64,000 nt of DNA from Auanema rhodensis (GCA_964057225.1 OZ059895.1:12400001-12464000), one strand, 5' to 3'; shown: positions 1-64,000, counted from the stretch's first letter. The notes: generated by a model not told the origin, from the sequence alone. Translations and numbers: made by a program.

Positions 1-569
1 TATTTCCTATTAAAACAAATGCTGTTTAAACACTATACAACTGTGAAACCTTTTTTAATTTATTGTATTTGGAGCTCATAAGATTTGATATCATCGAGGG
101 ATTTAGATGTAACGTAGAAAATTACATAACTAACATGAAATTGGAAAAAAAAACAATAACGAAGATAAGTATGTAAATCATTGAATATCAGATATTTTCG
201 CTAACGACCATACCACGTTGAAAGTACGCCATGCAGCTGATTTTCAATTTTATCTCTTCCGTAACAAATGTTTTTAATTTTACAGCAGTTTTACTTAGAT
301 AGCTCAACCCAAGGCATCAAAATATCTTTAATCTTATTTCTATATTACATTTATAAACCAGTAGTTTATGAACCTTCATTTTAACTTTACTGTTTCTATC
401 TATTTCCTATTAAAACAAATGCTGTTTAAACACTATACAACTGTGAAACCTTTTTTAATTTATTGTATTTGGAGCTCATAAGATTTGATATCATCGAGGG
501 ATTTAGATGTAACGTAGAAAATTACATAACTAACATGAAATTGGAAAAAAAAACAATAACGAAGATAAG

Positions 570-578
570 TATGTAAAT
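570..578 (+). promoter_or_regulatory. TATA-like element at -30 of 5S (TATGTAAAT), representative copy
   Basis: Present upstream of each 5S gene, at -30 in standard units and -17 in deletion units. The position matches known Pol III upstream TATA-like elements; function is inferred. Confidence 0.5.
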
Positions 579-599
579 CATTGAATATCAGATATTTTC

Positions 600-718
600 G
601 CTTACGATCATACCACGTTGAAAGTACGCCATCCCGTCCGATCTGGCAAGTCAAGCAACGTTGGGCCCGGTTAGTACTTGGATCGGAGACGGCTTGGGAA
701 TCCCGGGTGCCGTAAGCT
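600..718 (+). rRNA. 5S: 5S rRNA (C9T variant)
   Basis: 119 nt GCTTACGA...CGTAAGCT, close to the C. elegans 5S sequence as recalled. Ends pair (helix I), box C GGATCGGAGAC is present, and a T-run follows. Confidence 0.96.
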
Positions 719-732
719 TTTCAAATTTTTTT
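718..732 (+). terminator. Pol III terminator (TTTT-CAAA-T7), representative copy
   Basis: T4 at the 5S 3' end plus a back-up T-run, present after essentially every full gene. Confidence 0.8.
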
Positions 733-733
733 A

Positions 734-763
734 ACGATCATACCACGTTGAAAGTACGCACAT
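734..763 (+). pseudogene. Partial duplicate of the 5S 5' end directly after the terminator (representative copy)
   Basis: ACGATCATACCACGTTGAAAGTACGC.. repeats 5S nt ~5-33 and then runs into the spacer GCAGCTGATT. Confidence 0.85.
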
Positions 764-1517
764 GCAGCTGATTCTCAATTATATCTCTTCCGTAACAAAT
801 GTTTTTAATTTTACAGCAGTTTTACTTAGATAGCTCAACCCAAGACATCAAAATATCTTTAATCTTTTTTCTATATTACATTTATAAACCAGTAAATTAT
901 GAACCTTCATCTTAACTTTACTGTTTCTATCTATTTCCTATTGAAACAAACATTGTTTAAACACTATACAACTGTGAAACCTTTTTTAATTTATTGTATT
1001 TGGAGCTCATAAGATTTGATATCATCGAGGGATTTAGATGTAACGTAGAAAATTACATAACTAACATGAAATTGGAAAAAAAAACAATAACGAGGATAAG
1101 TATGTAAATCATTGAATATCAGATATTTTTGCTCACGACCATACTACGTTGAAAGTACGCCATGCAGCCGATTTTCAATTTTATCTCTTCCGTAACAAAT
1201 GTTTTTAATTTTCCAGCAGTTTTACTTAGATAGCTCAACCCAAGGCATCAAAATATCTTCAATCTTATTTCTATATTACATTTATAAACCAGTAGTTTAT
1301 GAACTTTCATCTTAACTTTACTGTTTCTATCTATTTCCTATTGAAACAAACATTGTTTAAACACTATAAAACTGTGAAACCTTTTTTAATTTATTGTATT
1401 TGGAGCTCATAAGATTTGATATCATCGAGGGATTTAGATGTAACGTAGAAAATTACATAACTAACATGAAATTGGAAAAAAAAACAATAACGAGGATAAG
1501 TATGTAAATCATTGAAA

Positions 1518-1636
1518 GCTTACGACCATACCACGTTGAAAGTACGCCATCCCGTCCGATCTGGCAAGTCAAGCAACGTTGGGCCCGGTTAGTACTTGGA
1601 TCGGAGACGGCATCGGAATCCCGGGTGCCGTAAGCT
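1518..1636 (+). rRNA. 5S: 5S rRNA (T95A/G97C variant)
   Basis: Full 119-nt copy. Confidence 0.9.
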
Positions 1637-2846
1637 TTTCAAATTTTTTTACCGATCATGCCACGTTGAAAGAACGCCATGCAGCTGATTTTCAATTTTA
1701 TCTCTTCCGTAACAAATGTTTTTAATTTTCCAGCAGTTTTACTCAGATAGCTCAACCCAAGGCATCAAAATATCTTCAATCTTATTTCTATACTACATTT
1801 ATAAACCAGTAGTTTATGAACCTTCATCTTAAGTTTACTGTTTCTATCTATTTCCTATTGAAACAAACATTGTTTAAACACTATACAACTGTGAAACCTT
1901 TTTTAATTTATTGTATTTGGAGCTCATAAGATTTGATATCATCGAGGGATTTAGATGTAACGTAGAAAATTACATAACTAACATGAAATTGAAAAAAAAA
2001 CAATAACGAGGATAAGTATGTAAATCATTGAATATCAGATATTTTTGCTCACGACCATACTACGTTGAAAGTACGCCATGCAGCTGATTTTCAATTTTAT
2101 CTCTTCCGTAACAAATGTTTTTAATTTTCCAGCAGTTTTACTTAGATAGCTCAACCCAAGGCATCAAAATATCTTTAATCTTATTTCTATATTACATTTA
2201 TAAACCAGTAGTTTATGAACCTTCATTTTAACTTTACTGTTTCTATCTATTTCCTATTAAAACAAATGCTGTTTAAACACTATACAACTGTGAAACCTTT
2301 TTTAATTTATTGTATTTGGAGCTCATAAGATTTGATATCATCGAGGGATTTAGATGTAACGTAGAAAATTACATAACTAACATGAAATTGGAAAAAAAAA
2401 CAATAACGAAGATAAGTATGTAAATCATTGAATATCAGATATTTTCGCTAACGACCATACCACGTTGAAAGTACGCCATGCAGCTGATTTTCAATTTTAT
2501 CTCTTCCGTAACAAATGTTTTTAATTTTACAGCAGTTTTACTTAGATAGCTCAACCCAAGGCATCAAAATATCTTTAATCTTATTTCTATATTACATTTA
2601 TAAACCAGTAGTTTATGAACCTTCATTTTAACTTTACTGTTTCTATCTATTTCCTATTAAAACAAATGCTGTTTAAACACTATACAACTGTGAAACCTTT
2701 TTTAATTTATTGTATTTGGAGCTCATAAGATTTGATATCATCGAGGGATTTAGATGTAACGTAGAAAATTACATAACTAACATGAAATTGGAAAAAAAAA
2801 CAATAACGAAGATAAGTATGTAAATCATTGAATATCAGATATTTTC

Positions 2847-2965
2847 GCTTACGATCATACCACGTTGAAAGTACGCCATCCCGTCCGATCTGGCAAGTCA
2901 AGCAACGTTGGGCCCGGTTAGTACTTGGATCGGAGACGGCTTGGGAATCCCGGGTGCCGTAAGCT
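2847..2965 (+). rRNA. 5S: 5S rRNA (C9T)
   Basis: Full 119-nt copy. Confidence 0.95.
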
Positions 2966-3764
2966 TTTCAAATTTTTTTAACGATCATACCACGTTGAAA
3001 GTACGCACATGCAGCTGATTCTCAATTATATCTCTTCCGTAACAAATGTTTTTAATTTTACAGCAGTTTTACTTAGATAGCTCAACCCAAGACATCAAAA
3101 TATCTTTAATCTTTTTTCTATATTACATTTATAAACCAGTAAATTATGAACCTTCATCTTAACTTTACTGTTTGTATCTATTTCCTATTGAAACAAACAT
3201 TGTTTAAACACTATACAACTGTGAAACCTTTTTTAATTTATTGTATTTGGAGCTCATAAGATTTGATATCATCGAGGGATTTAGATGTAACGTAGAAAAT
3301 TACATAACTAACATGAAATTGGAAAAAAAAACAATAACGAGGATAAGTATGTAAATCATTGAATATCAGATATTTTTGCTCACGACCATACTACGTTGAA
3401 AGTACGCCATGCAGCCGATTTTCAATTTTATCTCTTCCGTAACAAATGTTTTTAATTTTCCAGCAGTTTTACTTAGATAGCTCAACCCAAGGCATCAAAA
3501 TATCTTCAATCTTATTTCTATATTACATTTATAAACCAGTAGTTTATGAACTTTCATCTTAACTTTACTGTTTCTATCTATTTCCTATTGAAACAAACAT
3601 TGTTTAAACACTATAAAACTGTGAAACCTTTTTTAATTTATTGTATTTGGAGCTCATAAGATTTGATATCATCGAGGGATTTAGATGTAACGTAGAAAAT
3701 TACATAACTAACATGAAATTGGAAAAAAAAACAATAACGAGGATAAGTATGTAAATCATTGAAA

Positions 3765-3883
3765 GCTTACGACCATACCACGTTGAAAGTACGCCATCCC
3801 GTCCGATCTGGCAAGTCAAGCAACGTTGGGCCCGGTTAGTACTTGGATCGGAGACGGCATCGGAATCCCGGGTGCCGTAAGCT
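3765..3883 (+). rRNA. 5S: 5S rRNA (T95A/G97C)
   Basis: Full 119-nt copy. Confidence 0.9.
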
Positions 3884-4281
3884 TTTCAAATTTTTTTACC
3901 GATCATGCCACGTTGAAAGAACGCCATGCAGCTGATTTTCAATTTTATCTCTTCCGTAACAAATGTTTTTAATTTTCCAGCAGTTTTACTCAGATAGCTC
4001 AACCCAAGGCATCAAAATATCTTCAATCTTATTTCTATACTACATTTATAAACCATTAGTTTATGAACCTTCATCTTAAGTTTACTGTTTCTATCTATTT
4101 CCTATTGAAACAAACATTGTTTAAACACTATAAAACTGTGAAACCTTTTTTAATTTATTGTATTTGGAGCTCATAAGATTTGATATTATCGAGGGATTTA
4201 GATGTAACGTAGAAAATTACATAACTAACATGAAATTGGAAAAAAAAACAATAAAGAGGATAAGTATGTAAATCATTGAAA

Positions 4282-4400
4282 GCTTACGACCATACCACGT
4301 TGAAAGTACGCCATCCCGTCCGATCTGGCAAGTCAAGCAACGTTGGGCCCGGTTAGTACTTGGATCGGAGACGGCTTGGGAATCCCGGGTGCCGTAAGCT
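4282..4400 (+). rRNA. 5S: 5S rRNA
   Basis: Full 119-nt consensus copy. Confidence 0.95.
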
Positions 4401-5211
4401 TTTCAAATTTTTTTAACGATCATACCACGTTGAAAGTACGCCATGCAGCTGATTCTCAATTTTATCTCTTCCGTAACAAATGTTTTTAATTTTACAGCAG
4501 TTTTACTTAGATAGCTCAACCCAAGACATCAAAATATCTTTAATCTTTTTTCTATATTACATTTATAAACCAGTAAATTATGAACCTTCATCTTAACTTT
4601 ACTGTTTCTATCTATTTCCTATTGAAACAAACATTGTTTAAACACTATACAACTGTGAAACCTTTTTTAATTTATTGTATTTGGAGCTCATAAGATTTGA
4701 TATCATCGAGGGATTTAGATGTAACGTAGAAAATTACATAACTAACATGAAATTGGAAAAAAAAACAATAACGAGGATAAGTATGTAAATCATTGAATAT
4801 CAGATATTTTTGCTCACGACCATACTACGTTGAAAGTACGCCATGCAGCTGATTTTCAATTTTATCTCTTCCGTAACAAATGTTTTTAATTTTCCAGCAG
4901 TTTTACTTAGATAGCTCAACCCAAGGCATCAAAATATCTTTAATCTTATTTCTATATTACATTTATAAACCAGTAGTTTATGAACCTTCATTTTAACTTT
5001 ACTGTTTCTATCTATTTCCTATTAAAACAAATGCTGTTTAAACACTATACAACTGTGAAACCTTTTTTAATTTATTGTATTTGGAGCTCATAAGATTTGA
5101 TATCATCGAGGGATTTAGATGTAACGTAGAAAATTACATAACTAACATGAAATTGGAAAAAAAAACAATAACGAAGATAAGTATGTAAATCATTGAATAT
5201 CAGATATTTTC

Positions 5212-5330
5212 GCTTACGATCATACCACGTTGAAAGTACGCCATCCCGTCCGATCTGGCAAGTCAAGCAACGTTGGGCCCGGTTAGTACTTGGATCGGAG
5301 ACGGCTTGGGAATCCCGGGTGCCGTAAGCT
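5212..5330 (+). rRNA. 5S: 5S rRNA (C9T)
   Basis: Full 119-nt copy. Confidence 0.95.
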
Positions 5331-6141
5331 TTTCAAATTTTTTTAACGATCATACCACGTTGAAAGTACGCCATGCAGCTGATTCTCAATTTTATCTCTT
5401 CCGTAACAAATGTTTTTAATTTTACAGCAGTTTTACTTAGATAGCTCAACCCAAGACATCAAAATATCTTTAATCTTTTTTCTATATTACATTTATAAAC
5501 CAGTAAATTATGAACCTTCATCTTAACTTTACTGTTTCTATCTATTTCCTATTGAAACAAACATTGTTTAAACACTATACAACTGTGAAACCTTTTTTAA
5601 TTTATTGTATTTGGAGCTCATAAGATTTGATATCATCGAGGGATTTAGATGTAACGTAGAAAATTGCATAACTAACATGAAATTAGAAAAAAAAACAATA
5701 ACGAAGATAAGTATGTAAATCATTGAATATCAGATATTTTCGCTTACGACCATACCACGTTGAAAGTACGCCATGCAGCTGATTTTCAATTTTATCTCTT
5801 CCGTAACAAATGTTTTTAATTTTCCAGCAGTTTTACTTAGATAGCTCAACCCAAGGCATCAAAATATCTTCAATCTTATTTCTATATTACATTTATAAAC
5901 CAGTAGTATATGAACCTTCATCTTAACTTTACTGTTTCTATCTATTTCCTATTAAAACAAATGCTGTTTAAACACTATACAACTGTGAAACCTTTTTTAA
6001 TTTATTGTATTTGGAGCTCATAAGATTTGATATCATCGAGGGATTTAGATGTAACGTAGAAAATTACATAACTAACATGAAATTGGAAAAAAAAACAATA
6101 ACGAAGATAAGTATGTAAATCATTGAATATCAGATATTTTC

Positions 6142-6260
6142 GCTTACGATCATACCACGTTGAAAGTACGCCATCCCGTCCGATCTGGCAAGTCAAGCAA
6201 CGTTGGGCCCGGTTAGTACTTGGATCGGAGACGGCTTGGGAATCCCGGGTGCCGTAAGCT
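6142..6260 (+). rRNA. 5S: 5S rRNA (C9T)
   Basis: Full 119-nt copy. Confidence 0.95.
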
Positions 6261-7057
6261 TTTCAAATTTTTTTAACGATCATACCACGTTGAAAGTACG
6301 CCATGCAGCTGATTCTCAATTTTATCTCTTCCGTAACAAATGTTTTTAATTTTACAGCAGTTTTACTTAGATAGCTCAACCCAAGACATCAAAATATCTT
6401 TAATCTTTTTTCTATATTACATTTATAAACCAGTAAATTATGAACCTTCATCTTAACTTTACTGTTTCTATCTATTTCCTATTGAAACAAACATTGTTTA
6501 AACACTATACAACTGTGAAACCTTTTTTAATTTATTGTATTTGGAGCTCATAAGATTTGATATCATCGAGGGATTTAGATGTAACGTAGAAAATTACATA
6601 ACTAACATGAAATTGGAAAAAAAAACAATAACGAGGATAAGTATGTAAATCATTGAATATCAGATATTTTTGCTCACGACCATACTACGTTGAAAGTACG
6701 CCATGCAGCTGATTTTCAATTTTATCTCTTCCGTAACAAATGTTTTTAATTTTCCAGCAGTTTTACTTAGATAGCTCAACCCAAGGCATCAAAATATCTT
6801 CAATCTTATTTCTATATTACATTTATAAACCAGTAGTTTATGAACTTTCATCTTAACTTTACTGTTTCTATCTATTTCCTATTGAAACAAACATTGTTTA
6901 AACACTATAAAACTGTGAAACCTTTCTTAATTTATTGTATTTGGAGCTCATAAGATTTGATATCATCGAGGGATTTAGATGTAACGTAGAAAATTACATA
7001 ACTAACATGAAATTGGAAAAAAAACAATAACGAGGATAAGTATGTAAATCATTGAAA

Positions 7058-7176
7058 GCTTACGACCATACCACGTTGAAAGTACGCCATCCCGTCCGAT
7101 CTGGCAAGTCAAGCAACGTTGGGCCCGGTTAGTACTTGGATCGGAGACGGCATCGGAATCCCGGGTGCCGTAAGCT
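7058..7176 (+). rRNA. 5S: 5S rRNA (T95A/G97C)
   Basis: Full 119-nt copy. Confidence 0.9.
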
Positions 7177-7973
7177 TTTCAAATTTTTTTAACGATCATG
7201 CCACGTTGAAAGAACGCCATGCAGCTGATTTTCAATTTTATCTCTTCCGTAACAAATGTTTTTAATTTTCCAGCAGTTTTACTCAGATAGCTCAACCCAA
7301 GGCATCAAAATATCTTCAATCTTATTTCTATACTACATTTATAAACCAGTAGTTTATGAACCTTCATCTTAAGTTTACTGTTTCTATCTATTTCCTATTG
7401 AAACAAACATTGTTTAAACACTATAAAACTGTGAAACCTTTTTTAATTTATTGTATTTGGAGCTCATAAGATTTGATATTATCGAGGGATTTAGATGTAA
7501 CGTAGAAAATTGCATAACTAACATGAAATTGGAAAAAAAAACAATAACGAGGATAAGTATGTAAATCATTGAATATCAGATATTTTCGCTTACGACCATA
7601 CTACGTTGAAAGTACGCCATGCAGCTGATTTTCAATTTTATCTCTTCCGTAACAAATGTTTTTAATTTTCCAGCAGTTTTACTTAGATAGCTCAACCCAA
7701 GGCATCAAAATATCTTCAATCTTATTTCTATATTACATTTATAAACCAGTAGTTTATGAACTTTCATCTTAACTTTACTGTTTCTATCTATTTCCTATTG
7801 AAACAAACATTGTTTAAACACTATAAAACTGTGAAACCTTTCTTAATTTATTGTATTTGGAGCTCATAAGATTTGATATCATCGAGGGATTTAGATGTAA
7901 CGTAGAAAATTACATAACTAACATGAAATTGGAAAAAAAACAATAACGAGGATAAGTATGTAAATCATTGAAA

Positions 7974-8092
7974 GCTTACGACCATACCACGTTGAAAGTA
8001 CGCCATCCCGTCCGATCTGGCAAGTCAAGCAACGTTGGGCCCGGTTAGTACTTGGATCGGAGACGGCATCGGAATCCCGGGTGCCGTAAGCT
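7974..8092 (+). rRNA. 5S: 5S rRNA (T95A/G97C)
   Basis: Full 119-nt copy. Confidence 0.9.
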
Positions 8093-8890
8093 TTTCAAAT
8101 TTTTTTAACGATCATGCCACGTTGAAAGAACGCCATGCAGCTGATTTTCAATTTTATCTCTTCCGTAACAAATGTTTTTAATTTTCCAGCAGTTTTACTC
8201 AGATAGCTCAACCCAAGGCATCAAAATATCTTCAATCTTATTTCTATACTACATTTATAAACCAGTAGTTTATGAACCTTCACCTTAAGTTTACTGTTTC
8301 TATCTATTTCCTATTGAAACAAACATTGTTTAAACACTATAAAACTGTGAAACCTTTTTTAATTTATTGTATTTGGAGCTCATAAGATTTGATATTATCG
8401 AGGGATTTAGATGTAACGTAGAAAATTGCATAACTAACATGAAATTGGAAAAAAAAACAATAACGAGGATAAGTATGTAAATCATTGAATATCAGATATT
8501 TTCGCTTACGACCATACCACGTTGAAAGTACGCCATGCAGCTGATTTTCAATTTTATCTCTTCCGTAACAAATGTTTTTAATTTTCCAGCAGTTTTACTT
8601 AGATAGCTCAACCCAAGGCATCAAAATATCTTCAATCTTATTTCTATATTACATTTATAAACCAGTAGTTTATGAACCTTCATCTTAACTTTACTGTTTC
8701 TATCTACTTCCTATTGAAACAAACGTTGTTTAAACACTATACAACTGTGAAACCTTTTTTAATTTATTGTATTTGGAGCTCATAAGATTTGATATCATCG
8801 AGGGATTTAGATGTAACGTAGAAAATTACATAACTAACATGAAATTGGAAAAAAAAACAATAACGAGGATAAGTATGTAAATCATTGAAA

Positions 8891-9009
8891 GCTTACGACC
8901 ATACCACGTTGAAAGTACGCCATCCCGTCCGATCTGGCAAGTCAAGCAACGTTGGGCCCGGTTAGTACTTGGATCGGAGACGGCATCGGAATCCCGGGTG
9001 CCGTAAGCT
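8891..9009 (+). rRNA. 5S: 5S rRNA (T95A/G97C)
   Basis: Full 119-nt copy. Confidence 0.9.
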
Positions 9010-9924
9010 TTTCAAATTTTTTTAACGATCATGCCACTTTGAAAGAACGCCATGCAGCTGATTTTCAATTTTATCTCTTCCGTAACAAATGTTTTTAATT
9101 TTCCAGCAGTTTTACTCAGATAGCTCAACCCAAGGCATCAAAATATCTTCAATCTTATTTCTATACTACATTTATAAACCAGTAGTTTATGAACCTTCAT
9201 CTTAAGTTTACTGTTTCTATCTATTTCCTATTGAAACAAACATTGTTTAAACACTATAAAACTGTGAAACCTTTTTTAATTTATTGTATTTGGAGCTCAT
9301 AAGATTTGATATTATCGAGGGATTTAGATGTAACGTAGAAAATTACATAACTAACATGAAATTGGAAAAAAAAACAATAACGAGGATAAGTATGTAAATC
9401 ATTGAATATCAGATATTTTCGCTTACGACCATACCACGTTGAAAGTACGCCATGCAGCTGATTTTCAATTTTATCTCTTCCGTAACAAATGTTTTTAATT
9501 TTCCAGCAGTTTTACTTAGATAGCTCAACCCAAGGCATCAAAATATCTTCAATCTTATTTCTATATTACATTTATAAACCAGTAGTTTATGAACCTTCAT
9601 CTTAACTTTACTGTTTCTATCTACTTCCTATTGAAACAAACGTTGTTTAAACACTATACAACTGTGAAACCTTTTTTAATTTATTGTATTTGGAGCTCAT
9701 AAGATTTGATATCATCGAGGGATTTAGATGTAACGTAGAAAATTACATAACTAACATGAAATTGGAAAAAAAAACAATAACGAGGATAAGTATGTAAATC
9801 ATTGAATATCAGATATTTTCGCTAACGACCATACCACGTTGAAAGTACGCCATGCAGCTGATTTTCAATTTTATCTCTTCCGTAACAAATGTTTTTAATT
9901 TTCCAGCAGTTTTACTTAGATAGC

Positions 9925-10264
9925 TGTTCCATAAGTGTCCTATAAAGAAGGCGGTTGACAACGTCAATCGACTTTTGGTTAATGGAATTCAATAAGAAAC
10001 TAGACCTGAACTACTTTTTGTATAAATTCAATTATATTTGTAATTAATATTTTTCTATATAAACCCCTGAGAAAGCAACTAGGTTGGCTTTCTCATAACA
10101 TGTAGTTTCATTTATTTGATTATTGTATTTTTGCTTTTATAATTGTATTTCCATATTCTGAATAAACTTCTTTTTCTCTACTCTCTGTTACTTATACAAT
10201 GGCATTCACACTATTAAAGTCCATATGGTTACCTAGCCGGAACCCTAGGAACCAATATGGAACG
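9925..10264 (+). repeat. Gypsy 5' LTR (340 bp)
   Basis: TGTTCCATA...TATGGAACG inverted termini, TATATAAA at 10056-10063 and AATAAA at 10161-10166. I count three substitutions versus the 3' LTR. Confidence 0.95.
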
Positions 10265-10283
10265 TGGAGGTTCCACCGAGATT
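10265..10283 (+). promoter_or_regulatory. Primer-binding site complementary to the tRNA-Gln 3' end
   Basis: TGGAGGTTCCACCGAGATT is the reverse complement of the animal tRNA-Gln 3' end (AATCTCGGTGGAACCT-CCA) as recalled, and lies immediately after the LTR. Confidence 0.88.
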
Positions 10284-11397
10284 CGTCTATAAGGGACGAA
10301 TCTCTATGGACCATTGCCGCTACTTTTCTCACCTTTAAATTACTTTCTCTTTCTTTGAAATCCTTTTTACTCTAAAAATTTATCTTGATTTCATGTCCAA
10401 AAATTCTAATTAAATTTTATATTTCAAACTTTCAAGTCAATTTTGTATCTAAAACAAAAACTCCAATTTAATCTAGTAATTCGAATTTATCTCTAAATAT
10501 CATTCTTCTAACATCATTTCTGATATATCTATTTGAAAAAAAAAAATGTCTTATACATATTATCTATTACAATCTATATTCCTACTTTATTCCTCTACTT
10601 TCCTGTATGTTTGAAGCATATAATGCATAAAAACTCTTTTTGGAACAAGCATATCAAAATATTTAACCACGAATAATATTAAAAACTATCAATTCATGAA
10701 ATATCTTAAAGACATTTATTCATATTGCAACACTTACCCATAAGTCATCTTGAAAACATCTTATCACAAGCTAAATTTTGAAAATATCTATTCATAAATC
10801 ATTCTGAAAACATTGATTCATAAACAAAACCACTATTTTTGATATCTAACGCATTTTTATGAGAAAGCCCCGTAAGAAACAATACCAGACATTCTCGGGA
10901 CATCGCGCGGAGGCGTACACTTTTTGATATAAGACGCGCAATCATTTGAAATTAACCCTTTTTGGTCCCATATGAGAATTAAAGAATATTTTGAAGTTGA
11001 GTGGTCCCACCTAGCAAGACCCAGGGGAACAGAAGTAACGTTAAAAGGGAACGTCTTTTGGGGGTTTGCTTAGGTAAGAGAAGTCTGGAAAAGTGGTTAT
11101 GAGAAGCCTGTGTACCTGATCTTGTCCATGACTGAAAAGGAGCAATACACAGACCACTGTCTCATATCTCATGCCTCTTCGAGAGATAAGAACTTGGTCC
11201 TTTACTAAAGGTCACACGTAGTTGCGGACTCGTGTATGAACTTGACCAGGCTATTCTCCGACTAGAGACCCGCTGCAGGCTGGCCCCCTGACAGGAACAG
11301 GAGTCGCGCATACCAACCCCATATTGTCTCTTACGTTTTGTATAATATAAGCTCAGTCTTCGTTGGTTAATAATTTCCTTCCAGGAAACCAACAAAG

Positions 11398-14300
11398 ATG
11401 GCTGACGCAGCGAATCAAAACCCTCCGCCGGGAAATATTGCCCAAAATGCTACGAATAGCGCAGAGAAAACTCAGACAGTGGAAGCAGCACTGCATAGAA
11501 ACCAAAGAAAAAGAGGACCACCGGATGCATTCCGACCAGATGCGAAATATCCGAAAACGAACGCGAAATCAAAGAAATTACCCCCTATTCCGGGTACACC
11601 GCTAACTGCTAAGAAACTTTATACTACTGCTATTAAAACTACTAGGCATGCAATTAGCTTGAATAAGAATAAAGCATCATCCAGTAAATCTACGCCCAAA
11701 CGCTCTTCTCACTCTCCAAAAACAGTTGTTAATACCGGCACTAACACTTGTCCTCCAAATCACACTTCTCCTCAACGCCTTGTTCAAACCGCAAATGCGG
11801 AAATCCTCACCTCTCCTATTCCTAGAAACTTTCCCTCTTCCACTGATCAATCTTTGCACGGGCACTCTCTGTCTCCTGTCTCTTCTTCGTCAGACAATTA
11901 CGTAAATTTGACTTCGATAGTTACAGAGCAGAGAAGTCGCCCTCAAATGGCAGAGCAGATGGAGCAAGACAATTCTCCTATTGCAAGAGCCCACAACGTT
12001 TCTATTCGCCATCACAAACCTACGCTTTATGATGGATCGGTTCCATTCAACCTCTACATGCAAAGACTAGAAGGATATTTCGATGCCCTTCAAGTCCCTA
12101 TTGCCGAGAGACTTTCCCATCTCTATCTACTTCTCGGAACGGATAGAGCCGCTGAAGCTCTTCGAACTATACCAGCAGAAGATTTACGCCAGGGATGGAA
12201 CCACGTCAAACGCATACTATCGGAGAAATTACAACCTCAAGAAAAGAGAGATGCAGCATTCACAAAACTCACTCATTTGAAACAAGGAGAGCACGAAACG
12301 GTACAAAATTTCGCTCAACGCTGCAGAAACCTTGCCTACGAATCATGCAACATGGACTCGACAGCCGATGAAAGAATACTACGAGTTTCATTCTTAGGAG
12401 GACTACGAAAGACTTTAAGAACACATGTCAATAACCGCAGCCCTATCACCTTTGATGCAGCCGTGACTATTGCCGAAACTGTGGAAGCTGACGAGGATCC
12501 TTCGCTCTTGGTCAACAACTTGATTAAAGACGTGGAACAACTAGAGATTAATAACGGTCTCATAAACCACATGAGAGCATCACAACAGGAGAAAATCTAT
12601 TACGGATCACAAACACACCAATCAAGAACATTCTATGGAAATCAATCAAGACCACAACACCCACAAGAGCAATGGAATCAAAGAAGAGGAGGATACCGCT
12701 CACCAAGATACCAAGAGGATCGACAAAATAACCGTCACAACTTCAGACAGGATAACAGAAACAATGGATATCAACGAGGATACAACAATTATCGTAGCCC
12801 CCAACGGTACGATAGATACAATGATCGATACAACAGCAGAGGAAACGATCGATATGATAGCAGAAGGAATGATCGACAGGAGCACAGAGGAAACGACCGA
12901 TACAACCGCGGAAACTGTCCTGATCGCGGATTTCAACAACGAAATCGCAGCACTTCATATGGACCACATAACAGGCACAGAGATCGCACAAGAAGCCCCA
13001 GCGTCCGTTTTCACGTTAACAAAGTAGAAAAGGAAACAGTCAAAACAAAGAAGACACTTCCGTTCATACCGCTATTCTTATCCGTCATCGCCCTATCTAT
13101 GATACCTTGCCAGGCAGATAACACCTATCAACTCTGCATTGGCAAACGAGGAGGCATTTTCCTCGAACCACCTCGCCCAACCACCTGCTCAGACTATGCA
13201 CACAAGGACGGAGTCGAGATAAAAACAGTGGAACTATTCGCAGAAAATATGAATTACAAGGAATGGGAAGCATGGAAATGCGCCAAGGAAATCTATAAAA
13301 CGTGCGCCCACGACTTATTCTTCGTCAGGGAAAATAACGTTACATTACTCCGAATAGAACCAGCCACTCCACAAGAATGCCAAACAGCCTTTCAAGAAAG
13401 ACGACACATGGATAACGACTTCAATCGCGAAGCACCAGGACTATTCAAAGCCCCTATGCCATCTAATACACAATCAAAATCGTTTTGGGCATCCTCTTGC
13501 ACAACCAAGTCAAGATTCACCTTAGAAAGAGGAATAATGACTAGCCTACACGATGACACTATAATCTCCGACTTATTCATCAACACTGAAGGATGCACTA
13601 AGCAACAAGGAGTATGCAACACCACCAACGCAGTTATCACATGGATCCCACCCAATGATCATCGAAATTGCGACTACACGACATTAGGGAAATTCGAAGC
13701 ACTAATCAACAATGATACTGTATTAATCTCGGAAATACAAGGAGCATTCATTCTCAAAAACAACACGCCAGACCCTACAGCTACAAGATGTATGAATACA
13801 AGCATCTACTCAACTGATAGTGGTACGTACATTTCCATCAAGGACTTAAAAACACACCGACGTCAAAAGAGGATGGCACTCCAAGAATACCCTACGAGAT
13901 TCTTCAATATCACTATCTACAAATCACTTCGCCTCACAGACAGTTCTACAGGTATACTACCTATGTACCAGACATATCGAAATAGGAAAAGACTGGACAA
14001 CGCTTATAACCTTATGGAATATCTCAAGACATCTAGCGTACACATAGGTTTCATCAAATTCCTACAACTAGATTCATCAAAACTGAAGAACCGACTCTTA
14101 TGGCACAACTACACTGACATCAACATGGTTATCCTGCACACACTTGCAGAAGCTGAGATTCGACTTTCTACAAAAATTGCCATCGAACACCTACTGCCAT
14201 CAGAGATCACGGCAAAACTCAGCAAGCAAATCACTATCAGCGACTTTGCCACACGTCTACTCAACTACGAAGGCGATTATCTCGACCGAGCAAGACAAAT

Positions 14301-16248
14301 AGCCATTGAAATAGCTCACACACCTACCACTCTGGCAACAGGAGAGACTATTCCATCAATGGAGGACTATCTGTACCAACTGTACCCACCCAGGATGACA
14401 AAACTGCCTAGATCACGCACTGACACACAGTTCTACACCCAGATGGATCAAATACAGGAGTTTCTTGATTATCTAGAGCAAAACAATCGTCTAACTCGGA
14501 TATCAAAAAAACAAAGAGAGACAGAAAATAAGAAATGGGCAGATCTCACAAAACAGGCAAATTCGTCAGCAATCGTCTTTCCCAACTATACCCTCATCTT
14601 CAACGGACACACACAAAATTATGGGTTGCCCAAAAATCAACCTACAATCAGACCTATCACGGATGAAGACAGCAAACTATTTCAACAAGCATATCTTCAG
14701 CTCATTGAGTCACCTGGTGCTAGCCCCACAACCACCACTACTACAACCACCACAACCACTACATCGACTACCACAACAACTGTCCCGACAACTACTACTC
14801 ATCGGACGTCTCCACCTCAACCTACAACTACACCAAGGAGATATTACTATTACCAGAGTACAACAACTCCAGTAACTCCACCACCACGTCCTCTCACCAC
14901 CACATCCCGCAGGGAATCTACTAGGACACTTCCAACAACTCGGACTACTACAAAGCGAGCAACAACAACCCAACCGATTGAGGAAATCAAATCTCACACT
15001 GGATCACAAGCACACCTCAATTTCCTACGAACACGAGCAGATATCATTCAAAAATACGACGATCAACTACGCCAACAAGATACAAGGTCCCACCTCCAAT
15101 ACTCTACGTCAAAACTAGAGGAGGAAATCTTACAATCTTTCCAAATAACAAAGAAAAACGTATGCAGAATGCAAAATAAGCAGCTACTTACCTGGTGGGC
15201 AATCCTGCAGATTAATCCGACTATAGGAATTCGCACTATGCTTCGTCGACAGGATATTTCAGCAAAGTTTGTTGGAGAACATCTTATTTACGTCATGCCA
15301 TGCACCCCTGTACAAGTAACACGTGTATACTCGGATCACAAACGAGACGATAAATGTTACCTGGAGACACCGGTAGACACGGAACATCACGGAAAACTCT
15401 TCATCACACCAGGATCAAGAGATTTAACACCATTTGCCCACATCATAGCATGCGATATGGCTACATCAGATCCCTACAGAGAAAACAATCAATGGATGAA
15501 AGATAATTCAACATTGAATGTGACTAACTTCTCATTTTCGGATGAACTCACATCTGTAAAAATTGATCACATTAAGTTTAACAATTCCAACATATTTTCA
15601 AACCTCACGGAGTCAACATTTCCAATGGCACTGGCTATTTCCTACGGCTCTAGCCTAGCATCTTTACAAGCAACTATGCCAGGAAAATTGAAACCAGTCT
15701 TCAAACATTCTGGACTATCCAATCTGAATCCAATAGGAATTATAGGAGGAACAGTTGGAACGACATTAATGATAGCAGATAACATATCAAACAACGCGGA
15801 GAAACAAATCACAAATTTCTTTGGATACATAGGAGAGTCAATTACAGCATGGATACTAAGGACACTAGCTATTATTGGAGCAATCATCGTCACAATAGGA
15901 CTCATAACTGTTACCATTTGGGCATTAAAAATATATGCATGTACCACAAGGATACCAATCAATCAAATTACATTCAACGAACAAGACGAAGAACCAAGAG
16001 GAGAGGACAAACAATTCGAATTAAAACCACTAGTCACTTCTCAGCAAGAGAAATTATATACAAGAACCTCTCGATATGATCCTGACGCCCCACTATCAGA
16101 TAATGACTTTTTCGCCTATCTACCACGGTACGCTATGAAAGAATCAAGGATTAACTACATCGGAGGATCACGACTACCTTTCGTACCTCTCTCCATTCAC
16201 AATCAGATCTTTACTGCTTTATGGGACACAGGAGCTTCTATATCATAA
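11398..16248 (+). CDS. gag-env: Gag - internal signal peptide - class III (gB-like) fusion glycoprotein - TM - N-terminal part of aspartic protease (1616 aa)
   Basis: Gag CA motifs (YDGS..., LKQGEHETVQNFAQR, FLGGL); hydrophobic signal LPFIPLFLSVIALSMIPCQA; Cys-rich ectodomain; furin site RRQKR; Thr-rich mucin tract; gB-like CRMQN..W..INP..SAKFVGE..C..V..CY..PV; TM; ends LWDTGASIS*. Confidence 0.85.
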   Translation: MADAANQNPPPGNIAQNATNSAEKTQTVEAALHRNQRKRGPPDAFRPDAKYPKTNAKSKKLPPIPGTPLTAKKLYTTAIKTTRHAISLNKNKASSSKSTPKRSSHSPKTVVNTGTNTCPPNHTSPQRLVQTANAEILTSPIPRNFPSSTDQSLHGHSLSPVSSSSDNYVNLTSIVTEQRSRPQMAEQMEQDNSPIARAHNVSIRHHKPTLYDGSVPFNLYMQRLEGYFDALQVPIAERLSHLYLLLGTDRAAEALRTIPAEDLRQGWNHVKRILSEKLQPQEKRDAAFTKLTHLKQGEHETVQNFAQRCRNLAYESCNMDSTADERILRVSFLGGLRKTLRTHVNNRSPITFDAAVTIAETVEADEDPSLLVNNLIKDVEQLEINNGLINHMRASQQEKIYYGSQTHQSRTFYGNQSRPQHPQEQWNQRRGGYRSPRYQEDRQNNRHNFRQDNRNNGYQRGYNNYRSPQRYDRYNDRYNSRGNDRYDSRRNDRQEHRGNDRYNRGNCPDRGFQQRNRSTSYGPHNRHRDRTRSPSVRFHVNKVEKETVKTKKTLPFIPLFLSVIALSMIPCQADNTYQLCIGKRGGIFLEPPRPTTCSDYAHKDGVEIKTVELFAENMNYKEWEAWKCAKEIYKTCAHDLFFVRENNVTLLRIEPATPQECQTAFQERRHMDNDFNREAPGLFKAPMPSNTQSKSFWASSCTTKSRFTLERGIMTSLHDDTIISDLFINTEGCTKQQGVCNTTNAVITWIPPNDHRNCDYTTLGKFEALINNDTVLISEIQGAFILKNNTPDPTATRCMNTSIYSTDSGTYISIKDLKTHRRQKRMALQEYPTRFFNITIYKSLRLTDSSTGILPMYQTYRNRKRLDNAYNLMEYLKTSSVHIGFIKFLQLDSSKLKNRLLWHNYTDINMVILHTLAEAEIRLSTKIAIEHLLPSEITAKLSKQITISDFATRLLNYEGDYLDRARQIAIEIAHTPTTLATGETIPSMEDYLYQLYPPRMTKLPRSRTDTQFYTQMDQIQEFLDYLEQNNRLTRISKKQRETENKKWADLTKQANSSAIVFPNYTLIFNGHTQNYGLPKNQPTIRPITDEDSKLFQQAYLQLIESPGASPTTTTTTTTTTTTSTTTTTVPTTTTHRTSPPQPTTTPRRYYYYQSTTTPVTPPPRPLTTTSRRESTRTLPTTRTTTKRATTTQPIEEIKSHTGSQAHLNFLRTRADIIQKYDDQLRQQDTRSHLQYSTSKLEEEILQSFQITKKNVCRMQNKQLLTWWAILQINPTIGIRTMLRRQDISAKFVGEHLIYVMPCTPVQVTRVYSDHKRDDKCYLETPVDTEHHGKLFITPGSRDLTPFAHIIACDMATSDPYRENNQWMKDNSTLNVTNFSFSDELTSVKIDHIKFNNSNIFSNLTESTFPMALAISYGSSLASLQATMPGKLKPVFKHSGLSNLNPIGIIGGTVGTTLMIADNISNNAEKQITNFFGYIGESITAWILRTLAIIGAIIVTIGLITVTIWALKIYACTTRIPINQITFNEQDEEPRGEDKQFELKPLVTSQQEKLYTRTSRYDPDAPLSDNDFFAYLPRYAMKESRINYIGGSRLPFVPLSIHNQIFTALWDTGASIS

Positions 16249-19200
16249 ATGAAGGAAAGTACATTTCAACAACTACCGGCAGCAACAATGGTTATGGAAA
16301 AAACAACAGCCATTGTAGCAAACAAATCACGATTTTCTTTCCTGGGCTACACAAGAATCCCAATTATTATCGGGAAGACAGAAATCGAGCACAAAGTACT
16401 GATTTCTGCCAACAACCACTGCCCAGCACCAATATTATTAGGAATAGACTTCATAGAAGCTCTCAACAAAATAGGAATAAATACATCTTTACGACCACTA
16501 CAAAATTCACTACTAATTGGAGACACAATAGTACCTTTAGCACAAGACTACGCGCCATGGACTGAGAACCACACGATAGCACACGTCGTAAGCCTGGAAA
16601 CCAAACAGTTCTACCCAAGAGAAACCAGATCGCTTACATTGGAAGTAGACGATCCCGCCTCTTACGAACAAGCTTTCATTAGAAGCTCACAGCGGACAGG
16701 AAAAATGAGTTTCGCCCCTACTACTTTCACCCCAACGGGATATGGAGTTCAGATATTTACGAAACATTTACAAGATATCGACGAAATACTGAACGCATCA
16801 GCAGAGCTAGGATTAAAAATCAAGCTTAAGAAATGTACCTTTGGACAACAAGAAGTCAAATTCCTAGGATTCATTGTTGGACACGAAGGAATAAAACCAG
16901 ACCCTCAGAAAGTAAAAGCAATCCAAGATTATCCAAGACCGAAATCAATAACAGGAGTTCGAGCATTTATGGGAGTTGTGAACTACTTTCGCAGATTTAT
17001 TAGAAATGCCGCAGGCATTGCGTCACCACTTTATGAGCTCACGAAAAAGGATACAGCTTTCAAATGGGGAGATGCAGAAGAACAAGCATTTCAACAACTT
17101 AAACAGATACTCTGTCAAGCTCCTGTACTACAAGCACCTATAGCAAAACGACCTTACGTCATTGAAAGCGATGGAAGTATAATTGCAGTTGGCGCAGTAC
17201 TATTACAGGCTAAAGACGACAAAGAACCACTTCACCCAATTGCATTTGCCAGCCGAAAACTGAACAAAGCCGAACGGAATTACCCGCCAATTGAAATCGA
17301 AGCCCTAGCACTCACTTTCGCAGTACATCAATTTCGGACTTACATACTAGGCACACCAATAAGAATCATTACCGATCACAGGCCTCTTACTAGCCTCATG
17401 ACAAGAAAAGATCTCATTGGCAGGCTAGCAAAATTTCAAATCGTATTACAAGAATACGACATCGAGATAGTGTATCGCCCAGGACGTCTTAACAGCGTCT
17501 GTGATGCACTTTCACGATATTTTGAAGACGAAGTCAACGAAGCCAAGGAAAGAAAGAAGAAACCAAAAGAAACTCCTACACACAAAAGCTCGACTATTTC
17601 AACTATTACGGACCTTCGGACCATTCAAGGCAATACAGAATGGATCATGGAAACAAAAGAAAAGATTCGGAACAAAACAGCAGGAAGGCAACTAATGGAT
17701 CGATATATCGTTGTGAACGACGCTCTGTATGCAAAACCCAAAACAGCTTTACAAACTCCGCGAGCCATTCTACCAAACGATCCAGCAATCACAATACCAA
17801 TTATAGAAAAATTTCATAAAGACCCAATTCTCGGAGCACATCTTGGAATCAATAAGACTCAAGACTCCATTTTGCGACGGTACACTTGGACAGGAATACA
17901 GGATGATATCACAAGATATGTGAACAGATGTCTCGACTGTGCAAAGAGGAAAAATAACCCACATGAAGCCACAGTTGAACCAATGAGAAACTTCCCAACA
18001 GTGACACATCCATGGGAACGAGTTCACATGGACATACTAAGACCATTACCTAGAACTGCAAAGGATAATAGATACATTTTATCTATACAGGACGCATTTT
18101 CCAAATGGATTATAGCGATACCATTAATTCGTCAGACATCAGAAGAAATAGTATCAGCTATTATGACACACTTATTCTATGTCTTCGGACCCCCAAAGAA
18201 AATCATCACAGACAATGGATCAAACTTTGTCTCACACGAATTCAAAAGCATGTGCGATAATCTTGGATCGGAACATCACACAACTATGCCATACTACAAA
18301 AACGCAAATGGTCAAGTGGAACGGCTACACAGAACACTGGAAGAAGCATTAACTTCCTACGTTAATGACGATCAAGACAATTGGGATATTATTCTACCAA
18401 AAATTGTTTTTACGATGAATCGACTACCAAACGCTACTACTCGCACACCACCCTACGACTGTCTGTTTGGACAAACAGCTCGGTTACCAATAGATAAGGA
18501 CTTAGAAACTCCAGGAGCCACAATCAAGAACGCCCCGGACTTACACGAGAAGATTCATGAAAGGATAGAGTTGAATAATGAAAGAATGAAGAAGAAATAC
18601 GACGAAAATCACAGGACGCAGGAAAGAGAGATCTTCGTGGAAAATAGAGCACTCGTCAAGCGAGCAAAGCCAGCAAATAAATTACAAACAACAAGCGATG
18701 GACCATATATAATCAAGGAAATAAAAGGAAATAACGTAATATTAGCAGATAGCGAAGGGAATACGATTATAGCTCACAAGAATAATATAAGATACTTTCC
18801 ACCCGACGATAACAACGTCGAAGAAAGCGAGCACAACAGAAACGACTCCGCACCCGCCATTTATAGCGACGGCTCACAGCAGGATACGGAAAATACGCGC
18901 GCTAAAAATAGCACGCCCACCGCAACATCAATCTCTGATTCAGAAAGCGACAACGAGGACGAATTCTACGAACAAAGCCGACCTTCAATAACACCACAAG
19001 AAACAATAGCACCACAGGAAATTACGCAGGAAACACAACAGGACAATTATCAACCAGAAACCGGACCGAATACGGCAGACAAGTCAGCTACGGACAAGGA
19101 CGAAAACAACTTATTTCAACAACTTGTCGATAAAATTGGAGAAGAAACAAGGCAAGAGCTCTATGAAGAAAGACGTAAAGAGATACCCACAACCAAAAGA

Positions 19201-19428
19201 TGGAGCTCAGCCCTCAAGTTGGCACTTGGAATAGAAGACAAAAATCCTATAACCGCTCCAAAACCATTCCACGTACCAATAAGGTACAACAGCGTGATAC
19301 CCACCTTAGAGTCTAAAAACAGGCTCACACGCTCTCAGATACCTGATGCTCATTTCAATTCTCCAAAAACACCGGTTGTACGAAAGAAACGACCTTCAAC
19401 AGTGATTGGAGCAACAACAACCATTTAA
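16249..19428 (+). CDS. pol: Pol remainder: C-terminal part of protease, truncated RT (no YxDD), RNase H, integrase (1059 aa; same frame as the upstream ORF)
   Basis: PR ILLGIDF; RT C-terminal KKCTFGQQEVKFLG; RNase H ESDGS / EIEALA / TDHRPL / DALSR; IN H-H-C-C, HMD, TDNG, NGQVER, GPY. Confidence 0.92.
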   Translation: MKESTFQQLPAATMVMEKTTAIVANKSRFSFLGYTRIPIIIGKTEIEHKVLISANNHCPAPILLGIDFIEALNKIGINTSLRPLQNSLLIGDTIVPLAQDYAPWTENHTIAHVVSLETKQFYPRETRSLTLEVDDPASYEQAFIRSSQRTGKMSFAPTTFTPTGYGVQIFTKHLQDIDEILNASAELGLKIKLKKCTFGQQEVKFLGFIVGHEGIKPDPQKVKAIQDYPRPKSITGVRAFMGVVNYFRRFIRNAAGIASPLYELTKKDTAFKWGDAEEQAFQQLKQILCQAPVLQAPIAKRPYVIESDGSIIAVGAVLLQAKDDKEPLHPIAFASRKLNKAERNYPPIEIEALALTFAVHQFRTYILGTPIRIITDHRPLTSLMTRKDLIGRLAKFQIVLQEYDIEIVYRPGRLNSVCDALSRYFEDEVNEAKERKKKPKETPTHKSSTISTITDLRTIQGNTEWIMETKEKIRNKTAGRQLMDRYIVVNDALYAKPKTALQTPRAILPNDPAITIPIIEKFHKDPILGAHLGINKTQDSILRRYTWTGIQDDITRYVNRCLDCAKRKNNPHEATVEPMRNFPTVTHPWERVHMDILRPLPRTAKDNRYILSIQDAFSKWIIAIPLIRQTSEEIVSAIMTHLFYVFGPPKKIITDNGSNFVSHEFKSMCDNLGSEHHTTMPYYKNANGQVERLHRTLEEALTSYVNDDQDNWDIILPKIVFTMNRLPNATTRTPPYDCLFGQTARLPIDKDLETPGATIKNAPDLHEKIHERIELNNERMKKKYDENHRTQEREIFVENRALVKRAKPANKLQTTSDGPYIIKEIKGNNVILADSEGNTIIAHKNNIRYFPPDDNNVEESEHNRNDSAPAIYSDGSQQDTENTRAKNSTPTATSISDSESDNEDEFYEQSRPSITPQETIAPQEITQETQQDNYQPETGPNTADKSATDKDENNLFQQLVDKIGEETRQELYEERRKEIPTTKRWSSALKLALGIEDKNPITAPKPFHVPIRYNSVIPTLESKNRLTRSQIPDAHFNSPKTPVVRKKRPSTVIGATTTI

Positions 19429-19638
19429 TCAAAAATAGAAACTTTTCGGGAAAATAACTTTATTCATTAATTTTTTTATAATAATTCATTCTATCTGCTA
19501 CCCAAACAACAAAAACAATGTTTTCCCCAATCATCAATCTTAATATCTATGTATCACAAAATATATACTTACCTATTTTTTTCACCCTATATAAGCTCAA
19601 AATTCACCTCAAGCAGAAAAACTCCCAGCACCACAAGA

Positions 19639-20274
19639 ATGGCACTCGTCTTCCCTCCACCAGCCTGCGAGACACCTATCGCGATGATCAAGGAAAAGTG
19701 GATCAAGATTCATTCGCTCCAGATAGAACTACAACAACTGGAGACAACAAACAACAGGACTAAAAAGATAAAAATCCTCCAATCATTTTCGGAGAATTTA
19801 GCCAGAGTTACTCTATTAATAGAGACTCTGGAAAGGTTACAATGTTCATGTAACAAGGATGAAGAAGAGATGGCCAAAATGGCGCAAAACTGGTCCGAGG
19901 CCACTGCCCGCACCAAGGCCACCATCAACAAACTACGCGAAGATCTAGGCTATCCAGCCTCCGAAAATGTAGCTAGCGCGGATCTCATCCCAAGATGGGC
20001 CGCGGAAGAGATCCACAAGAGCTGGACAGAAGAAAGTATGATGGAATCGACCAACCAGTCGATTAGGAAGGCGGGAGACCTGATCAGCCAGGCCTTAAGG
20101 ATACTAATGGCGACGCGCGCCACCACTCCGGACCAGAAAAGAAAGAAAATGATGATAGCAGGCCAGGCGACGGAACTGCTAACAGACGTCAGCCTGTTCC
20201 ACATATGGACGGTCGCCGACCGGCAACCCGCGACCGACTTCCAGCTGGGACAAATCGAGGAGGAAGAAGGATAA
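19639..20274 (+). CDS. Orphan accessory ORF of the Gypsy element, predicted helical/coiled-coil (211 aa from ATG 19639; frame open from 19549)
   Basis: GC-richer open frame between two AT-rich tracts inside the element, with heptad-like helices. TATATAA at 19588-19594 lies upstream. Confidence 0.65.
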   Translation: MALVFPPPACETPIAMIKEKWIKIHSLQIELQQLETTNNRTKKIKILQSFSENLARVTLLIETLERLQCSCNKDEEEMAKMAQNWSEATARTKATINKLREDLGYPASENVASADLIPRWAAEEIHKSWTEESMMESTNQSIRKAGDLISQALRILMATRATTPDQKRKKMMIAGQATELLTDVSLFHIWTVADRQPATDFQLGQIEEEEG

Positions 20275-20501
20275 CAGCTGCACGAGGTGAATTCATAGTT
20301 TTTCTTCTCTCCTTTTCTTTTCTTTTTCTTTTTATATTGTTTTCATTTTTTTTATATTATTCCTATTACACTACTATTTCTATTCTAGTATTCCAATTCT
20401 AATTCATTTATATATATATATATATTTTTCTCTTTTGTTTCTTTTCCTAAAAAGGTCTAATTTCTTATAGCTGAGGTCAGCTACTTTTTCAATATAAGGC
20501 A

Positions 20502-20841
20502 TGTTCCATAAGTGTCCTATAAAGAAGGCGGTTGACAACGTCAACCGACTTTTGGTTAATGGAATTCAATAAGAAACTAGACCTGAACTACTTTTTGTAT
20601 AAATTCAATTATATTTGTAATTAATATTTTTCTATATAAACCCCTGAGAAAGCAACTAGGTTGGCTTTCTCATAACATGTAGTTTCATTTATTTGATTAT
20701 TGTATTTTTGCTTTTATAATTGTATTTCCATATTCTGAATAAACTTCTTTTTCTCTACTCTCTGTTACTTTTACAATGACATTCACACTATTAAAGTCCA
20801 TATGGTTACCTAGCCGGAACCCTAGGAACCAATATGGAACG
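20502..20841 (+). repeat. Gypsy 3' LTR (340 bp)
   Basis: Direct repeat of 9925-10264, followed by TAGC and resumption of the 5S spacer. Confidence 0.95.
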
Positions 20842-21127
20842 TAGCTCAACCCAAGGCATCAAAATATCTTCAATCTTATTTCTATATTACATTTATAAAC
20901 CAGTAGTTTATGAACCTTCATCTTAACTTTACTGTTTCTATCTACTTCCTATTGAAACAAACGTTGTTTAAACACTATACAACTGTGAAACCTTTTTTAA
21001 TTTATTGTATTTGGAGCTCATAAGATTTGATATCATCGAGGGATTTAGATGTAACGTAGAAAATTACATAACTAACATAAAATTGGAAAAAAAACAATAA
21101 CGAGGATAAGTATGTAAATCATTGAAA

Positions 21128-21246
21128 GCTTACGACCATACCACGTTGAAAGTACGCCATCCCGTCCGATCTGGCAAGTCAAGCAACGTTGGGCCCGGTT
21201 AGTACTTGGATCGGAGACGGCTTGGGAATCCCGGGTGCCGTAAGCT
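21128..21246 (+). rRNA. 5S: 5S rRNA
   Basis: Full 119-nt copy. Confidence 0.95.
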
Positions 21247-21644
21247 TTTCAATTTTTTTTAACGATCATACCACGTTGAAAGTACGCCATGCAGCTGATT
21301 CTCAATTTTATCTCTTCCGTAACAAATGTTTTTAATTTTCCAGCAGTTTTACTTAGATAGCTCGACCCAAGGCATCAAAATATCTTTAATCTTATTTCTA
21401 TATTACATTTATAAACCAGTAGTTTATGAACCTTCATCTTAACTTTACTGTTTCTATCTATTTCCTATTAAAACAAATGTTGTTTAAACACTATACAACT
21501 GTGAAACCTTTTTTAATTTATTGTATTTGGAGCTCATAAGATTTGATATCATCGAGGGATTTAGATGTAACGTAGAAAATTACATAACTAACATGAAATT
21601 GGAAAAAAAAACAATAACGAGAATAAGTATGTAAATCATTGAAA

Positions 21645-21763
21645 GCTTACGATCATACCACGTTGAAAGTACGCCATCCCGTCCGATCTGGCAAGTCAAG
21701 CAACTTTGGGCCCGGTTAGTACTTGGATCGGAGACGGCTTGGGAATCCCGGGTGCCGTAAGCT
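21645..21763 (+). rRNA. 5S: 5S rRNA (C9T, G61T)
   Basis: Full 119-nt copy. Confidence 0.9.
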
Positions 21764-22561
21764 TTTCAAATTTATTTAACGATCATACCACGTTGAAAGT
21801 ACGCCATGCAGCTGATTCTCAATTTTATCTCTTCCGTAACAAATGTTTTTAATTTTCCAGCAGTTTTACTTAGATAGCTCAACCCAAGACATCAAAATAT
21901 CTTTAATCTTTTTTCTATATTACATTTATAAACCAGTAGTTTATAAACCTTCATCTTAACTTTACTGTTTCTATCTATTTCCTATTGAAACAAACATTGT
22001 TTAAACACTATACAACTGTGAAACCTTTTTTAATTTATTGTATTTGGAGCTCATAAGATTTGATATCATCGAGGGATTTAGATGTAACGTAGAAAATTAC
22101 ATAACTAACATGAAATTGGAAAAAAAAACAATAACGAAGATAAGTATGTAAATCATTGAATATCAGATATTTTCGCTTACGACCATACCACGTTGAAAGT
22201 ACGCCATGCAGCTGATTTTCAATTTTATCTCTTCCGTAACAAATGTTTTTAATTTTCCAGCAGTTTTACTTAGATAGCTCAACCCAAGGCATCAAAATAT
22301 CTTCAATCTTATTTCTATATTACATTTATAAACCAGTAGTTTATGAACCTTCATCTTAACTGTACTGTTTCTATCTACTTCCTATTGAAACAAACGTTGT
22401 TTAAACACTATACAACTGTGAAACCTTTTTCAATTTTTTGTATTTGGAGCTCATAAGATTTGATATCATCGAGGGATTTAGATGTAACGTAGAAAATTAC
22501 ATAACTAACATGAAATTGGAAAAAAAAACAATAACGAGAATAAGTATGTAAATCATTGAAA

Positions 22562-22680
22562 GCTTACGACCATACCACGTTGAAAGTACGCCATCCCGTC
22601 CGATCTGGCAAGTCAAGCAACGTTGGGCCCGGTTAGTACTTGGATCGGAGACGGCTTGGGAATCCCGGGTGCCGTAAGCT
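22562..22680 (+). rRNA. 5S: 5S rRNA
   Basis: Full 119-nt copy. Confidence 0.95.
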
Positions 22681-23078
22681 TTTCAAATTTATTTAACGAT
22701 CATACCACGTTGAAAGTACGCCATGCAGCTGATTCTCAATTTTATCTCTTCCGTAACAAATGTTTTTAATTTTCCAGCAGTTTTACTTAGATAGCTCGAC
22801 CCAAGGCATCAAAATATCTTTAATCTTATTTCTATATTACATTTATAAACCAGTAGTTTATGAACCTTCATCTTAACTTTACTGTTTCTATCTATTTCCT
22901 ATTAAAACAAATGTTGTTTAAACACTATACAACTGTGAAACCTTTTTTAATTTATTGTATTTGGAGCTCATAAGATTTGATATCATCGAGGGATTTAGAT
23001 GTAACGTAGAAAATTACATAACTAACATGAAATTGGAAAAAAAAACAATAACGAGAATAAGTATGTAAATCATTGAAA

Positions 23079-23197
23079 GCTTACGATCATACCACGTTGA
23101 AAGTACGCCATCCCGTCCGATCTGGCAAGTCAAGCAACTTTGGGCCCGGTTAGTACTTGGATCGGAGACGGCTTGGGAATCCCGGGTGCCGTAAGCT
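23079..23197 (+). rRNA. 5S: 5S rRNA (C9T, G61T)
   Basis: Full 119-nt copy. Confidence 0.9.
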
Positions 23198-23995
23198 TTT
23201 CAAATTTATTTAACGATCATACCACGTTGAAAGTACGCCATGCAGCTGATTCTCAATTTTATCTCTTCCGTAACAAATGTTTTTAATTTTCCAGCAGTTT
23301 TACTTAGATAGCTCAACCCAAGACATCAAAATATCTTTAATCTTTTTTCTATATTACATTTATAAACCAGTAGTTTATAAACCTTCATCTTAACTTTACT
23401 GTTTCTATCTATTTCCTATTGAAACAAACATTGTTTAAACACTATACAACTGTGAAACCTTTTTTAATTTATTGTATTTGGAGCTCATAAGATTTGATAT
23501 CATTGAGGGATTTAGATGTAACGTAGAAAATTACATAACTAACATGAAATTGGAAAAAAAAACAATAACGAAGATAAGTATGTAAATCATTGAATATCAG
23601 ATATTTTCGCTTACGACCATACCACGTTGAAAGTACGCCATGCAGCTGATTTTCAATTTTATCTCTTCCGTAACAAATGTTTTTAATTTTCCAGCAGTTT
23701 TACTTAGATAGCTCAACCCAAGGCATCAAAATATCTTCAATCTTATTTCTATATTACATTTATAAACCAGTAGTTTATGAACCTTCATCTTAACTGTACT
23801 GTTTCTATCTACTTCCTATTGAAACAAACGTTGTTTAAACACTATACAACTGTGAAACCTTTTTCAATTTTTTGTATTTGGAGCTCATAAGATTTGATAT
23901 CATCGAGGGATTTAGATGTAACGTAGAAAATTACATAACTAACATGAAATTGGAAAAAAAAACAATAACGAGAATAAGTATGTAAATCATTGAAA

Positions 23996-24114
23996 GCTTA
24001 CGACCATACCACGTTGAAAGTACGCCATCCCGTCCGATCTGGCAAGTCAAGCAACGTTGGGCCCGGTTAGTACTTGGATCGGAGACGGCTTGGGAATCCC
24101 GGGTGCCGTAAGCT
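23996..24114 (+). rRNA. 5S: 5S rRNA
   Basis: Full 119-nt copy. Confidence 0.95.
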
Positions 24115-24924
24115 TTTCAAATTTATTTAACGATCATACCACGTTGAAAGTACGCCATGCAGCTGATTCTCAATTTTATCTCTTCCGTAACAAATGTTTT
24201 TAATTTTCCAGCAGTTTTACTTAGATAGCTCAACCCAAGACATCAAAATATCTTTAATCTTTTTTCTATATTACATTTATAAACCAGTAGTTTATAAACC
24301 TTCATCTTAATTTTACTGTTTCTATCTATTTCCTATTGAAACAAACATTGTTTAAACACTATACAACTGTGAAACCTTTTTTAATTTATTGTATTTGGAG
24401 CTCATAAGATTTGATATCATTGAGGGATTTAGATGTAACGTAGAAAATTACATAACTAACATGAAATTGAAAAAAAAAACAATAACGAGGATAAGTATGT
24501 AAATCATTGAATATCAGATATTTTTGCTCACGACCATACCACGTTGAAAGTACGCCATGCAGCTGATTTTCAATTTTATCTCTTCCGTAACAAATGTTTT
24601 TAATTTTCCAGCAGTTTTACTTAGATTGCTCAACCCAAGGCATCAAAATATCTTCAATCTTATTTCTATATAACATTTATAAATCAGTAGTTTATGAACC
24701 TTCATCTTAACTTTACTGTTTCTATCTATTTCCTATTGAAACAAACGTTGTTCAAACACTAAACAACTGTGAAACCTTTTTTAATTTATTGTATTTGGAG
24801 CTCATAAGATTTGATATCATCGAGGAATTCAGATGTAACGTAGAAAATTACATAACTAACATGAAATTGGAAAAAAAACAATAACGAGGATAAGTATGTA
24901 AATCATTGAATATCAGGTATTTTC

Positions 24925-25043
24925 GCTTACGACCATACCACGTTGAAAGTACGCCATCCCGTCCGATCTGGCAAGTCAAGCAACGTTGGGCCCGGTTAGT
25001 ACTTGGATCGGAGACGGCTTGGGAATCCCGGGTGCCGTAAGCT
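24925..25043 (+). rRNA. 5S: 5S rRNA
   Basis: Full 119-nt copy. Confidence 0.95.
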
Positions 25044-26223
25044 TTTCAAATTTTTTTAACGATCATACCACGTTGAAAGTACGTCATGCAGCTGATTTTC
25101 AATTTTATCTCTTCCGTAACAAATGTTTTCAATTTTCCAGCAGTTTTACTTAGATAGCTCAACCGAAGGCAGCGAACTATCTCTAATCTTATTCCTATAT
25201 TACAGTTATAAACCAGTAGTTTATGAACCTTCATCTTAACTTTACTGTTTCTATCTATTTCCTATTGAAACAAACATTGTTTAAACACAATACAACTGTG
25301 AAACCTTTTTTAATTTATTGTATTTGGATCTCATAAGATTTGATATCATCGAGGGATTTAAATGTAACGTAGAAAATTACATAACTAACATGAAATTGGA
25401 AAAAAAACTTTTACTTAGATAGCTCAACCCAAGGCATCAAAATATCTTCAATCTTATTTCTATATTACAGTTATAAACCAGTAGTTTATGAACCTTCATC
25501 TTAACTTTACTGTTTCTATCTATTTCCTATTGAAACAAACATTGTTTAAACACTATACAACTGTGAAACCTTTTTTAATTTATTGTATTTGGATCTCATA
25601 AGATTTGATATCATCGAGGGATTTAGATGTAACGTAGAAAATTACATAACTAACACGAAATTGGAAAAAAAACAATAACGAGGATAAGTATGTAAATCAT
25701 TGAATATCAGATTTTTTCGCTTACGACCATACCACGTTTAAAGTACGCCATGCAGCTGATTTTCAATTTAATCTCTTCCGTAACAAATGTTTTTAATTTT
25801 CCAGCAGTTTTACTTAGATAGCTCAACCCAAGGCATCAAAATATCTTCAATCTTATTTCTATATTACAGTTATAAACCAGTAGTTTATGAACCTTCATCT
25901 TAACTTTAACCTTCATCTTAACTAACAAATGTTTTTAATTTTCCAGCAGTTTTACTTAGATAGCTCAACCCAAGGCATCAAAATATCTTCAATCTTATTT
26001 CTATATTACAGTTATAAACCAGTAGTTTATGAACCTTCATCTTAACTTTACTGTTTCTATCTATTTCCTATTGAAACAAACATTGTTTAAACACTATACA
26101 ACTGTGAAACCTTTTTTAATTTATTGTATTTGGATCTCATAAGATTTGATATCATCGAGGGATTCAGATGTAACGTAGAAAATTACATAACTAACATGAA
26201 ATTGGAAAAAAAACAATAACGAG

Positions 26224-26290
26224 TGTCGCGATAAGCGAGTGAGTTTGTATAATTTTTTTATCTTCAACAATTGTTTTATTTGTTTCTCCT

Positions 26291-26338
<48 letters not shown>

Positions 26339-26588
26339 TTCTTCTTTCTTCTAACTTCCTAAGTAATTTTTATCCATACCACATGTTGTGTTATACATGT
26401 GGCATGACTAACTCTTTGTTTCAGGCTGACGACCGCCCACGAGAAGAGATCAGTCTTACTTTTTCAACGTTCGCAGTCAGTGATTTTATTCCGTGCTTGT
26501 CTTGTTAATTCATCAATAAACCCTTTTCTACATATTCGCTTTGTGTTTTACTTCCAACCATACTATACACTTGTGGTATAACGCCACA
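26224..26588 (+). repeat. BEL 5' LTR (365 bp) with (TC)21 microsatellite
   Basis: TGTCGCG...CGCCACA. Appears identical to the 3' LTR except for 8 extra TC units; AATAAA at 26515-26520. Confidence 0.95.
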
Positions 26589-26591
26589 AAT

Positions 26592-26603
26592 TGGTGCATC
26601 GGC
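26592..26603 (+). promoter_or_regulatory. Primer-binding site complementary to the tRNA-Gly(GCC) 3' end
   Basis: TGGTGCATCGGC, separated from the LTR by 3 nt, is the reverse complement of GCCGATGCA-CCA of invertebrate tRNA-Gly as recalled. Confidence 0.82.
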
Positions 26604-26877
26604 TAGTTTAGATCTTAGCCGCTTTAAGTCCCGCGTGGCAGGTGAGATACAACTCGAACCAAGCGTGTTTGAGCAAAAAAACATACTTAATAAAAATCGT
26701 GGCGATCATAAGTCCACGTCAAGTCACACCAAACAGACTTGAACAATAAGCAAACTCTGAAATTAGAAACAGAGGTTTCAATTTCCTTACGTTCACATAT
26801 ACTGTGATCACCAAACAAACAAAGAAAAAAGAAAACAAAAAAGGAATATAAGCATTATTCCTACATCTACAACAAAA

Positions 26878-29800
26878 ATGTCACTCCTTTTTGTCAATCA
26901 TATCAAACAATCTAACCAGTTTCTTGGAGAACTGCTTACACGATACGAGATGGAAGTGAAGGACCTTCCTGGTATTCTGGTAGATTGCGACTTCCACACT
27001 GAGGAAGAAGAGGAAACCCTCTCTTGCCTTATCATTCGCTGGACAAAAGTCCAACACCAATTCAAAGAATCGTTGAAAAATCATCAAGATAACGAGAAAA
27101 AATTCCAAAAATTTTACGAAGCATCAGACAAAACGCTTCGTAAAGCATTAGACGAACAGTACATCGCCTTCACATCCGATGAAGACTTTGAACCCAACAT
27201 TAAAAAGGTTCAAAACGCCATTATTGAGCTTGACGAACACATCATGAAAGCCGAACGCATACTTAGAAAGCTGAGAAAAACGCTTCATAAGAATGAATCT
27301 GAGCACAACAGCAATTGCTCAACAGAAAATAATGATACAGAAAACAAATCGAATGATCAATTTCTGGAAATTATCAAGTCATTCCTACACATCCAACAAA
27401 CTAGCATCCAAAAACCAGCGATGTCGCTACCTACATTTGATGGCAAACCAGAGAACTTCAAATCATTCTGGGGCCGTTTTGATAGACTTGTTCATGATAA
27501 TGAACAGTTTACAACCTTAGAAAAGGTAAACCTACTCTGTGAAAGCCTCAAAGGCAATTCACAAATAGCAATCAGAGGAATAGAACCCTCTGCTCAAAAT
27601 TATGAGCTCATGCGTGAAGCATTAGTTTCTGAATTTGGAGACTATTCGTCGGATATCAACTCTCTTTTAACACAACTACATAATTTGAGATTTGCAAGCA
27701 ATAATGCAAAAGCATGCAAAGAAACATTTGGAGAAACCAAGGCACTTATCAGGCAAATTGAAGCAGCCGGAGCTACAGTATCCCGCGAAATGTGTACCGC
27801 GATGATTCTCAACAAATTCCCATACCACATCGTGGAAGACATTCTAATTCATCCAAACAACTACCATTCTACTAAAGAAATGCTGGCAGCTGTAGACCAT
27901 AAAATCTATTCGTTTATTCTAAAAGAACAAACAAGAAATAGTCATGAACAAAAGTTTCGAAATCACAAAGACAATGTCACATCTGTTTCACATAAAGACA
28001 GCACTGCAGAACAACGGAAAACCCAAACTTGGCCATGTGTCTTTTGCGACTCATCCGAGCATCGTTTTTATCAATGCACCACATTTGAAACACCAGAGAA
28101 AAGAAGGTACCGCATTCGCGGAAAGGCCATCTGTTGGATTTGCTTTTCCGATAAACACAAAAGTTCGGAATGCAGAAAACAAAAATGTCGCAATTGCCAA
28201 GGAGATCATAATTCCGCCTTGTGCTCACAAGGAAGAAAAAGTGTACAAAATATCCAAAAAGATAAAGAAACTCCCACAATTAAAAAAGATCAGGCTTTAC
28301 TGATCACCACAGAAGAATTATTGAATAAAAAAACAACAGAATATAAACAAGACTCTGACACTAATAATCGAATCCCTACTGAGGCACTTAATGCACCAGT
28401 ATCGCTTAATCACATTGCCGACACCCATAATATTGAAGAAAGTCAAGTAATATTACGAACAGCAATGGCGAACATATACAACCACAATAGTAAAAAATAT
28501 GAGCAAGTACGCATGCTCATAGATGAAGGATCCATGAGATCTTTTATATCCAAGGACTTATCCACTAAGTTAGGATTGCCCATCCTTGGTTCTCAAAAGA
28601 AAACCTTTTACGGTATCGGAGCATTGTCCGAAACGCACGAAGTTCAGGACGTAAAGGTAATTATTGGAACCTCAAGTGGATCCCTTATCGTAACAAAACT
28701 ATTCACCAAACCCATGTTAACCACACCCATACGTTGTCCAAAACTATCTAAAGAAGACTTGAAATTTATAAAGACAAGAAAAATAAAATTAGCCAATCCA
28801 CAAACAAACGGAGAATTATTTACTCCGGATATACTGATAGGTATGGATAGATACAAACTGTTCATGCATTTAAACGAAGAAACCGAACTCCCCTCACGTA
28901 TGAGATTGAAAAATTCGGTATTCGACCACATGATACATGGAGAAGCTCCTCTTCCCGATGATAATACACAACAAGAAGTAATATTATGCTCTACAGTAGA
29001 AGAAATAACAAAAGAAACCTGTCATAAAGAACTCCTCACTAATCTGTTTGAACTGGATTCTATCGGCATCAATACAGAAAATGCCAACGCAGACCGCACT
29101 ATTGATTACTATGAAGAATACTCAAAATATATAAAAATTGAGAACAACCGTATTATTGCACCGTTCCCGTTAAAAAATAACTTCAAAAATCTTAAAAACA
29201 ACAAAATGCCCGCGTACCATAGATTCGTATCCCTATGGCGAAAGTTACTGCACAATCCAGAAATGCTCTCACACTATACTACAACCATTGAAAGTTACCT
29301 CAAAGATAACATTGTCGAACAAATTCCCAACAATCACCAGGAGCCTTTAGAGTTTTATATGCCCCACCATGGGGTTTGGAAGCCCAGCAAGGCTAACCCT
29401 CTCAGAATCGTTTTTGACGCCTCCGCTAAACAGAAAGACAGCCCGTCGTTGAATGAGATAATACACACAGGACGATCATTTATCACATATATACACGACA
29501 TCATGATCTCCTGCAGAACAAGACCAATATTAATAACATGCGATATCAAAGCCGCATTTTTACAAATACAACTGACAGAGAATCACAAAAATCTATGCAA
29601 ATTCTTTTGGATAAAAAACAAAGAATACCCAATATCTCACAACAATATCATAACCCTTCGATTCAACAGATTACCGTTCGGTATCACTGCATCCCCCAGC
29701 GTATTGAACATGGGCATAAAATGGTTCTTAGAATCAAAAGTAGACAACCCATTAGCTATGGAAATACTGAACAACTTATACGTTGACAATATCATTCTTA

Positions 29801-32800
29801 CAGCAAATACAACAGCAGAAGCTATAAAGAAATGTAAAGAAACCCAAAAACTATTCACAGAAATAAACATGCATGTTCGCGAATTCTTGTCAAACGACGA
29901 ACAAGTAATACAGAACCTTAATGAAGAAGACAGATATCCGAACATGACAACCAAAATACTTGGCATATCTTTTAATAAAGAACACGACTCCTTCATTATC
30001 CCAATAAAAATAACAACGACTCACACAAGTTACACCAAGAGAATTCTACTCAGTCAGCTACACTCAATATTTGATCCCATTGGATTAGCAGCACCATTAC
30101 TGTTACCTCTCAAACTTATCTTGCGAGAAATCATAAACACAAAATTATCATGGGACCAACCCATTGAATCAGATAATATCAAACAATGGGAACAACATAT
30201 TAATCACATTAACAATCAGCAATTGACCATGAGAAGATATTTTAAATTCTCTGAACATACAACACAGTTATGGGTCTTTGCTGACGCAAGCAACCAAGCC
30301 ATGGCCGCATGTTCATATTTCCAAACAAACGAGCAGATTAGTTCTCTGCTCAACGGTAAATCCCGCATAGCACCCAAAAATAAGACCACAATTCCTCGAT
30401 TAGAATTATTAGCCATCCGCTTAGCAGTACGAATGGCATTAGCTATTGTAACCATATGCCCGAAAGTGGCAAAAGTCAACATTGTAAGCGATAGCAACAT
30501 CGCGCTATCATGGATTATTTCTCTAAAATCCCTCCCACTGTTCATTAAAAATCAAACAAACATTATAAATAAACAGCTACACCAAATCAAACAAGTATGT
30601 TGCAATGTAGAATTACATCATGTACAAACCTCGTACAATACTGCAGACATCGGATCCCGAGGTGCAGACATCGAGAAACTACAAGATTCCGACTGGATAA
30701 AGGGTCCACATTGGTTAACTAAACTTTCCGCTCATAACCCTCTGACATCATTCGGCTCGCCTAAGAACTCTAACAGGAATAACGCAGAATCAGAATCGGA
30801 GCATCACAATGTGGTCCACATAATTATAGACAATCTTCCAACCGATGATATTTGGAACATTCGTGAAAACTATGATGATGTGATCAAAACAATGACAACC
30901 GTAGGAAAATTATTCAAAAAATGGTTTCTTAAAGTCCATCCTAACAACGCCAACAAGTTGCAAAAAACAAAACATCTCACATCAACAGACACGCACACTG
31001 TTGAAGACATCAACATTATTGAAAAAATTTTGATCAGTAACAGTCAATCTAATATGAGCCTTGATGACTTACAGCAAAGACATATAAATCTAAAATTCTT
31101 CAAAGATACATGGGATATTTATCGCGTAAGAAGCCGTTTACAAAATACTCTTCTTCCCGAAGAGACGAAAAACCCTATATTCCTTCTTAAAACAAACCCC
31201 ATAGTTAAAAAACTGATCAACAAAATACACAAAGACAATAATCATCAAGGCAAACATTTCACGCTTATTCAATTGAGACAAAAATTCTACATACCAAAAA
31301 TAACCGGAGTCATCAGACAAACATTGAAAAACTGTGTGACATGTAAAAGATTTCAATCACACCCTTATGAATTACCAGATATGCCATCGCTACCAAAAGA
31401 TAGAGCGATTCTTACAAGAGCATTCTTTTCAACAGGGTGTGATCTTATGGGCCCCTTCACCCTTCGAAATGGGTCTAAAGTCCATATTTGTCTGTTTACA
31501 TGCATGACAACTAGAGCAATTCACTTAGAGGTAGTCACCAATCAATCCACAGTTGCCTTTATGAATGCATTTAATAGATTTATATCACGCAGAGGTACTC
31601 CAGAAATTATGCGCAGTGACTGCGCAGGAAACTTTATTCTGAGCTCAAAAATATTAGAAACCCTTGAAAAAACCTCGGATTACAACGAAAGAAGCTTACT
31701 AAACACACTAGCACAGCAGAAAATTAAATGGATATACAACACTCCATTATCACCCTGGAAAGGTGGATGTTGGGAACGTTTAGTAGGTGTAACCAAAGCT
31801 TCACTCAAAAAATGTTTCATTCCTAGTCGAATGTCCCTGGATGACTTACACACAGCCATTGTAAAAATAGAAGCTATAATTAATACACGCCCACTCACCC
31901 ATCCACACCCAGATAATTTAGATACTCTACCCATAAGGCCAATTGACTTTTTAACATCAGCCATAAAGTTTTCATTACCTGAAAACAACGCGGATACTCA
32001 TATATTTGATATCCATAGCGATATTCAAACGATTCAATCAACAGAGCAAGCGCTAGAAGCGCTTCAATTATCAGAAGACTCAGCATCTAAATTTTGGAAA
32101 CGATTTCAAGAAGAATATCTAACAAGCTTAAAAGATATATTTAAGCATAAACACCATAGAAAAAATCACACAAACATCTTCCCCCAACCAGATGAAATAG
32201 TATTGATACAAAACGACATGTTGCCACGAGGAACATGGAAACTAGGTCGCATCATTGAAACAATCACTAGTTCAGATGGCAACATACGTTCAGCAAAAGT
32301 CGCAACAAGCAATGGAAACATAATTATTCGATCCATTAATCAGCTCTATCCACTAGAGATAAGATGCAACACTAACAGTAACAAATTCATAGAAGACAAC
32401 TCACACATAGTTCAAGAAAATAATAGCTCAACAGATAGAACCCCACATACTGATATTGTATTAGACAATATACTTTTCGATCATCCTATAGAACATACAG
32501 ATCAAACAATACATGAGAATAATAACATAAATGATGTTAGCCATAATTACGATATTGCATATGAATCAGATAACTCGCAACATGATAATACATACACTCC
32601 AGAAACAGAGAATAATGAGGATGCCACAAATGATCGACCTCAAAATAAGACAAAACAATCAGCAGTAAAAACAGCAAAATATACAGAACAAGATGATGTC
32701 ACTGAGAAGGAAATTATAAAAGCCTTCCCACTAAAAATGTCCTATGCTACACACCAAAGAAAAAATAAAATAAACCCAAAAGTAGCAGCTGACATAATGA

Positions 32801-34809
32801 AAGCGCTTTCCTTACCGATTATAATAACTTCGACATATGCCGAAGAAATCAATAGTTGCAAGGACTCTAACATGTTCACCACAAAACTTATAGCGAATCC
32901 TCATTGCTCCCCAGAAATGGCAACATGGACAGTGATAATAACCATTATGGCCGTTACCCTCATAGTCTCTTGTCTATGCCGCATGGGTTACAACCAATAT
33001 AGATATAAGACATGGTCCAGAAACACTCAAACCATGCTCAACATCATGAAATTAAAACATAAAACAATCTCCGAACAAGAAGATCATGAAACTGATCAAA
33101 AAATAACAGAAGAACACAATGATACGTTGCAATTAAAACAAACGAACACACAAGACGCTAATATTGTGGATCATGAAACCGTTCAAAAGCATATTTACCC
33201 TATTTTAAACCATACGAGAAAGCCACCAAAATTCTCTCTCTTTACTAGAGGGTCGCAAACATCTTTACCATCGTTACTGGCAATCATCTTGGCTTTATGT
33301 ATTGGAAGCTGCAGTTCATGTTCCGATGTTCACGTTCAACACTTCGTTAACATACGATGCGATGACAACTTAGCTTGTTATCACGAATACAGTCAAGATA
33401 TCATATTTTCTCCCGGAACAAAACAATTATGCATTACCATAACGCATTCTAATCATGAAATTGGTCAATTTAAAATAACTAAACTATATACTGAACATGT
33501 CTGCCAGAAGAATACTAGATACTTCACTAGACAGACAACCGTCAACATATTGAGCATATTACGATGCCGTCACCGGGGCTCGTGTGACGGAACATGTGAA
33601 ACTAACTCGCTTCATAATAAAATCGAGGAACTACAACCATATACGTTCCCTTCACAATCAGGTTGCTTCACATCGTCAGCGAGATTTTACACATGTCCTA
33701 TGATTTGGACAGATCCGTGCCTTTTCTACAAAATAGAGCATATACCCGTCACTGAGGAATTATACGAAGTCTATACTTGTGATAGTTGGTCCACCCAAAC
33801 CGTATTTAATATAGAAACAACATTACTCCAGCAGAAAAATAATTACAATATCACTCTACAACCTTACACGAAAAATCGTGAACAACTTTTCAATATAACA
33901 ACGTTATCACAATCACAACCTCCTCCAGAAATGTACACAAAATTATTTTTTTCCTCCAAAGAAAACACGTACATCACGGATATACACACAAAGGGAATAA
34001 TTCAATGTGCAACAGAGGAAGCCGCATTAAAACATTTTAATAACTGTACAGTATCCTCATTCTGCCCTTGCACATTCAATAGATTTGATGAAATAAAATG
34101 TAGGTGTGATACCCCTACTTTTGAAAAAATGTCCAATACATCAGACATAACATCTCCTAACCAAAACTTTAAAACTAAAGATAACACGTTATCATTCTCT
34201 ACGAATTTAGACGAAAATTTAGTTACGGTCGATTCATCCCTATTCTTAAACTCAGTGATTTTCTCCAACAATTTGCCTTGCGCACCTGCCCTGACAAAAC
34301 TATCAGGTTGCTACTCCTGCGGGCAGGGTGCATTCGCAGAATTCCAATGCCTTACGGCAGAAGAAACATGGATTTCTATCGAATGTCAAAAAGAAGTATT
34401 CATGATAAAATGCTCTCCAAAAGTAGCAATCACAAAAGTAACAATGAAAAGAGAAAATTCTCAGATTGATGAATTATGCCATACCACATGCGACAATAAA
34501 AAAATTAAGATCATTATTAAAGGAATATTACATCACATAGCAAGCATAGATGAAATAAACGAAAGTGACTCAAGTAAGGGTACAGAATCCAAATCCATTG
34601 ACTTTGCCCCAATCTTCAAGTTAATTTTATCAAAGTTGGGAATCATATTGATAGGCGTTGCAATAACTGCCACCATAGGATATGTGGCATGTACACCCAT
34701 CATGTACTGTGTAGTTTTGAATACAGTCTTAACCACACAATGGATAGCTACCAGGATATTCACACTGTGGATAAAATCAAAAGCCTTATTTCTGGATCAA
34801 AGATTTTAA
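26878..34809 (+). CDS. gag-pol-env: BEL Gag-PR-RT-RNaseH-IN-Env polyprotein (2643 aa, uninterrupted)
   Basis: Gag LPTFDG..F..FW; three zinc knuckles (CVFC..H..C, CWIC..H..C, CRNC..H..C); PR LIDEGS; RT PHHGV, RIVFDAS, RLPFG, YVDN; RH FADAS, IPRLEL, SDS, ADIGSRG; IN H-H-C-C, DLMGP, SDCA, WERLVG; Gc from 33319 with GCYSC..GA and a C-terminal TM. Confidence 0.95.
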   Translation: MSLLFVNHIKQSNQFLGELLTRYEMEVKDLPGILVDCDFHTEEEEETLSCLIIRWTKVQHQFKESLKNHQDNEKKFQKFYEASDKTLRKALDEQYIAFTSDEDFEPNIKKVQNAIIELDEHIMKAERILRKLRKTLHKNESEHNSNCSTENNDTENKSNDQFLEIIKSFLHIQQTSIQKPAMSLPTFDGKPENFKSFWGRFDRLVHDNEQFTTLEKVNLLCESLKGNSQIAIRGIEPSAQNYELMREALVSEFGDYSSDINSLLTQLHNLRFASNNAKACKETFGETKALIRQIEAAGATVSREMCTAMILNKFPYHIVEDILIHPNNYHSTKEMLAAVDHKIYSFILKEQTRNSHEQKFRNHKDNVTSVSHKDSTAEQRKTQTWPCVFCDSSEHRFYQCTTFETPEKRRYRIRGKAICWICFSDKHKSSECRKQKCRNCQGDHNSALCSQGRKSVQNIQKDKETPTIKKDQALLITTEELLNKKTTEYKQDSDTNNRIPTEALNAPVSLNHIADTHNIEESQVILRTAMANIYNHNSKKYEQVRMLIDEGSMRSFISKDLSTKLGLPILGSQKKTFYGIGALSETHEVQDVKVIIGTSSGSLIVTKLFTKPMLTTPIRCPKLSKEDLKFIKTRKIKLANPQTNGELFTPDILIGMDRYKLFMHLNEETELPSRMRLKNSVFDHMIHGEAPLPDDNTQQEVILCSTVEEITKETCHKELLTNLFELDSIGINTENANADRTIDYYEEYSKYIKIENNRIIAPFPLKNNFKNLKNNKMPAYHRFVSLWRKLLHNPEMLSHYTTTIESYLKDNIVEQIPNNHQEPLEFYMPHHGVWKPSKANPLRIVFDASAKQKDSPSLNEIIHTGRSFITYIHDIMISCRTRPILITCDIKAAFLQIQLTENHKNLCKFFWIKNKEYPISHNNIITLRFNRLPFGITASPSVLNMGIKWFLESKVDNPLAMEILNNLYVDNIILTANTTAEAIKKCKETQKLFTEINMHVREFLSNDEQVIQNLNEEDRYPNMTTKILGISFNKEHDSFIIPIKITTTHTSYTKRILLSQLHSIFDPIGLAAPLLLPLKLILREIINTKLSWDQPIESDNIKQWEQHINHINNQQLTMRRYFKFSEHTTQLWVFADASNQAMAACSYFQTNEQISSLLNGKSRIAPKNKTTIPRLELLAIRLAVRMALAIVTICPKVAKVNIVSDSNIALSWIISLKSLPLFIKNQTNIINKQLHQIKQVCCNVELHHVQTSYNTADIGSRGADIEKLQDSDWIKGPHWLTKLSAHNPLTSFGSPKNSNRNNAESESEHHNVVHIIIDNLPTDDIWNIRENYDDVIKTMTTVGKLFKKWFLKVHPNNANKLQKTKHLTSTDTHTVEDINIIEKILISNSQSNMSLDDLQQRHINLKFFKDTWDIYRVRSRLQNTLLPEETKNPIFLLKTNPIVKKLINKIHKDNNHQGKHFTLIQLRQKFYIPKITGVIRQTLKNCVTCKRFQSHPYELPDMPSLPKDRAILTRAFFSTGCDLMGPFTLRNGSKVHICLFTCMTTRAIHLEVVTNQSTVAFMNAFNRFISRRGTPEIMRSDCAGNFILSSKILETLEKTSDYNERSLLNTLAQQKIKWIYNTPLSPWKGGCWERLVGVTKASLKKCFIPSRMSLDDLHTAIVKIEAIINTRPLTHPHPDNLDTLPIRPIDFLTSAIKFSLPENNADTHIFDIHSDIQTIQSTEQALEALQLSEDSASKFWKRFQEEYLTSLKDIFKHKHHRKNHTNIFPQPDEIVLIQNDMLPRGTWKLGRIIETITSSDGNIRSAKVATSNGNIIIRSINQLYPLEIRCNTNSNKFIEDNSHIVQENNSSTDRTPHTDIVLDNILFDHPIEHTDQTIHENNNINDVSHNYDIAYESDNSQHDNTYTPETENNEDATNDRPQNKTKQSAVKTAKYTEQDDVTEKEIIKAFPLKMSYATHQRKNKINPKVAADIMKALSLPIIITSTYAEEINSCKDSNMFTTKLIANPHCSPEMATWTVIITIMAVTLIVSCLCRMGYNQYRYKTWSRNTQTMLNIMKLKHKTISEQEDHETDQKITEEHNDTLQLKQTNTQDANIVDHETVQKHIYPILNHTRKPPKFSLFTRGSQTSLPSLLAIILALCIGSCSSCSDVHVQHFVNIRCDDNLACYHEYSQDIIFSPGTKQLCITITHSNHEIGQFKITKLYTEHVCQKNTRYFTRQTTVNILSILRCRHRGSCDGTCETNSLHNKIEELQPYTFPSQSGCFTSSARFYTCPMIWTDPCLFYKIEHIPVTEELYEVYTCDSWSTQTVFNIETTLLQQKNNYNITLQPYTKNREQLFNITTLSQSQPPPEMYTKLFFSSKENTYITDIHTKGIIQCATEEAALKHFNNCTVSSFCPCTFNRFDEIKCRCDTPTFEKMSNTSDITSPNQNFKTKDNTLSFSTNLDENLVTVDSSLFLNSVIFSNNLPCAPALTKLSGCYSCGQGAFAEFQCLTAEETWISIECQKEVFMIKCSPKVAITKVTMKRENSQIDELCHTTCDNKKIKIIIKGILHHIASIDEINESDSSKGTESKSIDFAPIFKLILSKLGIILIGVAITATIGYVACTPIMYCVVLNTVLTTQWIATRIFTLWIKSKALFLDQRF

Positions 34810-35111
34810 AAGCATAAGAGAAGAATTTCTTGTGGAGATAAAATTTAAAATTAAAAATTGAAATAATAATGAAACAAAAGAAAAAGAAAGCATTATGTAC
34901 GAATATAACCATTGTAATAAAACAATATCATAGTTTTTCTTTCTTTTCAATTTATGGTAGTATCAAGTTTCTTTTATCCAACTCAGTTACATAACACATA
35001 ACCTTTTGTACAGGCTCTAAAATTCATTGTATCTGTAACAAGATAACCTAAACACACCATTGTGCAATGAACTAATAGATGATAATCAGCGTTTAAAGTC
35101 CAGATGTGAAC

Positions 35112-35618
35112 ATGTATATAAGGATGCAGCTCATGTCTTTCCTATATTCCATGAAAATGGAAGATATTGTCTTGAATATAATTGAGAATGCTTCTTTTGA
35201 GGAAGAGCTCAAAAAATATTCCCATCTACCTAACACTGCTGCCAATCTGAGGCAACTAATTGTGCTTGAAAAGAGGCTCTACGAGCACCTAGCTAGCGCG
35301 GTGAACCATCTATCCGAACGACTGGACAATATTCAACATTCGTTAAATCTGAAACTAGACAATTTGACCATTCAGACTGCTCCTAAAGCTTCATGTGTAT
35401 TCTGCAATAAACCGACAGCTGATGGGCACCGTACTGCGGCCTGTCCGATTTATCCTTCCTCACCGGAACGCACTCTCCGTCTTCATGAACTGGGGTTATG
35501 CATCAGATGTTTGAATCAAAAACATCCAGCGATATGCGAGGTATCCTGCTATAGATGTAAGGCGGATACGCATCATGGAGTGGTTTGTGGAGATATAAAA
35601 CGTAAAAGACCTTTGTAG
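35112..35618 (+). CDS. BEL 3' accessory ORF: coiled coil + three Gag-like zinc knuckles + basic C-terminus
   Basis: CVFC(x7)H(x4)C, CIRC..H..C, CYRC..H..C, ending KRKRPL. The start is uncertain (frame opens at 35097; could be reached by splicing). Confidence 0.75.
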   Translation: MYIRMQLMSFLYSMKMEDIVLNIIENASFEEELKKYSHLPNTAANLRQLIVLEKRLYEHLASAVNHLSERLDNIQHSLNLKLDNLTIQTAPKASCVFCNKPTADGHRTAACPIYPSSPERTLRLHELGLCIRCLNQKHPAICEVSCYRCKADTHHGVVCGDIKRKRPL

Positions 35619-35648
35619 GCCTTCTTCTCATTCCCGCATTGCCGGGAG

Positions 35649-35997
35649 TGTCGCGATAAGCGAGTGAGTTTGTATAATTTTTTTATCTTCAACAATTGTT
35701 TTATTTGTTTCTCCTGTTCTCTCTCTCTCTCTCTCTCTCTCTCTTCTTTCTTCTTTCTTCTAACTTCCTAAGTAATTTTTATCCATACCACATGTTGTGT
35801 TATACATGTGGCATGACTAACTCTTTGTTTCAGGCTGACGACCGCCCACGAGAAGAGATCAGTCTTACTTTTTCAACGTTCGCAGTCAGTGATTTTATTC
35901 CGTGCTTGTCTTGTTAATTCATCAATAAACCCTTTTCTACATATTCGCTTTGTGTTTTACTTCCAACCATACTATACACTTGTGGTATAACGCCACA
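35649..35997 (+). repeat. BEL 3' LTR (349 bp) with (TC)13
   Basis: Direct repeat of the 5' LTR, followed by ACGAG and the 5S upstream region. Confidence 0.95.
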
Positions 35998-36038
35998 ACG
36001 AGGATAAGTATGTAAATCATTGAATATCAGATATTTTT

Positions 36039-36157
36039 GCTTACGACCATACCACGTTGAAAGTACGCCATCCCGTCCGATCTGGCAAGTCAAGCAACGT
36101 TGGGCCCGGTTAGTACTTGGATCGGAGACGGCTTGGGAATCCCGGGTGCCGTAAGCT
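36039..36157 (+). rRNA. 5S: 5S rRNA
   Basis: Full copy; +1 lies 42 nt after the BEL LTR end. Confidence 0.95.
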
Positions 36158-36586
36158 TTTCAAATTTTTTTAACGATCATACCACGTTGAAAGTACGCAA
36201 TGCAGCTGATTTTCAATTTTATCTCTTCAGTAACAAATGTTTTTAATTTTCCAGCAGTTTTACTTAGATAGCTCAACCCAAGGCATCAAAACAACCCAAG
36301 GCATCAAAATATCTTCAATCTTATTTCTATATTACAGTTATAAATCAGTAGTTTATGAACCTTCATCTTAACTTTACTGTTTCTATCTATTTCCTATTGA
36401 AACAAACATTGTTTAAACACTATACAACTGTGAAACCTTTTTTAATTTATTGTATTTGGATCTCATAAGATTTGATATCATCGAGGGATTTAGATGTAAC
36501 GTAGAAAATTACATAACTAACATGAAAATGGAAAAAAAAACAATAACGAGGATAAGTATGTAAATCATTGAATATCAGGTATTTTC

Positions 36587-36705
36587 GCTTACGACCATAC
36601 CACGTTGAAAGTACGCCATCCCGTCCGATCTGGCAAGTCAAGCAACGTTGGGCCCGGTTAGTACTTGGATCGGAGACGGCTTGGGAATCGCGGGTGCCGT
36701 AAGCT
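36587..36705 (+). rRNA. 5S: 5S rRNA (C104G)
   Basis: Full 119-nt copy. Confidence 0.92.
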
Positions 36706-37115
36706 TTTCAAATTTTTTTAACGATCATACCACGTTGAAAGTACGCCATGCAGCTGATTTTCAATTTTATCTCTTCAGTAAAAAATGTTTTTAATTTTCC
36801 AGCAGTTTTACTTAGATAGCTCAACCCAAGGCATCAAAATATCTTCAATCTTATTTCTATAATACAGTTATAAACCAGTAGTTTATGAACCTTCATCTTC
36901 ACTTTACTGTTTCTATCTATTTCCTATTGAAACAAACATTGTTTTAACACTATACAACTGTCAAACCTTTTTTAATTTATTGTATTTGGATCTCATAAGA
37001 TTTGATATCATCGAGGGATTTAGATGTAACGTAGAAAATTACATAACTAACATGAAAATGGAAAAAAAACAATAACGAGGATAAGTATGTAAATCATTGA
37101 ATATCAGGTATTTTC

Positions 37116-37234
37116 GCTTACGACCATACCACGTTGAAAGTACGCCATCCCGTCCGATCTGGCAAGTCAAGCAACGTTGGGCCCGGTTAGTACTTGGATC
37201 GGAGACGGCTTGGGAATCCCGGGTGCCGTAAGCT
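37116..37234 (+). rRNA. 5S: 5S rRNA
   Basis: Full 119-nt copy. Confidence 0.95.
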
Positions 37235-37662
37235 TTTCAAATTTTTTTAACGATCATACCACGTTGAAAGTACGCAATGCAGCTGATTTTCAATTTTATC
37301 TCTTCAGTAACAAATGTTTTTAATTTTCCAGCAGTTTTACTTAGATAGCTCAACCCAAGGCATCAAAACAACCAAAGGCATCAAAATATCTTCAATCTTA
37401 TTTCTATATTACAGTTATAAATCAGTAGTTTATGAACCTTCATCTTAACTTTACTGTTTCTATCTATTTCCTATTGAAACAAACATTGTTTAAACACTAT
37501 ACAACTGTGAAACCTTTTTTAATTTATTGTATTTGGATCTCATAAGATTTGATATCATCGAGGGATTTAGATGTAACGTAGAAAATTACATAACTAACAT
37601 GAAAATGGAAAAAAAACAATAACGAGGATAAGTATGTAAATCATTGAATATCAGGTATTTTC

Positions 37663-37781
37663 GCTTACGACCATACCACGTTGAAAGTACGCCATCCCGT
37701 CCGATCTGGCAAGTCAAGCAACGTTGGGCCCGGTTAGTACTTGGATCGGAGACGGCTTGGGAATCCCGGGTGCCGTAAGCT
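37663..37781 (+). rRNA. 5S: 5S rRNA
   Basis: Full 119-nt copy. Confidence 0.95.
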
Positions 37782-38209
37782 TTTCAAATTTTTTTAACGA
37801 TCATACCACGTTGAAAGTACGCAATGCAGCTGATTTTCAATTTTATCTCTTCAGTAACAAATGTTTTTAATTTTCCAGCAGTTTTACTTAGATAGCTCAA
37901 CCCAAGGCATCAAAACAACCAAAGGCATCAAAATATCTTCAATCTTATTTCTATAATACAGTTATAAACCAGTAGTTTATGAACCTTCATCTTAACTTTA
38001 CTGTTTCTATCTATTTCCTATTGAAACAAACATTGTTTAAACACTATACAACTGTGAAACCTTTTTTAATTTATTGTATTTGGATCTCATAAGATTTGAT
38101 ATCATCGAGGGATTTAGATGTAACGTAGAAAATTACATAACTAACATGAAAATGGAAAAAAAACAATAACGAGGATAAGTATGTAAATCATTGAATATCA
38201 GGTATTTTC

Positions 38210-38328
38210 GCTTACGACCATACCACGTTGAAAGTACGCCATCCCGTCCGATCTGGCAAGTCAAGCAACGTTGGGCCCGGTTAGTACTTGGATCGGAGAC
38301 GGCTTGGGAATCCCGGGTGCCGTAAGCT
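38210..38328 (+). rRNA. 5S: 5S rRNA
   Basis: Full 119-nt copy. Confidence 0.95.
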
Positions 38329-38739
38329 TTTCAAATTTTTTTAACGATCATACCACGTTGAAAGTACGCAATGCAGCTGATTTTCAATTTTATCTCTTCA
38401 GTAACAAATGTTTTTAATTTTCCAGCAGTTTTACTTAGATAGCTCAACCCAAGGCATCAAAATATCTTCAATCTTATTTCTATAATACAGTTATAAACCA
38501 GTAGTTTATGAACCTTCATCTTAACTTTACTGTTTCTATCTATTTCCTATTGAAACAAACATTGTTTTAACACTATACAACTGTCAAACCTTTTTTAATT
38601 TATTGTATTTGGATCTCATAAGATTTGATATCATCGAGGAATTCAGATGTAACGTAGAAAATTACATAACTAACATGAAATTGGAAAAAAAAACAATAAC
38701 GAGGATAAGTATGTAAATCATTGAATATCAGGTATTTTC

Positions 38740-38858
38740 GCTTACGACCATACCACGTTGAAAGTACGCCATCCCGTCCGATCTGGCAAGTCAAGCAACG
38801 TTGGGCCCGGTTAGTACTTAGATCGGAGACGGCTTGGGAATCCCGGGTGCCGTAAGCT
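38740..38858 (+). rRNA. 5S: 5S rRNA (G81A)
   Basis: Full 119-nt copy. Confidence 0.93.
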
Positions 38859-39667
38859 TTTCAAATTTTTTTAACGATCATACCACGTTGAAAGTACGCC
38901 ATGCAGCTGATTTTCAATTTTATCTCTTCAGTAACAAGTGTTTTTAATTTTCCAGCAGTTTTACTTAGATAGCTCAACCCAAGGCATCAAAATATCTTCA
39001 ATCTTATTTCTATATTACAGTTATAAATCAGTAGTTTATGAGCCTTCATCTTTACTTTACTGTTTCTATCTATTTCTTATTGAAACAAACATTGTTTTAA
39101 CACTATACAACTGTGAAACCTTTTTTAATTTATTGTATTTGGAGCTCATAAGATTTGATATCATCGAGGAATTTAGATGTAACGTAGAAAATTACATAAC
39201 TAACATGAAATTGGAAAAAAAACAATAACGAGGATAAGTATGTAAATAATTGAATATCAGATTTTTTCGCTTACGACCATACCACGTTGAAAGTACGCAA
39301 TGCAGCTGATTTTCAATTTTATCTCTTCCGTAACAAATGTTTTTAATTTTCCAGCAGTTTTACTTAGATAGCTCAACCCAAGGCATCAAAATATCTTCAA
39401 TCTTTTTTGTATATTACAGTTATAAACCAGTAGTTTATGAACCTTCATCTTAACTTTACTGTTTCTATCTATTTCCTATTGAAACAAACATTGTTTAAAC
39501 ACTATACAACTGTGAAACCTTTTTTAATTTATTGTATTTGGATCTCATAAGATTTGATATCATCGAGGAATTCAGATGTAACGTAGAAAATTACATAACT
39601 AACATGAAATTGGAAAAAAAACAATAACGAGGATAAGTATGTAAATCATTGAATATCAGGTATTTTC

Positions 39668-39786
39668 GCTTACGACCATACCACGTTGAAAGTACGCCAT
39701 CCCGTCCGATCTGGCAAGTCAAGCAACGTTGGGCCCGGTTAGTACTTAGATCGGAGACGGCTTGGGAATCCCGGGTGCCGTAAGCT
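39668..39786 (+). rRNA. 5S: 5S rRNA (G81A)
   Basis: Full 119-nt copy. Confidence 0.93.
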
Positions 39787-40196
39787 TTTCAAATTTTTTT
39801 AACGATCATACCACGTTGAAAGTACGCCATGCAGCTGATTTTCAATTTTATCTCTTCAGTAACAAATGTTTTTAATTTTCCAGCAGTTTTACTTAGATAG
39901 CTCAACCCAAGGCATCAAAATATCTTCAATCTTATTTCTATAATACAGTTATAAACCAGTAGTTTATGAACCTTCATCTTAACTTTACTGTTTCTATCTA
40001 TTTCCTATTGAAACAAACATTGTTTTAACACTATACAACTGTGAAACCTTTTTTAATTTATTGTATTTGGAGCTCATAAGATTTGATATCATCGAGGAAT
40101 TCAGATGTAACGTAGAAAATTACATAACTAACATGAAATTGGAAAAAAAACAATAACGAGGATAAGTATGTAAATCATTGAATATCAGATATTTTT

Positions 40197-40315
40197 GCTT
40201 ACGACCATACCACGTTGAAAGTACGCCATCCCGTCCGATCTGGCAAGTCAAGCAACGTTGGGCCCGGTTAGTACTTGGATCGGAGACGGCTTGGGAATCC
40301 CGGGTGCCGTAAGCT
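40197..40315 (+). rRNA. 5S: 5S rRNA
   Basis: Full 119-nt copy. Confidence 0.95.
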
Positions 40316-40743
40316 TTTCAAATTTTTTTAACGATCATACCACGTTGAAAGTACGCAATGCAGCTGATTTTCAATTTTATCTCTTCAGTAACAAATGTTT
40401 TTAATTTTCCAGCAGTTTTACTTAGATAGCTCAACCCAAGGCATCAAAACAACCCAAGGCATCAAAATATCTTCAATCTTATTTCTATATTACAGTTATA
40501 AATCAGTAGTTTATGAACCTTCATCTTAACTTTACTGTTTCTATCTATTTCCTATTGAAACAAACATTGTTTTAACACTATACAACTGTGAAACCTTTTT
40601 TAATTTATTGTATTTGGAGCTCATAAGATTTGATATCATCGAGGAATTCAGATGTAACGTAGAAAATTACATAACTAACATGAAATTGGAAAAAAAACAA
40701 TAACGAGGATAAGTATGTAAATCATTGAATATCAGGTATTTTC

Positions 40744-40862
40744 GCTTACGACCATACCACGTTGAAAGTACGCCATCCCGTCCGATCTGGCAAGTCAAGC
40801 AACGTTGGGCCCGGTTAGTACTTAGATCGGAGACGGCTTGGGAATCCCGGGTGCCGTAAGCT
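40744..40862 (+). rRNA. 5S: 5S rRNA (G81A)
   Basis: Full 119-nt copy. Confidence 0.93.
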
Positions 40863-41272
40863 TTTCAAATTTTTTTAACGATCATACCACGTTGAAAGTA
40901 CGCCATGCAGCTGATTTTCAATTTTATCTCTTCAGTAACAAGTGTTTTTAATTTTCCAGCAGTTTTACTTAGATAGCTCAACCCAAGGCATCAAAATATC
41001 TTCAATCTTATTTCTATATTACAGTTATAAATCAGTAGTTTATGAGCCTTCATCTTAACTTTACTGTTTCTATCTATTTCTTATTGAAACAAACATTGTT
41101 TCAACACTATACAACTGTGAAACCTTTTTTAATTTATTGTATTTGGAGCTCATAAGATTTGATATCATCGAGGAATTTAGATGTAACGTAGAAAATTACA
41201 TAACTAACATGAAATTGGAAAAAAAACAATAACGAGGATAAGTATGTAAATAATTGAATATCAGATTTTTTC

Positions 41273-41391
41273 GCTTACGACCATACCACGTTGAAAGTAC
41301 GCCATCCCGTCCGATCTGGCAAGTCAAGCAACGTTGGGCCCGGTTAGTACTTGGATCGGAGACGGCTTGGGAATCCCGGGTGCCGTAAGCT
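41273..41391 (+). rRNA. 5S: 5S rRNA
   Basis: Full 119-nt copy. Confidence 0.95.
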
Positions 41392-41802
41392 TTTCAAATT
41401 TTTTTAACGATCATACCACGTTGAAAGTACGCAATGCAGCTGATTTTCAATTTTATCTCTTCAGTAACAAATGTTTTTAATTTTCCAGCAGTTTTACTTA
41501 GATAGCTCAACCCAAGGCATCAAAATATCTTCAATCTTATTTCTATAATACAGTTATAAACCAGTAGTTTATGAACCTTCATCTTAACTTTACTGTTTCT
41601 ATCTATTTCCTATTGAAACAAACATTGTTTTAACACTATACAACTGTCAAACCTTTTTTAATTTATTGTATTTGGAGCTCATAAGATTTGATATCATCGA
41701 GGAATTCAGATGTAACGTAGAAAATTACATAACTAACATGAAATTGGAAAAAAAAACAATAACGAGGATAAGTATGTAAATCATTGAATATCAGGTATTT
41801 TC

Positions 41803-41921
41803 GCTTACGACCATACCACGTTGAAAGTACGCCATCCCGTCCGATCTGGCAAGTCAAGCAACGTTGGGCCCGGTTAGTACTTAGATCGGAGACGGCTTGG
41901 GAATCCCGGGTGCCGTAAGCT
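41803..41921 (+). rRNA. 5S: 5S rRNA (G81A)
   Basis: Full 119-nt copy. Confidence 0.93.
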
Positions 41922-42730
41922 TTTCAAATTTTTTTAACGATCATACCACGTTGAAAGTACGCCATGCAGCTGATTTTCAATTTTATCTCTTCAGTAACAA
42001 GTGTTTTTAATTTTCCAGCAGTTTTACTTAGATAGCTCAACCCAAGGCATCAAAATATCTTCAATCTTATTTCTATATTACAGTTATAAATCAGTAGTTT
42101 ATGAGCCTTCATCTTTACTTTACTGTTTCTATCTATTTCTTATTGAAACAAACATTGTTTTAACACTATACAACTGTGAAACCTTTTTTAATTTATTGTA
42201 TTTGGAGCTCATAAGATTTGATATCATCGAGGAATTTAGATGTAACGTAGAAAATTACATAACTAACATGAAATTGGAAAAAAAACAATAACGAGGATAA
42301 GTATGTAAATAATTGAATATCAGATTTTTTCGCTTACGACCATACCACGTTGAAAGTAAGCAATGCAGCTGATTTTCAATTTTATCTCTTCCGTAACAAA
42401 TGTTTTTAATTTTCCAGCAGTTTTACTTAGATAGCTCAACCCAAGGCATCAAAATATCTTCAATCTTTTTTGTATATTACAGTTATAAACCATTAGTTTA
42501 TGAACCTTCATCTTAACTTTACTGTTTCTATCTATTTCCTATTGAAACAAACATTGTTTAAACACTATACAACTGTGAAACCTTTTTTAATTTATTGTAT
42601 TTGGATCTCATAAGATTTGATATCATCGAGGAATTCAGATGTAACGTAGAAAATTACATAACTAACATGAAATTGGAAAAAAAACAATAACGAGGATAAG
42701 TACGTAAATCATTGAATATCAGGTATTTTC

Positions 42731-42849
42731 GCTTACGACCATACCACGTTGAAAGTACGCCATCCCGTCCGATCTGGCAAGTCAAGCAACGTTGGGCCCG
42801 GTTAGTACTTAGATCGGAGACGGCTTGGGAATCCCGGATGCCGTAAGCT
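42731..42849 (+). rRNA. 5S: 5S rRNA (G81A, G108A)
   Basis: Full 119-nt copy. Confidence 0.92.
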
Positions 42850-43676
42850 TTTCAAATTTTTTTAACGATCATACCACGTTGAAAGTACGCAATGCAGCTG
42901 ATTTTCAATTTTATCTCTTCAGTAACAAATGTTTTTAATTTTCCAGCAGTTTTACTTAGATAGCTCAACCCAAGGCATCAAAACAACCCAAGGCATCAAA
43001 ATATCTTCAATCTTATTTCTATATTACAGTTATAAATCAGTAGTTTATGAACCTTCATCTTAACTTTACTGTTTCTATCTATTTCCTATTGAAACAAACA
43101 TTGTTTTAACACTATACAACTGTGAAACCTTTTTTAATTTATTGTATTTGGAGCTCATAAGATTTGATATCATCGAGGAATTCAGATGTAACGTAGAAAG
43201 TTACATAACTAACATGAAATTGGAAAAAAAACAATAACGAGGATAAGTATGTAAATCATTGAATATCAGATATTTTCGCTTAGGACCATACCACGTTGAA
43301 AGTACGCCATGCCGCTGATTTTCAATTTTATCTCTTCAGTAACAAGTGTTTTTAATTTTCCAGCAGTTTTACTTAGATAGCTCAACCCAAGGCATCAAAA
43401 TATCTTCAATCTTATTTCTATATTACAGTTATAAATCAGTAGTTTATGAGCCTTCATCTTAACTTTACTGTTTCTATCTATTTCTTATTGAAACAAACAT
43501 TGTTTCAACACTATACAACTGTGAAACCTTTTTTAATTTATTGTATTTGGAGCTCATAAGATTTGATATCATCGAGGAATTTAGATGTAACGTAGAAAAT
43601 TACATAACTAACATGAAATTGGAAAAAAAACAATAACGAGGATAAGTATGTAAATAATTGAATATCAGATTTTTTC

Positions 43677-43795
43677 GCTTACGACCATACCACGTTGAAA
43701 GTACGCCATCCCGTCCGATCTGGCAAGTCAAGCAACGTTGGGCCCGGTTAGTACTTGGATCGGAGACGGCTTGGGAATCCCGGGTGCCGTAAGCT
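43677..43795 (+). rRNA. 5S: 5S rRNA
   Basis: Full 119-nt copy. Confidence 0.95.
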
Positions 43796-44206
43796 TTTCA
43801 AATTTTTTTAACGATCATACCACGTTGAAAGTACGCAATGCAGCTGATTTTCAATTTTATCTCTTCAGTAACAAATGTTTTTAATTTTCCAGCAGTTTTA
43901 CTTAGATAGCTCAACCCAAGGCATCAAAATATCTTCAATCTTATTTCTATAATACAGTTATAAACCAGTAGTTTATGAACCTTCATCTTAACTTTACTGT
44001 TTCTATCTATTTCCTATTGAAACAAACATTGTTTTAACACTATACAACTGTCAAACCTTTTTTAATTTATTGTATTTGGAGCTCATAAGATTTGATATCA
44101 TCGAGGAATTCAGATGTAACGTAGAAAATTACATAACTAACATGAAATTGGAAAAAAAAACAATAACGAGGATAAGTATGTAAATCATTGAATATCAGGT
44201 ATTTTC

Positions 44207-44325
44207 GCTTACGACCATACCACGTTGAAAGTACGCCATCCCGTCCGATCTGGCAAGTCAAGCAACGTTGGGCCCGGTTAGTACTTAGATCGGAGACGGC
44301 TTGGGAATCCCGGGTGCCGTAAGCT
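44207..44325 (+). rRNA. 5S: 5S rRNA (G81A)
   Basis: Full 119-nt copy. Confidence 0.93.
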
Positions 44326-45135
44326 TTTCAAATTTTTTTAACGATCATACCACGTTGAAAGTACGCCATGCAGCTGATTTTCAATTTTATCTCTTCAGTA
44401 ACAAGTGTTTTTAATTTTCCAGCAGTTTTACTTAGATAGCTCAACCCAAGGCATCAAAATATCTTCAATCTTATTTCTATATTACAGTTATAAATCAGTA
44501 GTTTATGAGCCTTCATCTTTACTTTACTGTTTCTATCTATTTCTTATTGAAACAAACATTGTTTTAACACTATACAACTGTGAAACCTTTTTTAATTTAT
44601 TGTATTTGGAGCTCATAAGATTTGATATCATCGAGGAATTTAGATGTAACGTAGAAAATTACATAACTAACATGAAATTGGAAAAAAAACAATAACGAGG
44701 ATAAGTATGTAAATAATTGAATATCAGATTTTTTCGCTTACGACCATACCACGTTGAAAGTAAGCAATGCAGCTGATTTTCAATTTTATCTCTTCCGTAA
44801 CAAATGTTTTTAATTTTCCAGCAGTTTTACTTAGATAGCTCAACCCAAGGCATCAAAATATCTTCAATCTTATTTCTATAATACAGTTATAAACCAGTAG
44901 TTTATGAACCTTCATCTTAACTTTACTGTTTCTATCTATTTCCTATTGAAACAAACATTGTTTTAACACTATACAACTGTCAAACCTTTTTTAATTTATT
45001 GTATTTGGAGCTCATAAGATTTGATATCATCGAGGAATTCAGATGTAACGTAGAAAATTACATAACTAACATGAAATTGGAAAAAAAAACAATAACGAGG
45101 ATAAGTATGTAAATCATTGAATATCAGGTATTTTC

Positions 45136-45254
45136 GCTTACGACCATACCACGTTGAAAGTACGCCATCCCGTCCGATCTGGCAAGTCAAGCAACGTTGG
45201 GCCCGGTTAGTACTTAGATCGGAGACGGCTTGGGAATCCCGGGTGCCGTAAGCT
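45136..45254 (+). rRNA. 5S: 5S rRNA (G81A)
   Basis: Full 119-nt copy. Confidence 0.93.
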
Positions 45255-46063
45255 TTTCAAATTTTTTTAACGATCATACCACGTTGAAAGTACGCCATGC
45301 AGCTGATTTTCAATTTTATCTCTTCAGTAACAAGTGTTTTTAATTTTCCAGCAGTTTTACTTAGATAGCTCAACCCAAGGCATCAAAATATCTTCAATCT
45401 TATTTCTATATTACAGTTATAAATCAGTAGTTTATGAGCCTTCATCTTTACTTTACTGTTTCTATCTATTTCTTATTGAAACAAACATTGTTTTAACACT
45501 ATACAACTGTGAAACCTTTTTTAATTTATTGTATTTGGAGCTCATAAGATTTGATATCATCGAGGAATTTAGATGTAACGTAGAAAATTACATAACTAAC
45601 ATGAAATTGGAAAAAAAACAATAACGAGGATAAGTATGTAAATAATTGAATATCAGATTTTTTCGCTTACGACCATACCACGTTGAAAGTAAGCAATGCA
45701 GCTGATTTTCAATTTTATCTCTTCCGTAACAAATGTTTTTAATTTTCCAGCAGTTTTACTTAGATAGCTCAACCCAAGGCATCAAAATATCTTCAATCTT
45801 TTTTGTATATTACAGTTATAAACCATTAGTTTATGAACCTTCATCTTAACTTTACTGTTTCTATCTATTTCCTATTGAAACAAACATTGTTTAAACACTA
45901 TACAACTGTGAAACCTTTTTTAATTTATTGTATTTGGATCTCATAAGATTTGATATCATCGAGGAATTCAGATGTAACGTAGAAAATTACATAACTAACA
46001 TGAAATTGGAAAAAAAACAATAACGAGGATAAGTACGTAAATCATTGAATATCAGGTATTTTC

Positions 46064-46182
46064 GCTTACGACCATACCACGTTGAAAGTACGCCATCCCG
46101 TCCGATCTGGCAAGTCAAGCAACGTTGGGCCCGGTTAGTACTTAGATCGGAGACGGCTTGGGAATCCCGGATGCCGTAAGCT
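46064..46182 (+). rRNA. 5S: 5S rRNA (G81A, G108A)
   Basis: Full 119-nt copy. Confidence 0.92.
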
Positions 46183-47009
46183 TTTCAAATTTTTTTAACG
46201 ATCATACCACGTTGAAAGTACGCAATGCAGCTGATTTTCAATTTTATCTCTTCAGTAACAAATGTTTTTAATTTTCCAGCAGTTTTACTTAGATAGCTCA
46301 ACCCAAGGCATCAAAACAACCCAAGGCATCAAAATATCTTCAATCTTATTTCTATATTACAGTTATAAATCAGTAGTTTATGAACCTTCATCTTAACTTT
46401 ACTGTTTCTATCTATTTCCTATTGAAACAAACATTGTTTTAACACTATACAACTGTGAAACCTTTTTTAATTTATTGTATTTGGAGCTCATAAGATTTGA
46501 TATCATCGAGGAATTCAGATGTAACGTAGAAAGTTACATAACTAACATGAAATTGGAAAAAAAACAATAACGAGGATAAGTATGTAAATCATTGAATATC
46601 AGATATTTTCGCTTAGGACCATACCACGTTGAAAGTACGCCATGCCGCTGATTTTCAATTTTATCTCTTCAGTAACAAGTGTTTTTAATTTTCCAGCAGT
46701 TTTACTTAGATAGCTCAACCCAAGGCATCAAAATATCTTCAATCTTATTTCTATATTACAGTTATAAATCAGTAGTTTATGAGCCTTCATCTTAACTTTA
46801 CTGTTTCTATCTATTTCTTATTGAAACAAACATTGTTTCAACACTATACAACTGTGAAACCTTTTTTAATTTATTGTATTTGGAGCTCATAAGATTTGAT
46901 ATCATCGAGGAATTTAGATGTAACGTAGAAAATTACATAACTAACATGAAATTGGAAAAAAAACAATAACGAGGATAAGTATGTAAATAATTGAATATCA
47001 GATTTTTTC

Positions 47010-47128
47010 GCTTACGACCATACCACGTTGAAAGTACGCCATCCCGTCCGATCTGGCAAGTCAAGCAACGTTGGGCCCGGTTAGTACTTGGATCGGAGAC
47101 GGCTTGGGAATCCCGGGTGCCGTAAGCT
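47010..47128 (+). rRNA. 5S: 5S rRNA
   Basis: Full 119-nt copy. Confidence 0.95.
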
Positions 47129-47539
47129 TTTCAAATTTTTTTAACGATCATACCACGTTGAAAGTACGCAATGCAGCTGATTTTCAATTTTATCTCTTCA
47201 GTAACAAATGTTTTTAATTTTCCAGCAGTTTTACTTAGATAGCTCAACCCAAGGCATCAAAATATCTTCAATCTTATTTCTATAATACAGTTATAAACCA
47301 GTAGTTTATGAACCTTCATCTTAACTTTACTGTTTCTATCTATTTCCTATTGAAACAAACATTGTTTTAACACTATACAACTGTCAAACCTTTTTTAATT
47401 TATTGTATTTGGAGCTCATAAGATTTGATATCATCGAGGAATTCAGATGTAACGTAGAAAATTACATAACTAACATGAAATTGGAAAAAAAAACAATAAC
47501 GAGGATAAGTATGTAAATCATTGAATATCAGGTATTTTC

Positions 47540-47658
47540 GCTTACGACCATACCACGTTGAAAGTACGCCATCCCGTCCGATCTGGCAAGTCAAGCAACG
47601 TTGGGCCCGGTTAGTACTTAGATCGGAGACGGCTTGGGAATCCCGGGTGCCGTAAGCT
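47540..47658 (+). rRNA. 5S: 5S rRNA (G81A)
   Basis: Full 119-nt copy. Confidence 0.93.
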
Positions 47659-48467
47659 TTTCAAATTTTTTTAACGATCATACCACGTTGAAAGTACGCC
47701 ATGCAGCTGATTTTCAATTTTATCTCTTCAGTAACAAGTGTTTTTAATTTTCCAGCAGTTTTACTTAGATAGCTCAACCCAAGGCATCAAAATATCTTCA
47801 ATCTTATTTCTATATTACAGTTATAAATCAGTAGTTTATGAGCCTTCATCTTTACTTTACTGTTTCTATCTATTTCTTATTGAAACAAACATTGTTTTAA
47901 CACTATACAACTGTGAAACCTTTTTTAATTTATTGTATTTGGAGCTCATAAGATTTGATATCATCGAGGAATTTAGATGTAACGTAGAAAATTACATAAC
48001 TAACATGAAATTGGAAAAAAAACAATAACGAGGATAAGTATGTAAATAATTGAATATCAGATTTTTTCGCTTACGACCATACCACGTTGAAAGTAAGCAA
48101 TGCAGCTGATTTTCAATTTTATCTCTTCCGTAACAAATGTTTTTAATTTTCCAGCAGTTTTACTTAGATAGCTCAACCCAAGGCATCAAAATATCTTCAA
48201 TCTTTTTTGTATATTACAGTTATAAACCATTAGTTTATGAACCTTCATCTTAACTTTACTGTTTCTATCTATTTCCTATTGAAACAAACATTGTTTAAAC
48301 ACTATACAACTGTGAAACCTTTTTTAATTTATTGTATTTGGATCTCATAAGATTTGATATCATCGAGGAATTCAGATGTAACGTAGAAAATTACATAACT
48401 AACATGAAATTGGAAAAAAAACAATAACGAGGATAAGTACGTAAATCATTGAATATCAGGTATTTTC

Positions 48468-48586
48468 GCTTACGACCATACCACGTTGAAAGTACGCCAT
48501 CCCGTCCGATCTGGCAAGTCAAGCAACGTTGGGCCCGGTTAGTACTTAGATCGGAGACGGCTTGGGAATCCCGGATGCCGTAAGCT
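48468..48586 (+). rRNA. 5S: 5S rRNA (G81A, G108A)
   Basis: Full 119-nt copy. Confidence 0.92.
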
Positions 48587-49014
48587 TTTCAAATTTTTTT
48601 AACGATCATACCACGTTGAAAGTACGCAATGCAGCTGATTTTCAATTTTATCTCTTCAGTAACAAATGTTTTTAATTTTCCAGCAGTTTTACTTAGATAG
48701 CTCAACCCAAGGCATCAAAACAACCCAAGGCATCAAAATATCTTCAATCTTATTTCTATATTACAGTTATAAATCAGTAGTTTATGAACCTTCATCTTAA
48801 CTTTACTGTTTCTATCTATTTCCTATTGAAACAAACATTGTTTTAACACTATACAACTGTGAAACCTTTTTTAATTTATTGTATTTGGAGCTCATAAGAT
48901 TTGATATCATCGAGGAATTCAGATGTAACGTAGAAAGTTACATAACTAACATGAAATTGGAAAAAAAACAATAACGAGGATAAGTATGTAAATCATTGAA
49001 TATCAGGTATTTTC

Positions 49015-49133
49015 GCTTACGACCATACCACGTTGAAAGTACGCCATCCCGTCCGATCTGGCAAGTCAAGCAACGTTGGGCCCGGTTAGTACTTAGATCG
49101 GAGACGGCTTGGGAATCCCGGGTGCCGTAAGCT
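49015..49133 (+). rRNA. 5S: 5S rRNA (G81A)
   Basis: Full 119-nt copy. Confidence 0.93.
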
Positions 49134-49942
49134 TTTCAAATTTTTTTAACGATCATACCACGTTGAAAGTACGCCATGCAGCTGATTTTCAATTTTATCT
49201 CTTCAGTAACAAGTGTTTTTAATTTTCCAGCAGTTTTACTTAGATAGCTCAACCCAAGGCATCAAAATATCTTCAATCTTATTTCTATATTACAGTTATA
49301 AATCAGTAGTTTATGAGCCTTCATCTTAACTTTACTGTTTCTATCTATTTCTTATTGAAACAAACATTGTTTTAACACTATACAACTGTGAAACCTTTTT
49401 TAATTTATTGTATTTGGAGCTCATAAGATTTGATATCATCGAGGAATTTAGATGTAACGTAGAAAATTACATAACTAACATGAAATTGGAAAAAAAACAA
49501 TAACGAGGATAAGTATGTAAATAATTGAATATCAGATTTTTTCGCTTACGACCATACCACGTTGAAAGTACGCAATGCAGCTGATTTTCAATTTTATCTC
49601 TTCCGTAACAAATGTTTTTAATTTTCCAGCAGTTTTACTTAGATAGCTCAACCCAAGGCATCAAAATATCTTCAATCTTATTTCTATATTACAGTTATAA
49701 ACCAGTAGTTTATGAACCTTCATCTTAACTTTACTGTTTCTATCTATTTCCTATTGAAACAAACATTGTTTAAACACTATACAACTGTGAAACCTTTTTT
49801 AATTTATTGTATTTGGATCTCATAAGATTTGATATCATCGAGGAATTCAGATGTAACGTAGAAAATTACATAACTAACATGAAATTGGAAAAAAAACAAT
49901 AACGAGGATAAGTATGTAAATCATTGAATATCAGGTATTTTC

Positions 49943-50061
49943 GCTTACGACCATACCACGTTGAAAGTACGCCATCCCGTCCGATCTGGCAAGTCAAGCA
50001 ACGTTGGGCCCGGTTAGTACTTAGATCGGAGACGGCTTGGGAATCCCGGGTGCCGTAAGCT
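49943..50061 (+). rRNA. 5S: 5S rRNA (G81A)
   Basis: Full 119-nt copy. Confidence 0.93.
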
Positions 50062-50870
50062 TTTCAAATTTTTTTAACGATCATACCACGTTGAAAGTAC
50101 GCCATGCAGCTGATTTTCAATTTTATCTCTTCAGTAACAAATGTTTTTAATTTTCCAGCAGTTTTACTTAGATAGCTCAACCCAAGGCAACAAAATATCT
50201 TCAATCTTATTTCTATATTACAGTTATAAATCAGTAGTTTATGAACCTTCATCTTAACTTTACTGTTTCTATCTATTTCCTATTGAAACAAACATTGTTT
50301 TAACACTATACAACTGTGAAACCTTTTTAAATTTATTGTATTTGGAGCTCATAAGATTTGATATCATCGAGGAATTTAGATGTAACGTAGAAAATTACAT
50401 AACTAACATGAAATTGGAAAAAAAACAATAACGAGGATAAGTATGTAAATCATTGAATATCAGATTTTTTCGCTTACGACCATACCACGTTGAAAGTACG
50501 CCATGCAGCTGATTTTCAATTTTATCTCTTCCGTAACAAATGTTTTTAATTTTCCAGCAGTTTTACTTAGATAGCTCAACCCAAGGCATCAAAATATCTT
50601 CAATCTTATTTCTATATTACAGTTATAAACCAGTAGTTTATGAACCTTCATTTTAACTTTACTGTTTCTATCTATTTCCTATTGAAACAAACATTGTTTA
50701 AACACTATACAACTGTGAAACCTTTTTTAATTTATTGTATTTGGATCTCATAAGATTTGATATCATCGAGGGATTCAGATGTAACGTAGAAAATTACATA
50801 ACTAACATGAAATTGGAAAAAAAACAATAACGAGGATAAGTATGTAAATCATTGAATATCAGGTATTTTC

Positions 50871-50989
50871 GCTTACGACCATACCACGTTGAAAGTACGC
50901 CATCCCGTCCGATCTGGCAAGTCAAGCAACGTTGGGCCCGGTTAGTACTTGGATCGGAGACGGCTTGGGAATCCCGGGTGCCGTAAGCT
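50871..50989 (+). rRNA. 5S: 5S rRNA
   Basis: Full 119-nt copy. Confidence 0.95.
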
Positions 50990-51399
50990 TTTCAAATTTT
51001 TTTAACGATCATACCACGTTGAAAGTACGCCATGCAGCTGATTTTCAATTTTATCTCTTCCGTAACAAATGTTTTCAATTTTCCAGCAGTTTTACTTAGA
51101 TAGCTCAACCGAAGGCAGCGAATTATCTCTAATCTTATTCCTATATTACAGTTATAAACCAGTAGTTTATGAACCTTCATCTTAACTTTACTGTTTCTAT
51201 CTATTTCCTATTGAAACAAACATTGTTTAAACACTATACAACTGTGAGACCTTTTTTAATTTATTGTATTTGGATCTCATAAGATTTGATATCATCGAGG
51301 GATTTAGATGTAACGTAGAAAATTACATAACTAACATGAAATTGGAAAAAAAACAATAACGAGGATAAGTATGTAAATCATTGAATATCAGATATTTTT

Positions 51400-51518
51400 G
51401 CTTACGACCATACCATGTTGAAAGTACGCCATCCCGTCCGATCTGGCAAGTCAAGCAACGTTGGGCCCGGTTAGTACTTGGATCGGAGACGGCTTGGGAA
51501 TCCCGGGTGCCGTAAGCT
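51400..51518 (+). rRNA. 5S: 5S rRNA (C17T)
   Basis: Full 119-nt copy. Confidence 0.92.
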
Positions 51519-51946
51519 TTTCAAATTTTTTTAACGATCATACCACGTTGAAAGTACGCAATGCAGCTGATTTTCAATTTTATCTCTTCAGTAACAAATG
51601 TTTTTAATTTTCCAGCAGTTTTACTTAGATAGCTCAACCCAAGGCATCAAAACAACCCAAGGCATCAAAATATCTTCAATCTTATTTCTATATTACAGTT
51701 ATAAACCAGTAGTTTATGAACCTTCATCTTAACTTTACTGTTTCTATCTATTTCCTATTGAAACAAACATTGTTTAAACACTATACAACTGTGAAACCTT
51801 TTTTAATTTATTGTATTTGGATCTCATAAGATTTGATATCATCGAGGGATTTAGATGTTACGTAGAAAATTACATAACTAACATGAAATTGGAAAAAAAA
51901 CAATAACGAGGATAAGTATGTAAATCATTGAATATCAGGTATTTTC

Positions 51947-52065
51947 GCTTACGACCATACCACGTTGAAAGTACGCCATCCCGTCCGATCTGGCAAGTCA
52001 AGCAGCGTTGGGCCCGGTTAGTACTTGGATCGGAGACGGCTTGGGAATCCCGGGTTGCGTAAGCT
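51947..52065 (+). rRNA. 5S: 5S rRNA (A59G, G110T, C111G)
   Basis: Full 119-nt copy. Confidence 0.9.
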
Positions 52066-53139
52066 TTTCAAATTTTTTTAACGATCATACCACGTTGAAA
52101 GTACGCAATGCAGCTGATTTTCAATTTTATCCCTTCCGTAACAAATGTTTTGAATTTTCCAGCAGTTTTACTTAGATAGCTCAACCCAAGGCATCAAAAT
52201 ATCTTCAATCTTATTTCTATATTACAGTTATAAACCAGTAGTTTATGAACCTTCATCTTAACTTTACTGTTTCTATCTGTTTCCTATTGAAACAAACATT
52301 GTTTAAACACAATACAACTGTGAAACCTTTTTTAATTTATTGTATTTGGATCTCATAAGATTTGATATCATCGAGGGATTTAGATGTAACGTAGAAAATT
52401 ACATAACTAACATGAAATTGGAAAAAAAACTTTTACTTAGATAGCTCAACCCAAGGCATCAAAATGTCTTCAATCTTATTTCTATATTACAGTTATAAAC
52501 CAGTAGTTTATGAACCTTCATCTTAACTTTACTGTTTCTATCTATTTCCTATTGAAACAAACATTGTTTAAACACTATACAACTGTGAAACCTTTTTTAA
52601 TTTATTGTATTTGGATCTCATAAGATTTGATGTCATCGAGGGATTTAGATGTAACGTAGAAAATTACATAACTAACACGAAATTGGAAAAAAAACAATAA
52701 CGAGGATAAGTATGTAAATCATTGAATATCAGATTTTTTCGCTTACGACCATACCACGTTTAAAGTACGCCATGCAGCTGATTTTCAATTTTATCTCTTC
52801 CGTAACAAATGTTTTTAATTTTCCAGCAGTTTTACTTAGATAGCTCAACCCAAGGCATCAAAATATCTTCAATCTTATTTCTATATTACAGTTATAAACC
52901 AGTAGTTTATGAACCTTCATTTTAACTTTACTGTTTCTATCTATTTCCTATTGAAACAAACATTGTTTTAACACTATACAACTGTGAAACCTTTTTTAAT
53001 TTATTGTATTTGGAGCTCATAAGATTTGATATCATCGAGGAATTCAGATGTAACGTAGAAAGTTACATAACTAACATGAAATTGGAAAAAAAACAATAAC
53101 GAGGATAAGTATGTAAATCATTGAATATCAGGTATTTTC

Positions 53140-53258
53140 GCTTACGACCATACCACGTTGAAAGTACGCCATCCCGTCCGATCTGGCAAGTCAAGCAACG
53201 TTGGGCCCGGTTAGTACTTAGATCGGAGACGGCTTGGGAATCCCGGGTGCCGTAAGCT
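53140..53258 (+). rRNA. 5S: 5S rRNA (G81A)
   Basis: Full 119-nt copy. Confidence 0.93.
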
Positions 53259-54067
53259 TTTCAAATTTTTTTAACGATCATACCACGTTGAAAGTACGCC
53301 ATGCAGCTGATTTTCAATTTTATCTCTTCAGTAACAAGTGTTTTTAATTTTCCAGCAGTTTTACTTAGATAGCTCAACCCAAGGCATCAAAATATCTTCA
53401 ATCTTATTTCTATATTACAGTTATAAATCAGTAGTTTATGAGCCTTCATCTTAACTTTACTGTTTCTATCTATTTCTTATTGAAACAAACATTGTTTTAA
53501 CACTATACAACTGTGAAACCTTTTTTAATTTATTGTATTTGGAGCTCATAAGATTTGATATCATCGAGGAATTTAGATGTAACGTAGAAAATTACATAAC
53601 TAACATGAAATTGGAAAAAAAACAATAACGAGGATAAGTATGTAAATAATTGAATATCAGATTTTTTCGCTTACGACCATACCACGTTGAAAGTACGCAA
53701 TGCAGCTGATTTTCAATTTTATCTCTTCCGTAACAAATGTTTTTAATTTTCCAGCAGTTTTACTTAGATAGCTCAACCCAAGGCATCAAAATATCTTCAA
53801 TCTTATTTCTATATTACAGTTATAAACCAGTAGTTTATGAACCTTCATCTTAACTTTACTGTTTCTATCTATTTCCTATTGAAACAAACATTGTTTAAAC
53901 ACTATACAACTGTGAAACCTTTTTTAATTTATTGTATTTGGATCTCATAAGATTTGATATCATCGAGGAATTCAGATGTAACGTAGAAAATTACATAACT
54001 AACATGAAATTGGAAAAAAAACAATAACGAGGATAAGTATGTAAATCATTGAATATCAGGTATTTTC

Positions 54068-54186
54068 GCTTACGACCATACCACGTTGAAAGTACGCCAT
54101 CCCGTCCGATCTGGCAAGTCAAGCAACGTTGGGCCCGGTTAGTACTTAGATCGGAGACGGCTTGGGAATCCCGGGTGCCGTAAGCT
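54068..54186 (+). rRNA. 5S: 5S rRNA (G81A)
   Basis: Full 119-nt copy. Confidence 0.93.
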
Positions 54187-54995
54187 TTTCAAATTTTTTT
54201 AACGATCATACCACGTTGAAAGTACGCCATGCAGCTGATTTTCAATTTTATCTCTTCAGTAACAAATGTTTTTAATTTTCCAGCAGTTTTACTTAGATAG
54301 CTCAACCCAAGGCAACAAAATATCTTCAATCTTATTTCTATATTACAGTTATAAATCAGTAGTTTATGAACCTTCATCTTAACTTTACTGTTTCTATCTA
54401 TTTCCTATTGAAACAAACATTGTTTTAACACTATACAACTGTGAAACCTTTTTTAATTTATTGTATTTGGAGCTCATAAGATTTGATATCATCGAGGAAT
54501 TTAGATGTAACGTAGAAAATTACATAACTAACATGAAATTGGAAAAAAAACAATAACGAGGATAAGTATGTAAATCATTGAATATCAGATTTTTTCGCTT
54601 ACGACCATACCACGTTGAAAGTACGCCATGCAGCTGATTTTCAATTTTATCTCTTCCGTAACAAATGTTTTTAATTTTCCAGCAGTTTTACTTAGATAGC
54701 TCAACCCAAGGCATCAAAATATCTTCAATCTTATTTCTATATTACAGTTATAAACCAGTAGTTTATGAACCTTCATTTTAACTTTACTGTTTCTATCTAT
54801 TTCCTATTGAAACAAACATTGTTTAAACACTATACAACTGTGAAACCTTTTTTAATTTATTGTATTTGGATCTCATAAGATTTGATATCATCGAGGGATT
54901 CAGATGTAACGTAGAAAATTACATAACTAACATGAAATTGGAAAAAAAACAATAACGAGGATAAGTATGTAAATCATTGAATATCAGGTATTTTC

Positions 54996-55114
54996 GCTTA
55001 CGACCATACCACGTTGAAAGTACGCCATCCCGTCCGATCTGGCAAGTCAAGCAACGTTGGGCCCGGTTAGTACTTGGATCGGAGACGGCTTGGGAATCCC
55101 GGGTGCCGTAAGCT
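54996..55114 (+). rRNA. 5S: 5S rRNA
   Basis: Full 119-nt copy. Confidence 0.95.
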
Positions 55115-55524
55115 TTTCAAATTTTTTTAACGATCATACCACGTTGAAAGTACGCCATGCAGCTGATTTTCAATTTTATCTCTTCCGTAACAAATGTTTT
55201 CAATTTTCCAGCAGTTTTACTTAGATAGCTCAACCGAAGGCAGCGAATTATCTCTAATCTTATTCCTATATTACAGTTATAAACCAGTAGTTTATGAACC
55301 TTCATCTTAACTTTACTGTTTCTATCTATTTCCTATTGAAACAAACATTGTTTAAACACTATACAACTGTGAGACCTTTTTTAATTTATTGTATTTGGAT
55401 CTCATAAGATTTGATATCATCGAGGGATTTAGATGTAACGTAGAAAATTACATAACTAACATGAAATTGGAAAAAAAACAATAACGAGGATAAGTATGTA
55501 AATCATTGAATATCAGATATTTTT

Positions 55525-55643
55525 GCTTACGACCATACCACGTTGAAAGTACGCCATCCCGTCCGATCTGGCAAGTCAAGCAACGTTGGGCCCGGTTAGT
55601 ACTTGGATCGGAGACGGCTTGGGAATCCCGGGTGCCGTAAGCT
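55525..55643 (+). rRNA. 5S: 5S rRNA
   Basis: Full 119-nt copy. Confidence 0.95.
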
Positions 55644-56071
55644 TTTCAAATTTTTTTAACGATCATACCACGTTGAAAGTACGCAATGCAGCTGATTTTC
55701 AATTTTATCTCTTCAGTAACAAATGTTTTTAATTTTCCAGCAGTTTTACTTAGATAGCTCAACCCAAGGCATCAAAACAACCCAAGGCATCAAAATATCT
55801 TCAATCTTATTTCTATATTACAGTTATAAACCAGTAGTTTATGAACCTTCATCTTAACTTTACTGTTTCTATCTATTTCCTATTGAAACAAACATTGTTT
55901 AAACACTATACAACTGTGAAACCTTTTTTAATTTATTGTATTTGGATCTCATAAGATTTGATATCATCGAGGGATTTAGATGTTACGTAGAAAATTACAT
56001 AACTAACATGAAATTGGAAAAAAAACAATAACGAGGATAAGTATGTAAATCATTGAATATCAGGTATTTTC

Positions 56072-56190
56072 GCTTACGACCATACCACGTTGAAAGTACG
56101 CCATCCCGTCCGATCTGGCAAGTCAAGCAGCGTTGGGCCCGGTTAGTACTTGGATCGGAGACGGCTTGGGAATCCCGGGTTGCGTAAGCT
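56072..56190 (+). rRNA. 5S: 5S rRNA (A59G, G110T, C111G)
   Basis: Full 119-nt copy. Confidence 0.9.
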
Positions 56191-57264
56191 TTTCAAATTT
56201 TTTTAACGATCATACCACGTTGAAAGTACGCAATGCAGCTGATTTTCAATTTTATCCCTTCCGTAACAAATGTTTTGAATTTTCCAGCAGTTTTACTTAG
56301 ATAGCTCAACCCAAGGCATCAAAATATCTTCAATCTTATTTCTATATTACAGTTATAAACCAGTAGTTTATGAACCTTCATCTTAACTTTACTGTTTCTA
56401 TCTGTTTCCTATTGAAACAAACATTGTTTAAACACAATACAACTGTGAAACCTTTTTTAATTTATTGTATTTGGATCTCATAAGATTTGATATCATCGAG
56501 GGATTTAGATGTAACGTAGAAAATTACATAACTAACATGAAATTGGAAAAAAAACTTTTACTTAGATAGCTCAACCCAAGGCATCAAAATGTCTTCAATC
56601 TTATTTCTATATTACAGTTATAAACCAGTAGTTTATGAACCTTCATCTTAACTTTACTGTTTCTATCTATTTCCTATTGAAACAAACATTGTTTAAACAC
56701 TATACAACTGTGAAACCTTTTTTAATTTATTGTATTTGGATCTCATAAGATTTGATGTCATCGAGGGATTTAGATGTAACGTAGAAAATTACATAACTAA
56801 CACGAAATTGGAAAAAAAACAATAACGAGGATAAGTATGTAAATCATTGAATATCAGATTTTTTCGCTTACGACCATACCACGTTTAAAGTACGCCATGC
56901 AGCTGATTTTCAATTTTATCTCTTCCGTAACAAATGTTTTTAATTTTCCAGCAGTTTTACTTAGATAGCTCAACCCAAGGCATCAAAATATCTTCAATCT
57001 TATTTCTATATTACAGTTATAAACCAGTAGTTTATGAACCTTCATTTTAACTTTACTGTTTCTATCTATTTCCTATTGAAACAAACATTGTTTTAACACT
57101 ATACAACTGTGAAACCTTTTTTAATTTATTGTATTTGGAGCTCATAAGATTTGATATCATCGAGGAATTCAGATGTAACGTAGAAAGTTACATAACTAAC
57201 ATGAAATTGGAAAAAAAACAATAACGAGGATAAGTATGTAAATCATTGAATATCAGGTATTTTC

Positions 57265-57383
57265 GCTTACGACCATACCACGTTGAAAGTACGCCATCCC
57301 GTCCGATCTGGCAAGTCAAGCAACGTTGGGCCCGGTTAGTACTTAGATCGGAGACGGCTTGGGAATCCCGGGTGCCGTAAGCT
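57265..57383 (+). rRNA. 5S: 5S rRNA (G81A)
   Basis: Full 119-nt copy. Confidence 0.93.
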
Positions 57384-57793
57384 TTTCAAATTTTTTTAAC
57401 GATCATACCACGTTGAAAGTACGCCATGCAGCTGATTTTCAATTTTATCTCTTCAGTAACAAGTGTTTTTAATTTTCCAGCAGTTTTACTTAGATAGCTC
57501 AACCCAAGGCATCAAAATATCTTCAATCTTATTTCTATATTACAGTTATAAATCAGTAGTTTATGAGCCTTCATCTTAACTTTACTGTTTCTATCTATTT
57601 CTTATTGAAACAAACATTGTTTTAACACTATACAACTGTGAAACCTTTTTTAATTTATTGTATTTGGAGCTCATAAGATTTGATATCATCGAGGAATTTA
57701 GATGTAACGTAGAAAATTACATAACTAACATGAAATTGGAAAAAAAACAATAACGAGGATAAGTATGTAAATCATTGAATATCAGGTATTTTC

Positions 57794-57912
57794 GCTTACG
57801 ACCATACCACGTTGAAAGTACGCCATCCCGTCCGATCTGGCAAGTCAAGCAACGTTGGGCCCGGTTAGTACTTAGATCGGAGACGGCTTGGGAATCCCGG
57901 GTGCCGTAAGCT
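57794..57912 (+). rRNA. 5S: 5S rRNA (G81A)
   Basis: Full 119-nt copy. Confidence 0.93.
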
Positions 57913-58721
57913 TTTCAAATTTTTTTAACGATCATACCACGTTGAAAGTACGCCATGCAGCTGATTTTCAATTTTATCTCTTCAGTAACAAATGTTTTTA
58001 ATTTTCCAGCAGTTTTACTTAGATAGCTCAACCCAAGGCAACAAAATATCTTCAATCTTATTTCTATATTACAGTTATAAATCAGTAGTTTATGAACCTT
58101 CATCTTAACTTTACTGTTTCTATCTATTTCCTATTGAAACAAACATTGTTTTAACACTATACAACTGTGAAACCTTTTTTAATTTATTGTATTTGGAGCT
58201 CATAAGATTTGATATCATCGAGGAATTTAGATGTAACGTAGAAAATTACATAACTAACATGAAATTGGAAAAAAAACAATAACGAGGATAAGTATGTAAA
58301 TCATTGAATATCAGATTTTTTCGCTTACGACCATACCACGTTGAAAGTACGCCATGCAGCTGATTTTCAATTTTATCTCTTCCGTAACAAATGTTTTTAA
58401 TTTTCCAGCAGTTTTACTTAGATAGCTCAACCCAAGGCATCAAAATATCTTCAATCTTATTTCTATATTACAGTTATAAACCAGTAGTTTATGAACCTTC
58501 ATTTTAACTTTACTGTTTCTATCTATTTCCTATTGAAACAAACATTGTTTAAACACTATACAACTGTGAAACCTTTTTTAATTTATTGTATTTGGATCTC
58601 ATAAGATTTGATATCATCGAGGGATTCAGATGTAACGTAGAAAATTACATAACTAACATGAAATTGGAAAAAAAACAATAACGAGGATAAGTATGTAAAT
58701 CATTGAATATCAGGTATTTTC

Positions 58722-58840
58722 GCTTACGACCATACCACGTTGAAAGTACGCCATCCCGTCCGATCTGGCAAGTCAAGCAACGTTGGGCCCGGTTAGTACT
58801 TGGATCGGAGACGGCTTGGGAATCCCGGGTGCCGTAAGCT
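58722..58840 (+). rRNA. 5S: 5S rRNA
   Basis: Full 119-nt copy. Confidence 0.95.
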
Positions 58841-59250
58841 TTTCAAATTTTTTTAACGATCATACCACGTTGAAAGTACGCCATGCAGCTGATTTTCAAT
58901 TTTATCTCTTCCGTAACAAATGTTTTCAATTTTCCAGCAGTTTTACTTAGATAGCTCAACCGAAGGCAGCGAATTATCTCTAATCTTATTCCTATATTAC
59001 AGTTATAAACCAGTAGTTTATGAACCTTCATCTTAACTTTACTGTTTCTATCTATTTCCTATTGAAACAAACATTGTTTAAACACTATACAACTGTGAGA
59101 CCTTTTTTAATTTATTGTATTTGGATCTCATAAGATTTGATATCATCGAGGGATTTAGATGTAACGTAGAAAATTACATAACTAACATGAAATTGGAAAA
59201 AAAACAATAACGAGGATAAGTATGTAAATCATTGAATATCAGATATTTTT

Positions 59251-59369
59251 GCTTACGACCATACCACGTTGAAAGTACGCCATCCCGTCCGATCTGGCAA
59301 GTCAAGCAACGTTGGGCCCGGTTAGTACTTGGATCGGAGACGGCTTGGGAATCCCGGGTGCCGTAAGCT
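59251..59369 (+). rRNA. 5S: 5S rRNA
   Basis: Full 119-nt copy. Confidence 0.95.
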
Positions 59370-59797
59370 TTTCAAATTTTTTTAACGATCATACCACGTT
59401 GAAAGTACGCAATGCAGCTGATTTTCAATTTTATCTCTTCAGTAACAAATGTTTTTAATTTTCCAGCAGTTTTACTTAGATAGCTCAACCCAAGGCATCA
59501 AAACAACCCAAGGCATCAAAATATCTTCAATCTTATTTCTATATTACAGTTATAAACCAGTAGTTTATGAACCTTCATCTTAACTTTACTGTTTCTATCT
59601 ATTTCCTATTGAAACAAACATTGTTTAAACACTATACAACTGTGAAACCTTTTTTAATTTATTGTATTTGGATCTCATAAGATTTGATATCATCGAGGGA
59701 TTTAGATGTTACGTAGAAAATTACATAACTAACATGAAATTGGAAAAAAAACAATAACGAGGATAAGTATGTAAATCATTGAATATCAGGTATTTTC

Positions 59798-59916
59798 GCT
59801 TACGACCATACCACGTTGAAAGTACGCCATCCCGTCCGATCTGGCAAGTCAAGCAGCGTTGGGCCCGGTTAGTACTTGGATCGGAGACGGCTTGGGAATC
59901 CCGGGTTGCGTAAGCT
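59798..59916 (+). rRNA. 5S: 5S rRNA (A59G, G110T, C111G)
   Basis: Full 119-nt copy. Confidence 0.9.
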
Positions 59917-60990
59917 TTTCAAATTTTTTTAACGATCATACCACGTTGAAAGTACGCAATGCAGCTGATTTTCAATTTTATCCCTTCCGTAACAAATGTT
60001 TTGAATTTTCCAGCAGTTTTACTTAGATAGCTCAACCCAAGGCATCAAAATATCTTCAATCTTATTTCTATATTACAGTTATAAACCAGTAGTTTATGAA
60101 CCTTCATCTTAACTTTACTGTTTCTATCTGTTTCCTATTGAAACAAACATTGTTTAAACACAATACAACTGTGAAACCTTTTTTAATTTATTGTATTTGG
60201 ATCTCATAAGATTTGATATCATCGAGGGATTTAGATGTAACGTAGAAAATTACATAACTAACATGAAATTGGAAAAAAAACTTTTACTTAGATAGCTCAA
60301 CCCAAGGCATCAAAATGTCTTCAATCTTATTTCTATATTACAGTTATAAACCAGTAGTTTATGAACCTTCATCTTAACTTTACTGTTTCTATCTATTTCC
60401 TATTGAAACAAACATTGTTTAAACACTATACAACTGTGAAACCTTTTTTAATTTATTGTATTTGGATCTCATAAGATTTGATGTCATCGAGGGATTTAGA
60501 TGTAACGTAGAAAATTACATAACTAACACGAAATTGGAAAAAAAACAATAACGAGGATAAGTATGTAAATCATTGAATATCAGATTTTTTCGCTTACGAC
60601 CATACCACGTTTAAAGTACGCCATGCAGCTGATTTTCAATTTTATCTCTTCCGTAACAAATGTTTTTAATTTTCCAGCAGTTTTACTTAGATAGCTCAAC
60701 CCAAGGCATCAAAATATCTTCAATCTTATTTCTATATTACAGTTATAAACCAGTAGTTTATGAACCTTCATTTTAACTTTACTGTTTCTATCTATTTCCT
60801 ATTGAAACAAACATTGTTTTAACACTATACAACTGTGAAACCTTTTTTAATTTATTGTATTTGGAGCTCATAAGATTTGATATCATCGAGGAATTCAGAT
60901 GTAACGTAGAAAGTTACATAACTAACATGAAATTGGAAAAAAAACAATAACGAGGATAAGTATGTAAATCATTGAATATCAGGTATTTTC

Positions 60991-61109
60991 GCTTACGACC
61001 ATACCACGTTGAAAGTACGCCATCCCGTCCGATCTGGCAAGTCAAGCAACGTTGGGCCCGGTTAGTACTTAGATCGGAGACGGCTTGGGAATCCCGGGTG
61101 CCGTAAGCT
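60991..61109 (+). rRNA. 5S: 5S rRNA (G81A)
   Basis: Full 119-nt copy. Confidence 0.93.
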
Positions 61110-61918
61110 TTTCAAATTTTTTTAACGATCATACCACGTTGAAAGTACGCCATGCAGCTGATTTTCAATTTTATCTCTTCAGTAACAAGTGTTTTTAATT
61201 TTCCAGCAGTTTTACTTAGATAGCTCAACCCAAGGCATCAAAATATCTTCAATCTTATTTCTATATTACAGTTATAAATCAGTAGTTTATGAGCCTTCAT
61301 CTTAACTTTACTGTTTCTATCTATTTCTTATTGAAACAAACATTGTTTTAACACTATACAACTGTGAAACCTTTTTTAATTTATTGTATTTGGAGCTCAT
61401 AAGATTTGATATCATCGAGGAATTTAGATGTAACGTAGAAAATTACATAACTAACATGAAATTGGAAAAAAAACAATAACGAGGATAAGTATGTAAATAA
61501 TTGAATATCAGATTTTTTCGCTTACGACCATACCACGTTGAAAGTACGCAATGCAGCTGATTTTCAATTTTATCTCTTCCGTAACAAATGTTTTTAATTT
61601 TCCAGCAGTTTTACTTAGATAGCTCAACCCAAGGCATCAAAATATCTTCAATCTTATTTCTATATTACAGTTATAAACCAGTAGTTTATGAACCTTCATC
61701 TTAACTTTACTGTTTCTATCTATTTCCTATTGAAACAAACATTGTTTAAACACTATACAACTGTGAAACCTTTTTTAATTTATTGTATTTGGATCTCATA
61801 AGATTTGATATCATCGAGGAATTCAGATGTAACGTAGAAAATTACATAACTAACATGAAATTGGAAAAAAAACAATAACGAGGATAAGTATGTAAATCAT
61901 TGAATATCAGGTATTTTC

Positions 61919-62037
61919 GCTTACGACCATACCACGTTGAAAGTACGCCATCCCGTCCGATCTGGCAAGTCAAGCAACGTTGGGCCCGGTTAGTACTTAG
62001 ATCGGAGACGGCTTGGGAATCCCGGGTGCCGTAAGCT
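61919..62037 (+). rRNA. 5S: 5S rRNA (G81A)
   Basis: Full 119-nt copy. Confidence 0.93.
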
Positions 62038-62846
62038 TTTCAAATTTTTTTAACGATCATACCACGTTGAAAGTACGCCATGCAGCTGATTTTCAATTTT
62101 ATCTCTTCAGTAACAAATGTTTTTAATTTTCCAGCAGTTTTACTTAGATAGCTCAACCCAAGGCAACAAAATATCTTCAATCTTATTTCTATATTACAGT
62201 TATAAATCAGTAGTTTATGAACCTTCATCTTAACTTTACTGTTTCTATCTATTTCCTATTGAAACAAACATTGTTTTAACACTATACAACTGTGAAACCT
62301 TTTTTAATTTATTGTATTTGGAGCTCATAAGATTTGATATCATCGAGGAATTTAGATGTAACGTAGAAAATTACATAACTAACATGAAATTGGAAAAAAA
62401 ACAATAACGAGGATAAGTATGTAAATCATTGAATATCAGATTTTTTCGCTTACGACCATACCACGTTGAAAGTACGCCATGCAGCTGATTTTCAATTTTA
62501 TCTCTTCCGTAACAAATGTTTTTAATTTTCCAGCAGTTTTACTTAGATAGCTCAACCCAAGGCATCAAAATATCTTCAATCTTATTTCTATATTACAGTT
62601 ATAAACCAGTAGTTTATGAACCTTCATTTTAACTTTACTGTTTCTATCTATTTCCTATTGAAACAAACATTGTTTAAACACTATACAACTGTGAAACCTT
62701 TTTTAATTTATTGTATTTGGATCTCATAAGATTTGATATCATCGAGGGATTCAGATGTAACGTAGAAAATTACATAACTAACATGAAATTGGAAAAAAAA
62801 CAATAACGAGGATAAGTATGTAAATCATTGAATATCAGGTATTTTC

Positions 62847-62965
62847 GCTTACGACCATACCACGTTGAAAGTACGCCATCCCGTCCGATCTGGCAAGTCA
62901 AGCAACGTTGGGCCCGGTTAGTACTTGGATCGGAGACGGCTTGGGAATCCCGGGTGCCGTAAGCT
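62847..62965 (+). rRNA. 5S: 5S rRNA
   Basis: Full 119-nt copy. Confidence 0.95.
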
Positions 62966-63375
62966 TTTCAAATTTTTTTAACGATCATACCACGTTGAAA
63001 GTACGCCATGCAGCTGATTTTCAATTTTATCTCTTCCGTAACAAATGTTTTCAATTTTCCAGCAGTTTTACTTAGATAGCTCAACCGAAGGCAGCGAATT
63101 ATCTCTAATCTTATTCCTATATTACAGTTATAAACCAGTAGTTTATGAACCTTCATCTTAACTTTACTGTTTCTATCTATTTCCTATTGAAACAAACATT
63201 GTTTAAACACTATACAACTGTGAGACCTTTTTTAATTTATTGTATTTGGATCTCATAAGATTTGATATCATCGAGGGATTTAGATGTAACGTAGAAAATT
63301 ACATAACTAACATGAAATTGGAAAAAAAACAATAACGAGGATAAGTATGTAAATCATTGAATATCAGATATTTTT

Positions 63376-63494
63376 GCTTACGACCATACCACGTTGAAAG
63401 TACGCCATCCCGTCCGATCTGGCAAGTCAAGCAACGTTGGGCCCGGTTAGTACTTGGATCGGAGACGGCTTGGGAATCCCGGGTGCCGTAAGCT
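63376..63494 (+). rRNA. 5S: 5S rRNA
   Basis: Full 119-nt copy. Confidence 0.95.
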
Positions 63495-63922
63495 TTTCAA
63501 ATTTTTTTAACGATCATACCACGTTGAAAGTACGCAATGCAGCTGATTTTCAATTTTATCTCTTCAGTAACAAATGTTTTTAATTTTCCAGCAGTTTTAC
63601 TTAGATAGCTCAACCCAAGGCATCAAAACAACCCAAGGCATCAAAATATCTTCAATCTTGTTTCTATATTACAGTTATAAACCAGTAGTTTATGAACCTT
63701 CATCTTAACTTTACTGTTTCTATCTATTTCCTATTGAAACAAACATTGTTTAAACACTATACAACTGTGAAACCTTTTTTAATTTATTGTATTTGGATTT
63801 CATAAGATTTGATATCATCGAGGGATTTAGATGTTACGTAGAAAATTACATAACTAACATGAAATTGGAAAAAAAACAATAACGAGGATAAGTATGTAAA
63901 TCATTGAATATCAGGTATTTTC

Positions 63923-64000
63923 GCTTACGACCATACCACGTTGAAAGTACGCCATCCCGTCCGATCTGGCAAGTCAAGCAGCGTTGGGCCCGGTTAGTAC
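63923..64000 (+). rRNA. 5S: 5S rRNA (partial, cut by window end; A59G)
   Basis: First 78 nt of 5S. Confidence 0.9.

Follow-up and report, generated by a model that had tools for sequence, protein, structure and literature searches.

The locus described here raises two questions: whether the position of an envelope gene between gag and pol, in one reading frame, is a property of a retroelement family or an accident of one copy or its assembly, and how the polyprotein encoded by such a frame might be processed. The window is the whole stretch of DNA analyzed, 64,000 nucleotides from Auanema rhodensis (GCA_964057225.1 OZ059895.1:12400001-12464000), and positions are counted from its first base. 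A Ty3/gypsy LTR element spans positions 9925-20841, within a 5S rDNA array. Its main frame starts with an ATG at 11398, continues for 1616 codons to a TAA at 16246-16248, and resumes in the same frame for 1059 codons to a stop at 19428, for a total length of 2676 aa with a single internal TAA. The domain order in this one frame is Gag, signal, class III (gB-like) Env, transmembrane segment (TM), protease and RT/RH/IN, and the features of the element are as follows.

9921..9924, plus strand: left target-site duplication, 4 bp TAGC, identical to the four bases after the 3′ LTR
9925..10264, plus strand: 5′ LTR, 340 bp, TG start and CG end, three mismatches to the 3′ LTR (99.1%)
10265..10282, plus strand: primer-binding site, tRNA-Gln type, adjoining the 5′ LTR
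11398..13053, plus strand: Gag, aa 1-552 (Pfam Retrotrans_gag aa 248-337, E 1.5e-5)
13015..13026, plus strand: candidate protease site before the signal, aa 540-543 (from motif position; putative cleavage)
13054..13119, plus strand: internal signal sequence, core aa 553-571 (hydropathy 1.98 over 19 aa)
13120..15861, plus strand: Env ectodomain, class III (gB-like) by predicted fold and Pfam, ~913 aa with 14 Cys and 14 sequons
13861..13872, plus strand: furin-type site RQKR, aa 822-825 (sequence motif; putative cleavage)
13873..15075, plus strand: Env insert, ~410 aa, a predicted helical domain (aa 842-1056) and then a Thr/Ser/Pro-rich mucin-like stretch
15862..15918, plus strand: Env transmembrane anchor, aa 1489-1507 (hydropathy 2.5)
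15919..16161, plus strand: cytosolic tail, about 85 aa, ending in a candidate protease site at aa 1585-1588
16177..16464, plus strand: aspartic protease (Pfam aa 1594-1689) with its DTG at nt 16225 (aa 1610); the stop at 16246-16248 falls within it
16758..16759, plus strand: point at which ~274 codons, including the RT core, are lost in frame
16759..17457, plus strand: RT remainder and RNase H (Pfam RVT_1 aa 1789-1827, RT_RNaseH aa 1890-2020)
17797..19428, plus strand: integrase (H2C2 and core) and long acidic C-terminal tail (Pfam Integrase_H2C2 aa 2134-2186, rve aa 2203-2300)
19639..20274, plus strand: extra ORF 3′ of pol, 211 aa
20502..20841, plus strand: 3′ LTR, pairing with the 5′ LTR (99.1%)
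20842..20845, plus strand: right target-site duplication, TAGC, the same 4 bp as on the left

A first-pass annotation, made from the sequence alone, had described a single frame that passes from Gag through a signal, an ectodomain, a TM and a tail to protease and RT/RH/IN, with the protease DTG at 16225 and two hydrophobic segments. The frame, the order of the Pfam matches and the hydropathy profile all agree with this description, with an ectodomain of 913 aa and a tail of about 85 aa; the only segments that pass the hydropathy cut-off are those at aa 553-571 and 1489-1507. Within Gag, a capsid domain (~aa 205-372) is followed by a region rich in R, N, Q and Y, and a motif scan of Gag found neither a CCHC finger nor a late motif. 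LTRs, target duplication, primer site and the gypsy-type PR-RT-RH-IN order are all present, and the element belongs to Ty3/gypsy (Metaviridae). Pfam finds no Pao peptidase/Peptidase_A17, DUF1759 or DUF5641 in the frame, and Env precedes Pol, which places the element outside the Belpaoviridae.

The arrangement recurs in related proteins. A search with the Env region identified 246 relatives (E 0.001, among 50%-identity representatives), of which the best 150 were taken further. Of 152 proteins examined, 21 are Gag-Env-Pol, 23 have Env before Pol, 19 have Gag and Env, two have Pol before Env, and 87 have Env only; the probes used to scan the order were derived from gypsy elements, so BEL/Pao proteins fall mostly among the 87 Env-only rows. 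Calls for Gag, Env, RT, RH and IN all lie in one protein in 13 relatives among the matches listed. Pfam analysis of 19 of the 20 listed Env relatives of at least 2000 aa (P0099 was left out for its size) gives 13 of gypsy type with Env before Pol, five BEL/Pao proteins with Env last, and one with Env alone. Some relatives are eukaryotic gene models in which exons may have been joined, and several others occupy contigs so short that introns would hardly fit (2486 aa on 8161 bp, for instance, or 2797 aa on 9331 bp).

The same holds when relatives are selected by Pol. The first-pass annotation had named relatives that lack Env, or carry it 3′ of IN, as the observation that would count against a family-wide layout, and all eight of the nearest Pol relatives, from rhabditid nematodes (Auanema, Caenorhabditis and Diploscapter), have Env Pfam matches with Env before Pol. 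The closest over the RT remainder and RNase H is an Auanema sp. element (P0002; 63% identity). In a tree restricted to the RT end and RNase H (27 rows without an outgroup; strong support for 6 of 24 branches), used for nearest neighbours only, the element and an Auanema sp. element are sisters (100/98), and the named members of the nine-row group that holds them are Caenorhabditis. These relatives by themselves point to a rhabditid nematode as the likely host. The one-frame Gag-Env-Pol arrangement is a trait of the family.

This particular copy is not intact. The claim that its frame is broken only by one TAA does not hold, as the gap at 16758/16759, where ~274 residues are missing in frame relative to the nearest relative, had been overlooked. 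The Pfam match to RT is limited to profile positions 165-205 of 205, and a motif search finds no YxDD in the RT of this copy; the nearest relatives have a full RT with YLDD. Eleven of 14 listed sequencing runs, from three studies, contain the stretch, the best of them possibly being the window's own source; five (X1, X2, X3, X7 and X8) were compared in detail, and the two lesions were checked in four. At the stop codon all of the depth in four of four runs differs from the window within that codon, and in the same four the contigs break off at 16758/16759, leaving loose ends on either side. Among the runs compared, the stop and the RT gap are thus private to this copy or to its assembly. With both lesions absent from the four runs, we conclude that the copy is dead, its protease cut by a stop and its RT core missing. 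It falls outside the list of intact elements of PMC13524379, which have full-length RT and integrase and a continuous ORF.

An in-frame TAA near the start of Pol is also what would be seen if a programmed read-through stop set the ratio of Gag-Env to Pol. The codon, however, sits inside the protease domain, seven codons past the catalytic Asp, and is therefore not a read-through stop between Gag and Pol; it also differs in the four runs noted above, and the relatives are open at this position. A read-through function seems extremely improbable.

A further explanation for the gene order itself is that a one-off chimera, a nested insertion or a misassembly placed env between gag and pol, and the private stop and RT gap do show that the copy or its assembly is imperfect. 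Both junctions, however, are bridged by contigs from other DNA runs, in answer to the concern about misassembly that accompanied the first-pass annotation: the Gag-signal-Env junction by contigs of X1 (12982-13952) and X2 (12880-13574), and the Env-TM-protease junction by an X2 contig (14848-16758) with seven differences and no gaps. The order is also that of the 21 Gag-Env-Pol relatives and the 23 with Env before Pol among the 152 proteins examined, and it has been published for 36 nematode elements (PMC13524379). We regard an origin by chimerism or misassembly as refuted by the bridging contigs together with the same order in relatives.

The layout had been put forward as possibly undescribed, and it is in fact already published for nematodes, bryozoans and flatworms, an outcome that the first-pass annotation itself had named as one that would refute it. 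Chary and Hayashi (eLife 2026; PMC13524379) report that gB-type ENV is the only kind present in errantiviruses of Nematoda, Bryozoa and Platyhelminthes, whose gene order is GAG-ENV-POL; for the flipped ENV/POL in nematode elements they cite Sacco et al. 2022 (J Gen Virol 103:1739). Their supplement, in the part accessible, gives 36 nematode elements of which eight are of tRNA-Gln type; the genome table has ENV-POL matches in two Auanema assemblies, and there is no Auanema among the 36 nematode rows. The element has the features of this nematode group: GAG-ENV-POL order, a gB-type ectodomain between hydrophobic segments, and a Pol that groups with nematode elements. It resembles the 'ancient errantiviruses' with HSV/gB-type ENV of the same study in its Ty3/gypsy Pol, gene order, gB-type Env between signal and TM, and LTRs, and shares a 12-nt primer site with two listed Caenorhabditis elements: reverse-complemented, the site's opening 12 nt equal the tRNA-Gln PBS 12 nt given for Clat_errantivirus_4 and Ctro_errantivirus_1 (PMC13524379). 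It differs from those errantiviruses in that this copy is not intact and that its Env has a ~410-aa insert. Polyprotein processing is not discussed in the main text of that paper, in which the strings 'polyprotein', 'fused', 'frameshift' and 'splic' are all absent. What is added here is a candidate protease map and the ~410-residue helical and mucin-like Env insert.

The first-pass annotation had taken the segment between Gag and protease for a viral fusogen, and the AlphaFold, Foldseek and VIA results bear this out, pointing to class III. Pfam Glycoprotein_B (PF00606) matches aa 1231-1311 weakly (E 2e-6, below the curated cut-off; E 4.6e-7 in a second scan). An AlphaFold model of Env built from 59 sequences has a mean pLDDT of 68 and pTM of 0.44, with 273 of 907 residues below pLDDT 50. 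Foldseek matches this model to herpesvirus gB at E 1e-10, with TM-scores of only 0.17-0.28, and a VIA alignment to prefusion HSV-2 gB gives Z 13.2 over 365 aligned residues (rmsd 5.4 Å). In a structure search by a method other than Foldseek, gB, Chandipura G and Bourbon virus glycoprotein rank at the top, and the first nine rows are class III fusogens or their domains, bar one nanobody-sized gB domain. The viral models that match the fold best are a Beihai rhabdo-like glycoprotein and, second, a Nyavirus glycoprotein. By its predicted gB-like fold, Env is a class III viral fusogen, with a fold in common with herpesvirus gB and the rhabdo-like, nyami- and chuvirus G proteins; it differs from these in sequence (9-17% identity), in its large insert and in being made inside a retroelement polyprotein.

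The insert follows the furin-type site and is 410 aa long, against a median of 49 aa at this position in 101 relatives; an R-x-K/R-R site is present in the ectodomain of 14 of 21 rows. Its helical part matched only P0002, P0005 and P0006, all from Auanema sp., among 159 others. In the whole-Env model the helical part has pLDDT 72-87 over most of its length, and folded alone its pLDDT is 41; the structure search with the whole model scarcely reached this part.

The suggestion that the chain passes from cytosol to lumen and back to cytosol fits the charge and sequon patterns of the element and 20 relatives. These 21 proteins were scored for topology (two more were dropped because their Env did not align from its start), and a hydrophobic core is present at the signal position in the 21 rows. 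The residues preceding the signal carry more net positive charge than those following it (p 0.003), and at the TM the reverse is true, with more net positive charge on the following side (p 0.0006); as the rows are related, both p values overstate the case. In 16 of the 21, the ectodomain has a greater sequon density than Pol, a modest enrichment (1.04 per 100 aa in the ectodomain, 0.77 in Pol and 0.68 in Gag). The patterns fit a Gag that would be cytosolic, an Env that would be luminal and a Pol that would again be cytosolic.

Candidate cleavage sites for the element protease lie at domain borders. The motif [VI]N[ASTYKN][VIL], abbreviated here as [VI]N-x-[VIL], was chosen by eye, and its three occurrences in the 2676-aa frame (aa 372, 540 and 1585) are each at a border. 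In 18 of 39 proteins it falls no more than 45 aa ahead of the signal, compared with 24 of 735 background windows, and it does so in eight of the 18 rows unseen when it was chosen (shuffle maximum four). Before the protease it is found in 12 of 39 (shuffle mean 1.0, maximum five). It is missing before the signal in 21 of the 39 and before the protease in 27, and after RNase H it shows no excess (5 of 23, equal to the shuffle maximum). By their position, and by analogy with gypsy cleavage sites, these motifs are likely to be sites of the element protease; a literature search returned nothing specific on a gypsy cleavage-site consensus. A signal-peptidase pattern was also tried as evidence and is present in 37 of 39 proteins, but it occurs in 86% of shuffles and was dropped as uninformative.

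These motifs bear on a further proposal of the first-pass annotation, that Gag is tethered to the membrane by its signal anchor. For the precursor the tether would stand, whereas a lasting one is weakened by the likely protease motif before the signal. In its full form this alternative has Gag held by an uncleaved anchor and Pol packaged as the permanent tail of Env, in strictly 1:1:1 amounts. It would account for the single frame, which crosses both junctions without a stop or a shift of frame, for the hydrophobic segments at both borders, and for the rarity of a Met just before the signal, which is found in only 5 of 39 relatives and is absent from this copy. However, the motif is enriched both before the signal and before the protease, and the gB-like fold begins right after the signal (model residues 1-2), as would suit a freed N-terminus. 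We consider a permanent tether improbable.

The reading we prefer, and hold to be quite probable, is that the locus is a defective Ty3/gypsy copy with Gag, a predicted gB-like Env and Pol in one frame, and that its intact relatives would make a two-pass membrane polyprotein likely cut by both host and element proteases. Gag would be made in the cytosol, the internal signal would direct Env into the ER lumen, and the TM would halt transfer and leave Pol back in the cytosol. Env would be processed by signal peptidase and furin. The element protease would cut at three [VI]N-x-[VIL] sites, one following the capsid domain (aa 372), one ahead of the signal (aa 540) and one ahead of the protease (aa 1585), so that Gag and Pol would be attached to the membrane only in precursor form. 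Particle assembly would take place on the Env-bearing membrane, with Pol carried in on the Env tail. With its protease cut by the stop and its RT core lost, this copy is itself incapable of such assembly.

Against this reading, retroelements do not usually make Gag and Pol in equal amounts. In an alternative, the single frame is a genomic layout only, and splicing yields additional Gag, or a Gag-Pol product that lacks Env. Cer1 of C. elegans, which has no stop between gag and pol, nonetheless makes a spliced mRNA, the cerv message (PMC10309623, as far as available). A strict scan for splice signals, however, gave neither a GT[AG]AG donor (12400-13120) nor a TTT[CT]AG-type acceptor (15900-16230), with weaker sites possible. 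Splicing of this kind is compatible with the two-pass precursor and seems to us rather unlikely.

More tentatively, the two-pass precursor may serve to hold both the capsid and the enzymes at the cytosolic side of the Env-bearing membrane, where the Env tail would recruit budding machinery and the protease would free Gag and Pol at [VI]N-x-[VIL], with the lineage-specific helical and mucin-like insert after the furin site acting as the receptor-binding part of a stand-alone gB. Such a route is not known from any retroelement. A P[TS]AP late motif is present in 4 of 36 Env tails (0.13 expected), and neither PPxY (0 of 36) nor YPxL (2 of 36) is enriched; the Env tail of this copy has no late motif. 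The protease map, the late motifs in some tails and the Env insert provide leads to how a gB-like fusogen works without partner glycoproteins, and bear on how enveloped retroelements move between nematode cells.

Env is part of a single polyprotein with Gag and Pol in other nematode elements too. NERV, which Sacco et al. are said to have described in 2022, reportedly has one continuous gag-env-pro-pol ORF, an Env like a nyamivirus glycoprotein, and an extra small ORF; one continuous frame is found here too, a Nyavirus glycoprotein is the second match in the viral fold search, and there is an extra ORF 3′ of pol. For this 211-aa ORF no homologue was found at E 0.01 in the length range searched, and its best score in the Atlas search is 0.79. 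The belpaoviruses Atlas, Cer7, Cer13 and Tas resemble the element in having Env in a single polyprotein with Gag and Pol, and are unlike it in combining a BEL/Pao Pol with Env in last position, where the element has a gypsy Pol preceded by Env (PMC9094657, in the part available). In the same source, Atlas has a class II Env, last in a single BEL/Pao polyprotein, and the Env of Tas is gB-like.

The element is young. Its empty insertion site occurs 83 times in the 5S rDNA array and is present in its joined form in other DNA runs; a literature search found nothing specific on LTR elements targeted to 5S genes in nematodes. The dead copy is a poor model in itself, and is useful as a marker for a young, multi-copy family within the 5S rDNA array. 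We note that the window contains a second element, a BEL/Pao element of the Atlas/Tas kind at 26224-35996 with Env last, and that outside the two elements the window is 5S rDNA array.

The gypsy element is not the only LTR element with an envelope gene in the window: it shares a 5S rDNA array with a second one, of BEL/Pao type. The features are as follows.

1-9924, 20842-26223 and 35997-64000: 5S rDNA array, making up all of the window outside the two elements
19639-20274: extra ORF of 211 aa, downstream of pol in the gypsy element
26224-35996: second LTR element, of BEL/Pao type (Peptidase_A17, DUF1759 and DUF5641 domains)
35097-35618: Cys/His-rich frame of 173 codons, inside the BEL/Pao element

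The BEL/Pao element resembles Atlas and Cer7, and has an uninterrupted frame of 2642 aa in which a phlebovirus G2-like Env lies downstream of integrase. Its two LTRs differ solely by 16 gap letters, and it is flanked by a 5 bp target duplication. The gypsy and BEL/Pao elements, both enveloped, are mutually unrelated and are separated by 5.4 kb. The surrounding array has units of 400-530 bp and contains 54 full 5S copies together with 86 fragments that have the 5' head only, and the gypsy element is inserted 104 bp past the start of one such fragment. A search of the array for a spliced-leader motif gave no match.

Among relatives of the gypsy element's gB-like Env, five (P0054, P0061, P0065, P0107 and P0122) are BEL/Pao polyproteins that carry it downstream of integrase, and this Env family is thus common to both retroelement groups. 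Three motifs were tested in the Env tails, the predicted cytosolic stretches between the Env TM and the protease. One of these, the late-domain-like P[TS]AP, is present in four of 36 tails (P0002, P0008, P0023 and P0079) versus a shuffle mean of 0.13, and is absent from the tail of the window gypsy element.

The searches run found no homologues of the extra ORF in the gypsy element, and contigs of other DNA runs cover it. Both gypsy LTRs terminate in CG (at 10264 and 20841); an LTR normally ends in CA. The DNA runs compared also contain a second subfamily, ~90% identical and at lower depth, seen at 12219-12909 and 16218-16960. In sequencing run X2 there is a joint from 12865 to 20004 that skips 7138 bases at a depth of 226 (gag has a depth of about 480, and env/pol one of 200-300), which likely represents a non-autonomous derivative that has kept most of gag and lacks env and pol.
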